In this document: positions 1-50,988 of the stretch, piece by piece | How positions within the stretch are numbered: the first letter of the stretch is position 1 | Layout of the letters: the number at the start of each line of letters is the position of its first letter | Assembly: GCA_937959315.1 (NCBI GenBank) | Contig: CALGRC010000003.1 | Span: 1-50,988, forward strand | DNA: 50,988 nucleotides | Source: an uncultured Clostridia bacterium | GTDB taxonomy: Bacteria > Bacillota > Clostridia > UMGS1810 | Direction: 5' to 3' | Notes under the pieces: generated by a model | Told to the model about the DNA's origin: nothing | The model's input: only the letters and a program-made list of their open reading frames with translations | The model's database searches: none | Program-made: the position numbers and the translations under genes

Positions 1-1035
1 GGCTATGCCCCAGAAATCGGCGCGCTGGACGTACTCAGCGCCACCATCCCCGCCGAATACTGCTTTGGCGCCTGCAAGGGCCAGGTCGCGCCGGGGCCGC
101 TGACTTTTGCCAAAATCTCCACAGATGAATTTAAGGGCGTGGTAAAATTTTATACCGGCGAGGGCGAATTTACCGACGATCCGATTCATACCCCGGGCGG
201 CAGTGCCTGTATCCAGGTCAAGGGCCTGCAAAAGCTGATGGAAGAAGACCCCACCTTTACCGTGACGCAAAATACCGAGACCCACCAAACCATTTTATCG
301 GGCGCGGGCGAACAGCACCTGGCGGTCATCGTCAGCAAGCTTGCTTCCAAATTCGGCGTATCAGTCGATTTGACCCCGCCCAAAATCGCCTACCGCGAGA
401 CCATCCGCAAAACGGTCAAAGCCGAAGGCAAACACAAAAAGCAATCGGGCGGCCACGGGCAGTACGGGCATGTTTGGATTACCTTTGAGCCGTGCGACAG
501 CGACACGCTGGTGTTTGAAGAGCAGGTGTTCGGCGGCAGCGTGCCCAAAAACTACTTCCCGGCCGTAGAAAAGGGCCTGCAGGACTGCATGGCGCACGGC
601 GTGGTTGCCGGCTACCCGGTAACCGGCCTCAAGGCCACGCTGTTAGACGGCAGCTACCACCCGGTGGATTCGTCGGAAATGGCGTTTAAAACCGCGGCTT
701 CGCTGGCCTACAAGGCAGGGCTGGCGCAGGCAGACCCGGTGCTTTTAGAGCCCATCGGCAATTTGCGGGTGGTGGCCAAAAACGCCTACACCGGCGATAT
801 TGTGGGCGATATCAACAAGCGCCGCGGCCGCATTTTGGGCATGAACCCGCTGGAAGGCGACCTGTCCGAGGTGCTTGCCGCCGTACCAGAGGCGGAAATG
901 GCCAGCTATGCCACCGATTTGCGCGCCGTCACCGGCGGGCGGGGCAGCTTTTCCTTCGCCTTTGACCACTACGAAGAGGTGCCGCGCAATTTGTATGATA
1001 AAATCATTGCCGACGCACAGCAGGATAAAAATTAA
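1..1035 (+). CDS. EF-G family translation GTPase paralogue, domains III-V (5'-partial ORF; first ~80 codons are not EF-G-like, see findings)
   Basis: Frame 1 is open from nt 1, so the Met at 139 in the track is internal. From EEDPTFTV onward the sequence shows SGAGEQHL, PKIAYRETIRK, KHKKQSGGHGQYGHVWI, GYPVTGLKATLLDGSYHPVDSSEMAFK, LLEPI and RRGRI, the EF-G/Tet(M) domain III-IV-V pattern. TAA at 1033-1035 is followed by a terminator. Confidence 0.8.
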   Translation, partial: GYAPEIGALDVLSATIPAEYCFGACKGQVAPGPLTFAKISTDEFKGVVKFYTGEGEFTDDPIHTPGGSACIQVKGLQKLMEEDPTFTVTQNTETHQTILSGAGEQHLAVIVSKLASKFGVSVDLTPPKIAYRETIRKTVKAEGKHKKQSGGHGQYGHVWITFEPCDSDTLVFEEQVFGGSVPKNYFPAVEKGLQDCMAHGVVAGYPVTGLKATLLDGSYHPVDSSEMAFKTAASLAYKAGLAQADPVLLEPIGNLRVVAKNAYTGDIVGDINKRRGRILGMNPLEGDLSEVLAAVPEAEMASYATDLRAVTGGRGSFSFAFDHYEEVPRNLYDKIIADAQQDKN

Positions 1036-1041
1036 CAGCAA

Positions 1042-1074
1042 AAAAGCTGCCCCTGGTTTGGGGCAGCTTTTTTG
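1042..1074 (+). terminator. rho-independent terminator after the EF-G-like gene
   Basis: AAAAGCTGCCCC / TGGTTT loop / GGGGCAGCTTTT, then a T-run, starting 7 nt after the stop codon. Confidence 0.8.
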
Positions 1075-1155
1075 TATGCGGCCCGCGCTTGCCTTTTGCC
1101 AAAAACTGTGGTATGATGAAAAAACTGACGTTTTTTGTAAAAGGAGTGACATAAA

Positions 1156-2523
1156 TTGGAACGTTCCAGCAAAATGGGCGAAGCGCCCATGCTCAAACTC
1201 ATCATTTCCATGTCGCTGCCGGCCATGTTTTCCATGCTGATACAAGCGCTGTACAACATTGTGGACTCCATGTTCGTCGCACAAATCGGCGAGGACGCGC
1301 TCACTGCCGTTTCACTGGCCTTCCCGGTACAAATGCTGCTGATTGCGGTGGGGGTGGGCACCGGCGTGGGCATCAACTCGCTGGTGGCCCGCCGGCTGGG
1401 CGAGCAGCACAGGGCCGACGCCGATGCAGCGGCCACCCACGGCATGGTGCTGGGCTTTTTGATGTGGGTGCTGTTCGCCGTTTTAGGCGCGCTGCTTACC
1501 CGGCCGTTTATTGGGCTGTTTACCGCAGACGCGCAAATTTTAAGCATGGGCAGCGACTATCTTTGGGTGGTTACCGTCTTTTCCTTTGGCGTATTTTTGG
1601 AGCTGACGGTGGAAAAAACCCTGCAAGCCACTGGGAATATGGTTTTCCCCATGCTGTTCCAGCTCACCGGGGCCGTCATCAATATCATTTTAGACCCCAT
1701 TTTCATCTTCGGGCTGGCAGGCGTCCCCGCATTCGGCGTCAAAGGCGCGGCCATCGCTACCGTCATCGGGCAGATTGCAGCTATGGCGCTGTCCATGTGC
1801 GTGATGTTTTTCAAAAAGCACGACGTCCATATCACCTTCCGCCATTTCAAATGGGACTGGCGTATTGTGCGCGATATCTACGCTGTCGGTGTGCCGTCCA
1901 TCATCATGCAGTCCATCGGCTCCTTTTTGGTCATGGGCTTAAACGCCGTATTGGCGCGGTTTGAATCTGCCGTCGCCGTACTGGGCATTTATTACAAGCT
2001 GCAATCGTTTGTGTTCATGCCGGTATTTGGGCTCACCCAGGGGGTGCTGCCCATCATGGGCTACAATTACGGCGCGCGCAGCAAGCAGCGGCTGATGCAC
2101 GCGCTCAAAATCGGCATTGTCATTGCCGTTGCCATTATGGCGCTGGGCACCTTGCTGTTCTGGCTGGGTACCGACTGGCTGCTGGCGCTGTTTAAAGCCA
2201 CGCCGCAGGATGCACCCGCCATGTATGCCACCGGCGTGGACGCACTGCGCCTGATTAGCCTGAGCTTTATCCCGGCGGCGCTGGGGATTTTGTTTTCCAC
2301 GCTGTTCCAGGCCACCGGCTTTGGCGTCCGTTCGCTCATTGTGTCAGTCTTGCGGCAGCTAGTGGTCATCCTGCCGTGCGCGTGGGCCTTTTCATTTATC
2401 AGTGTGCATGCGGTTTGGTATGCCTTCCCGCTGGCTGAAGTGGTATCGTTCGCCGTCAGTATCCTGCTGTTTTGGACGCTCTACAACAAGCGTCTCCGCC
2501 ACCTGGCGCCGGAGGCGGTATGA
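1156..2523 (+). CDS. MATE family efflux transporter
   Basis: 455 aa, hydrophobic throughout. The N-terminal pattern LPAMFSMLIQALYNIVDSMFVAQIGEDALTAVSLAFP is typical of MATE/NorM-DinF proteins. TTG 1156 lies 9 nt after AAGGAG (1141-1146); in-frame ATG 1174 is an alternative start. Confidence 0.85.
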   Translation: MERSSKMGEAPMLKLIISMSLPAMFSMLIQALYNIVDSMFVAQIGEDALTAVSLAFPVQMLLIAVGVGTGVGINSLVARRLGEQHRADADAAATHGMVLGFLMWVLFAVLGALLTRPFIGLFTADAQILSMGSDYLWVVTVFSFGVFLELTVEKTLQATGNMVFPMLFQLTGAVINIILDPIFIFGLAGVPAFGVKGAAIATVIGQIAAMALSMCVMFFKKHDVHITFRHFKWDWRIVRDIYAVGVPSIIMQSIGSFLVMGLNAVLARFESAVAVLGIYYKLQSFVFMPVFGLTQGVLPIMGYNYGARSKQRLMHALKIGIVIAVAIMALGTLLFWLGTDWLLALFKATPQDAPAMYATGVDALRLISLSFIPAALGILFSTLFQATGFGVRSLIVSVLRQLVVILPCAWAFSFISVHAVWYAFPLAEVVSFAVSILLFWTLYNKRLRHLAPEAV

Positions 2524-2840
2524 GCGGGTTTTATGAAAAGGTGTACCAAGCGGTAGCCCGTATCCCGCGCGGCAAAGTTGCCACCTACGGGCAGATTGCC
2601 GCGCTGTGCGGCAGCCCGCGCGCCAGTCGCGCCGTCGGATGGGCGCTGCACGTCAACCCGTATCCCGGCGCCGTCCCCTGCCACCGGGTGGTCAACCGCC
2701 ATGGCGCGCTGTGCAAGGCGTTTGTATTCGGCGGGCCGGGCATCCAGCAAAAACTGCTGGAGGACGAGGGCGTTATGGTGGGCAATGACGGGAAAATCGA
2801 CCTATCCCGTTATCTGTGGGACATATCCAGCCAAACCTAG
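2520..2840 (+). CDS. MGMT-family (methylated-DNA--protein-cysteine methyltransferase, DNA-binding domain) protein
   Basis: 106 aa from ATG 2520, which overlaps the MATE stop as ATGA. It contains IPRGKVATYGQIA and the PCHRVV active-site motif of the Ogt/Ada C-terminal domain. The upstream part of the track ORF (2472-) is read-through in GC-rich DNA. Confidence 0.8.
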   Translation: MSGFYEKVYQAVARIPRGKVATYGQIAALCGSPRASRAVGWALHVNPYPGAVPCHRVVNRHGALCKAFVFGGPGIQQKLLEDEGVMVGNDGKIDLSRYLWDISSQT

Positions 2841-2864
2841 CATATATATGATATCAAACCAAGG

Positions 2865-2893
2865 AAAACCGCACGCAGCCGTGCGGTTTTTTT
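2865..2893 (+). terminator. rho-independent terminator
   Basis: CCGCACG / CAGC / CGTGCGG stem-loop followed by TTTTTTT. Confidence 0.75.
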
Positions 2894-2922
2894 ACGCCTT
2901 TTTTAAAGGAGGAGGAACAGCC

Positions 2923-3522
2923 ATGATGAACTATATCTGGGTGGGGATGGTGCTGTTTTCGCTTGCCTGCGCGGCGTTTACCGGCCGGCTGGACAAGACC
3001 ATGCAGGCGGCCTTTTCCGGCGCCAACCAGGCCCTTGCCACCGTACTGGGGTTTTTGGGGGTGATGTGCCTGTGGACGGGGCTGATGCGCATTGCTGAGC
3101 GCGCAGGGCTGACAAACGTGTTTGCCCGCGCCATCCGCCCGCTGGGGCGGCTGATATTCCCGCGCTTAGACCCCAAATCGCCCGCTTTTTCGGCCATTTC
3201 CATGAACATGGTCGCCAACATGCTGGGCCTTGCCAACGCCGCCACCCCGCTGGGGCTCAAAGCCATGCAGGAACTGGAACAGCGCAACCGTACGCCCGGC
3301 CGGGCCAGCGATGAAATGTGTGCATTCGTCGTGCTCAACACCGCATCCATCCAGCTCATCCCCTCTACCCTCATTGGCATCCGTGCGTCCATGGGCAGCG
3401 CCGCGCCCGCCGAAATCATCCTGCCCGTCTGGCTGGTGTCCATCGCTGCTGCCACGGCCGGTATTGCTGCGGTGCGGCTGTGCGCCGCCCGCGGGCGGCG
3501 GAAGGGGCGGGCGGCATGCTGA
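2923..3522 (+). CDS. spmA: spore maturation protein A (nucleoside-recognition/Gate domain membrane protein)
   Basis: ATG 2923 follows AAGGAGGAGG. The 199-aa membrane protein begins MMNYIWVGMVLFSL... and is paired with an overlapping spmB-like partner. The 2578 start in the track is a GC-driven extension. Confidence 0.75.
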   Translation: MMNYIWVGMVLFSLACAAFTGRLDKTMQAAFSGANQALATVLGFLGVMCLWTGLMRIAERAGLTNVFARAIRPLGRLIFPRLDPKSPAFSAISMNMVANMLGLANAATPLGLKAMQELEQRNRTPGRASDEMCAFVVLNTASIQLIPSTLIGIRASMGSAAPAEIILPVWLVSIAAATAGIAAVRLCAARGRRKGRAAC

Positions 3523-4052
3523 GGGCAGTTTCGGCCATTTCCTCGTGGGCCATGCCGCTGATGATGTTTGGCATCCTCGCCTTCGGGCTTTACCGCCGGG
3601 TGCCGGTGTACGACGCCTTTTTAGAGGGCGCAAAGGAAGGCTTAAAAACCGGCGTTTCCATCATCCCGCCGATATTGGGGCTTTTAGTGGCCATCGGTAT
3701 GCTGCGGGCCTCCGGCGCGCTGGAGCTCATCACGGCCGCCATCCGCCCGGTGACCGATTTCCTGCGCTTCCCGCCCGAAATTGTCCCGTTCGCGCTCATG
3801 CGGCCCATGTCAGGCGGCGGGTCGCTGGCGCTGGCGACCGATTTGTTCCAGCAGTACGGCGCCGACAGCTTGATCGGCCGCGCGGTGTCGGTCATGATGG
3901 GTTCCACAGAGACAACATTTTATACACTCGCAGTGTATTTTGGCGCGGTGGGCGTTAAAAATACCCGCTACACCGTCAAATGCGCGCTTTTGGCCGACAT
4001 GGCCGGTATTTTGCTGTCAGTGTGGGTATGCTGTTTTGTTTTTGGCGGATAA
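3516..4052 (+). CDS. spmB: spore maturation protein B
   Basis: ATG 3516 overlaps the spmA stop (ATGCTGA). The 178-aa membrane protein contains ...MRPMSGGGSLALATDLFQQYGADSLIGRAVSVMMGSTETTFYTLAVYFG..., typical of SpmB. Confidence 0.75.
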   Translation: MLRAVSAISSWAMPLMMFGILAFGLYRRVPVYDAFLEGAKEGLKTGVSIIPPILGLLVAIGMLRASGALELITAAIRPVTDFLRFPPEIVPFALMRPMSGGGSLALATDLFQQYGADSLIGRAVSVMMGSTETTFYTLAVYFGAVGVKNTRYTVKCALLADMAGILLSVWVCCFVFGG

Positions 4053-4119
4053 ATCCTTGCGAAATGCTGAAAATAATGATAAAATAGGAAAAAGTGTTTA
4101 CAAAAGGAAGGGATTTCCC

Positions 4120-6042
4120 ATGAGCGAAAAATTTTATATTACGACGGCCATTGCCTATACCTCGCGCAAGCCGCACATCGGCAACACCTACGAGGCCATC
4201 TATACCGACGCCATTGCGCGGTTCCAGCGCATGCTGGGCAAGGATGTGTTTTTCTTGACCGGCACCGACGAGCACGGGCAGAAAATTGAGGAGATTGCCA
4301 AGGAAGCGGGCGTTTCCTGCCAGGACTATGTGGACGGGGTGGCGGGTGAAATCCGCGCCATTTGGGATAGGATGAACGTCAGCTACGATAAGTTTATCCG
4401 CACCACCGACGGCTATCACGTGAAGGCGGTACAAAAAATCTTCAAACAGCTCTACGACCAGGGGGACATTTACAAGGGCGAATACGAGGGCTGGTACTGT
4501 ACGCCGTGCGAGTCCTTTTTCACCGACACGCAGATTGTGGACGGCAAGTGCCCCGACTGCGGCCGCCCGGTGCAAAAGACCAAGGAAGAGGCGTACTTTT
4601 TCAAAATGTCCAACTACCAGGACAAGCTGATGGATTATATCGAGTCCCATCCGGAGTTTATCCAGCCGGAAAGCCGCAAAAAAGAGATGGTCAACAACTT
4701 TTTAAAGCCGGGCCTGCAGGATTTGTGCGTATCCCGCACATCGTTCAAATGGGGCATCCCCGTCACCTTTGATGACAAGCACGTCATCTATGTGTGGATT
4801 GACGCGCTTTCCAACTACATCACGGCGCTGGGCTACGGCTCGGACGACGACAGCCTGTACCGCAAATACTGGCCGGCGGATGTACACGTCATCGGCAAGG
4901 ACATTTTGCGGTTCCATACGATATACTGGCCCATTATGCTCATGGCACTGGGGCAGCCGCTGCCCAAGCAGATTTTTGGGCACCCGTGGCTGCTGTTTGG
5001 CGAAGACAAAATGAGCAAATCGCGCGGCAACGTCATTTACGCCGACCATTTGGCGGACAAATTCGGCACCGACGCGGTGCGTTACTATGTGCTGCGCGAG
5101 ATGCCCTTTGCGCAGGACGGGACCATTACGTATGAAAACATCATCGCCCGCTACAACGCCGATTTGGCAAACACGCTGGGCAACCTGGTCAACCGCACGG
5201 TGGCCATGGCGCAGAAATATTTCGGCGGCAAAGTCGCCTGCACCGGCGCATCCGACCCGCTGGACGGCGAGGTGATGGCGCAGTGCGCCGCCGCCCGGGA
5301 CGAGCTGGTGGCAAAAATGAACGAGCTGCGTGCCGCCGACGCGCTGGAAAGCTTAATGGCGCTGGCGCGGCGGTGCAACAAATACATCGACGAGACCGCG
5401 CCGTGGGCGCTGGCCAAGGAGGAATCCAAGCTGCCGCGGCTGCAAACGGTGCTGTACACCCTGCTGGAAGCCATCCGGTTTATCGGCATCCTGTGCGCGC
5501 CGTTTATGCCCGAAACATCTGAAAAAATCCTGGCGCAGATTGGCGCGGAGGAAACTGGTTTTGAAAGCCTGTCCGCCTTCCGGCTGGACGCACAGGTGCA
5601 GGCCGGAACCCCCGAACCGCTGTTTGCGCGCATTGACGAAAAGAAGCTGCTCTCAGAGCTGGCCGCCGCAGCGCCTGCGCCGGAAGCCAAAAAAGAGGAA
5701 AAGGGGCCGGAGACCAAGCCGGAAATTACCATCGACGACTTTGGAAAAATAGAACTCAAAGTTGGAAAAGTGCTGGAATGCAAGCCAGTGGAGGGCGCGG
5801 ACAAGCTGCTGGTGTCGCAAATCCAAATCGGCGGCGAGGTGCGGCAGATTGTCTCGGGCATTGCCAAATACTACACGCCGGACGAAATGGTGGGCAAAAA
5901 GGTGGTTGTCGTCACCAACCTAAAGCCGGTCAAGCTGCGCGGGGTGCTCAGCCAGGGCATGGTGCTGTGCGCGTCAGAGGGCGGCAAACTGTCGCTGGTA
6001 TCGCCGGACGACGCCATTCCCGACGGCGCGGAGGTGCGGTAA
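4120..6042 (+). CDS. metG: methionine--tRNA ligase with C-terminal tRNA-binding (EMAP/Trbp111-like) domain
   Basis: The protein starts MSEKFYITTAIAYTSRKPHIGN (HIGH-type motif). It has the zinc knuckle CTPCESF..CPDCGRP, the KMSKS motif (EDKMSKSRGN), and a C-terminal KVGKVLECKPVEGADKLLVSQIQIG OB-fold. ATG 4120 follows AAGGAAGGG. Confidence 0.95.
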   Translation: MSEKFYITTAIAYTSRKPHIGNTYEAIYTDAIARFQRMLGKDVFFLTGTDEHGQKIEEIAKEAGVSCQDYVDGVAGEIRAIWDRMNVSYDKFIRTTDGYHVKAVQKIFKQLYDQGDIYKGEYEGWYCTPCESFFTDTQIVDGKCPDCGRPVQKTKEEAYFFKMSNYQDKLMDYIESHPEFIQPESRKKEMVNNFLKPGLQDLCVSRTSFKWGIPVTFDDKHVIYVWIDALSNYITALGYGSDDDSLYRKYWPADVHVIGKDILRFHTIYWPIMLMALGQPLPKQIFGHPWLLFGEDKMSKSRGNVIYADHLADKFGTDAVRYYVLREMPFAQDGTITYENIIARYNADLANTLGNLVNRTVAMAQKYFGGKVACTGASDPLDGEVMAQCAAARDELVAKMNELRAADALESLMALARRCNKYIDETAPWALAKEESKLPRLQTVLYTLLEAIRFIGILCAPFMPETSEKILAQIGAEETGFESLSAFRLDAQVQAGTPEPLFARIDEKKLLSELAAAAPAPEAKKEEKGPETKPEITIDDFGKIELKVGKVLECKPVEGADKLLVSQIQIGGEVRQIVSGIAKYYTPDEMVGKKVVVVTNLKPVKLRGVLSQGMVLCASEGGKLSLVSPDDAIPDGAEVR

Positions 6043-6810
6043 ATGTACTTTGATTCCCATGCGCACTTTGACGACCGCCAGTTTGACGCCGACCGGGAAG
6101 CGCTGCTGTCCTCCATGGCGGCAAACGGCATTTCCAACATTGTGGACATTGGCGCGGATTTGCCCAGCAGCCGCCGGGCAGTCAAGCTTGCTGAAACCTA
6201 CCCGTTCCTGTACGCAGCGGTGGGGGTCCACCCCAGCGAGGTGGGACGGATGGACGAAGGGACGCTGACTGCCATTGCCGAGCTGTGCCAGCAGCATAAA
6301 AAGGTGGTGGCCATCGGCGAAATTGGCCTGGACTACCACTACGACGACGGCCCGGCGCGCAGCACGCAGGTTTTTTGGTTCAAACAGCAAATGAAGCTGG
6401 CATGGCACCTGAAAAAGCCGGTTGTCATCCACAGCCGGGACGCAACGGAAGACACCATCAAGGTTTTAAAGCAGGAAAAAGCGCACGGCGGGATCCTGCA
6501 CTGCTTTTCAGGAAGCTGGGAGAGTGCGAAAATCTTTTTGGACTTGGGCTACCACATCTCGTTTGCCGGGCCGGTGACCTTTAAAAATGCGCGCAGCCTG
6601 CCAGACGTTGCGGCGCGTGTGCCGGACGGACGGCTGCTCATTGAAACCGACTGCCCGTACCTTGCGCCCGAGCCCCACCGGGGGACGCGCAACAACTCCA
6701 TCTATGTCAAGGAAGTGGCAAAAAAGCTGGCTGAGATCCGCGGCACCACGCCCGAAGCCATTGCCCGCCTGACATCTGACAACGCAAAACGGCTATTCCA
6801 TATCCAATAA
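6043..6810 (+). CDS. tatD: TatD/YabD family metal-dependent hydrolase (DNase)
   Basis: The protein starts MYFDSHAHFDD and contains ...GEIGLDYHY...VIHSRDA...LHCFSG...ETDCPYLAP. It abuts the metG stop (TAAATG), matching the metS-yabD arrangement of Bacillus. Confidence 0.9.
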   Translation: MYFDSHAHFDDRQFDADREALLSSMAANGISNIVDIGADLPSSRRAVKLAETYPFLYAAVGVHPSEVGRMDEGTLTAIAELCQQHKKVVAIGEIGLDYHYDDGPARSTQVFWFKQQMKLAWHLKKPVVIHSRDATEDTIKVLKQEKAHGGILHCFSGSWESAKIFLDLGYHISFAGPVTFKNARSLPDVAARVPDGRLLIETDCPYLAPEPHRGTRNNSIYVKEVAKKLAEIRGTTPEAIARLTSDNAKRLFHIQ

Positions 6811-6813
6811 TAC

Positions 6814-6855
6814 AAAAAAACGCGGGATGCAATAAAGGAATCCCGCGTTTTTTTG
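6814..6855 (+). terminator. rho-independent terminator (A-run/T-run flanked, could act in both directions)
   Basis: AAAAAAACGCGGGA / 13-nt loop / TCCCGCGTTTTTTTG. Confidence 0.75.
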
Positions 6856-6948
6856 TTATTTTACAAATTTTTTATAAATTCTTCATCTGGATTTATGAAT
6901 CCTCTGCTATGATAAAATCGTTCTAGACAATAGAAAGGACAAAGGAGG

Positions 6949-7296
6949 ATGGCGCCCATGCTGCCAATTGTCAAATTTGAACTGAAAAAAGCCCTGCGCA
7001 ACGGAAGCTTTTTTGCCTGCGGCGCGGTCTGCCTGCTGGGGATCGCCATATTGGCGGTCTGGATGCAGTCGCTGTCCGCCGTCCGGCTGATGCGCGTATT
7101 CCCCCTCCTTGCCATCCCGGCGGCGGCTGTTTGTATGCCCAATGTCCGGCAGGGCGCCTCCCCGCTGTTTCTTTCGTTCCCCCTGCGGCGGCGCGCGGTG
7201 GCTGCGGGCAAATGCTCCGCCGCCGCGCTGACGCTGCTATTTTGGGCAGGCATCTGCACGCTGGTACTGCTGGCGCCCGCGCTGTTTGCCCGGTAA
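6949..7296 (+). CDS. small hydrophobic protein (possible membrane partner of the downstream ABC ATPase)
   Basis: 115 aa after AAAGGAGGA, with 3-4 predicted hydrophobic spans. The N-terminus MLPIVKFELKKAL resembles ABC-2 permease starts, but the protein is much shorter. No family was recognised. Confidence 0.45.
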   Translation: MAPMLPIVKFELKKALRNGSFFACGAVCLLGIAILAVWMQSLSAVRLMRVFPLLAIPAAAVCMPNVRQGASPLFLSFPLRRRAVAAGKCSAAALTLLFWAGICTLVLLAPALFAR

Positions 7297-7311
7297 GGAG
7301 GCCTGCAGATT

Positions 7312-7923
7312 ATGCCACTTACCGTAGCCAACCTTTGCAAATCCTATGGGCAGGCGCCCATATTCCAACATATATCTTTTTGCGCAGACGCAGGCGCGTT
7401 TGCCATTACCGGCGCGCCGGGCAGCGGCAAAAGCACGCTTTTCCGGATGATAGCCGGCCTGGAAGCCCCGGACAGCGGCAGGGTGCTGCTGGATGGGCAA
7501 AATTTGTACACAACCCCCGGCCTTGCCAAACGGCAGGTTGGGTTTTTGCCGCAGCGGCCGGTGCTGGACGGCGACGCCACAGCGGCGGATGTGCTGCACC
7601 TGTGTGCGCAGCTATCGGGCGAAAAGGACCGGCTGCGCCGCATTTACCAGGTAGAACGGCTGCTGCACCAGCTGGGGCTGGAAGGGGAAGCAAGGCAAAA
7701 AACAGCCCTTTTCACACTGGGTATGAAAAAACGGCTGTATCTGGCGGCCTGCCTTATCAAGCATCCCCGCGTGCTGCTGCTGGACGCCCCCGACCAAGGG
7801 CTAAACGGCTATGAACGGCAGCTAGTATCCGCCGTCATTGCACAGCAGGCCGCAAGCATTCCAGTGCTGTGCGCCCTGCAAAACCCAGCCGCCTTTTCGC
7901 TGCCGGTGCTGGCCGCTTTATAA
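7312..7923 (+). CDS. ABC transporter ATP-binding protein, degenerate catalytic motifs
   Basis: Walker A GAPGSGKST, Q-loop region FLPQRP and ABC-2-type signature TLGMKKRL are present. Walker B reads VLLLDAP (Ala where the catalytic Glu is expected), and there is no His in the H-loop region. 203 aa. Confidence 0.8.
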   Translation: MPLTVANLCKSYGQAPIFQHISFCADAGAFAITGAPGSGKSTLFRMIAGLEAPDSGRVLLDGQNLYTTPGLAKRQVGFLPQRPVLDGDATAADVLHLCAQLSGEKDRLRRIYQVERLLHQLGLEGEARQKTALFTLGMKKRLYLAACLIKHPRVLLLDAPDQGLNGYERQLVSAVIAQQAASIPVLCALQNPAAFSLPVLAAL

Positions 7924-8463
7924 CGGCAGATCATCCCTGCTGCGGCGCAGGCGTACCACCACCGGCCGGTAGAGCAATACCGCCAAAAGCGCGTTAATGC
8001 CGCCCTTGATGAGGTTAAACGGCAAAAATACAGGGATCAGCATTTGTACCACCGCTTCCCGCGGCGTTTTTAAATACAGCGGCGTCAGCAGATAATTCCA
8101 CAGCAGCATCACAACCGTCATGGCCGCAACGCCGGCCAAAAGCCCCGCAACCGCACCTTTGAAGGAGCGGTTTTTTTGATACGCCCACGCGGCCACACAG
8201 GCAAACGCACAGGAGGATATGACGTTCATCACCATACCGATGGGGCCGGTGGAACTGATGGTCACCATTTCGGCCAGCGATACCACCAGCGACACCGCAA
8301 ACGCGGCCAGCGGCCCATACAGCAGCCCGCCGATGACAATAATGACATCCTTCGGCTCATAACTTAAAAAAGCAAACATCGGTATGCGGCACACCGCCAC
8401 TGCCACATAGGCCATGGCGCACAGCATCCCGATTATTGTAATGGTTTTGGTACGGTCTTTCAT
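7918..8463 (-). CDS. ribU: ECF-transporter S component, riboflavin (RibU/FmnP-like)
   Basis: 181-aa protein with about 6 TM segments, including MKDRTKTITIIGMLCAMAYV...FLPFNLIKGGINALL. It sits directly downstream of an FMN riboswitch. ATG 8463 is 8 nt after AAAGGGG. Confidence 0.8.
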   Translation of the reverse strand: MKDRTKTITIIGMLCAMAYVAVAVCRIPMFAFLSYEPKDVIIVIGGLLYGPLAAFAVSLVVSLAEMVTISSTGPIGMVMNVISSCAFACVAAWAYQKNRSFKGAVAGLLAGVAAMTVVMLLWNYLLTPLYLKTPREAVVQMLIPVFLPFNLIKGGINALLAVLLYRPVVVRLRRSRDDLPL

Positions 8464-8498
8464 GTTGACAGCCCCTTTCTGAAATTAAAAATACAAAC

Positions 8499-8693
8499 AA
8501 AAAACGCGCCCGGAGGATTTTTCTTCCGGGCGCGCGTCCTTTTGCCGGGCAGGCTGCACATATGCACGGCCTGCCGCTTTTTCCTTCTCTCATCCAGACT
8601 CTACTGTCGGTTTTGGAATTGCACCAAATCAGCGCCTGCGCGCTCGCGGACTGTCACCGCCGGTCGGGAATTGCACCCTGCCCCGAAGATCCT
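8499..8693 (-). promoter_or_regulatory. FMN riboswitch (RFN element) with terminator expression platform
   Basis: The minus strand reads AGGATCTTCGGGGCAGGGTGCAATTCCCGACCGGCGGTGACAGTCCGCGAGCGC..GCTGATTTGGTGCAATTCCAAAACCGACAGTAGAGTCTGGATGAGAGAAGGAA (8581-8693), matching the conserved RFN core. It is followed by the hairpin CGCGCCCGGA/TCCGGGCGCG plus a T-run (8499-8534), and then the ribU RBS. Confidence 0.92.
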
Positions 8694-8714
8694 ATTTACT
8701 TGTATCGTTGCTTT

Positions 8715-9980
8715 TTACTGCACCACGCTCAAAAGCGGGAACACCGTTGCAAAATCTGTGCAGGCGTCATCCCCCGGGATGCCGACCGCAGCCGCTTCTG
8801 CGCTGTCCTGCGTAATGGACTGCTCTGCCGACAGCGAAGCGTCGCCAATCTGTATGCTGGCGGTCGCCGTCCGGCTTTGCAGCACACCGCCGTTTACCAC
8901 CTTTTCTATGCTGATGCTGCCGGTCACATTGCCCATCTGGTCTGCGCTCGCGCCAACCGCCGCCGCAATGGCCCCCCGCAGCGCATCCTGCGAAATTTCC
9001 AGCCGGTAGGTGGTTGTGGTGCCCTCTTCGGACGTCTGGATGTTGGCGTCGGCAAACAGCGCACCGATATTTTCCACCGCTGCCTTCAGCAGGCTGTAAG
9101 TGGTGTTGTCCACCTGCGCCTCATTGGCCGTCAGCACGGGCGTCAAAGCGGTATTCAAGCCCTGCTGCACCGAAACCGGCAGCGTTATGCCGCCTGTTAC
9201 GGCAAAAAACTTGTCCGCCACATCAGAATCGGCTTTGATATAGCCCACCGCCCCGGTGGGGGACACAATCTGCTGCACCGCGTCGCTGAAACCGTCCACT
9301 GCCGCATACAGGTTTGTGCCGTTATAAAGGAGCGTCTGGCCGCCGGCTGTTGCGATCGACACCGCCGTGCCGTCGCCCGTCAGGGTTGCCTGGGTCACTT
9401 CGCTTTCTGTGCCGGTCATGCTGGCCTGCCCGCTGACGGTATAGCTGCCGACATATTCCGACAGCACCGTTTCCATAAACCGTTCGCTGTAAAGCGGCGC
9501 CTTTTGTGCCAGCGTACTTGCCAGCTCCTGATAGTCTATGATATTGACCTGCTTTTTGCCACCGTTCCAGCAAACGGCGTTGTCCAGCGCCTCGGCAATA
9601 AAGCGCACCGGCACCAGCGTGCGGTCGCCCTCGGCCAGGATGGGGGCAACGTCGCTTTTAAACGCATAAGCCTCCCCGCCCTTTTCCAGCGTGGCGTCCA
9701 CAGAGCCAATCTGCAAAGTAATGGTGCGCGCCGGATTATCAAGGTTTGCCGTAATGGTCTGGGTTTCGCCGGCATATGTAACCTCTGCGCCCAGCGCTTC
9801 AAAAATAAACCGGAAGGGCACCATGGTGCGGTCGTTGATCAGCTGCGGCTGCACGTCAAACTGCACCTGCTGCCCGTTGACATACACCGTGATGGGCGTA
9901 TCCTCTGCGGCGGCCGGCACAACTGTGCCGAACGCCATCAGCACACCCAGCGCCAGGCCGGCAATTTTATGCTTTTTCAT
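8715..9980 (-). CDS. secreted protein with copper-amine-oxidase N-terminal-like (stalk) repeats
   Basis: Signal peptide MKKHKIAGLALGVLMAFGTVVPAAA. There are two repeats of the V.VNG....D..P.....RT.VP.RFI.EALG type (DRTMVPFRFIFEALGA, DRTLVPVRFIAEALDN). The remaining ~270 aa were not recognised. Confidence 0.7.
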   Translation of the reverse strand: MKKHKIAGLALGVLMAFGTVVPAAAEDTPITVYVNGQQVQFDVQPQLINDRTMVPFRFIFEALGAEVTYAGETQTITANLDNPARTITLQIGSVDATLEKGGEAYAFKSDVAPILAEGDRTLVPVRFIAEALDNAVCWNGGKKQVNIIDYQELASTLAQKAPLYSERFMETVLSEYVGSYTVSGQASMTGTESEVTQATLTGDGTAVSIATAGGQTLLYNGTNLYAAVDGFSDAVQQIVSPTGAVGYIKADSDVADKFFAVTGGITLPVSVQQGLNTALTPVLTANEAQVDNTTYSLLKAAVENIGALFADANIQTSEEGTTTTYRLEISQDALRGAIAAAVGASADQMGNVTGSISIEKVVNGGVLQSRTATASIQIGDASLSAEQSITQDSAEAAAVGIPGDDACTDFATVFPLLSVVQ

Positions 9981-10146
9981 TTTTTTCAGCTCCTTTTGTC
10001 TGTGATTCTTTTATCATATACCGTTTTTGTTTTTTTTTCAAGTGGCAAATGATGAATACCAAAAACTTTGTATGGAAATACTGTTTTTATCGCCGGTTTT
10101 TTGGCAATATGCAAAAAACGGCAATTCGGAAAGGGGCGGTTTTTCC

Positions 10147-11403
10147 TTGTCAAAACTCATTGTCACCGGCGGCGGCCCGCTCAAAGGCGCCATCCGCATC
10201 AGCGGCGCAAAAAACAGCGCCCTGCCCATCCTAGCGGCCTGTATTTTAGCCGGCGGCCGGTGTACGCTGCACGATATCCCGCCGCTGGCAGACGTGGAAA
10301 ACATGCTCTCGCTGCTCACCTGTTTTGGGTGCGGCGTCTCCCGTGCCGGAGCCTCTGTCACCGTAGACCCCGCCGGCCTTACCAACACTATTTCCCCCTA
10401 TGAGCTGGTCAGCCGGTTCCGCGCGTCCTTTTTGGTCATGGGCCCGCTTTTGGCAAAGACAGGCAGCTGCCGCATCAGCCTGCCGGGCGGCTGCGCCATC
10501 GGCACCCGGCCGGTGGATTTGCATTTGAAGGGGTTTGCCGCCATGGGCGCGCGCATCAACCAGGGGCACGGGTATATCGAGGCGCGGGCGCGCAAGCTCA
10601 AAGGGGCAAAAATTTACTTGGATTTCCCGTCGGTGGGCGCCACCCAAAACCTGATGATGGCCGCCGCCCTGGCCGATGGGCAGACCACGCTGGAAAACGC
10701 CGCCACCGAACCGGAAGTTGCCGACCTGGCAAATTTTTTAAATGCCATCGGCGCAAATATTTTGGGCGCGGGCACCGACACGGTGCGCATCTACGGCGTT
10801 TCCGCCCTGCGCTGCGGCGAGCATACCATTATCCCCGACCGCATAGAGGCCGGCACTTTTTTGGCGGCCGCCGCCATCACCCATGGGCAGGTACGGCTGG
10901 AAAACACCTGCCGGGAGCACCTAAAGCCGGTATCGGCAAAGCTGCAGGAAATCGGCGCGCAGATTACCGACGGCGACGGCTTTACCGAACTGGACGCCCG
11001 CGGCAAATTCCATGCGTCCGATATCAAAACGCTGCCGTTCCCCGGCTTCCCCACCGACATGCAGGCGCAGTTTATGTCGCTCATGAGCGTGGTGGACGGT
11101 ACCAGCATCATCACCGAAACGGTGTTTGAAAACCGCTTCCTGCACGTACCGGAACTTACGCGCATGAACGCCAATATCAAAATTGACGGGCGTACCGCTG
11201 TAATTGAAGGGGAAAAACAGCTCACCGGCGCGCAGGTGCGCGCCACCGACCTGCGGGCGGGCGCGGCGCTTGCCATTGCGGCGCTCGCCGCACGGGGGGA
11301 AACTGAAATTTCCGACGCACAGCACATCTATCGCGGCTACGACCGGTTTGAAGAAAAACTGGCCGCACTCGGCGCGCAAATCCGCCTGGATACCTGCGAT
11401 TGA
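10147..11403 (+). CDS. murA: UDP-N-acetylglucosamine 1-carboxyvinyltransferase
   Basis: The sequence contains KLIVTGGGPLKGAIRISGAKNSALPILAA and the active-site loop LPGGCAIGTRPVDLHLKG, with about 418 aa in total. A TTG 10147 start is inferred from alignment logic and an upstream GAAAGGGG; the longer ORF from 10027 is unlikely. Confidence 0.92.
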   Translation: MSKLIVTGGGPLKGAIRISGAKNSALPILAACILAGGRCTLHDIPPLADVENMLSLLTCFGCGVSRAGASVTVDPAGLTNTISPYELVSRFRASFLVMGPLLAKTGSCRISLPGGCAIGTRPVDLHLKGFAAMGARINQGHGYIEARARKLKGAKIYLDFPSVGATQNLMMAAALADGQTTLENAATEPEVADLANFLNAIGANILGAGTDTVRIYGVSALRCGEHTIIPDRIEAGTFLAAAAITHGQVRLENTCREHLKPVSAKLQEIGAQITDGDGFTELDARGKFHASDIKTLPFPGFPTDMQAQFMSLMSVVDGTSIITETVFENRFLHVPELTRMNANIKIDGRTAVIEGEKQLTGAQVRATDLRAGAALAIAALAARGETEISDAQHIYRGYDRFEEKLAALGAQIRLDTCD

Positions 11404-11414
11404 AAAATTAGCTG

Positions 11415-11443
11415 TTGACAAATGGTGGGGGATATTATATAAT
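11415..11443 (+). promoter_or_regulatory. consensus sigma-A promoter for the rpmH operon
   Basis: TTGACA (11415-11420), an exact 17-nt spacer, then TATAAT (11438-11443), about 95 nt upstream of rpmH. Confidence 0.8.
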
Positions 11444-11536
11444 ATGACTGTTTTTAAACTGGCCTTAGGGGGATGTTATGCCCTAAAATGAGGGCAGACG
11501 TATCCGTTACGATAGCAAAGGGGAGGTGTTTCACTC

Positions 11537-11671
11537 GTGAAAAGAACATATCAGCCAAACGTCCGCCACCGCAGTAAAGTCCACGGGTTCCGTGCCAGAA
11601 TGAGCACGGCGAACGGCAGAAAGGTACTGGCGCGCAGAAGGCTCAAAGGCCGCAAAGTACTGTCGGCTTAA
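11537..11671 (+). CDS. rpmH: 50S ribosomal protein L34
   Basis: Absent from the ORF track because it is under 60 aa. GTG 11537 follows GGGAGGTG and the product is [44 protein letters not shown], the canonical L34 sequence. Confidence 0.97.
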
Positions 11672-11685
11672 AACAGGACGGGAAA

Positions 11686-11711
11686 GAGACCACGGACATG
11701 TGGTCTTTTTT
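11686..11711 (+). terminator. intrinsic-terminator-like hairpin between rpmH and rnpA
   Basis: GACCAC / GGACAT / GTGGTC followed by TTTTTT, 15 nt after the rpmH stop and 23 nt before the rnpA ATG. Confidence 0.6.
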
Positions 11712-11733
11712 AAAATCAGGAGAAGTATCCATC

Positions 11734-12063
11734 ATGAAAGGGACCATCAAAGAAAACCGGGATTTTTGCTATGGATACCGCCGCGGGAAAAAGGTGGTGT
11801 CCCATGCAATGGTGCTGCACTATTACCCCAACCGTACCGGGGAAACCAAACTCGGCATTACCGTATCCAAGGCAGTGGGGAAGGCGGTGAAGCGCAACCG
11901 CGCCAAACGGCTGGTGCGCGCCTGTTTCCAGGCGGCAAAGCCGCATATAAAACCCGGCTACAATATTATCATCGTTGCGCGCACTGTGCTGGCGCATATG
12001 AAACAGTGCGATGCAATGGCCAATTTGGAATACTGTTTAAAAAAATCGGAGCTGATGAAATGA
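11734..12063 (+). CDS. rnpA: ribonuclease P protein component
   Basis: ATG 11734 follows AGGAG. The protein begins [21 protein letters not shown] and contains ..[23 protein letters not shown] (RNR motif). It sits after rpmH. Confidence 0.92.
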
Positions 12064-12281
12064 AAACCCTGCCAAAACGGCTGTTTCTGTGGCTTATCCG
12101 GTTTTACCGCACAGCCATTTCGCCCTATAAAAAACCTTGCTGCCGGTTTGTGCCCACCTGCTCGCAGTATGCGTTGGAAGCGGTGGAAAAGTACGGCGCA
12201 TGGAAGGGTGGGTACCTGGCCGTCCGCCGATTACTCAAATGCCATCCCTTTCACAAGGGCGGCTACGACCCGGTTGGATAA
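12060..12281 (+). CDS. yidD: membrane protein insertion efficiency factor YidD
   Basis: ATG 12060 overlaps the rnpA stop (ATGA). The sequence [53 protein letters not shown] is the YidD signature. Confidence 0.92.
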
Positions 12282-12306
12282 CCGGCATACTTTGGAGGTT
12301 TAGACT

Positions 12307-13224
12307 TTGAGTATTTTCAGTATTTTAATTACCAACCCCCTGGGCTATATACTGGGGTTTATTTACAATTTCACCCTTAATTACGGCTGGGCGCTGGTGA
12401 TATTTACCATTTTAATCAAGCTCATTTTGCTGCCGCTGGGCTTAAAGCAGCAAAAGTCCATGACGCGCATGCAGTTTGTCCAGCCAAAGATGGCGGAAAT
12501 CCAGGAAAAATACAAAAACGACAAAAACAAGCAGTCGGAAGAAATGATGAAGCTGTACAAGGAATACAAGGTCAGCCCCATGGGCGGCTGCCTGCCGCTG
12601 CTGATCCAGCTTCCCATCCTGTACGGCCTGTATTGGGTTATCCGCGAGCCGCTGCGTTATATGCTGCACATCCCCATGGACCAAATCAACCAGATGATTG
12701 CCGACGGCGGTTTTTCCGGCTATAATGCGCAGATTTTGGTGGCCCACGCGCAAAACCTCATCAATTTCAACTTCCTGGGCCTGGATTTGTCCGCCCAGCC
12801 TGAGCTCACCAAGCCAAGCTGGCTGTGGCTGATCCCGCTTTTAGCCGGTGTGACCACCTTTTTAACCAGTAAGGTCACAACCTGGATGAATAAAAAAGAT
12901 ACCGACAAAGCCAAGAAAGAGGAAGAAAAGAAACCGCAGCGGGTGCTCAACCCCGATCAGAAGCAGCAGCCGGGCGCCGGCCAGACCGAAGGTATGATGA
13001 AGGGGATGCTGTATTTTATGCCGCTCATGACGCTGTGGATTACCTTTACCGTACCGGCCGCACTGGGTGTTTACTGGACCATCAGCAACATTTTGTCGCT
13101 GCTGCAAACCCTTGTGCTCAACGGGTATTATGCCAAAAAACTCAAGACGGAATACGCCGCGCTGGAGGAGCAAAAGGAACTGGAACGGCAAGAGCGCGCA
13201 AAACGAAAGAAAAGAAGGGGGTAA
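12307..13224 (+). CDS. yidC: membrane protein insertase YidC/SpoIIIJ
   Basis: TTG 12307 is 8 nt after GGAGG. The Oxa1/YidC core is present (LLPLGLKQQKSMTRMQFVQPKMAEIQEKYKND...MGGCLPLLIQLPIL), followed by a basic C-terminal tail. Confidence 0.92.
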   Translation: MSIFSILITNPLGYILGFIYNFTLNYGWALVIFTILIKLILLPLGLKQQKSMTRMQFVQPKMAEIQEKYKNDKNKQSEEMMKLYKEYKVSPMGGCLPLLIQLPILYGLYWVIREPLRYMLHIPMDQINQMIADGGFSGYNAQILVAHAQNLINFNFLGLDLSAQPELTKPSWLWLIPLLAGVTTFLTSKVTTWMNKKDTDKAKKEEEKKPQRVLNPDQKQQPGAGQTEGMMKGMLYFMPLMTLWITFTVPAALGVYWTISNILSLLQTLVLNGYYAKKLKTEYAALEEQKELERQERAKRKKRRG

Positions 13225-13230
13225 GCGGCC

Positions 13231-13866
13231 GTGAAAACTGTTGAAAAAACGGCAAAAACCGTAGAAGAAGCCATTGCAGAGGCGCTGGCAGAACTGCACG
13301 CCGAACAAGGCGATGTGGAAATTGAAGTGCTGGACGAAGGGGAAAAAGGATTCCTGGGGTTTGGAAAAAAGGAAGCGCGGGTGCGGGTGACCGAAAAGCC
13401 CAACGCCGAAAAACGCATCAAAGAATTTTTAAACGGCCTGTTTGCCATTGCAGGCGAGGATGTGACGGTAACCGTATCGCAGGCGGACGACCGTATGGTC
13501 GCAGACCTGTCCGGACCGGATATGGGCATTGTCATCGGCAAGCGCGGCGAAACGTTGGACGCCTTGCAGCATCTGACCAGCCTGTACGTCAACCGCGGGG
13601 ACGCGGAATTTGTGCATTTGACGCTGGACTGTGAAAATTACCGGGCAAAACGGGCAAAATCACTTGAGTCGTTTGCGGCAAATGTGGCGGCAAAGGTCGC
13701 CAAAACACGCCGGACGGTGACGCTTGAGCCCATGAGCGCCTATGAACGGCGGATCATCCATGCGTCGCTGCAAAACCATCCGGACGTAACCACCTACAGC
13801 ACCGGCCAAGGGCCTGGGCGGCGGGTTGTCGTCTGCCTGAAATCCAAGGCGCCAAAAACCAACTGA
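13231..13866 (+). CDS. jag: Jag/KhpB RNA-binding protein (Jag_N + KH + R3H)
   Basis: GTG 13231. Jag_N region: KTVEEAIAEALAELHAEQGDVEIEVLDEGEKGFLGFGKK. KH-like region: GIVIGKRGETLDALQHL. R3H region: LEPMSAYERRIIHASL. Confidence 0.9.
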   Translation: MKTVEKTAKTVEEAIAEALAELHAEQGDVEIEVLDEGEKGFLGFGKKEARVRVTEKPNAEKRIKEFLNGLFAIAGEDVTVTVSQADDRMVADLSGPDMGIVIGKRGETLDALQHLTSLYVNRGDAEFVHLTLDCENYRAKRAKSLESFAANVAAKVAKTRRTVTLEPMSAYERRIIHASLQNHPDVTTYSTGQGPGRRVVVCLKSKAPKTN

Positions 13867-13874
13867 CGTATACC

Positions 13875-13898
13875 AGCGGCCGCATGGCCGCTTTTTTC
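13875..13898 (+). terminator. rho-independent terminator
   Basis: AGCGGCC / GCAT / GGCCGCT followed by TTTTTT. Confidence 0.7.
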
Positions 13899-13941
13899 TT
13901 AGGCGTACCCCATCATTTTTCAATTTTCCGGAGGAATTGCC

Positions 13942-15318
13942 ATGCCTTACCCATCCCAAACTGATACCATTGCCGCCATATCCACCCCCTACGGCACGGG
14001 GGGGATTGCGGTCATCCGCGTCAGCGGCGCCCAAGCCATTTCCATAGCGGACAAGCTCTACCGCGGCAAAGCGCCGCTTTCCCAGGCGGGCAGCCATACC
14101 GTCTGCTACGGCGGCATTTATGAAGACGGCGCGCGGCTGGACGAGGTGCTGGCTACGGTGCTGCGCGCACCGCGCACCTACACGCGGGAGGATACGGTGG
14201 AAATTAGCTGCCACGGCGGGATATGCTGTGCCAACCAGGTATTGTCGGCCGTGCTGCGCGCCGGCGCGCGGCTGGCTGAGCCAGGGGAGTTTACCAAGCG
14301 CGCCTATTTTAACGGGCGCATCGATTTGACAGAGGCCGAGGCGATTTTGGGGCTGATACAGGCCAAAACCCCCCGCGGCTGCCGGGCGGCGGTCCATCAG
14401 ATGGGCGGGGCGCTGTCTGACCGGATTGGCCGGATACGGAACAGCCTGCTGTCCCTCTCTGCGCACGTACAGGTGCTGTGCGACTACCCCGACGAGGGGT
14501 TGGAACCGCTGTCCGACCAGGCGTTTGCCATGCGGCTGGACAATTGCAGGCAGGCGCTGCATGCATTGCTTGCGGCGGCCGACCGCGGCCGGATTGTCCG
14601 GGACGGCATCGATACGGTGATCGCCGGCCGGCCAAACGTGGGGAAATCCTCGCTGCTGAATTTGCTGTGCGGCAGCGAACGCGCCATTGTAACCGACATT
14701 GCAGGCACCACCCGCGACACGCTGGAAGAGAGCGTCACGCTGGGCGGGCTGCTGCTGAAGCTGTCCGACACCGCCGGCATCCGCGATACCGACGAGGCAG
14801 TGGAAGCCATTGGCGTACAGCGCGCGCGGGAACGGCTGGGGCAGGCGGCGCTCATCCTATACCTGGTGGACGGTTCGGAACCGGAAAACCCGGAGGATGT
14901 ACAGCTATTATCCACATTGCCGCCCCAAACCACCATTTTGCTGCGCAACAAAGCGGACAAGGGCTGTGCGCTGGAAAAAAACGCCTTTCCCAGCTTCCCG
15001 CACCAGCTTGCCTTTTCTGCCAAAACCGGGCAGGGGCTGGATAAGCTGGAACATCTGGTGACGGCGCTGTTTTTGGAGCAGGACGGCCTATCATCGCCCG
15101 ACGACGCCGTTTTGCTCAGTGTACGGGCGCGCGCGGCGGCAGAGCAGGCGCTGTCCTGCGTTTGCGACGCCCAGCAGGGCATGGCGGACGGCTTTTCGCC
15201 CGACACCGTCGTGCTGGACATTGAAGCCGCCATTGGGCATTTGGGCGAGGTGGACGGCAAATCGGTCAATGAAGAGGTGGTAGATGCCATGTTCCACCAA
15301 TTTTGCGTAGGAAAGTAA
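13942..15318 (+). CDS. mnmE: tRNA uridine-5-carboxymethylaminomethyl modification GTPase
   Basis: G-domain motifs GRPNVGKSSLLN, DTAGIR and NKAD are present, and the C-terminal FCVGK matches the C(I/V)GK motif. Confidence 0.95.
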   Translation: MPYPSQTDTIAAISTPYGTGGIAVIRVSGAQAISIADKLYRGKAPLSQAGSHTVCYGGIYEDGARLDEVLATVLRAPRTYTREDTVEISCHGGICCANQVLSAVLRAGARLAEPGEFTKRAYFNGRIDLTEAEAILGLIQAKTPRGCRAAVHQMGGALSDRIGRIRNSLLSLSAHVQVLCDYPDEGLEPLSDQAFAMRLDNCRQALHALLAAADRGRIVRDGIDTVIAGRPNVGKSSLLNLLCGSERAIVTDIAGTTRDTLEESVTLGGLLLKLSDTAGIRDTDEAVEAIGVQRARERLGQAALILYLVDGSEPENPEDVQLLSTLPPQTTILLRNKADKGCALEKNAFPSFPHQLAFSAKTGQGLDKLEHLVTALFLEQDGLSSPDDAVLLSVRARAAAEQALSCVCDAQQGMADGFSPDTVVLDIEAAIGHLGEVDGKSVNEEVVDAMFHQFCVGK

Positions 15319-15330
15319 GGGGGGCTGTTT

Positions 15331-17208
15331 GTGCAGGAATATCAGGCGGGAAGCTATGACATTGCGGTCATCGGCGGCGGGCATGCCGGGTGTGAGGCGG
15401 CGCTGGCCGCCGCGCGCATGGGCTGCCGCGTCATCTTATTTTCCATCAATTTAGACACCATTGCCAATATGGCCTGCAACCCGTGCATCGGCGGTACGGC
15501 AAAGGGGCACCTGGTACGCGAAATTGACGCGCTGGGCGGCGAGATGGGCAAAGTGGCCGACAAGACCATGATCCAATCCAAACTGCTGGGGCGCAGCAAG
15601 GGCCCGGCGGTCTATTCGCTGCGCGCGCAGGCCGACCGGCGCGCCTACCAGCAGGAGATGAAGCACCGGCTGGAACGGCAGCAAAACCTGGATGTCAAGC
15701 AGGCGGAAATTGTGGACATCGGGTTTGAAAAGGGCGCGGTGTGCTCGGTGCTGACCCATTTGGGCGCACGCTATGCCGTCAAGGCGGCCATTGTCGCCAC
15801 CGGCACCTTTTTAAAGGGGACGGTACATATCGGCGAGGTAAGCTACCCATCCGGGCCGGACGGGGTGTTCCCCTCCGGGCCGCTGTCCGGCTGCCTGCGG
15901 GCGGCCGGCGTACCGCTTATGCGGTTTAAAACGGGGACGCCGGCACGTATCAACAAAAACAGCGTGGATTTTTCCAAAATGGAACCCCAATATGGAGACG
16001 ACCAGATTACGCCGTTTTCATTTGAAACGGAAACCCCAGGCAAAAACCAGGTGCTGTGCTACCTCACCTATACCACGCCCGAAACCAAACGGATCATTTT
16101 GGACAACCTGCACCGTTCCCCGCTCTACAGCGGCCGGATTGAAGGGGTGGGGCCGCGCTACTGCCCATCCATTGAGGATAAGATGGTGCGGTTCCCCGAC
16201 AAAGAGCGGCACCAGATATTCATTGAACCCATGGGGCTGGACACCGACGAGCTGTATGTGCAGGGGCTGTCCTCCAGCCTGCCGGAGGAGGTGCAGGAAG
16301 CCTTTTTACACACCATCCCGGGGCTGGAACACGCGGTGGTGCAGCGCACCGCCTATGCCATCGAATACGACTGCACCGACGCCACCGCGCTGTATGCGAC
16401 CTTGGAATTTAAAGGCCACCCGGGCCTGTACGGCGCCGGGCAGTTCAACGGCAGTTCTGGCTACGAGGAAGCCGCCGCGCAGGGGCTTATCGCCGGCATC
16501 AACGCGGCGCGGAAAATCCAAGGCAAACCGCCCTTTACCTTAACGCGCGCCGAAAGCTATATCGGTACGCTGATTGACGACCTGACGGTAAAGGGCACCA
16601 ACGAGCCCTACCGTATGCTGACTTCCCGCAGCGAATACCGCCTGCTGCTGCGGCAGGACAATGCCGACCTGCGCCTGACCGAAAAAGGGCATATGCTGGG
16701 GCTCATTTCTGACAGCCGGTATGAGAGGTTCCTGCAAAAAAAACAAGCGATAGAAGCCGAAATTAAGCGCGTGACGCACACCAGCGTCCCGCCGTCCGAC
16801 GCGGTCAACCAATTCCTTGCCGCGCACGGCAGCACACCCATTTCCACCGGGATTGGCTTAACAGACCTTTTGCGCCGGCCGGAGCTCACCTATGCGCTGT
16901 GCGCGCCCATCGACCCAGGCCGTCCCGCCTTGCCGCCCGCCGTGGCGGAACAGGTGTATATCCAAATCAAATACGAAGGGTATATCAAAAAACAGCTAGC
17001 GCAGGTAGAGCGGTTCCGTCAGCTAGAAGAAAAACCGCTGCCGCCGGACCTGGATTATACCGGTATCCCGGGCCTGCGCACAGAAGCGGTACAGAAGCTC
17101 ACCGCCCAGCGCCCGCAGACAGCCAGGCAGGCAGCGCGCATCTCCGGCGTATCCCCCGCCGACCTGGACGCCATACTTATCCATTTAAAAGCAAAAAAAT
17201 CCCGTTAA
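15331..17208 (+). CDS. mnmG: tRNA uridine 5-carboxymethylaminomethyl modification enzyme (FAD-dependent)
   Basis: GTG 15331. The FAD fold YDIAVIGGGHAGCEAALAAARMG is present, along with CNPCIGG and GQFNGSSGYEEAAAQGLIAG. 625 aa. Confidence 0.96.
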   Translation: MQEYQAGSYDIAVIGGGHAGCEAALAAARMGCRVILFSINLDTIANMACNPCIGGTAKGHLVREIDALGGEMGKVADKTMIQSKLLGRSKGPAVYSLRAQADRRAYQQEMKHRLERQQNLDVKQAEIVDIGFEKGAVCSVLTHLGARYAVKAAIVATGTFLKGTVHIGEVSYPSGPDGVFPSGPLSGCLRAAGVPLMRFKTGTPARINKNSVDFSKMEPQYGDDQITPFSFETETPGKNQVLCYLTYTTPETKRIILDNLHRSPLYSGRIEGVGPRYCPSIEDKMVRFPDKERHQIFIEPMGLDTDELYVQGLSSSLPEEVQEAFLHTIPGLEHAVVQRTAYAIEYDCTDATALYATLEFKGHPGLYGAGQFNGSSGYEEAAAQGLIAGINAARKIQGKPPFTLTRAESYIGTLIDDLTVKGTNEPYRMLTSRSEYRLLLRQDNADLRLTEKGHMLGLISDSRYERFLQKKQAIEAEIKRVTHTSVPPSDAVNQFLAAHGSTPISTGIGLTDLLRRPELTYALCAPIDPGRPALPPAVAEQVYIQIKYEGYIKKQLAQVERFRQLEEKPLPPDLDYTGIPGLRTEAVQKLTAQRPQTARQAARISGVSPADLDAILIHLKAKKSR

Positions 17209-17221
17209 AACGGGATTTTTT
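17193..17221 (+). terminator. rho-independent terminator overlapping the mnmG stop
   Basis: ATCCCG / TTAAAA / CGGGAT followed by TTTTT. The stop codon lies in the loop. Confidence 0.75.
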
Positions 17222-17226
17222 AATAT

Positions 17227-17430
17227 TGTGGATATCCAGGCCCGCCCTATGCACAATGGGAATAGCGTTGTGGAAATTTATCCTCTTTTTTTGAAAAGGG
17301 TGTTGATAAATATGCTGAAATCTGGTACAATTAATAAGGAAATTTTTTTTACAGCATTGTGGAAAAAAACCTGTGGAAACCCTGTATTTATCCACATTTT
17401 GTGCGAAACTGTGGATAAGTTTGTGGATAA
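17227..17430. other. oriC part 1: DnaA-box cluster upstream of dnaA
   Basis: There are seven 9-mers. Perfect TTATCCACA/TGTGGATAA boxes lie at 17388-17396, 17410-17418 and 17422-17430. One- or two-mismatch boxes lie at 17227-17235 (TGTGGATAT), 17269-17277 (TGTGGAAAT), 17358-17366 (TGTGGAAAA) and 17372-17380 (TGTGGAAAC). Confidence 0.88.
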
Positions 17431-17451
17431 CTTGATATACGGAGGCCGAAC

Positions 17452-18812
17452 ATGGAAGCATTGAGCGCCATTTGGCAAAATACGCTCGACATCATCAAAC
17501 CGGACATCCAGCCAGTGAGTTTTTCTACCTGGATTGACACCATTGTGCCGGTATCGATGGACAGCCGTACCATTACGCTGGAAGTGCCCTACGACTACAA
17601 CAAAGTGATGATAGAAACCCGCTATGCAGCGCTTATCCAAAATGCGCTGCTCTATTTAACCGGCCGGGAATATGAACTGCATATTGTCATACAAGGGGAG
17701 CTGGCCGCCCAAAAAAAGGAATTACAGGATATAGAACAGACATCCAATATGCTCAACCCTGCCTATACGTTCGATACGTTTGTTATCGGGAAGTCCAACC
17801 AACTGGCGCATGCGGCTTCCCTGGCGGTAGCGGAAGCCGCCGGCAGTATTTATAACCCGCTGTTCCTATACGGCGGCGTCGGGCTTGGTAAAACCCATCT
17901 GATGCACGCGGTGGGTAACTATGTGCTCAAAACGTCCCCCAATAAAAAGGTGGTATACGTTTCCAGCGAAACTTTTACCAACGACCTTATCAACGCCATC
18001 AAAGATGACCGCACCGAGCAGTTCCGCAGCAAATACCGCTTAATCGATATCCTTATGGTAGACGATATCCAATTCATCGGCGGGAAAGAGGGGACGCAGG
18101 AAGAATTTTTCCATACGTTCAACACCCTTTACCAGGCCGGAAAACAGATTATCCTGTCATCCGACCGGCCGCCAAAGGAACTGTACACGCTGGAAGACCG
18201 GCTGCGGACCCGGTTTGAATCGGGGCTGATTGTGGATATCAAGCCGCCCGATTTTGAAACCCGGATCGCCATTTTAAAGAAAAAAGCCGACCAGGTGCAA
18301 GTGGAAATTGACGACGAAATCTACCGTTACGTCGCAAATAAAATCACTTCCAATATCCGGGAGCTGGAAGGGGCCATCAAAAAAATTGTGTCCTATCACA
18401 ACCTTATCCGCGAAGATATTACGCTGTCGCTGGCGGAAAAAGCCTTAAAAGACTTTAACACTTCCAACAAAAAGCCGGTGACGCCCGAACTCATTATAGA
18501 AACGGTGGAAAAGCAGTTTGGACTGAAAGAAAACGATTTAAAATCCACAAAAAAAACGCGGGATATCGCCTATCCGCGGCAAATGGCCATGTATGTTATC
18601 AAAGAACTGACCGACTTTAACCTAACCAAAATCGGGCAGGTATTCTCCGGGAAGTGACGCAGATGTCCATGGCCCCCATCGGGGAGGAATTCGGCGGCCG
18701 GGATCATTCCACCGTGGTCTACGCACTCAAACAGGTGGAAAAGCAGGTGGAGTCCGATTCCCGTCAGAAGGCCATCATTGACGACATCATCAAAAACGTC
18801 AAACAGCAATGA
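17452..18812 (+). pseudogene. dnaA: chromosomal replication initiator DnaA, reading frame broken in domain IV (as sequenced)
   Basis: ATG 17452 follows GGAGG. Walker A GGVGLGKTHLMHA and Walker B LMVDDIQF are present. The frame stops at TGA 18655-18657 (401 aa) before the DnaA signature. The missing C-terminus, IGEEFGGRDHSTVVYALKQVEKQ...NVKQQ*, continues in the -1 frame to 18812. Confidence 0.9.
18604..18697 (+). repeat. two tandem diverged 47-nt versions of one dnaA domain-IV segment
   Basis: Copy 1 (18604-18650) encodes ELTDFNLTKIGQVFSG and copy 2 (18651-18697) encodes EVTQMSMAPIGEEFGG. They share 29/47 nt by hand alignment. The period is 47 nt (3n-1). Deleting either copy restores one 437-codon ORF. 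Confidence 0.85.
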
Positions 18813-19011
18813 TATCCACACCAGGAAACATAGATAAAAACTAAAAAAAACCACAATTTCCACACCATACACACCGTGTGAAATACCAAAAAATGCAAGG
18901 GCTTTTTTATACACGCTGCTGTGGATAGGGCCACCGCAGTATCCGCGGCTGCATACACACCCATTTTCCCAGCGGCGGTGCGCAATCCCAGCCTTGTCCA
19001 CACCATCCACA
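18812..19011. other. oriC part 2: DnaA-box cluster between dnaA and dnaN
   Basis: Near-consensus boxes are ATATCCACA (18812-18820), ATTTCCACA (18856-18864), TGTGGATAG (18920-18928), TTGTCCACA (18994-19002) and CCATCCACA (19003-19011). Confidence 0.8.
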
Positions 19012-19014
19012 GCC

Positions 19015-19069
19015 CTACTACTACGACTACTATTTTTTTATACATATATTTATTATTTATAAATAACTA
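19015..19069 (+). other. DnaA-trio array plus AT-rich DNA unwinding element
   Basis: After the last two boxes and a GCC spacer come CTA CTA CTA CGA CTA CTA (19015-19032), which is TAG trios on the other strand. A roughly 37-nt stretch follows (19033-19069) that is nearly all A/T: TTTTTTTATACATATATTTATTATTTATAAATAACTA. Confidence 0.75.
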
Positions 19070-19084
19070 AGCGGAGGATGACAG

Positions 19085-20188
19085 ATGAAATTTACATGCG
19101 ATAAATCCATCATCAACGAAACGGTGTCTACCGTATCCAAAGCGGCGAACGCCAGCAGCGCGGTAGAACTGCTGAAAGGCATCAAAATTGACGCGGGTTC
19201 CGTATTAACCATGACCGGCTCAGATATGGAAATTTCCATCGAACGGGAATTTGCAGCAGATATCACAGAACCCGGCAGCATCATCATCGATGCGCGGCTG
19301 TTTGCCGACGTTGTGCGCCGCCTGCCGGAAGGGAACGTGGCAATTGAAACAAAAGACCGCGGGGAAGTCCTCATATCCTGCGGGCAGGTCAAATATAACC
19401 TGTTATATTTATCCAGCGACGGGTATCCGGCAATCCAAAAAGTCCAAGACGGCATGTCCCTGAAAGTATACAGCCGGGATATCAAAGAAATGGTAAAAAA
19501 CACTTTGTTTGCCGTCTCCACCAGCGACGCACGGCCAATCCTTACCGGATGCAAATTTGAGGTGGCCGGTTCCCGGCTGTCGGTGGTAGCCATTGACGGG
19601 TACCGGCTGGCCAAGCGCAACCAGGTGATACCGGATACTGGCATTGCGGACGCTTCTTTTGTCATCCCCGGGCGGGTACTGAACGAGCTTTTAAAAATCC
19701 TGCGGGATGATGAAACCATTGTAGAACTATTGGTAAGCGGCAATGCGGTGATGTTCCGGTTTGACGGCTATTGTTTTGTGTCCAGGCTTCTGGAAGGGGA
19801 ATTTATCGACTATTCCCGTATCATCCCGCCGTCATGGACCACCCGGCTCAATGTCGATGTCAGGCAGCTGGGTGAAACCATTGAACGGGCGGCGGTTATC
19901 ATCAATTATGACGACCCGCGTATCCCCATTGCGCTGGGCATTGCCGATTCCCGCCTGACGGTAGACTGCACCACCAAGCGCGGTACCCTCAACGAGGGAA
20001 TGGCGGCCGACCAGGAAGGGGATAATTTAAAAATCCGGTTTTCTTCCCGGTTTTTGTTAGACGCGTTGAAAGCGGTGGACGCAGAACGCGCTTATTTGGA
20101 ATTTACCTCTGACCAGAGCCCGTGCGTTGTCCGCCCAATAGAAGGGGATTCATTTTTATATATGGTGCTGCCTGTGCGGCCCAACTAG
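19085..20188 (+). CDS. dnaN: DNA polymerase III beta sliding clamp
   Basis: 367 aa, beginning MKFTCDKSIINETVSTVSKAA, with a length consistent with three domains. It follows dnaA. ATG is preceded by GGAGGA. Confidence 0.95.
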   Translation: MKFTCDKSIINETVSTVSKAANASSAVELLKGIKIDAGSVLTMTGSDMEISIEREFAADITEPGSIIIDARLFADVVRRLPEGNVAIETKDRGEVLISCGQVKYNLLYLSSDGYPAIQKVQDGMSLKVYSRDIKEMVKNTLFAVSTSDARPILTGCKFEVAGSRLSVVAIDGYRLAKRNQVIPDTGIADASFVIPGRVLNELLKILRDDETIVELLVSGNAVMFRFDGYCFVSRLLEGEFIDYSRIIPPSWTTRLNVDVRQLGETIERAAVIINYDDPRIPIALGIADSRLTVDCTTKRGTLNEGMAADQEGDNLKIRFSSRFLLDALKAVDAERAYLEFTSDQSPCVVRPIEGDSFLYMVLPVRPN

Positions 20189-20197
20189 GAGGGGCTT

Positions 20198-20428
20198 ATG
20201 GAACTTGAAATCATTGCCATACACACGCCCGCTATTTCCCTCGGCCAGTTTTTAAAATTTTCCAATACGGTTGCAGCAGGGGCGGATGCAAAATTCTTAA
20301 TCCAGAACGGGTTTGTGCAGGTGAACGGCCGGACGGAAACGCGGCGGGGGCACAAGCTAGTGCCCGGCGACCGGGTGGACATATCCTACGAGGATGACCA
20401 TATATCCCTGGCGGTGGGCAGCGCATGA
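20198..20428 (+). CDS. yaaA: S4-domain RNA-binding protein YaaA
   Basis: 76 aa with ISLGQFLKFSNTVAAGADAKFLIQNGFVQVNGRTETRRGHKLVPGDRV. It occupies the conserved slot between dnaN and recF. Confidence 0.88.
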   Translation: MELEIIAIHTPAISLGQFLKFSNTVAAGADAKFLIQNGFVQVNGRTETRRGHKLVPGDRVDISYEDDHISLAVGSA

Positions 20429-21504
20429 CGGCCGGCCGGCTGGAACTGTTAAATTTCCGCAGCTATCCGGCGGCGGACATCACATTTTCGCCTGGGATGA
20501 ATGTGATTTACGGCGGGAACGGCCAAGGGAAGACCAATCTGCTGGAAGCAGTATATCTATTCTGTACCGGGAAATCCTACCGGACGGCGCACGATATTGA
20601 AACGGTGCGGTTTGGGGCGCAGCGCGCCCGGGTGCGCCTGTCTTTTTCCGACAGCAAGCGGGCGCATACGGCGGAACTCCGGCTGGGGGATAAAAAAGCG
20701 GTCAGCGTCAACGGCGTTCCGGTCGGCAGGCTGAGCGAACTGGTAGGGATGTTCCGTGCGGTGATTTTTACCCCTGAACATTTGGGGCTGATACGGGGCG
20801 GCCCGGCGGCCCGGCGGCAGTTTTTGGATGTCTTCATCAGCCAGTGGAAGCCGGTATATTTTCAAACGCTGCTGTCCTACTATCAGGTGGTCCGGCAGCG
20901 GAACAGCCTTCTCCGGCAGCGGCCGGCAGATTTGCTTGGCCAGCTGGAGATATGGAATGAAAAGCTGTATGAATACGGAAAAGCGGTGTGCGCCGGCCGG
21001 GAAGAGGCGCTTTCGTCTTTAAATACCGCCGTACAGGCGGCTGCAAGGGATATCACCGCAGGGAAAGAGGAGTATACCCTTTGTTACCAGCCGTCTGTCA
21101 AAGGGGATTATGCCGACAAAGAGCATTTTATGGCGCAGCTCCGTCGCGTTTTTGACCAGGAAGTGGAAAAGGGCGTATCCCTTATCGGCCCGCACCGGGA
21201 TGATTTTGCCGCGCGCCTTGGCGGCCGGGATTTGAAAAAATATGGTTCCCAAGGGCAGGTACGCACCTGTGTGCTGGGGTTAAAACTTTCTGAATGTGAA
21301 ATGATTGCACACCATTGCGGCGATTATCCTGTGCTGCTTTTGGATGATATGTTAAGCGAATTGGACGGGCCGCGGCAGGAATATTTGCTTTCCCATATCG
21401 GGGGGCGGCAGGTGCTTTTGACCCATGCAGGCAGGCATCCGGTATTGCCGCATGCACAGGCGGTTTTTTATGTGCGGCAGGCAGCGGTAGTGCGGGAACG
21501 GTAA
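20425..21504 (+). CDS. recF: DNA replication/repair protein RecF
   Basis: The sequence LLNFRSYPAADITFSPGMNVIYGGNGQGKTNLLEAVY contains the Walker A motif, and LLLDDMLSELD is the Walker B. The start overlaps the yaaA stop. Confidence 0.95.
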   Translation: MTAGRLELLNFRSYPAADITFSPGMNVIYGGNGQGKTNLLEAVYLFCTGKSYRTAHDIETVRFGAQRARVRLSFSDSKRAHTAELRLGDKKAVSVNGVPVGRLSELVGMFRAVIFTPEHLGLIRGGPAARRQFLDVFISQWKPVYFQTLLSYYQVVRQRNSLLRQRPADLLGQLEIWNEKLYEYGKAVCAGREEALSSLNTAVQAAARDITAGKEEYTLCYQPSVKGDYADKEHFMAQLRRVFDQEVEKGVSLIGPHRDDFAARLGGRDLKKYGSQGQVRTCVLGLKLSECEMIAHHCGDYPVLLLDDMLSELDGPRQEYLLSHIGGRQVLLTHAGRHPVLPHAQAVFYVRQAAVVRER

Positions 21505-21523
21505 AACCAGAGGGGATGAAAAG

Positions 21524-23733
<2,210 letters not shown>

Positions 23734-23736
23734 CAA

Positions 23737-26190
23737 ATGGAGCAGCAACGGAATGAAAAGGGCATCCAGGTAGAAATCAGCAAAGAAATGAAAAAGTCGT
23801 ATATCGACTATGCGATGAGCGTGATTGCCGGCCGCGCGCTGCCCGATGTGCGGGACGGCTTAAAACCGGTGCACCGGCGGATTATTTATACCATGAACGA
23901 GGATGGGTTTACACCGGATAAACCGCACAGGAAGTGCGCTACCACCGTCGGCGACGTGCTGGGGCGGTACCATCCGCACGGCGACGCGGCCGTGTATGAT
24001 GCATTGGTGCGCATGGCGCAGGATTTTTCGCTGCGCTACCCGCTTGTGGACGGGCACGGCAACTTTGGCTCGGTGGACGGCGACGGCGCTGCCGCCTACC
24101 GGTATACCGAAGCGCGCATGAGCCGGCTTGCCACCGTCATGCTGCGGGATATTGACAAAGATACGGTAGATTTTGTGCCAAATTTTGATGAAAACCGCAA
24201 AGAGCCGGTGGTGGTGCCGTCGCGGTTCCCGCAGCTTTTGTGCAACGGGTCGTCGGGGATTGCAGTGGGGATGGCTACCAATATCCCGCCGCACAACCTG
24301 TGCGAAGTGGTGGACGGCATTGTGGCTATCATCGACAATCCCGAACTGACGCTGGACGGGCTGATGGAGCACATCAAGGGGCCAGATTTTCCAACTTATG
24401 GCATTATTATGGGGAAAAGCGGTATCCGCAAGGCTTATGAAACCGGGCGCGGCAAAATTGTCATACGCGCACGCACTGAAATTGAGGAAATGGACAATGG
24501 GAAGTCGCGTATCATTGTCACCGAACTCCCCTACCAGGTCAACAAAGCGCGTATGATTGAAAAAATGGCCGATCTGGCCAAGGACAAAAAAGTTGACGGT
24601 ATCACCGATATCCGCGATGAATCTGACCGGGACGGCATGCGGGTGGTCATTGAGCTGCGGCGGGACGTCAACGCCAATATTGTGTTGAACCAGCTGTTTA
24701 AATATACGCAGCTGCAGGAGGCGTTCGGTATCATCATGCTGGCGCTGGTGGACGGCCAGCCGAAGGTGCTTTCCCTGCGTGAAATGCTGGATCACTATAT
24801 CGATTTCCAGAAATCGGTCATTGTGCGGCGCACCCAGTTTGATTTGAAGAAAGCACAGGCGCGGGCGCATATTTTAGAGGGGCTGCGCATTGCGCTGGAC
24901 AACATTGACGAGGTGATTGCCACCATCCGCGCCAGCTACAACGACGCCAAGGAAAAATTGATGGAACGGTTTGGGCTGAGCGACCTGCAGGCGCAGGCTA
25001 TCCTGGATATGCGCCTGGCACGGCTGCAAGGGCTGGAGCGGGAAAAAATTGAAGAGGAATATGCCGAGCTTATGAAACAGATTGCCTATTACCAGGCGGT
25101 GCTTGCCAGCGAGCAGATGGTGCTGGATATTGTGAAAGCAGAGCTTTTAGAAGTCAAGGAAAAATACGGCGACGACCGGCGCAGTGAAATTACGATGGCG
25201 GTAAATGAAATCAACTTGGAAGATTTGATTGAAGAAGAAGATAACGTCATTACGATGACCCACTACGGGTATATCAAGCGGCTGCCGGTGGACACCTATA
25301 AAAGCCAGCACCGCGGCGGGCGCGGCATTTCCGGGCTGCAAACGCGCGAAGAAGATTTTGTAGAAACACTGTTTATCTCGTCCACCCATGCGCATTTGCT
25401 GTTTTTCACCAACCGCGGCCGTATGTTTAAAATCAAGGCATACCAGATACCGGAAAGCGGGCGGCAGTCCAAGGGGACGGCGATTGTCAACCTGATCGAG
25501 TTAGACAACAATGAAAAAATCACTGCGATGATTCCCGTGAGGACTTTTGAAGACGGATATTACTTAACGATGGTTACCAAAAACGGCGTGGTGAAAAAGA
25601 CGCCGGTGATGGACTATGCCTCCACCCGGCGGGGCGGCCTGATTGCCATTGGCCTGCGGGAGGATGACGAGCTAATCCGCGTCAAGCTGACCGACGGCAA
25701 CCAGCAGATCATTTTGGGTACGCGGGACGGCATGTGTATCAAATTTGCAGAAAGCGACGTGCGTCCCATGGGGCGCGGCGCCAGCGGCGTAATGGGCATC
25801 CGGCTGCACAGCGGCGACCAAGTGGTGGGCATGAGCATCTGCCGCGAAGGCGGGAGCCTGCTCACGGTAACTGAAAACGGCTATGGCAAAAAAACGCCTT
25901 TGGAGGAATTTAAGCTGCAAAACCGCGGCGGGAAAGGGGTAACTGGATACCGGCTGACTGATAAAACCGGCCTGGTTGCCGGTATGAAGGTGGTGGACGA
26001 CAGCGACGATGTTATGATTATTACATCAGATGGCGTTATCATCCGCACCGGCGTGGAGGAAATCAGCGAATATGGCCGCGTAACCCAAGGCGTACGGGTC
26101 ATGCGCCCGGATGACGGTGTGGGCGTAGTTTCCATTGCCAGGGTTTCCAAAGAGGAAGAAGAAAGCGACGTTATGGAACCAACAGAATGA
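23737..26190 (+). CDS. gyrA: DNA gyrase subunit A
   Basis: GRALPDVRDGLKPVHRR, the QRDR RYHPHGDAAVYDALVRMAQ, the catalytic-Tyr context AAAYRYTEARM and a C-terminal beta-pinwheel are present. 817 aa. Confidence 0.97.
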   Translation: MEQQRNEKGIQVEISKEMKKSYIDYAMSVIAGRALPDVRDGLKPVHRRIIYTMNEDGFTPDKPHRKCATTVGDVLGRYHPHGDAAVYDALVRMAQDFSLRYPLVDGHGNFGSVDGDGAAAYRYTEARMSRLATVMLRDIDKDTVDFVPNFDENRKEPVVVPSRFPQLLCNGSSGIAVGMATNIPPHNLCEVVDGIVAIIDNPELTLDGLMEHIKGPDFPTYGIIMGKSGIRKAYETGRGKIVIRARTEIEEMDNGKSRIIVTELPYQVNKARMIEKMADLAKDKKVDGITDIRDESDRDGMRVVIELRRDVNANIVLNQLFKYTQLQEAFGIIMLALVDGQPKVLSLREMLDHYIDFQKSVIVRRTQFDLKKAQARAHILEGLRIALDNIDEVIATIRASYNDAKEKLMERFGLSDLQAQAILDMRLARLQGLEREKIEEEYAELMKQIAYYQAVLASEQMVLDIVKAELLEVKEKYGDDRRSEITMAVNEINLEDLIEEEDNVITMTHYGYIKRLPVDTYKSQHRGGRGISGLQTREEDFVETLFISSTHAHLLFFTNRGRMFKIKAYQIPESGRQSKGTAIVNLIELDNNEKITAMIPVRTFEDGYYLTMVTKNGVVKKTPVMDYASTRRGGLIAIGLREDDELIRVKLTDGNQQIILGTRDGMCIKFAESDVRPMGRGASGVMGIRLHSGDQVVGMSICREGGSLLTVTENGYGKKTPLEEFKLQNRGGKGVTGYRLTDKTGLVAGMKVVDDSDDVMIITSDGVIIRTGVEEISEYGRVTQGVRVMRPDDGVGVVSIARVSKEEEESDVMEPTE

Positions 26191-26191
26191 A

Positions 26192-26221
26192 AAATATCCG
26201 GCATACGCCGGATATTTTTTT
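26192..26221 (+). terminator. rho-independent terminator after gyrA
   Basis: ATATCCGGC / ATAC / GCCGGATAT followed by TTTTTT. A second, weaker hairpin lies at about 26248-26282. Confidence 0.8.
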
Positions 26222-26444
26222 ACTTCATCAGCTTTATCTGAAAAAATAAAAAAACGCCTGGTATAAACCAAGCGTTTTTTGACCGACAAAAGAGAGCTGG
26301 GACAATCCTCAACCGGTCATCTTTACTATAACACAACAGAAAAGAATTGTCAACCCCCAAACCGGAAAAACTTGCACGGGTATAAGCTTAAACTTCATTT
26401 TAGCTTGTACTTTCCGGTATAATATGCACCGGAGGTGCAAAATT

Positions 26445-26645
26445 ATGATAAAATTAGACATCGAAGGCTTGCTGAAGCAGCAAGATAAGAAAAAATACTG
26501 GCTGCTGCAAAAAACGGGCCTGAGCTACGCTGTAATCAACCGGATGATTCGCGGGGAATATCACTGTATTTATTTTCACACCATTGAACTGCTTTGTGAC
26601 GCATTGGGCTGTGAGCCGGGCGATTTGATCAAACGTGAAAAATGA
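26445..26645 (+). CDS. small XRE/Cro-type helix-turn-helix transcriptional regulator
   Basis: 66 aa from ATG 26445, which is 7 nt after GGAGGTG. The sequence KKKYWLLQKTGLSYAVINRMIRGE....TIELLCDALGCEPGDLI is the classic short HTH_26/XRE layout. Confidence 0.8.
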   Translation: MIKLDIEGLLKQQDKKKYWLLQKTGLSYAVINRMIRGEYHCIYFHTIELLCDALGCEPGDLIKREK

Positions 26646-26674
26646 CCCCTGAATGCAAATCAGGGGTCATTTTG
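26643..26674. terminator. bidirectional terminator between convergent genes
   Basis: TGACCCCTGA / ATGCAAA / TCAGGGGTCA with a T-run. It sits between the HTH gene stop and the stop of the minus-strand gene. Confidence 0.75.
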
Positions 26675-26675
26675 T

Positions 26676-27593
26676 TTATGGTGCAGCGGTACGCGGCGCA
26701 ACAATTGCTGAAACTTGCTCGCTGGGAAGCTTGCCGGGTTCTTGCTGCCAGGCGGTGATGATATCGAATGCGCGCAGGGTACTGCCGGTTGGGACAGGTA
26801 TCAGCCAAAGCCCGTTGTCTAAAACGGTTGTGGTGAGTACCAATCCGTCAGGCAGCCGTACGGAAACGGCCGCGCCGGTGACGCCATAGCCTAAAATGAG
26901 GGTGTCCCCCTCGGTGATGGGTTTTTCAAAAATAGGCGGCGCAGACTGCTGCCCTGCCGGCTGGTTGACAACTGAAAAAGCTGCCAATGGCAGGCCATCC
27001 ACTGTGACGGTTCCATCTTCTGATACCAGGATTTGATATTGGTCGGGCAACAGCGCAAAACCAGGCGGCGCTTCTGTTTCTTCCAGCGTGTAGCTGCCGG
27101 GCGGTATCCGCCCGAACTTCACCATACCGTTTTCATCCGATATGGCGGTTTGCCCGGTGGACAATGAAAAAACCGCGCCGGCAAGCGGCGTATTGCCGCT
27201 CTGGTCGTATTTGCAAAACGCCAATATTGGATCAGGCATATTGGGTACATAAAAATCAGAAAGCGGCAGCCCATCTACTGTGATATCCCCGTTTTGCGCA
27301 ACGGCAATGGTATAGGTGCGGCGGATGGGCAAATATCCATCCGGCGCCTTCGTTTCGGTCATGGTGTAAATACCGGGCGGCAGCGCGGGAAATGTAACCG
27401 TCCCGTCTGCCCCAGAAACTGCGCTTGCCCCATTGGACAGTGTAAATTGCGCACCTGGCACAGGCTTCGCATTTTCCCTGTCCCACTTCAAAAAGGAAAC
27501 GTCATACCGGGTTCCATTGGTACAGCAGCATCCGCATGGGCAGCAGCGCATGGGACACCGGTTCCCGGATAGGTTGCAGGTTGTGTGTTCCAT
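26676..27593 (-). CDS. leaderless SpaA/Cna-B (prealbumin-like fold) repeat protein with Cys-cluster N-terminus
   Basis: ATG 27593 is 5 nt after AAGGAGG. Two ~85-aa repeats are present: F.K.D....P..GA.F.L......S...G.V.F...PPG.YT..ET.AP.G. A C-terminal Ig-like segment follows. The N-terminus MEHTTCNLSGNRCPMRCCPCGCCC is not a signal peptide, and there is no LPXTG motif. Confidence 0.75.
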   Translation of the reverse strand: MEHTTCNLSGNRCPMRCCPCGCCCTNGTRYDVSFLKWDRENAKPVPGAQFTLSNGASAVSGADGTVTFPALPPGIYTMTETKAPDGYLPIRRTYTIAVAQNGDITVDGLPLSDFYVPNMPDPILAFCKYDQSGNTPLAGAVFSLSTGQTAISDENGMVKFGRIPPGSYTLEETEAPPGFALLPDQYQILVSEDGTVTVDGLPLAAFSVVNQPAGQQSAPPIFEKPITEGDTLILGYGVTGAAVSVRLPDGLVLTTTVLDNGLWLIPVPTGSTLRAFDIITAWQQEPGKLPSEQVSAIVAPRTAAP

Positions 27594-27652
27594 TGCATCC
27601 TCCTTTCCGTTTTATTGTATGCGGCAAAAGGGGAAAATGCGCCTGGATACAG

Positions 27653-28114
27653 TCAGCGGTTTTGTAGCAGAAATTCCAGCAGCGCCTGGCATCCAGAAAG
27701 GATGTCGTTGTAAGTGCGGTCAAAATCACCGGTATACCATGGGTCAGCAATGTCGCGCGGGCAGCTTGTAAAATCCAGCAGCCGGCAGATGTGCGGACCG
27801 TCTTTTCCGGTAATGCGTTTGATATTTGCGATATTTTGGCTGTCCATACCAATTAGGTAATCATACGCATCATAGTCATGTTTTGTCAATTGTACGGCAA
27901 TTTTGCCATCGACAGCAATATTGTGTTGGGCAAGCTTATCCCGCGTCCCCCGATGGACCGGATTGCCAAGTTCTTCGGTGCTGGTGGCGGCGGAAGCGAT
28001 GATAAATTGGCTGGACAGCCCGCGTTTTTCCACTAAATCGCGCAGGACAAATTCCGCCATGGGCGACCGGCAGATATTGCCGTGGCAGACAAATAAAATA
28101 CGGATAGGTTTCAT
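27653..28114 (-). CDS. low-molecular-weight protein-tyrosine phosphatase
   Basis: ATG 28114 follows AGGAGG. MKPIRILFVCHGNICRSPMAE carries the CX5R(S) P-loop, and a DPWY Asp loop is present. 153 aa. Confidence 0.9.
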   Translation of the reverse strand: MKPIRILFVCHGNICRSPMAEFVLRDLVEKRGLSSQFIIASAATSTEELGNPVHRGTRDKLAQHNIAVDGKIAVQLTKHDYDAYDYLIGMDSQNIANIKRITGKDGPHICRLLDFTSCPRDIADPWYTGDFDRTYNDILSGCQALLEFLLQNR

Positions 28115-28171
28115 GGTGTGACCTCCTAATAAAAAAAGCCGGAATAAGCCCGGCATTTTTAATATTTGCTA

Positions 28172-28612
28172 TTACGGTGCGGATAATATATCAACTAGCT
28201 GCTGTGCTTCTTGCAGGGTAAAATCCTCGGTAATCAGAATACTGTCAGAGTCGATGGGTGCGTATACAGGCGGATTGGCAATCATGGTATTGTCAAGCAT
28301 GAAGCAAAGGCGGTTTTCCACGCTGCCAGATCTGGATAATACCGATTCTGTAGCGTCAGCAAATTTTTCACGGCCGTCAGCGGTAAAAAAAAGCTCTACT
28401 GCGTAGCATTGCTGCTGCTTTACCCATCGCACCCGGGCGCCCAATACATCCTGGGCATCCAAATAAATGGTTCCGTTCGTATCTTTTATGTAAAAGGAGT
28501 CTTTGACACCGGAAAGCTGGGCAATTTGACCAGGTGGTTTTTGATTGGGATAAACACCAACCGGTGTGCTGCCGAGCAGCAAGGCAATGAGAACGCAGCA
28601 AATAGAATGCAT
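28172..28612 (-). CDS. secreted hypothetical protein, C-terminus reminiscent of the SecD/SecF periplasmic head
   Basis: 146 aa with a hydrophobic N-terminus, MHSICCVLIALLLGSTPVG. The C-terminal LCFMLDNTMIANPPVYAPIDSDSILITEDFTLQEAQQLVDIL resembles the LDG.V.SAP.....I....A.I.G.FT..EA..LA..L pattern. AGGAGG RBS. Confidence 0.55.
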   Translation of the reverse strand: MHSICCVLIALLLGSTPVGVYPNQKPPGQIAQLSGVKDSFYIKDTNGTIYLDAQDVLGARVRWVKQQQCYAVELFFTADGREKFADATESVLSRSGSVENRLCFMLDNTMIANPPVYAPIDSDSILITEDFTLQEAQQLVDILSAP

Positions 28613-28643
28613 GGGCCATCCTCCTATTATACGGTTCAGATTT

Positions 28644-28681
28644 TAAAAAAACCGCCGTGTATATGCAAATATCCACGGCGG
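28644..28681 (-). terminator. terminator of ssrA
   Basis: The minus strand reads CCGCCGTG / 14-nt loop / CACGGCGG followed by TTTTTTT, immediately 3' of the tmRNA. Confidence 0.75.
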
Positions 28682-28687
28682 TACAAA

Positions 28688-29038
28688 TGGAGGCGGGGAG
28701 AGTCGAACTCCCGTCCGAAAACCCTTCCACACAAGGCGCTACGGGTGTAGCCTGTGATTGGTTCTCCCGTCCGGATGGTTCACAGGCAACCCACCCGGAC
28801 GGCAGCCGCATCCGTCATGCCGGGGCTATGCGGCGCTTGCCCCGTTCACGTTCACCACGTCAATGACGCCCTAATCCCAGCCCCGCGGTCAGGCCGGAAG
28901 GACGGCTGCCGGACTTAGGCGGCAGCGAGTTCTAAATTATCGTTTGCCTTTATATTTAAAGGTTTTGGTTTTTAAAGCGGCGCAACCCGCTACCCGCTCC
29001 CTGTGCTTCAAAATCCCCGTCGAAACCAGTACGCCCCC
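28688..29038 (-). ncRNA. ssrA: transfer-messenger RNA (tmRNA, SsrA)
   Basis: The minus strand starts GGGGGCGTACTGGTTTCGACGGGGATTTTGAAGC and ends GGGAGTTCGACTCTCCCCGCCTCCA. This gives an acceptor stem with a G3:U pair and a T-arm, with CCA not encoded. The tag ORF GCAAACGATAATTTAGAACTCGCTGCCGCCTAA (28915-28947) encodes ANDNLELAAA*. Confidence 0.95.
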
Positions 29039-29054
29039 TTATTTGGTACCGATT

Positions 29055-29083
29055 ATCATACCACGGACGGCGCGGTTTGTCAA
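29055..29083 (-). promoter_or_regulatory. sigma-A-type promoter for ssrA
   Basis: On the minus strand: TTGACA (29078-29083), a 17-nt spacer, then TATGAT (29055-29060), 16 nt upstream of the mature 5' end. Confidence 0.65.
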
Positions 29084-29095
29084 TACCAAATGCTG

Positions 29096-29203
29096 TTAAT
29101 TGAGGCGTATCATCCGGCGGGCTTGGCGGCAGTCGGCATCATACAGAAGCAGGGCAGGCAGCAATGCTGCGGCTAACAATAATAAAACCCGGACAATCTT
29201 CAT
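29096..29203 (-). CDS. possible 35-aa hydrophobic peptide (unannotated small ORF)
   Basis: AAAAGGAGATGATTTTGCA precedes the ATG. The product is MKIVRVLLLLAAALLPALLLYDADCRQARRMIRLN*. It was not in the ORF track, and there is no supporting evidence beyond the strong RBS and a TM-like core. Confidence 0.3.
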   Translation of the reverse strand: MKIVRVLLLLAAALLPALLLYDADCRQARRMIRLN

Positions 29204-29327
29204 TGCAAAATCATCTCCTTTTATGGTAGTATAGACAAAGAGGCTGCAAAAATATGCAATGTTTGTGCCGGTGCTAAAGAAACAGCCGTCTTAATATACT
29301 GATGGTAAAGATTGGTATAAAGGGGCG

Positions 29328-29825
29328 GTGGCATTGAAAAGATGGAAAAATCCCGGATGGTTTGCCGGGACAATGTTGGTGCTGGTGGCATTGTTGGTGT
29401 TGCTTTGGGGCAGGTTTTTCCTGGTGGAATTTTTTTTGCCCGACCGTCCGGCGGCAGATGCAACCGACACCACGCGGTATTACCGCTTCACCGGCGGTAT
29501 GTTTAACCAGGGGCGGCTGGATATCATTGCGCAGTTTGGCTGGGAAGTCGATGCGCAGCCGATGGAAAGGGAACGGGTGCGCATCCCCAAAAAATTTGAT
29601 GAAGTGTACTGCAATTATAACATCATCCAGCAGCGGGTAGGGCTGGATTTGCGGCGGTACCGCGGCAAGAGCGCCACCCGGTATACCTACCGGCTGAAAA
29701 ACCATCCGTTAGAGCCTGAATATGCACGGGTCAATTTGCTGGTGTACGGCAACAAGGTGATTGCAGCGGATGTTTGCAGTGTGGCATTGGATGGGTTTTT
29801 ACATGGGATAAATGAACGGGAATGA
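29328..29825 (+). CDS. membrane-anchored protein resembling DUF4830
   Basis: N-terminal TM segment (WFAGTMLVLVALLVLLW). The sequence then reads LDIIAQFGWEVDAQPMERERVRIPKKFDEVYCNYNIIQQRVGLDLRRYRGKSATRYTY. TTG 29334 has better SD spacing than GTG 29328. Confidence 0.6.
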   Translation: MALKRWKNPGWFAGTMLVLVALLVLLWGRFFLVEFFLPDRPAADATDTTRYYRFTGGMFNQGRLDIIAQFGWEVDAQPMERERVRIPKKFDEVYCNYNIIQQRVGLDLRRYRGKSATRYTYRLKNHPLEPEYARVNLLVYGNKVIAADVCSVALDGFLHGINERE

Positions 29826-29836
29826 GGGAGAGCTAT

Positions 29837-30556
29837 ATGCGGTTGGATAAAATGCTGGGGAAGTGCGGGTATGGCAGCAGGCGGGAACTGAAATCTATGA
29901 TACGGTCAGGCGCGGTGACAATCAACGGCCGGGTGTGTACCAACGCGGCGCAGCATGTGGATGAAACCGGCGATGTGGTGTGTGTTTGCGGAAAACAGGC
30001 GGTATACCGGGAATTTGTCTATTTACTGCTGCACAAACCAGCGGGATATGTAAGCGCAACGGAAGACGGGCGGTACCCGGTGGTGACACAGCTCGCGGGG
30101 GACCAATACCGGCAGTTCGGCCTGTTCCCGGTAGGGCGGCTGGACGTGGATACCACCGGCCTGTTGCTGCTGACCAATGACGGTGCGTTTGCACACCGGG
30201 TGCTGTCGCCTAAATCGCATGTGCCAAAAACCTATTTGGCGAAAGTGGATGGCTGTTTGACGCAGGCGGATGTCAATTTTATGGCGGCAGGCGTACCGCT
30301 GGGCGGCGGCGAGACGGCGATGCCTGCAAAGCTGGAGCTTTTGGATGCAGAAAATGAGGGCTTGCTGACCATTTATGAGGGGAAATTCCACCAGGTCAAG
30401 CGGATGTTTGCCGCTGCCGGGAAACCGGTCGTACAGCTCAAGCGGGTGAAATTCGGCGCCCTTTCGCTGCCCGGCGGGATGCAAGAAGGGGATTGCCGGG
30501 AATTGACGGCGGACGAACTGGATTTGATTGAACAAAATAGCCAATCAGGCAGATAG
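29837..30556 (+). CDS. rsuA: RsuA-family rRNA pseudouridine synthase (S4 domain + catalytic domain)
   Basis: ATG 29837 is 6 nt after GAGGGAG. The protein starts MRLDKMLGKCGYGSRRELKSMIRSGAVTINGR (S4 domain). HKPAGYVS and the catalytic GRLDVDTTGLLLLTNDG follow. Confidence 0.88.
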   Translation: MRLDKMLGKCGYGSRRELKSMIRSGAVTINGRVCTNAAQHVDETGDVVCVCGKQAVYREFVYLLLHKPAGYVSATEDGRYPVVTQLAGDQYRQFGLFPVGRLDVDTTGLLLLTNDGAFAHRVLSPKSHVPKTYLAKVDGCLTQADVNFMAAGVPLGGGETAMPAKLELLDAENEGLLTIYEGKFHQVKRMFAAAGKPVVQLKRVKFGALSLPGGMQEGDCRELTADELDLIEQNSQSGR

Positions 30557-30874
30557 TTAGAACCGCTGTTTCATGAAAACATACCAAAAAATGAGAAATC
30601 TAAAACGGCGGTTTCCAAAAAATTGCTGAAATAATAAAAGAATGGCGGGGCATTGCCGGTCAATTTTGTGCAGGTTCACCTGTTCCGCATGGCCAATATG
30701 CCGGAAAAAACCGCATAAATGCTGATTTTATGCAAAAGTGCTAAAAGGCAAAAGGGAAATTTGGCTATTTGCCTACTGGTCGGGATAGCGCAAATATGGT
30801 ATATTAATAGTAACACATTGGGTATTGAAAACCATGAAATATTCCATCGATTGGAAATTAGGAGGCATTTAGAA

Positions 30875-31987
30875 ATGGCAGGATTGAAGTTAGACCATAT
30901 TTACAAAAAATACGCAGGCGGCGTTACGGCGGTATCCGATTTTTGTCTGGATATTGAGGATAAAGAATTTGTCGTGCTGGTTGGCCCGTCTGGCTGCGGA
31001 AAATCTACCACGCTGCGTATGATTGCAGGCCTGGAGGAGATTACCGAAGGCGAACTGTACATAGGCGACAAGCTGGTAAACGATGTGGCGCCGAAAGACC
31101 GCGACATTGCAATGGTGTTCCAAAACTATGCATTGTATCCGCACATGACGGTATTTGAAAACATGGCGTTCGGTTTGAAGCTGCGCAAAACCCCGAAAGA
31201 TGAAATCAAACGCCGCGTAAATGAAGCTGCAAAAATCTTGGATATTGAACATTTGCTTGACCGCAAGCCGAAGGCTTTGTCGGGCGGCCAGCGGCAGCGT
31301 GTGGCTCTGGGCCGCGCCATCGTCCGTGAACCAAAGGTGTTCTTGATGGACGAACCGCTTTCCAACTTGGACGCAAAGCTGCGTGTGCAGATGCGTACAG
31401 AAATCAGTAAGCTGCACAAACGGCTGCAAACCACGTTTATTTACGTTACCCACGACCAGACCGAAGCGATGACGATGGGTACGCGCATTATTGTTATGAA
31501 AGATGGTTTTATCCAGCAGATTGATACGCCGACATCGCTGTATTCCAATCCGGTTAATATGTTTGTGGCTGGTTTTATCGGCAGCCCGCAGATGAACTTT
31601 GTGGATGTGAACATTGTCAAGAAAGATGATGATGTATACTTGGATGGGCCGGGTTTTTCCATCAAGGTACCGGAAGGCAAGGTCGCCAAGCTGGAAGCGT
31701 CCGGCTACATTGGCAAAGAAGTTGTTTTGGGTGTCCGGCCGGAGGATATCCATGATGAAGAAGCTATCATCAGTTCTTATCCGGATAGCACCATTGATGC
31801 TTTTGTAGAAGTAACGGAAATGATGGGTGCGGAAACTTACCTGTACCTGAAAATTGCAGATATCCCATTTACCGCCCGTGTCAACCCGCGCAGCACAGCA
31901 CAGCATGGCGATACCATCAAAGTGGTTTTTGACACCAACAAAATCCATCTGTTTGACAAAGAAACAGAGATTGCAATTTTGCACTAA
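30875..31987 (+). CDS. MalK/MsmX/UgpC-type sugar ABC transporter ATP-binding protein (no adjacent permease genes)
   Basis: ATG 30875 follows AGGAGG. Walker A GPSGCGKST, Q-loop MVFQNYALYPHMTV, signature LSGGQRQRVALGRA, Walker B FLMDEPLSNLD and H-loop VTHDQ are present, plus a C-terminal TOBE-like regulatory domain. Confidence 0.92.
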   Translation: MAGLKLDHIYKKYAGGVTAVSDFCLDIEDKEFVVLVGPSGCGKSTTLRMIAGLEEITEGELYIGDKLVNDVAPKDRDIAMVFQNYALYPHMTVFENMAFGLKLRKTPKDEIKRRVNEAAKILDIEHLLDRKPKALSGGQRQRVALGRAIVREPKVFLMDEPLSNLDAKLRVQMRTEISKLHKRLQTTFIYVTHDQTEAMTMGTRIIVMKDGFIQQIDTPTSLYSNPVNMFVAGFIGSPQMNFVDVNIVKKDDDVYLDGPGFSIKVPEGKVAKLEASGYIGKEVVLGVRPEDIHDEEAIISSYPDSTIDAFVEVTEMMGAETYLYLKIADIPFTARVNPRSTAQHGDTIKVVFDTNKIHLFDKETEIAILH

Positions 31988-31995
31988 TCATTTAC

Positions 31996-32033
31996 AAAAA
32001 ACAGGCCACCGCTTAAAATGCGGTGGCTTTTTT
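31996..32033 (+). terminator. rho-independent terminator
   Basis: GCCACCGC / TTAAAAT / GCGGTGGC followed by TTTTTT. Confidence 0.8.
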
Positions 32034-32099
32034 GTGAATAAAAACCGCTGCCTTTGTCTATACTGGTAGTATCTACCAAATAAGAGGGAGGCATGGCTT

Positions 32100-32378
32100 A
32101 TGAAGTTGGAATCCCTGGCGGCAGTATCCCAGGCTTTTCACCCGAAACTGCAAAACAAGCAGGAGCTGGCACATAGCAGGCTGTTGTTGGAAATCCAGCG
32201 GGTGGTAACTGATTTGGAAACAGCCCAGACCCGTTTTTGTGAATTGACCGATCCCGATTTGATTGACGCACAAATTTATCTGATGAAAAGCTTGGAAGCG
32301 CGCTACCGGTTCCTTATCCGCCGCGCGAAAGAGTTTGGTTTGCAGAATTCTGCATTTTCCAGTGAAATTATTATTTAA
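32100..32378 (+). CDS. YaaL/DUF2508-like protein
   Basis: 92 aa. ATG is 9 nt after AGGGAGG. The sequence ...DLETAQTRFCELTDPDLIDAQIYLMKSLEARYRFLIRRAKEFG fits the DUF2508 pattern (..Y.LK..EAKY.FL.REAK). It sits next to bofA, as in Bacillus. Confidence 0.6.
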   Translation: MKLESLAAVSQAFHPKLQNKQELAHSRLLLEIQRVVTDLETAQTRFCELTDPDLIDAQIYLMKSLEARYRFLIRRAKEFGLQNSAFSSEIII

Positions 32379-32430
32379 AGCAGGCATAATCACCTCTTTT
32401 CAGCCGTATACTGTAAAGAGGTGATTGCAA

Positions 32431-32694
32431 TTGGAAACACTGCAATTTTCAACCGTTATCGGTTACATACTGGGCCTTTTGGTATTGTTTGTAGTAACGC
32501 GGATTTTATTGAAGCCTTTGCGTGTTTTTATCCGTTTGCTGGCAAATAGCGTGGCTGGCATTTTGCTGATGATGCTCTTGAATGCATTGCCGTTTGGCAT
32601 TTACCTTGGCATTAACCCCATTACGGCCCTTGTGACTGGGTTGCTGGGCGTGCCGGGCGTCTGCCTGCTGTTGGTGCTGCAAATATTTTTTTGA
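32431..32694 (+). CDS. bofA: pro-sigma-K processing inhibitor BofA family protein
   Basis: Small two-TM protein with ...LANSVAGILLMMLLNALPFGIYLGINPITALVTGLLGVPGVCLLL. TTG 32431 (87 aa) has better SD spacing than TTG 32425. Confidence 0.75.
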   Translation: METLQFSTVIGYILGLLVLFVVTRILLKPLRVFIRLLANSVAGILLMMLLNALPFGIYLGINPITALVTGLLGVPGVCLLLVLQIFF

Positions 32695-32695
32695 T

Positions 32696-32731
32696 AAAAA
32701 ATGGGACGGCCTTATGCTGTCCCATTTGATT
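32696..32731. terminator. bidirectional terminator between bofA and serS
   Basis: AAAAAATGGGAC / 11-nt loop / GTCCCATTTGATTT. Confidence 0.7.
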
Positions 32732-34011
32732 TACAATAAAGCCTGTGGTCTGATGCAGTCGGTGCCCATATAGGGGCGGAGCGCCTCCGGAATGGTCACG
32801 CTGCCGTCGGCGTTTTGGTAATTTTCCAAAATAGCCGCTGTGGTGCGCCCAATAGCGACCCCGCTGCCGTTTAAGGTGTGTACATATTGTGCTTTGTCCT
32901 TTTGGCTCTTTTTGTACCGGATATTAGCCCTTCGTGCCTGGAAATCTTCAAAATTGGAGCAGGAAGATATTTCTACATAGCGGCCGTAGCTTGGCATCCA
33001 TACTTCAATATCATATTTCATAGCTGCGGTAAAGCCCAAATCACCCACGCAGATTTTTACTACCCGGTAGGGGAGGCCCAAAAGCTGCAAGACCCGTTCT
33101 GCATCATTTGTCAGTTTTTCTAATTCTTCATAGTAATGTTCCGGTTCGGTGAATTTTACCAGCTCTACTTTATTAAACTGGTGCTGGCGGATAAGCCCGC
33201 GGGTATCCTTGCCGGCAGATCCTGCTTCTGAACGGAAGCAAGCGGAATAAGCGGCAAATTTGAGCGGGAGCTGGGAACCGTCAATGATTTCATCCCGGTA
33301 CAGGTTTGTCACCGGCACTTCGGCAGTGGGGATAAGGAAGTAGTCGGTGCCCGCCACTTTGTAAGCGTCCTCTTCAAATTTGGGAAGCTGGCCGGTGCCC
33401 ACCATACTGTGCCGGTGTACCATATAGGGAGGGAACACTTCGGTATAGCCGTTTTCAGTGTGGGTGTTCAAATAAAAATTGACAATGGAACGTTCCAGCC
33501 GTGCACCCAGCCCTTTGTAAAAGGTGAAGCGGGAACCGGTAACCTTTGCGGCGGCGTCCGGATCTAAAATGCCAAGGTCTGCGCCAATGTCCCAATGTGC
33601 TTTTGGCTGGAAAGAAAAGGCGGTTGGCTCCGACCAGCGGCGGATTTCCACGTTGTCTTCGTCGGTATCGCCGTCCGGCACGGTTTCATTTGGGATATTG
33701 GGGATGGTAAGCAAAAGCTGCTGCAAGGCGTCTTCTGTTTGACGCACATGGTCGTCCAGCGCTTTGATTTGTTCGGAGAGCTGCTTCATCTCTTCAAAGA
33801 TAGGCGCGGTGTCCTTTCCTTCTTTTTTCAGCGCAGGAATCTGCTTGCTGACAGCATTTTGTTTGGATTTTAGCTGTTCTACTTCAAATAACAGCTCCCG
33901 GCGGTTGGCGTCCAGTTCCAGCAGCCGGTCTAAATGGATGGGTTCTTTGCGCCGTGCCAGCGCTTGTTTTACTTCTTCCGGGTTTTCCCGGATACGCTTG
34001 ATGTCCAACAT
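32731..34011 (-). CDS. serS: serine--tRNA ligase
   Basis: 426 aa, starting [21 protein letters not shown]. There is an N-terminal coiled-coil arm, and class II motifs are present, for example [21 protein letters not shown] and GSGVAIGRT. Confidence 0.96.
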
Positions 34012-34025
34012 AACTAAGCTCCCCC

Positions 34026-34448
34026 TTAAGGATTGATTTTATCATATAGATAGCCCTGTGTTTCATCCAATGCTGCGCGGTCCACGTCTTTCAGCATGTC
34101 GCGGGCGGCGCGGGTGCTGCCGTCTTCATATAGCTCTGCTGCTTCCAGCAGTGTTTTATCAATGGCAGCTTTGGCCGTTTGGGCATCCTGCTGTGCTTTT
34201 TTTTGCGCGTCAAGTTCTTCTTTCAAATCATCTACCTGTGCATTGACGGCTTTTAGCTGGTCGGAAAGTTCCTGATTGCGCGCGGTCAGCTCTGAAACGC
34301 TTTCCTGCATGCCTCTGCTTTTGTTTTCATGTTCTGCCAGCTCTTTTTTGTAATTATTTTGCGTCAGACCGGCAATCAATATCAAAACCAGGGCAAAGGT
34401 AAACAAAATGATGGTGTAAAGCCATAAGAATTTTGTGTTTTGCTTCAC
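34026..34448 (-). CDS. membrane-anchored coiled-coil protein (unknown function), co-transcribed with serS
   Basis: GTG start. One N-terminal TM segment ([22 protein letters not shown]) is followed by a heptad-rich, acidic/Gln-rich region. The stop is 14 nt before the serS ATG. Confidence 0.6.
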
Positions 34449-34474
34449 AGCCTGTTCAGCTCCTTTTTGATTTT

Positions 34475-34490
34475 TGTTCCACGTGGAACA
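34475..34490. promoter_or_regulatory. parS centromere-like site
   Basis: TGTTCCACGTGGAACA is a perfect 16-bp palindrome that fits the Firmicute parS consensus TGTTNCACGTGAAACA. It lies 112 nt beyond the parB stop. Confidence 0.85.
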
Positions 34491-34601
34491 GTGTATCTGC
34501 TTTAAAATGGCTCTTTCATAAAAAAAGTGCGGTTTTCATCAAATGATATGCGCCATACCAAAAACGTGCGGGAAATAGCCATTTTAAAGGGGCGGATTTT
34601 G

Positions 34602-35447
34602 TCACTTTTCCAAAAGTTTTACAATTCTTTCCAAATCAGACGGGCCGTAATATTCAATTTCAATTTTGCCCTTTGCTTTCCCGTTGATAATTTTCACCTT
34701 GGTTCCAAAATTCCCAGCCAACTGTTTTTCCAGTGCCATCAGCGCGACTTTCACATTGACATCTTCCTGCTGTTTTGGCTTTCGCTTTTTGGGGGATGTT
34801 TTTGCTATGGTTTCCAGTTCCCGTACACTAATACCTTGCTCCACCACCATGCGGGCCAGTTCCGACTGCCGTTTGGGGCTTTCGCATGACAACAGTACTT
34901 TGGCATGGCCAAAGGAAAGCTGTTTGCTGGAAATAAGGCCGATCACATCTTTGGGCAGGTTCAGCAGTCGCAGGGAATTTGCCACCGATGACCGGCTTTT
35001 GGATAATTTTTTAGAAATTTGTTCCTGTGTCAGGGAAAATTCATCCATCAGCTTTTTATAACCCAGCGCCTCTTCAATGGGGTTTAAATCCTGCCGCTGC
35101 AAATTTTCAATGAGCGCCAGTTCATATACCCGCTGGTTGTCAATGGTGCGGATGATGGCCGGGATGGTCTTTTTCCCGGCCAGCTTGGAGGCGCGCCACC
35201 GCCGTTCGCCTGCAATAATCTGATAAAACCCGGTATCCAGTTTATGGACAATGATGGGCTGGATCACCCCGTGTTCGCGGATGGAATCGGCCAAATCGGA
35301 TAATTTGTCTTCATCAAAATCGGTGCGCGGCTGCTGGCGGTTTGGCTCTACTTCTATCAGTTTGAGGTCAACAACTGTTTCGCCGGGCGCGGCTGATATA
35401 TCGTTGAACAGGGCGTCCAAGCCCTTCCCAAGACCTTTTTTTTGCAT
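34602..35447 (-). CDS. parB: chromosome partitioning protein ParB/Spo0J
   Basis: The protein starts MQKKGLGKGLDALF and contains ...NRQQPRTDFDEDKLSDLADSIREHGVIQPIIV...IIAGERRWRASKLAG plus an HTH. ATG 35447 (AAGGAAG SD) is preferred over 35468. Confidence 0.94.
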   Translation of the reverse strand: MQKKGLGKGLDALFNDISAAPGETVVDLKLIEVEPNRQQPRTDFDEDKLSDLADSIREHGVIQPIIVHKLDTGFYQIIAGERRWRASKLAGKKTIPAIIRTIDNQRVYELALIENLQRQDLNPIEEALGYKKLMDEFSLTQEQISKKLSKSRSSVANSLRLLNLPKDVIGLISSKQLSFGHAKVLLSCESPKRQSELARMVVEQGISVRELETIAKTSPKKRKPKQQEDVNVKVALMALEKQLAGNFGTKVKIINGKAKGKIEIEYYGPSDLERIVKLLEK

Positions 35448-35451
35448 ATGT

Positions 35452-36225
35452 TCACTTCCTTTCGGCATTGTTGTCTATCACTTCCTGTGCCAAATCCATA
35501 TAGCATTCGGCGCCGCGGGAGTGTTTGTCGTAAATATGGATGGGCTGCCCAAAACTGGGCGCTTCGCTCAGCCGTACATTGCGCGGGATGACAGAGGCGT
35601 ATACTTTTTGCGGGTAAAACCGTTTTACCTCGTCTGCCACCTGGATGGACAGATTGGTGCGGGCGTCAAACATGGTGAGCAGCACCCCTTCAATGTCCAG
35701 TTCGGGGTTGAGCGACTGCCGCACTTTACGGATGGTGCCGGTGAGCTGGCTTAACCCTTCCAACGCATAATATTCGCATTGGATGGGGATTAAGATGGTA
35801 TCGGCGGCCACCAAAGCATTGAGGGTTAGCAGCCCCAGCGACGGCGGGCAATCGATGATGATAAAATCATAGGCGGGTTTGATGTGTGCCATGGCGTGTT
35901 TTAGCCGGAATTCCCGCCCTTCCATAAGTACCAGTTCCACTTCCGCGCCGGCCAGTTCCACATTGGACGGGCAGAGGGAGAGGTTTGGAACGGATGTTTC
36001 CACACAGGCGGTTTGTATATCCAGTTCCCCTGACAGTACGCCATACACCGAATGCTGTATTTGCCGCGGGTCTGCCCCTACGCCGCTGCTGGCGTTGCCC
36101 TGCGGGTCCAGGTCGATGAGCAGCACACGCTTACCCAGCGCGGCCAAGCAGGCGCTTAAGTTGATGGCGGTGGTGGTTTTCCCTACGCCGCCCTTCTGAT
36201 TGGCAACGGCAATACATTTTCCCAT
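35452..36225 (-). CDS. parA: chromosome partitioning ATPase ParA/Soj
   Basis: MGKCIAVANQKGGVGKTTTAINLSA carries the deviant Walker A, and LLIDLDPQGNASSG is present. 257 aa. Confidence 0.95.
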   Translation of the reverse strand: MGKCIAVANQKGGVGKTTTAINLSACLAALGKRVLLIDLDPQGNASSGVGADPRQIQHSVYGVLSGELDIQTACVETSVPNLSLCPSNVELAGAEVELVLMEGREFRLKHAMAHIKPAYDFIIIDCPPSLGLLTLNALVAADTILIPIQCEYYALEGLSQLTGTIRKVRQSLNPELDIEGVLLTMFDARTNLSIQVADEVKRFYPQKVYASVIPRNVRLSEAPSFGQPIHIYDKHSRGAECYMDLAQEVIDNNAERK

Positions 36226-36276
36226 ACGCCGCCCCCTTTCGTCAGTTTGATATCAAATACCATTATACCATACAAT

Positions 36277-36292
36277 TGTTCCACATGGAACA
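36277..36292. promoter_or_regulatory. parS-like site (one central mismatch)
   Basis: TGTTCCACATGGAACA, 52 nt upstream of the parA ATG. Confidence 0.65.
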
Positions 36293-36354
36293 TTTTTTAT
36301 AAAAAAATCCGCCGGAACAGGAAAAATTCCGGCGGATATAATGGGAATTTAAAA

Positions 36355-37173
36355 CTAAGCATTTTTGGGGATTTTAATGGTATATTCTACATAATTATCG
36401 TATTCCCGCTGGGAAGATACCGCATTGATGCCCGATTCCCGCATGACCGAAACGGCATGCCGGATGGTATTTAAGAAAATTCGGACGTCTTTGAGTACCC
36501 GCACCCGTTTGGGGCGGCTGGCCAGTGGATCTTGCGCTTGTTCCTGCAATGTCCGCTCAATGAGCGCGTCGGTTTCTTTGACGTTGAGGCCTTGTGTGCA
36601 GACAAGTTTGAGGACGGAAAGCTGCGCCGCTTCATCGGGCAGCCGCAGCAATGCACGTGCATGCCGTTCGGTTAGGCCATAATCTGCAATGATTTTTTTC
36701 ACAGATGGCGATAGCTTTAACAGACGCAGTTTGTTGGCGACTGTGGATTGGTTTTTGCCGATTTTGGCGGCAAGCTCTTCTTGTGTGAAACCGTGCTTGG
36801 AAAGCAGCAGGTTGTAAGCTTCCGCTTCTTCCATAAAAGATAAATCCTGCCGCTGGACATTTTCAATCAGCGCCACTACGGCGCTGTCGTCGTCGCACAT
36901 ATCAACGGGGATGGCTGGGATGCGGGTAAGGCCTGCCCTCATAGCTGCGCGCAGCCGCCGTTCGCCGGCAATCAGTTCAAATTGGCCGCCCGGCAGCCGC
37001 CGCACCGAAATGGGCTGCAGCACGCCATACTGCCGGATGGAGCTGGAAAGCTCGTCCAATGCATGCGCGTCAAATACCTTCCGCGGCTGATGGGGATTGG
37101 GCAGAACGTTATGGACGGGAATTTGTATGACCGTCTGTTTGGAACGTTCGGATGGTTTAAACAATGCTACCAT
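36355..37173 (-). CDS. noc: nucleoid occlusion protein / ParB paralogue
   Basis: ParB-like N-domain (NPHQPRKVFDAHALDELSSSIRQYGVLQPISVRR..LIAGERRLRAAMRAG) plus an HTH. It occupies the rsmG-noc-parA-parB position. Confidence 0.85.
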   Translation of the reverse strand: MVALFKPSERSKQTVIQIPVHNVLPNPHQPRKVFDAHALDELSSSIRQYGVLQPISVRRLPGGQFELIAGERRLRAAMRAGLTRIPAIPVDMCDDDSAVVALIENVQRQDLSFMEEAEAYNLLLSKHGFTQEELAAKIGKNQSTVANKLRLLKLSPSVKKIIADYGLTERHARALLRLPDEAAQLSVLKLVCTQGLNVKETDALIERTLQEQAQDPLASRPKRVRVLKDVRIFLNTIRHAVSVMRESGINAVSSQREYDNYVEYTIKIPKNA

Positions 37174-37185
37174 ATGAACACCTCA

Positions 37186-37290
37186 TTTGTAAAAATTTTA
37201 TGTACCGGGAAATACTGTTTCTTTATGTTCCTTATTATAGCATAAATATGCAGATTATGGAAATAAAATCGTTCGTAAAATTTTTACAAA
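37186..37290. repeat. 15-bp perfect inverted repeat pair in the rsmG-noc intergenic region
   Basis: TTTGTAAAAATTTTA (37186-37200) and its exact reverse complement TAAAATTTTTACAAA (37276-37290), separated by 75 nt. Confidence 0.7.
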
Positions 37291-37317
37291 TTCGAGGTTC
37301 TTTCGCGGTATTTCCCG

Positions 37318-38016
37318 CTATTTGAGCGGGTCTTTTGCAGGTTTTGGGGCTTTCCGGGGATATTTTGTCGATGTGTTTTTTACTTTTTTTATCACCAGCA
37401 GATTGTGTTTTAGGTCGGTAGAGGGGATTTCATAGCGGACAATGCGTTCCAGTTCGCCGCCCAGCAGCCGCACGGCGTTTTCGGCCGCCTGCATTTCTTC
37501 CGACGCCGCCGGCCCCTTCATGGCAATAAAATATCCGCCCACCTTGACAAACGGCAGGCACAGTTCAGAAAGTGTGGACAGGTTTGCAACCGCGCGCGAT
37601 ATGCACACGTCGAATTGCCCGCGGTATGCGGCGTCCTGCCCGGCGTCCTCCGCCCGCGCATGGACGGCGCGGATACCGGTTAGCCCCAGTTCCTCGGCTG
37701 CTGTGTTTAAAAACCGTACCCGCTTGGCAAGCGAGTCCAGCAAGGTTACCGACAAATCGCTTTGGCAGATTTTAAGCGGGATACCCGGCAATCCCGCGCC
37801 GCTGCCAACATCCATGACGCTGGCGCCTTCAAAAAAGACGTTGGATTCCAGCGCGGCAATGGAATCTAAAAAATGCTTGGTGATAACCTCGTGCTCATTG
37901 GTGATGGCAGTCAGGTTGATGCGGCTGTTCCAGTCCAGCAGCAAATCAAAATAGGCGGCAAGCTTGGCCGCCTGCGGGCGGGTAACGCCCGCCTCCAGCA
38001 GCAGGGATGTCTGCAT
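37318..38016 (-). CDS. rsmG: 16S rRNA (guanine527-N7)-methyltransferase
   Basis: ATG 38016 follows GGGAGGT. The SAM motif VMDVGSGAGLPGIPLKI and SRAVA are present. 232 aa. The 317-aa track ORF is an upstream extension that runs into ileS. Confidence 0.92.
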   Translation of the reverse strand: MQTSLLLEAGVTRPQAAKLAAYFDLLLDWNSRINLTAITNEHEVITKHFLDSIAALESNVFFEGASVMDVGSGAGLPGIPLKICQSDLSVTLLDSLAKRVRFLNTAAEELGLTGIRAVHARAEDAGQDAAYRGQFDVCISRAVANLSTLSELCLPFVKVGGYFIAMKGPAASEEMQAAENAVRLLGGELERIVRYEIPSTDLKHNLLVIKKVKNTSTKYPRKAPKPAKDPLK

Positions 38017-38032
38017 AGGGTTTACCTCCCGT

Positions 38033-38064
38033 AAAAAAACCGCCAGAGTGTTGGCTGGCGGTTT
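38033..38064 (-). terminator. rho-independent terminator after ileS
   Basis: The minus strand reads AAACCGCCAG / 8-nt loop / CTGGCGGTTT followed by TTTTTT. Confidence 0.8.
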
Positions 38065-38074
38065 CGATTTTGGT

Positions 38075-40849
38075 TTATTCAACAGCGTGCGCACAGCGGT
38101 CGCACAAATCGGGGTGGTCGGCATGGGTGCCAACCGATGGGCTGTACATCCAGCACCGCTGGCATTTTTCGCCTGGCGCTTGCTCGACGGTGATGAAAAG
38201 CCCGGCGGTGTCTTCCGCCTTCCACGCCGTATCCGGCGCAGGGCAGGGAAGCACTTCCACAGCCGAGACAATCAGCAAGGTGGCCAGGTCGTTTTGCTTC
38301 AAGAAATCGGCCAGCCCGCCGTCGGCATACAGCTTGACCAGTGCGTTTAAGCTGTGGCCAATGATTTTTTCATTGCGGGCATTCTCCAGCGCCTTGCTCA
38401 CGTCGCTGCGGATAGCAAGGATGCGGTTGTAGGTTTCCTCCAGCGCAGCGTCCTCCAGCGACGGGTCGGGCTGCGGGATGTCGTTGAACACCGCGCCGTC
38501 CAGGTTGTCGGTGGATTTGTGCGGCATGGCGGCCCAGATTTCCTCAGCGGTGAAGCACAGCACCGGGGTGAGCATACGCACCAGCATATCTAGAATGCGC
38601 CAGATGGCCGTCTGTGCGCTGCGGCGCGCGGCGGAACCGGGCTTGCTGGTGTACAGCCGGTCTTTGATGACGTCCAGATAGAAGTTGCTCATATCCACCA
38701 CGCAGAAACTGTGTATCGCGTGGAACATCACATGGAAATCGTAGGTTTCATAGCCGCTGCGTACCGTTTTGAGCACTTGGTTTGCGCGCATCAGCGCCCA
38801 GCGGTCCAACTCCTGCAGCTCGCTGTCAGGCACCAGGTCGGTATCCGGATGGAAGTCAAACAGATTGCCCAGGATGTAGCGGGCGGTATTGCGGATTTTG
38901 CGGTAGCTTTCAGACAACTGCTTAAGGATGGCCTGGCTCATGCGCATATCCGATTTAAAGTCCGCCGTCACCACCCACAGCCGCAAAATGTCAATGCCGT
39001 ACTGCTTGGCAATCTCCAGCGGGCTTACTGTATTGCCCTTGGATTTGGACATTTTTTTGCCGTCGTCGTCAATGGTAAAGCCGTGGGTCAGCACCGCCTT
39101 ATAGGGCGCTTTGCCGGTCAGCGCCACCGAGGTGAGCAAAGACGACTGGAACCAGCCGCGGTATTGGTCGTTTCCTTCCAAATAGAGGTCGGCCGGCCAG
39201 TGGTGGTCTTTGCGGCCCTGGCACACCACAAAATGGCTGGAGCCCGAATCAAACCATACGTCCATGATATCTTTTTCTTTGTTAAAATGCGTGTGGCCGC
39301 ACTTGGGGCATTTGGTGCCGGCCGGCAGGATGCCGTCCGCTTCCATCTCATACCAGGCGTCCGAGCCCTTTTCACGGAAGAGCGCCGCAACTGCCGCCGT
39401 GGTATCGGCATTGATCAGTGCTTCGCCGCACGCCTTGCAGTAGAATATTGGCAGCGGCACCCCCCACAGCCGCTGGCGGGAAATGCACCAGTCGCTGCGG
39501 TCCTCCACCATTTTTTTGATGCGGTCTTCACCCCACTTGGGCGTCCATTCGGCAGTGGAAATGGCTTTAATGGCGTCTTCTTTGAAGGCGTCCACCGACG
39601 CAAACCACTGTTCGGTCGCGCGGAACACAATGGGGTGGTTGCACCGCCAGCAGTGCGGGTAGGAGTGGGTGATGGGCTCGACGGCCGGCAGCAGGTTGTC
39701 AGCTTTGAGCCGTTCCAGGATGGCTGCGCTGGATTTTGCATAGAACATCCCGGCAAACGGGCCGGCTTCCTCATTCATCATACCATCGTCGTCCACCGGC
39801 ACAATGATGGGCAAATCATAGTTTTTGCAAACCAGGTAGTCGTCTGCGCCGTGCCCCGGTGCCGTATGGACGCAGCCGGTCCCCGCGTCCAGCGTGACGT
39901 GGTCGCCCAATATTACCAGCGAATCGCGGTCTAAAAACGGGTGGCGGCAGGTGACATATTCCAAATCCGCCCCGGAAAATTCCCTGACAATTTCATAGCT
40001 GTCAATGCCTGCGATTTTCGCATAGCTCTCTGCCAAATCACTTGCCACCACATAGTGTTCGCCGTTTGCCGCCATCACGCAGTAGGTAAAGGCGGGGTTT
40101 ACGCAGATAGCCACGTTGCCGGGCAGCGACCAGGTGGTGGTGGTCCAAATGACGAAAAAGACATTGTCCAGGCCGTCAAACTTGCCCTTGCCGTCGGCAA
40201 GCGGGAATTTGACGTAGATGGAGTTGGTTTCGTCGTCTGCATATTCAATTTCCGCTTCGGCCAGCGCGGTCTGGCAGTCGGTGCACCAGTAAACCGGTTT
40301 TTTGCCCTTGTAAATGACCCCTTTTTCGGCCATCGCGCCAAATACCTCTATCTGCTTGGCCTCAAATTCCTTTTGCAGCGTGATATACGGATGGTCGAAA
40401 TCGCCCAGTACGCCCAGACGCTTGAACTGCTCCTTCTGGGTTTCAATATACTGCATGGCAAACTCGTGGCACAGGCGGCGGAAGTCCGCTTCGCTCATTT
40501 CCTGCCGGTTGACTTTGCGTTTTTTGATGGCCTGTATCTCAATGGGCAGCCCGTGGGTGTCCCAGCCGGGGACATAAGGCGCCTTGAAGCCGGTCATATT
40601 TTTGTAGCGCACTACAATGTCTTTTAAAATTTTGTTGAGCGAATGGCCCAAGTGGATGTCGCCGTTGGCAAACGGCGGGCCGTCGTGCAGCACAAACAGC
40701 GGTTTCCCGTCATTGTGCGCCATCAGCTTGTCATACCTGCGCTCCGCTTCCCAGGCCGCGACCAGTTCGGGCTCCTTCTGCGGCAGGCCCGCGCGCATGG
40801 AAAAGTCGGTTTTGGGCAGGTTTAGGGTGTTTGCGTAATCCTGTTCCAC
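38075..40849 (-). CDS. ileS: isoleucine--tRNA ligase
   Basis: HIGH-type PFANGDIHLGH, KMSKS, the CP1 editing domain and a C-terminal zinc finger (CQRCW...CDRC) are present. GTG 40849 (MEQDYANTLNLPKTDF...) matches the usual N-terminus; TTG 40873 in the track is an alternative. Confidence 0.95.
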   Translation of the reverse strand: MEQDYANTLNLPKTDFSMRAGLPQKEPELVAAWEAERRYDKLMAHNDGKPLFVLHDGPPFANGDIHLGHSLNKILKDIVVRYKNMTGFKAPYVPGWDTHGLPIEIQAIKKRKVNRQEMSEADFRRLCHEFAMQYIETQKEQFKRLGVLGDFDHPYITLQKEFEAKQIEVFGAMAEKGVIYKGKKPVYWCTDCQTALAEAEIEYADDETNSIYVKFPLADGKGKFDGLDNVFFVIWTTTTWSLPGNVAICVNPAFTYCVMAANGEHYVVASDLAESYAKIAGIDSYEIVREFSGADLEYVTCRHPFLDRDSLVILGDHVTLDAGTGCVHTAPGHGADDYLVCKNYDLPIIVPVDDDGMMNEEAGPFAGMFYAKSSAAILERLKADNLLPAVEPITHSYPHCWRCNHPIVFRATEQWFASVDAFKEDAIKAISTAEWTPKWGEDRIKKMVEDRSDWCISRQRLWGVPLPIFYCKACGEALINADTTAAVAALFREKGSDAWYEMEADGILPAGTKCPKCGHTHFNKEKDIMDVWFDSGSSHFVVCQGRKDHHWPADLYLEGNDQYRGWFQSSLLTSVALTGKAPYKAVLTHGFTIDDDGKKMSKSKGNTVSPLEIAKQYGIDILRLWVVTADFKSDMRMSQAILKQLSESYRKIRNTARYILGNLFDFHPDTDLVPDSELQELDRWALMRANQVLKTVRSGYETYDFHVMFHAIHSFCVVDMSNFYLDVIKDRLYTSKPGSAARRSAQTAIWRILDMLVRMLTPVLCFTAEEIWAAMPHKSTDNLDGAVFNDIPQPDPSLEDAALEETYNRILAIRSDVSKALENARNEKIIGHSLNALVKLYADGGLADFLKQNDLATLLIVSAVEVLPCPAPDTAWKAEDTAGLFITVEQAPGEKCQRCWMYSPSVGTHADHPDLCDRCAHAVE

Positions 40850-40878
40850 GTCTTGTTCACAGCTCCTTCTCAAAAGTC

Positions 40879-41334
40879 CTAGAATTCAGCGTTGTCGGTC
40901 ATGGATTTCACGGCGTCAATCTGCGAGGAAAGCATGCCGATCATCCGGCTTTTAAACAGCTCCATCGACTGTTTTAGGTTTTCCGCCTGCTCGGTTAATG
41001 TGGAAACGCTTTTGTTGGCGTTTTCAATGATGGCCTGCGCGCGTTTTTCAGCGTCCTCCACAATCAGGCGGGCGCGCTCCTCGGCGTTGCGCTTGACGTC
41101 CTCGCCGGTACTCTGCGCGACAATCAGCGTGTTCTGCATGGTGTCCTCAATGGATTTATAATGCTCCAGCGCGCCGTTTAATGCGTTGATTTTGTCGTTT
41201 AAATCAATGGAAGATTTGTAAAGCGATTCATAATCGTTGAGCACCAGTTCTAAAAAGTCCTCCACCTCGTCTTTTTGATAGCCGAGTGCGGAGGTCCTGA
41301 ATTTTTTATTCTGGATATCCAATGGCGTCAGCAT
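40879..41334 (-). CDS. divIVA: cell-division/septum-site protein DivIVA
   Basis: MLTPLDIQNKKFRTSALGYQKDEVEDFLELV is the DivIVA N-terminal domain, followed by coiled coil. 151 aa. Confidence 0.93.
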   Translation of the reverse strand: MLTPLDIQNKKFRTSALGYQKDEVEDFLELVLNDYESLYKSSIDLNDKINALNGALEHYKSIEDTMQNTLIVAQSTGEDVKRNAEERARLIVEDAEKRAQAIIENANKSVSTLTEQAENLKQSMELFKSRMIGMLSSQIDAVKSMTDNAEF

Positions 41335-41375
41335 CCCATATCCCTCATTTCTACCATAAGCTATCGTGTTGGTTT

Positions 41376-42146
41376 TTATACGTATTTTTTAACCAAAAGG
41401 TGCACACGCCCTTTTTTGGATACGCCGCCGGTTGGGACAACCTGCATTTTTCCATATCCGCGCACCGAAAGGACGGCGTTTTCCGGCACCTGCTTGGCAC
41501 AGGAGGTCTGGACTTCGTAATTGACGGCGACCAGCCCCTTTTCAATCAGCCCGGCGCTTAGGCTCCGTGATTTCCCCAGCACGGCGCCCACCACGCAGTC
41601 TAAGCGCATGGAAGATACCGTACAGGTGGATTCTTCAAATTTGCGCTCGATGGCTAGGCTTCCCACATCATCCACCTGCGCGCAGTGCAGCGGGCAGCGC
41701 CCGGCAGCCTTGAGCTCCTGCAGCAGCAGTTTGCAGGCGGGCGGGGTACAAAAATAAATGGCACAATCCCCGTCTACGGCAATATCCCCAATGGCTTCGC
41801 GCGTGAGCCCCAGCCCCAGCGCCGCGCCCAAGAAGTCGCGGTGGGACAGCAGTGCGCCGCCGCCCGTCCGCGCCTGGACGGCACAGATGGGGAAAGGCTG
41901 TTCCCAGGCGTCCGGCGGGGCAAACCGCAGCATTTTCCGTTCTGCGTCCTCATACCCGCCAAACGGGGTTATGGTAAAATCCCCATGGATACGCGCGAGG
42001 GCTATCTGCTGCACCCGCGGGCTTAAAAATGCCGAAAACATAGGCGCGCCTGATAGTAGACACCGCTGCGCCAGGTCATATAAGCGCGACAATACAAGCC
42101 TATCCTCACTGTCTAGGCCGGCGGTGATGTGCTGTTTGTCCATCAA
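41376..42146 (-). CDS. ylmH: YlmH-like S4-domain RNA-binding protein
   Basis: 256 aa with ...FLSPRVQQIA..., a C-terminal S4-like segment, and a position between sepF and divIVA. Confidence 0.8.
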   Translation of the reverse strand: MMDKQHITAGLDSEDRLVLSRLYDLAQRCLLSGAPMFSAFLSPRVQQIALARIHGDFTITPFGGYEDAERKMLRFAPPDAWEQPFPICAVQARTGGGALLSHRDFLGAALGLGLTREAIGDIAVDGDCAIYFCTPPACKLLLQELKAAGRCPLHCAQVDDVGSLAIERKFEESTCTVSSMRLDCVVGAVLGKSRSLSAGLIEKGLVAVNYEVQTSCAKQVPENAVLSVRGYGKMQVVPTGGVSKKGRVHLLVKKYV

Positions 42147-42592
42147 TCCAGGTCAAATGCGCCTTTGGTCTTGAGTTCGTCCGAAAAGTCGCCCATGATG
42201 CCAACGTTATAGGGGGCCAGCAGCAAAATGCCGTTGGATACCTTCTGCATAGAGCCGTCCAGCGCATAGACCGCGCCGCTTAAGAAATCCACCACTTTGC
42301 GCGCCACATCCTTGTCCACTTTTTCCAAATTTACCACCACCGGCTTTTTGGCTTTCAGGTGGTCGGCAATGTCCTGCGAATCGCTGTAGGTGAGCGGCTG
42401 GATGACTACCACCTTGAGCTGCGTAGTGGTGTGGATGTTGACCACCTTGCCCTTTTTGGAGCCAAAGTCAATGGGGGCATCCTCCCGTTCTTTGCGCGGC
42501 GAAATGACCGGTTCTTCAAAATCGCGGTCTTCCTCTTCGTCGCCTACCCCCATCAGGCCCATCATTTTGTTCATGAAATTGCCCATGCCCAA
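42143..42592 (-). CDS. sepF: cell division protein SepF
   Basis: The sequence VVVIQPLTYSDSQDIADHLKAKKPVVVNLEKVDKDVARKVVDFLSGAVYALDGSMQKV is the SepF core. Confidence 0.92.
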   Translation of the reverse strand: MGMGNFMNKMMGLMGVGDEEEDRDFEEPVISPRKEREDAPIDFGSKKGKVVNIHTTTQLKVVVIQPLTYSDSQDIADHLKAKKPVVVNLEKVDKDVARKVVDFLSGAVYALDGSMQKVSNGILLLAPYNVGIMGDFSDELKTKGAFDLD

Positions 42593-42599
42593 ATCCTCC

Positions 42600-43280
42600 T
42601 CATTGGTTTTTAAATAATGCCCTGCCGACGCGTATCAGATTCGCGCCTTCCTCAATTGCGTATGGAAAGTCGTTGCTCATGCCCATGGATAAATACTCCA
42701 TAGTAACATTATCGTATGAATGGTGTGATATGTCAACAGAAAATTTGTACAAACTTGAAAAAATATGTCGGATTTCGCGTTCAGAGGCCATCAGCGGCGC
42801 CATGGTCATCAGCCCCCGCACCCGGATGCCGGGAATTTGGGAAAGCAGCTCCAGGGAAGCGCGCATATCCTGCATGGCCATGCCAAACTTGCTCTGTTCG
42901 CCGGATATGTTGAGCTCCATTAAAATATCGGTTGTTTTTCCCAGCCTTTCGCTTTGCCGGCCGATTTCCCGGGCTAGGGAGAGGGAATCCACCGAGTGGA
43001 TGAGCGACACCTTATCCAAAATATATTTGACTTTATTGGATTGCAGATGTCCAATCAAATGCCAGTCGGCGCCGGGCAGCGCGTCATATTTGCGCAAAAG
43101 CTCCTGTACGCGGTTTTCAGCCAGATGGGTCAGCCCGCAATCCATACCCTGGCGGATAATTTCCGGTTCCACCGTCTTAGTGACGGCAATCAGCGTCACG
43201 TCATCCCGCTTGCGTCCGGCCCGCGCACAAGCGGATTGTATCTGTTCTTCTACGCGCGCCACATTATCTGCAATTGCCAT
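42600..43280 (-). CDS. ylmE: YggS/YlmE family pyridoxal-phosphate homeostasis protein
   Basis: 226 aa with VTLIAVTKTV (PLP Lys), ...HLIGHLQSNKVK... and GMSNDF..AIEEGANLIRVG. Confidence 0.92.
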   Translation of the reverse strand: MAIADNVARVEEQIQSACARAGRKRDDVTLIAVTKTVEPEIIRQGMDCGLTHLAENRVQELLRKYDALPGADWHLIGHLQSNKVKYILDKVSLIHSVDSLSLAREIGRQSERLGKTTDILMELNISGEQSKFGMAMQDMRASLELLSQIPGIRVRGLMTMAPLMASEREIRHIFSSLYKFSVDISHHSYDNVTMEYLSMGMSNDFPYAIEEGANLIRVGRALFKNQ

Positions 43281-43302
43281 GGCGCATTCCCCCTTCCTGC
43301 AC

Positions 43303-44544
43303 TCAGCGTACCAGCGCGCCTTCGTTGATTTCTTTGGCGTCCACTACAACTTCGTCATACAGCAAAAGCGTATTGCTGCCTAAGTTGTTTTCTTTTACAA
43401 TGGCATATTGCCCGTTATTGTATAAAAGTTCCGTTTCTTTAAATTTCATCAAGCCGTCGGTGACGGTGTATACCCCTTGTTTCCCGTCTTTGACGCGGAT
43501 GGCATCCATGGGCACCTTTAAACCCTCATATTTGTCACGGATGAGGGTGATGCTGCACTTGCGGTTGGACAGCGCAGGCTCGTTATAGTCGGTAGCGGTT
43601 GCAATCAGCACACATTTGCCGTCTGAGGCGGGCGAAATATATTGGATGGTGGCCGGAGAATCCTGTGTCTGTCCGTCTAAACGCAGATAGACAGTATATG
43701 TGAGCCCGTTTTGGGATGCGCTGTTCCATTCAGAGCGGATGCTCTCCGCCGTTTCGGCGTCCATCAGCAATGCGGCGTTCCATTCAATGTTGCTGACGAC
43801 TTTACATACCGCGCCGTTTGACCGCGCTTGTTCGGCGGAAATATCCATACCCTGGATATTTTCAAAATCTGCAACCGTCATAGAGCCAATGGCCGCAGGG
43901 GTGAGCACCTGTTCATAGCCGTCGATGGCGGTGGAATAGAGCCCCGGCTTGGGGGCGTACAATTCCTGCCGGGTGGAAGACAGCATGCTTTCGTATTGCT
44001 GTTTTTGCTGGCGCAGCTCTTCTAAAATGGCTGATGCAGTGCCGCTTTCCCCCGAGACCGCCCGTTTTTTATCCAACAGTTTGTCAAGGTCGGTCCTCAG
44101 TTCGCTGGCACGTTCCGCGTCCTGGCGGTTGGCCGCCACCACCAGGTCGCTGGCGCGCACCGCGATGTTTTCTTCCAGCTTGTGCTGGTCCCCTTCAAAG
44201 GCGGTGTCGCTTTCCACCGTATTGGTAATTTCCGTGATCCGGTCGTTGACTTGCTTTAATTTTTGCTGGGTTTCGCTGTCCACGTCCCCCTGATAGACTG
44301 CGGCGACCTGCTTCCCGTTTTTGACCAATTCATATTCGCGCACATAGCTTTCCAGTATGCCGCTTCCGTTTGCGGTGATGACCGATTCATCACGGATGAG
44401 GAGCGCTTGGTGGACACTGGCGTCCTCCAGGGTGCCGTAGCGGATCATCTGGGTTTTGATGGGCGGGTTCAAAAAGATATACAGGTTCCAGATTTGGAAC
44501 ACTACTAGCGCCGCTACAAACAGGCGGATGAGAAATTTCTTCAT
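43303..44544 (-). CDS. HlyD-family-like membrane-anchored protein (periplasmic adaptor fold)
   Basis: N-terminal TM segment (LIRLFVAALVVFQIW), a central coiled-coil, and beta-rich ends. ATG 44544 (AGGTGG SD) is preferred; ATG 44568 is the alternative. Confidence 0.65.
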   Translation of the reverse strand: MKKFLIRLFVAALVVFQIWNLYIFLNPPIKTQMIRYGTLEDASVHQALLIRDESVITANGSGILESYVREYELVKNGKQVAAVYQGDVDSETQQKLKQVNDRITEITNTVESDTAFEGDQHKLEENIAVRASDLVVAANRQDAERASELRTDLDKLLDKKRAVSGESGTASAILEELRQQKQQYESMLSSTRQELYAPKPGLYSTAIDGYEQVLTPAAIGSMTVADFENIQGMDISAEQARSNGAVCKVVSNIEWNAALLMDAETAESIRSEWNSASQNGLTYTVYLRLDGQTQDSPATIQYISPASDGKCVLIATATDYNEPALSNRKCSITLIRDKYEGLKVPMDAIRVKDGKQGVYTVTDGLMKFKETELLYNNGQYAIVKENNLGSNTLLLYDEVVVDAKEINEGALVR

Positions 44545-44560
44545 GGGCTTGCCACCTGCT

Positions 44561-44788
44561 TTAGTCATTGAGTTCTTTCAAGTAATTGACATTGTGTTTG
44601 GGGACAATGGTGGAAATGGCGTGCTTGAACACAAGCTGCTGTTTGCCCTCCGACTCCAAAAGCAGCGTAAAGCTGTCAAAGCTTTTGAGCTGCCCTTTGA
44701 ATTGGAAGCCGTTGGTCAGATAGACGGTGACATCCATCTTTTCCCGGCGCAGCACATTTAAAAATACATCCTGAAAGCTCTTTGTCAT
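44561..44788 (-). CDS. hfq: RNA chaperone Hfq
   Basis: ATG 44788 overlaps the miaA stop. The sequence is [58 protein letters not shown]. The longer track ORF is an extension. Confidence 0.95.
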
Positions 44789-45714
44789 GTTCCAATACCT
44801 CCTTGGTCTGTAGAAAATACTTGTATTACCTGTTCTATGGAACCACCGGCCGGCACCGGGTGGATATCCTTCCGGCGCCGCCACCAGGTGAGCTGCCGTT
44901 TGGCATAGCGGCGGGTGTTGCGCTTGAGTAAGCGGACGCTTTCCCCCCAGGTGGAACGGCCGCGGATATAGTAGACCAGTTCTTTATAGCCCAGCCCCTG
45001 CATGGCGTTGGCACGGGCGCTGACCCCGGATGCCAGAAGCCCCTCTACCTCGCCGAGCAGCCCATGCCCCAGCATTTGGTCCACCCGCTGCTCAATGCGC
45101 GCGTACAGTTCCTGCCGCGGCCGCTCCAGCAGCAGTATGGTGGCACGGTAGGGGGAAGGGGCGTTTTGCTGGCCTGCCCGGTATGCAGAAAATTTTTCCC
45201 CCGTACAGTGGAAAAACTCCAGCGCCCGTTTGACGCGCGGCAGGTTGTTTGGATGGATGGCTGCGGCGCTTTCGGGGTCTGCGGCCTTCAGCATGGCATG
45301 CAGGCCGTCTGCGCCAAATTCCTTTTCATAAACATCTAATGTGCGGCGGTACTCCTCGTCCCGGGTGCCCGCTGGAAAGACCGCGCCGCTGAGCAGGCTG
45401 GATATGTACAGCCCCGTTCCGCCCGACACAATGGGGAGCTTCCCGCGTCCGGCAATCCCAGCAATGGCCGCGGAAGCGTCTGACACAAACCGTGCCACAT
45501 CGTATGGTTCGTTTGGGTCGGCAATGTCAATCAGATGGTGGGGGATGCCCTGCCGTTCAGCGGCCGTCGGCTTTGCAGTGCCAATGTCCATGCCGCGGTA
45601 GACCTGCATGGAATCGGCGGACACCACCTCGCCGTTTAACCGTTTGGCGAGCTGTATGGTTAACGCTGTTTTGCCCACGGCCGTGGGCCCGGTGATTACC
45701 AGCAATGGCTGCAT
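44785..45714 (-). CDS. miaA: tRNA dimethylallyltransferase
   Basis: P-loop [28 protein letters not shown] and HHLID are present. The start could be 45714, 45720 or 45732; 45714 has the best SD spacing. Confidence 0.93.
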
Positions 45715-45742
45715 GGGCATCCCCCCTTTCATAAGTGGGCGG

Positions 45743-47593
45743 TTATACCACCCGTTTAAATTGCCGTTCCAATTCGGTTTTTTCCATTTTCACCATTATA
45801 GGCCTGCCGTGAGGGCAGGTATTGATGCCGGGCAGCGCCAGCACCCGCTCGCACAGCCGCTCCATCTCTGGTTTTGTTAAAATATGGTTGCCTTTAAGCG
45901 CCCGCTTGCAGGCCACGGTGTGCAGCGCCCGTTCTGCCAGCAGCCCGTCGGCGTCCTGCGCGTGGTCGCGCAACAGCGACGCCAGCTCGCCGACGACCTC
46001 TTTGATTTGGCTATCCTCCAGCGGCGCCGGCACAGCGCGCACAATGATTTGATCTGCGCCAAATTCGCCCAGGTCAAACCCGATGGCCGAAAAAAGCGGC
46101 AAATGCGCGCAGATAGCCTGGAAATCCAGCGGGTCCAGGCGCAGTGTGAGCGGCAGCAGCATGAGCTGGGAGCTGACCTGCCGGCTGTGGTATTCGGCCA
46201 GCAATTCTTCAAAGCACAGCCGCTCATGCGCGGCGTGCTGGTCAATCAGCAGCAGCGTATCGCCCTGCTGCACCAAAATATAGGTGCCAAATACCTGCCC
46301 GGCGACGGTAAAGTCGATGCCCGCCTGCGGGGTGTTTTCCGGCTGCTCCGGCTGCGGTTCCGGCATTTGCCCTGTCTGCGGATGCTCTGGGACGGCCGCA
46401 GCCTGGAAGTGTTCGTCGGTATTTTCCTGCAGCATGGCGGGCGGCGTTTGATAGCGCGCCACGGCGGACGGGATATACGGGGGTTCCTGCTCTGGATCGC
46501 GGATGGCCGGCTGCTCTGGCTTTGGCGCCGTCCGCCGGGCAATGAGCGGGATTTCCACCTGCGCCGGCGGCTGGTTTCCGGGGCCGCGCTTGAGTTCCGG
46601 GATATGCTTGGTTGCCGTAATGGCGTCCCGCACCGCCCAGCAAACGGCGTTGTACATTTTTTTGTCGTCTGAAAAGCGCACCTCCAGCTTGGCGGGGTGG
46701 ACATTGACATCCACAAACGACGGCGCGGTTGTGATGTGCAGCACGCACACCGGGAATTTGCCCGCCATCATGGCGTTTTTATAGCCCTCGCCCACCGCCG
46801 CCGACAGGGTGCGGCTGACAATGGTGCGGCCGTTTAGGAAAAACAGCTGGTGCCGCCGGTCCCGCCGGGCGAGCGAAAAGCTGCCCACATAGCCGGTTAT
46901 GGAAATGTGTTCCTCCTCCAAATGGACCGGAAGCATGTTCTGCGCGTATTCCCGGCCTAAAACAATGTGGATGGCGGACAGCAAATCGCCGTCGCCGGGG
47001 CTTTGCAGCACTGTTTTGCCATTGCTGATATATTGGAAGGATATCTCTGGGTGGCACAATATGCATTTGCCCACCAAATCGGTCACATGGCCGGTTTCTG
47101 CCGCGTCTGATTTTAAAAATTTCATGCGCGCCGGCGTGTTGAAAAAGAGGCTGCGCACAATCATGGTAGTGCCGGTTGGGCAGCCGGCTTCGGTGTGTTC
47201 CACAAGGTCGCCGCCTTCCAATACCACCGCAGTGCCGGCGGTTTCGTCCGCCGTCCGGGTGAGCGCTTCCACATGGGCCACCGCCGCAATGCTGGCCAGC
47301 GCTTCGCCGCGGAAGCCCAGCGTACAGATTTGGCCCAAATCACTGCCGGTGGAAATTTTGCTGGTAGCGTGCCGCAAAAACGCGGTTTTTACCTCGGCTG
47401 CCGGAATGCCGCAGCCGTCGTCGGTAACGCGGATATACGACATGCCGCCCTTTTTGAGTTCGATGGCAATGCGGGCTGCGCCCGCATCGATGGCGTTTTC
47501 AATGAGCTCCTTGACCACAGAAGCGGGCCGCTCCACCACCTCGCCGGCTGCAATCAGGTTGGCGGTGTGCTTGTCCAATACTTTAATTGCCAT
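45743..47593 (-). CDS. mutL: DNA mismatch repair endonuclease MutL
   Basis: The GHKL N-terminus (IAAGEVVERPASVVKELIENAIDAG) and the C-terminal endonuclease motif DQHAAHERLCFEEL are present. 616 aa. Confidence 0.95.
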   Translation of the reverse strand: MAIKVLDKHTANLIAAGEVVERPASVVKELIENAIDAGAARIAIELKKGGMSYIRVTDDGCGIPAAEVKTAFLRHATSKISTGSDLGQICTLGFRGEALASIAAVAHVEALTRTADETAGTAVVLEGGDLVEHTEAGCPTGTTMIVRSLFFNTPARMKFLKSDAAETGHVTDLVGKCILCHPEISFQYISNGKTVLQSPGDGDLLSAIHIVLGREYAQNMLPVHLEEEHISITGYVGSFSLARRDRRHQLFFLNGRTIVSRTLSAAVGEGYKNAMMAGKFPVCVLHITTAPSFVDVNVHPAKLEVRFSDDKKMYNAVCWAVRDAITATKHIPELKRGPGNQPPAQVEIPLIARRTAPKPEQPAIRDPEQEPPYIPSAVARYQTPPAMLQENTDEHFQAAAVPEHPQTGQMPEPQPEQPENTPQAGIDFTVAGQVFGTYILVQQGDTLLLIDQHAAHERLCFEELLAEYHSRQVSSQLMLLPLTLRLDPLDFQAICAHLPLFSAIGFDLGEFGADQIIVRAVPAPLEDSQIKEVVGELASLLRDHAQDADGLLAERALHTVACKRALKGNHILTKPEMERLCERVLALPGINTCPHGRPIMVKMEKTELERQFKRVV

Positions 47594-50201
47594 TGCCGGA
47601 CACCTCCTTTGCCAGCGTTTGCAGCTCTAGCAGCTTGTTCATGGCTTCGATGGGGGATATGGTGTTGATATCCAGTGCGCAAAGCCTGTCAATGACCGGC
47701 TGCGCTGCGCTGGCCGGAAGGGTTGGCTGCGCCGCAGGCGCCGGGATATCGGCACTGCGGGGCACCGATTCCTTTTGCTCAATGGCGGCGAGCACTTCTT
47801 TGGCGCGCTGGATAACCTCTTCCGGTACGCCCGCCAGTTTGGCCACTTCAATGCCGTAGCTGTCGTCGGTGCCGCCCGGGATAATTTTGCGCAGGAAAAT
47901 GATGTCTTCCCCCCGCCGCCGCACGGCGACCGCGTAGTTTTTCAAACCTGCAACCCGCCCTTCCAAGGCGGTCAGTTCGTGGTAGTGGGTGGCAAACAGC
48001 GTTTTGGCGCCCACCTTTTGCGGGTCGCTTAAATATTCAGTGACCGCCCAGGCGATGGAAAGCCCGTCAAAAGTGCTGGTGCCGCGGCCAATTTCGTCTA
48101 AGATAACCAGCGAGCGGGCGGTGGCGTTTTTTAAAATATTGGCCACCTCGGTCATTTCCACCATAAAGGTGGACTGCCCGGCCGCCAAATCATCCGATGC
48201 GCCCACGCGGGTGAAAATACGGTCTACCACGCCGATGTGCGCGGTTTTTGCCGGCACAAAGGAACCCGCCTGCGCCATGAGCACGATGAGCGCCGTCTGC
48301 CGCATATAAGTGGATTTCCCCGCCATATTTGGCCCGGTGATGAGCGCAAACCGGTCGGTAGAGCAGTTTAAGCGGGTGTCGTTTGGCACAAAAAAGCTGT
48401 CCCGCAGCGCCAGCTCCACCGTCGGATGGCGGCCTTCGGTGATGGCAATGCCGTCCCCGTTGTCCACTTCCGGCCGCACATAGCCGTTTGCCGCAGCAAC
48501 TGTCGCAAAGGAAGCGAGCACATCTAGCTGGGCAATCAGCTTGGCGGTCTTTTGCAGCCGCGAAAGGGCGTCGCCCACCCGGCCGCGCACATAGGCAAAG
48601 TCCTCGTATTCTATGGCCTCCACCCGGTCTTTGGCGCCCAGCACCGCGTTTTCCACATCCTTGAGCTCCTGGGTGATAAACCGTTCGCAGTTGGCCAGCG
48701 TCTGTTTGCGGATGTAATCGGGCGGGACGCGGGATAGGTTGGATTTAGAAACTTCTATGTAATAGCCGAATACCTTGTTGTAGCCGATTTTTAGCTGCTT
48801 GATGCCGGTTTTTTCCCGCTCCTGCGCTTCGATACGGGCAATGGTGCCGGTGCCTGCGTCCATAGAGGCGCGGATGCGGTCCAGTTCAGTATCAAACCCC
48901 TCGCGGATCATGCCGCCTTCCCGCACGGTGAGCGGCGGGGTGTCCACAAAAGCGGTCAAAATGAGCGTTTTGATATCGTCTGCGACGTCCAGTTCGTACA
49001 AGATGGCGCGCAGTTGTTCGCTTTTGCAGGGTTCCAGAAGGGAACACACCTCCGGAAGCTGCGCAAGGCTTAAACCCAGGCTGAGCAAATCGCGCGCGTT
49101 GCAGGTGCCGTACACCGCTTTGGACAGCAGCCGCTCCATGTCAGAAATCTGCTTGAGCCGCTCTGTTACCTGCCCGCGCAGGTCGAGGTTTTCCAAAAGT
49201 TCCTGTACGGCGTCCAGCCGACGGTTGATTTTTTCGGTATCGACAAGCGGCTGTTCCAACCATTTGCGCAAAAGGCGTGCGCCCATGGCGGTCTTGGTCT
49301 TGTCCAGCACCCCCAAAAGCGAACCGCGCTTGGATTTGTCCCGTATGGTGGCGGTCAGCTCCAAATTGCGGCGGGAGGATAAATCGATATCCATAAATTC
49401 GTTTTTCAAATAAAAATTGACGGAGGATATATGTTTCAGGTCAATTTTCTGCGTGGATTCTAAATATTGCAGCGCCGCGCCCAGCGCGCGGACGCACGGC
49501 TGGTGGCGGGAAAAGGAAAGGGCGCCGGTATCCAGCTTTTTTTCATTGATACGCCGGCAGGCGGCTTCAAAATCAAAGTCGGCCTGCGGGACAAAGCTTT
49601 CGTAAAAGTCAAACCGGTTCTTCATGTCGGCAAACAGTGCCGCATAGGGGGCGGCGCCGTCGTTGATGATGACTTCGGCTGGTTTAAAGCAGGCCAGCGT
49701 GTTGGCAAGCTCGTTATCGGCGGCGCTGTTTTCGCCCATGGTGGCAAACAAGTCGCCGGTGGATACGTCTGCAAATGCCACGCCAAAGGATACGCCGTCA
49801 AAATATACGGCGGCCAGGTAGGTATTTTCCCCCTCCGCCAAAATGGAGTCGATGTTGGCAGTGCCGGGGGTGATGATACGCACCACGTCCCGCTGCACCA
49901 GCCCTTTGGCGTTTTTGGGGTCTTCCACCTGCTCGCATATGGCCACCTTGAAGCCGTTTTCCACCAGCTTGGCAATGTAACTTTGCGCACTGTGGTAAGG
50001 CACGCCGCACATGGGGGCGCGCTCGTCAGTGCCGCAGTCTTTGCCGGTCAGCGCAATTTCCAGTATTTCTGACGCGGTGACGGCGTCGTCGTAAAACATT
50101 TCATAGAAATCGCCCAGCCGGAAAAACAGGATGCAGTCGCTGTATTCGGTTTTGATACGCTGGTATTGCTTCATCATGGGGGTGACGGGTGGTTCCATCA
50201 T
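47583..50201 (-). CDS. mutS: DNA mismatch repair protein MutS
   Basis: TPMMKQYQRIK, the mismatch-binding FYEMFYDDA, Walker A GPNMAGKSTYMRQ and DEIGRGTSTFDG are present. 872 aa. It overlaps the mutL start by 11 nt. Confidence 0.96.
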   Translation of the reverse strand: MMEPPVTPMMKQYQRIKTEYSDCILFFRLGDFYEMFYDDAVTASEILEIALTGKDCGTDERAPMCGVPYHSAQSYIAKLVENGFKVAICEQVEDPKNAKGLVQRDVVRIITPGTANIDSILAEGENTYLAAVYFDGVSFGVAFADVSTGDLFATMGENSAADNELANTLACFKPAEVIINDGAAPYAALFADMKNRFDFYESFVPQADFDFEAACRRINEKKLDTGALSFSRHQPCVRALGAALQYLESTQKIDLKHISSVNFYLKNEFMDIDLSSRRNLELTATIRDKSKRGSLLGVLDKTKTAMGARLLRKWLEQPLVDTEKINRRLDAVQELLENLDLRGQVTERLKQISDMERLLSKAVYGTCNARDLLSLGLSLAQLPEVCSLLEPCKSEQLRAILYELDVADDIKTLILTAFVDTPPLTVREGGMIREGFDTELDRIRASMDAGTGTIARIEAQEREKTGIKQLKIGYNKVFGYYIEVSKSNLSRVPPDYIRKQTLANCERFITQELKDVENAVLGAKDRVEAIEYEDFAYVRGRVGDALSRLQKTAKLIAQLDVLASFATVAAANGYVRPEVDNGDGIAITEGRHPTVELALRDSFFVPNDTRLNCSTDRFALITGPNMAGKSTYMRQTALIVLMAQAGSFVPAKTAHIGVVDRIFTRVGASDDLAAGQSTFMVEMTEVANILKNATARSLVILDEIGRGTSTFDGLSIAWAVTEYLSDPQKVGAKTLFATHYHELTALEGRVAGLKNYAVAVRRRGEDIIFLRKIIPGGTDDSYGIEVAKLAGVPEEVIQRAKEVLAAIEQKESVPRSADIPAPAAQPTLPASAAQPVIDRLCALDINTISPIEAMNKLLELQTLAKEVSGNGN

Positions 50202-50237
50202 TGTGCCATGTCCTTTCTGCCAAAATTTTGCATTTTC

Positions 50238-50624
50238 TCAGTGGCAGCCGCTGCAGCCAGAGCAGTTGCCGCTGCAGCCGCCGCTGTTTCCCGAAATGAA
50301 ATAAGAGATGATATTGTTGACCTGCTGTACCAGGTTGGAAAACCGGTTTTGCGCGTCCAGGTAGTTTTTGATGCTTGTGTTTTGCAGCAGGCTGTCAAAC
50401 GACGCCTGCGCTTCGGCCTGGATAGCTTCCAGCTCTTCTTTGGTCACGCCGTCGGCCGCCGCCCGCTTTGCCAGATTGTCCTGCGTCACGCGGTAATCAG
50501 CCAAAAGCCTGCACGCCTCCTGGTCGCTCAGCTGGATATCCTCCGCTTCCTTGTAAGCCAGATATTCTTCGCTCTCAGAAAGCATAATCGCCAGTTCCCT
50601 TGCTTTATCCAATACGGTATCCAT
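50238..50624 (-). CDS. YlbF/YmcA (RicF/RicA) family protein with Cys-rich C-terminal tail
   Basis: 128 aa with the helical YlbF/YmcA-type pattern AIMLSESEEYLAYKEAEDI... and a tail GNSGGCSGNCSGCSGCH. It occupies the miaB-ymcA-mutS position, as in Bacillus. Confidence 0.7.
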   Translation of the reverse strand: MDTVLDKARELAIMLSESEEYLAYKEAEDIQLSDQEACRLLADYRVTQDNLAKRAAADGVTKEELEAIQAEAQASFDSLLQNTSIKNYLDAQNRFSNLVQQVNNIISYFISGNSGGCSGNCSGCSGCH

Positions 50625-50643
50625 GTGTATATACGCTCCTTTT

Positions 50644-50988
50644 TTATTCTGTCTGTTCGCCTTCCAGCGACCAGGTTTTGGCCTGTGTAATGGCGACGCT
50701 TACCAAAAGCCACGCCTTAACAGGCAGCCGGCAGCTAAAATTGACAACCTTGCAGACTTCGGTGCGGCCGGTCATCACCGCTGGGTTGGTTTTGCTTTCC
50801 CCCTCTGCCAGCACCGTTTGTACGCTGCCCAGATAGCCGTCGTTGATTTCCTTGGAAATGCGGTTTTGCACCTCCAGCAGGCGGTCAAAATTCGCCTTTT
50901 TCTCCGCGCCGGTCAAAACGTCCGGCATAGCGGCCGCCGGCGTGCCGCTCCGCTTGGAGTAGATAAACGAAAAAATGCTGTCATAGCG
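50644..50988 (-). CDS. miaB: tRNA (N6-isopentenyl-A37) methylthiotransferase MiaB, 3' portion (continues beyond window)
   Basis: The ORF is open to the window edge. RYDSIFSFIYSKRSGTPAAAM is followed by a TRAM-domain end, GSVQTVLAEGESK..VMTGRTEVCKVVNF. Confidence 0.85.
   Translation of the reverse strand, partial: RYDSIFSFIYSKRSGTPAAAMPDVLTGAEKKANFDRLLEVQNRISKEINDGYLGSVQTVLAEGESKTNPAVMTGRTEVCKVVNFSCRLPVKAWLLVSVAITQAKTWSLEGEQTE

Follow-up and report, generated by a model that had tools for sequence, protein, structure and literature searches.

The dnaA gene of the contig studied here is broken into two reading frames by a short stretch that resembles the dnaA of another bacterial clade, and the split is in all likelihood a local chimeric error introduced during sequencing, assembly or polishing, not a feature of the living genome. 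The window, that is, the whole 50,988-bp stretch of DNA that was analysed, is an entire contig from an assembly of metagenomic origin and contains no Ns. An error is the most likely explanation because seven other assemblies, from this species and from a sister species, carry an intact dnaA.

Results

A dnaA gene in two frames

In the list of open reading frames (ORFs), the dnaA frame stops at a TGA at 18655-18657, the 401-aa product ending in ...IGQVFSGK (...ELTDFNLTKIGQVFSGK), and the C-terminus goes on in the -1 frame up to 18812 (...MAPIGEEFGGRDHSTVVYALKQVEKQVESDSRQKAIIDDIIKNVKQQ; Table 1). Pfam finds full-length matches to PF11638 (DnaA_N) and PF00308 (Bac_DnaA, the AAA+ ATPase domain) in the 401-aa ORF, and divides Bac_DnaA_C between this product (positions 1-57 of 69) and the 52-aa ORF (positions 42-69 of 69), with 16 profile positions occurring twice across the two. 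By both Pfam and the ORF list, no single reading frame of the window dnaA holds a complete Bac_DnaA_C with RDH(S/T)TV, and the two agree on the place at which the first-pass annotation had found the gene to be split. With respect to a canonical DnaA (DnaA_N, Bac_DnaA and Bac_DnaA_C, as in the database protein P0001), the window gene is alike in residues 1-397, in its gene context and in its flanking DnaA boxes, but its domain IV breaks off after position 57 of the 69 in the profile, and the remainder lies in another frame and belongs to another allele.

Table 1. Features in and around the split dnaA, with positions in the window
Feature	Position	Strand	Description
Upstream DnaA-box cluster	17227-17430		7 boxes with at most 1 mismatch
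Truncated dnaA ORF, 401 aa	17452-18657	+	Native to 18645; residues 1-397 100% identical to P0001
Unit 1 (ELTDFNLTKIGQVFSG)	18604-18650	+	Own allele; 45/47 against same-species contig L082; 18646-18650 already inside the patch
Left junction	18644-18653	+	Breakpoint between 18645 and 18646; native ...GGTATTC joined to donor-type TCCGGGAAGTG..., from the three-way comparison of window, native contigs and donor clade
Patch of foreign type, dnaA domain IV fragment of another lineage	18646-18770	+	Encodes (L)REVTQMSMAPIGEEFGGRDHSTVVYALKQVEKQVESDSRQK; 125 nt replace 78 native nt, net +47 nt
Unit 2 (EVTQMSMAPIGEEFGG)	18651-18697	+	Orthologous segment of the foreign-type allele; 40-43/47 to the donor clade, 31/47 to the native allele, 29/47 to unit 1
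-1-frame ORF, 52 aa, chimeric C-terminal remnant	18654-18812	+	Called as 49 aa in public databases (P0121)
Native dnaA 3' end (AIIDDIIKNVKQQ*)	18771-18812	+	42/42 to native contigs, 34/42 to donor-clade contigs
Downstream DnaA-box cluster, dnaA-dnaN spacer	18812-19002		3 boxes with at most 1 mismatch

The first-pass annotation had described the anomaly as two head-to-tail versions of one 47-nt segment, 18604-18650 and 18651-18697. These two units are equal at 29 of 47 nt and differ in GC content (48.9% versus 63.8%), and the ORF ends, the TGA, the -1 frame up to 18812, the identity count and the GC values were all as it had given them. The match between the units peaks at offset 47 (29 nt), the other offsets between 40 and 55 giving 12-22 per best 47-nt window; Tandem Repeats Finder, run on 18300-19000, reported no repeat, because the units are too diverged for it. 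Deleting either unit does produce an uninterrupted ORF of 437 codons, as had been claimed, but whichever unit is removed, the natural DnaA of the relatives is not regained.

Independent assemblies carry an intact dnaA

Five same-species contigs (Logan ERR11566494, ERR11566493 and SRR33795258; ENA ERZ27268538 and ERZ505336) are 99.4-100% identical to the window in BLASTN over 11452-24793, about 13 kb. The alignments fall into two blocks, 11452-18653 and 18771-24793, parted by the anomaly alone, and the only structural difference between the window and the five contigs is the interval 18646-18770. All five encode an intact 437-aa DnaA, and dnaA is intact too in two contigs of a sister species, which share 83-88% nucleotide identity with the window. 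In the multiple alignment with contigs L081-L087, 78 nt (GGCGGGAAAGACCAC...AACACCCGC, also written GGCGGGAAAGACCAC...CCCGC) stand where the window has 125, and the window equals the same-species contigs through 18645 and again from 18771. The first-pass annotation had said that a single copy of the segment and an intact 437-aa DnaA in close relatives would speak against a real structure, and this is what these relatives have.

The protein records give the same picture. A search with the read-through query returned intact DnaA proteins of 437-438 aa with 90-93% identity to it (P0001, P0002 and P0004), of which P0001, identical to the window protein up to residue 397, then continues with GGKDHTTVIHAIRKIEQDIKNDPNTRAIIDDIIKNVKQQ. 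In all the more distant relatives, to as low as 76% amino-acid identity, DnaA has the native ...KIGQVFGGKDHTTVIHAIRKIEQD... allele and a C-terminus of the form ...KIGQVFGGKDH(T/S)TVIHAI(R/K)KIEQD.... In a collection of about 15 billion proteins, both the 401-aa product and the 49-aa remnant are the sole members of their clusters and come from a single contig of 50,988 bp; the 49-aa remnant is MGnify MGYP002262398310, and the 401-aa protein is recorded from NCBI and ENA. A 29-mer spanning the junction of the window had no match in JGI metagenome contigs. In a scan of species-representative genomes, the DnaA genes among the matches listed were only distant ones (at most 57%).

The patch resembles the dnaA of another clade

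Judged by its similarity, the 125-nt patch is foreign and comes from a different clade of Oscillospiraceae. Against the dnaA genes of this donor clade (contigs L095-L105 and L088) it aligns without gaps at 83-86% identity (104-107 of 125 nt), and donor-clade DNA aligns with the window over 18646-18803, likewise ungapped, at 85-87%; in its own register, the patch matches the native ortholog at 63 of 120 positions. Its GC content is 0.60, that of the rest of the window dnaA 0.478 and that of one donor-clade dnaA 0.547, and over their whole length, the DnaA proteins of the two lineages, native and donor, share 41% identity. Searching with the patch peptide led to short C-terminal fragments of DnaA, the closest being P0122 (86%), which comes from a low-coverage contig of a different organism, and extending P0122 led in turn to a well-populated Oscillospiraceae clade (P0142-P0156, with the NCBI name on P0142), with a Paludicola sp. 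at 79%. The DnaA of this clade ends in ...AMYIVREVTQMSMAPIGEEFGGRDHSTVVYALKQVEKQIQTNSRQKAIIDDIIKNIKNK. The exact donor is absent among the best hits listed, in which the top DNA match reaches 86% over the patch and 87% to 18803. A 30-mer of the patch had no match in JGI metagenomes, and the 50,988-bp window holds no further copy of the patch.

The edges of the patch are sharp, the window being 100% native directly on either side. Its length is at least 125 nt, about one short read, and could reach about 150 nt should the true donor and the native 3' end agree over a longer stretch. The anomaly, which had been taken to consist of the two 47-nt units, is in fact this longer patch reaching 18770. 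The second unit had been read as a diverged tandem copy of the organism's own segment; on the comparison with the two lineages, it is the 5' part of the foreign patch and no copy of unit 1, as it matches the other Oscillospiraceae clade at 40-43 of 47 nt versus 29 for unit 1. Since unit 2 is part of the patch, the C-terminus in the -1 frame is chimeric, and not the native rest of a normal C-terminus that the first reading had seen in it.

One junction out of register, one in register

At the left junction (junction sequence GGGCAGGTATTCTCCGGGAAGTGACGCAG), native ...GGGCAGGTATTC, which runs to 18645, abuts TCCGGGAAGTGACGCAG..., the donor clade having ...(A/G)T(C/T)G-TCCGGGAGGT(T/C)AC(C/G)CAG, i.e., Val-Arg-Glu-Val-Thr-Gln. 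We place the breakpoint between 18645 and 18646, instead of at the boundary between the units (18650 and 18651) that had been regarded as the join, because 18646-18650 (TCCGG) belong to the foreign allele; the mismatches of unit 1 with L082 are confined to 18646-18647, where the window has TC instead of GG. The donor segment starts 47 nt before the point at which the native one stops. This join is therefore out of gene register by 47 nt and breaks the frame by -1 (125 - 78 = +47 nt), and because it comes 47 nt early, 16 codons of the form E(L/V)T...IG..F.G occur twice, head to tail, once as the native and once as the foreign allele. The apparent tandem repeat thus arises, as we read the alignment, from orthologs having been spliced out of register, and the 29 of 47 nt that the units share would be ordinary ortholog similarity. 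The earlier view that the units are head-to-tail alleles of a single segment holds. The sole likeness at the left join is an imperfect 12-mer, ATTC[GG/TC]CGGGAA (native ATTCGGCGGGAA, window ATTCTCCGGGAA), and there is no common k-mer of useful length.

At the right junction, the register is kept. Donor-type ...TCCCGTCAGAAG gives way to GCCATCATTGACGACATC..., where every base up to the stop codon is native (42/42), and the junction falls inside GCCATCATTGACGA..., where at least 14 nt are common to the native lineage and the donor clade.

The origin region

The gene order around dnaA is rnpA-yidD-yidC-jag-mnmE-mnmG-dnaA-dnaN-S4-recF-remA-gyrB-gyrA. The window contains 27 DnaA boxes (TTATCCACA, at most one mismatch) versus about 8 expected, and this enrichment, together with the clusters around dnaA, marks the region as that of the chromosomal origin; the arrangement points to a bipartite oriC with dnaA between its two parts, as in Bacillota. 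The genes from rnpA to mnmG (rnpA-yidD-yidC-jag-mnmE-mnmG, 11700-17208) lie on the same strand as dnaA and read towards it; rpmH or rnpA lies on the opposite strand in the donor-clade contigs L095, L100 and L102 and in L089. GC skew is close to 0 upstream of dnaA and becomes clearly positive only from about 20 kb. In several of the same-species contigs L081-L085 (in L081, for example, at 7171-7503), an antisense ORF of 110 aa overlaps the end of dnaA and the spacer to dnaN, with its window counterpart at 18570-19010 on the minus strand; the 110-aa ORF has no Pfam match, and gene callers have probably predicted it spuriously across the DnaA boxes.

Other probable sequence faults around dnaA

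Short "DnaA C-terminal" proteins of 47-59 aa were considered as a sign that split dnaA genes recur, and in the two cases inspected, P0122 and P0136, this is not so. In L088 (ENA ERZ14650973, NODE_24388, coverage 1.58), an in-frame TAG at 710-712 (AMYSVR*VTQMSM...) stands where relatives have GAG or GAA (Glu), probably a sequencing error at 1.6x coverage, and it gives rise to the spurious 49-aa ORF that is P0122. P0136 is a separately called C-terminal ORF, also of 49 aa, found on 16 contigs. In another Oscillospiraceae species, L089 (NCBI GCA_948942155.1, about 2840-3000) and L094 (about 640-700) have frame-changing runs of N in dnaA, and the contigs L090-L093, of the same species as L089, begin within the 3' part of the gene. 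The P0136 cases are scaffold gaps or contig breaks and no real split genes. Such cases suggest that the conserved 3' part of dnaA is hard to assemble in mixed communities. Elsewhere in the region, L082 (ENA ERZ27268538), otherwise 99.96% identical to the window, carries mnmG (gidA) as two ORFs of 243 and 369 aa at 3880-5757; mnmG is one 625-aa gene in the window and in the remaining contigs, and the split in L082 is likely a further local error in a public assembly.

Discussion

The features of the split dnaA allow us to propose how the consensus may have come about. A 125-nt piece of the dnaA of another Oscillospiraceae would have been written into it in place of 78 native bases, the donor organism presumably living in the same sample as the recipient; upstream of the patch, the donor gene would read ...ATGTA(C/T)AT(C/T)GTCCGGGAAGTG. 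At the right junction, a plain de Bruijn path would suffice if the true donor has a common k-mer there. At the left junction, no useful common k-mer exists, so that a plain de Bruijn path fails and an extra step must be assumed. Candidate routes for this join are mismatch-tolerant closing of tips or gaps, the merging of scaffold overlaps in short-read assembly, a polisher that re-assembled the site locally from mis-mapped short reads of the other species, or a chimeric library molecule. Gap closers of the SPAdes type tolerate about 2 mismatches in an overlap of about 10 nt, a tolerance into which the left junction would fall. The organism itself would have a normal 437-aa DnaA like P0001. The first-pass annotation had offered, among its explanations, both an artefact of strain mixture, assembly or polishing and an out-of-register joining of two diverged dnaA alleles; the assembly or polishing artefact and the joining of alleles both describe what is there.

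Local assembly errors that corrupt coding sequences in metagenome-assembled genomes (MAGs), as well as chimeric ORFs, have been documented (Chen, Anantharaman, Shaiber, Eren & Banfield 2020, Genome Res, PMC7111523), the criterion for such an error being that no read perfectly supports the consensus. The case described here resembles them in that a short stretch of consensus spoils a protein-coding gene while the rest of the contig is correct, in that the region is conserved between community members, and in that other assemblies expose it, the split structure being absent from the independent same-species assemblies. It is unlike them in that the stretch is recognisable as part of an ortholog from another family, joined out of register.

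Genuine illegitimate recombination, too, leaves one junction in homology and the other at a microhomology. In this case, DNA from a gut or environmental Oscillospiraceae would have been taken up in a wild population, and about 125 nt of its dnaA would have entered the initiator gene of an unrelated Clostridia bacterium in vivo, with short homology at one end and microhomology at the other, leaving dnaA as a pseudogene. We consider this improbable. The patch is clearly of foreign origin, and the right junction lies in register within at least 14 common nt and the left one out of register at the imperfect 12-nt overlap, as recombination would have it, but a join made in silico would look alike. 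In the process termed SPDIR, as the preprint describes it (bioRxiv 10.1101/2023.11.22.568220), ectopic single strands anneal at microhomologies and produce variable microindels. The likeness to HFIR/SPDIR events is that a short foreign segment replaces a native one between a homology and a microhomology junction with a net indel. On the other side, the events that the preprint presents are experimentally selected and rare, in Acinetobacter baylyi, and SPDIR is called there a rare mutation mechanism (bioRxiv 10.1101/2023.11.22.568220), while the window event appears in one assembly only and would inactivate an essential gene. It is missing from the five near-identical assemblies and from every other record searched; no real molecule or lineage with the junction came to light among these, the 29-mer being absent from JGI contigs and the split proteins confined to one contig. 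The patches in reports of SPDIR are mostly shorter than 125 nt, which also counts against this origin. The RDHSTV signature helix of domain IV has an essential role in DnaA, and its loss from the 401-aa product should be lethal. As the DNA-binding domain of the replication initiator is destroyed at the chromosomal origin, such an allele is not expected at consensus frequency in a population. If the recombination were real, it would mean that the lineage tolerates the loss of DnaA domain IV or starts replication in some other way, and the contig would be rare evidence from nature of interspecies short-patch recombination within an essential gene.

Hardly likely, too, is a collapse of haplotypes, in which a normal strain and a strain with an in-register mosaic dnaA, carrying an Oscillospiraceae domain IV, would have been stitched together out of register. 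That each allele is a well-formed domain-IV sequence in its own frame, and that the right junction falls in common sequence, would agree with it. However, the closest proteins include no in-register mosaic (P0001, P0002 and P0004-P0009 have the native C-terminus), the foreign TCCGG abuts the native GGTATTC with no homologous crossover point, and a co-occurring donor species is a simpler account of the same data. Under such a collapse the split would remain artefactual, though a mosaic initiator of two species would be real.

A duplication of the organism's own 47-nt segment followed by divergence, or a functional dnaA that is split or decoded by frameshifting, is exceedingly improbable: the 29 of 47 nt at offset 47 lie well over the other offsets, but the second copy is closer to the dnaA of a foreign clade (40-43/47) than to the resident allele, the divergence runs 73 nt past unit 2, strains 99.9% identical to the window lack a second unit and thus leave no time for a divergence of 38%, and the two-frame layout is conserved in no relative. 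A programmed -1 ribosomal frameshift had already been judged unsupported by the first-pass annotation, and indeed there is no X_XXY_YYZ slippery heptamer at TCC GGG AAG TGA and the relatives are all single-frame.

All together, a local chimeric error in the consensus is the explanation that we favour. An essential gene stands in a public MAG contig in chimeric form and with a broken frame, and two spurious proteins, of 401 and 49 aa, have entered the databases. The conserved cores of universal genes can, as this case illustrates, take up read-sized pieces of other species during metagenome assembly or polishing, and comparison with independent assemblies exposes such errors simply. The value of the case lies in a flagged database error and in an example of interspecies chimerism within a universal gene; the organism's DnaA is almost certainly an ordinary one, and the split itself has little biological weight.
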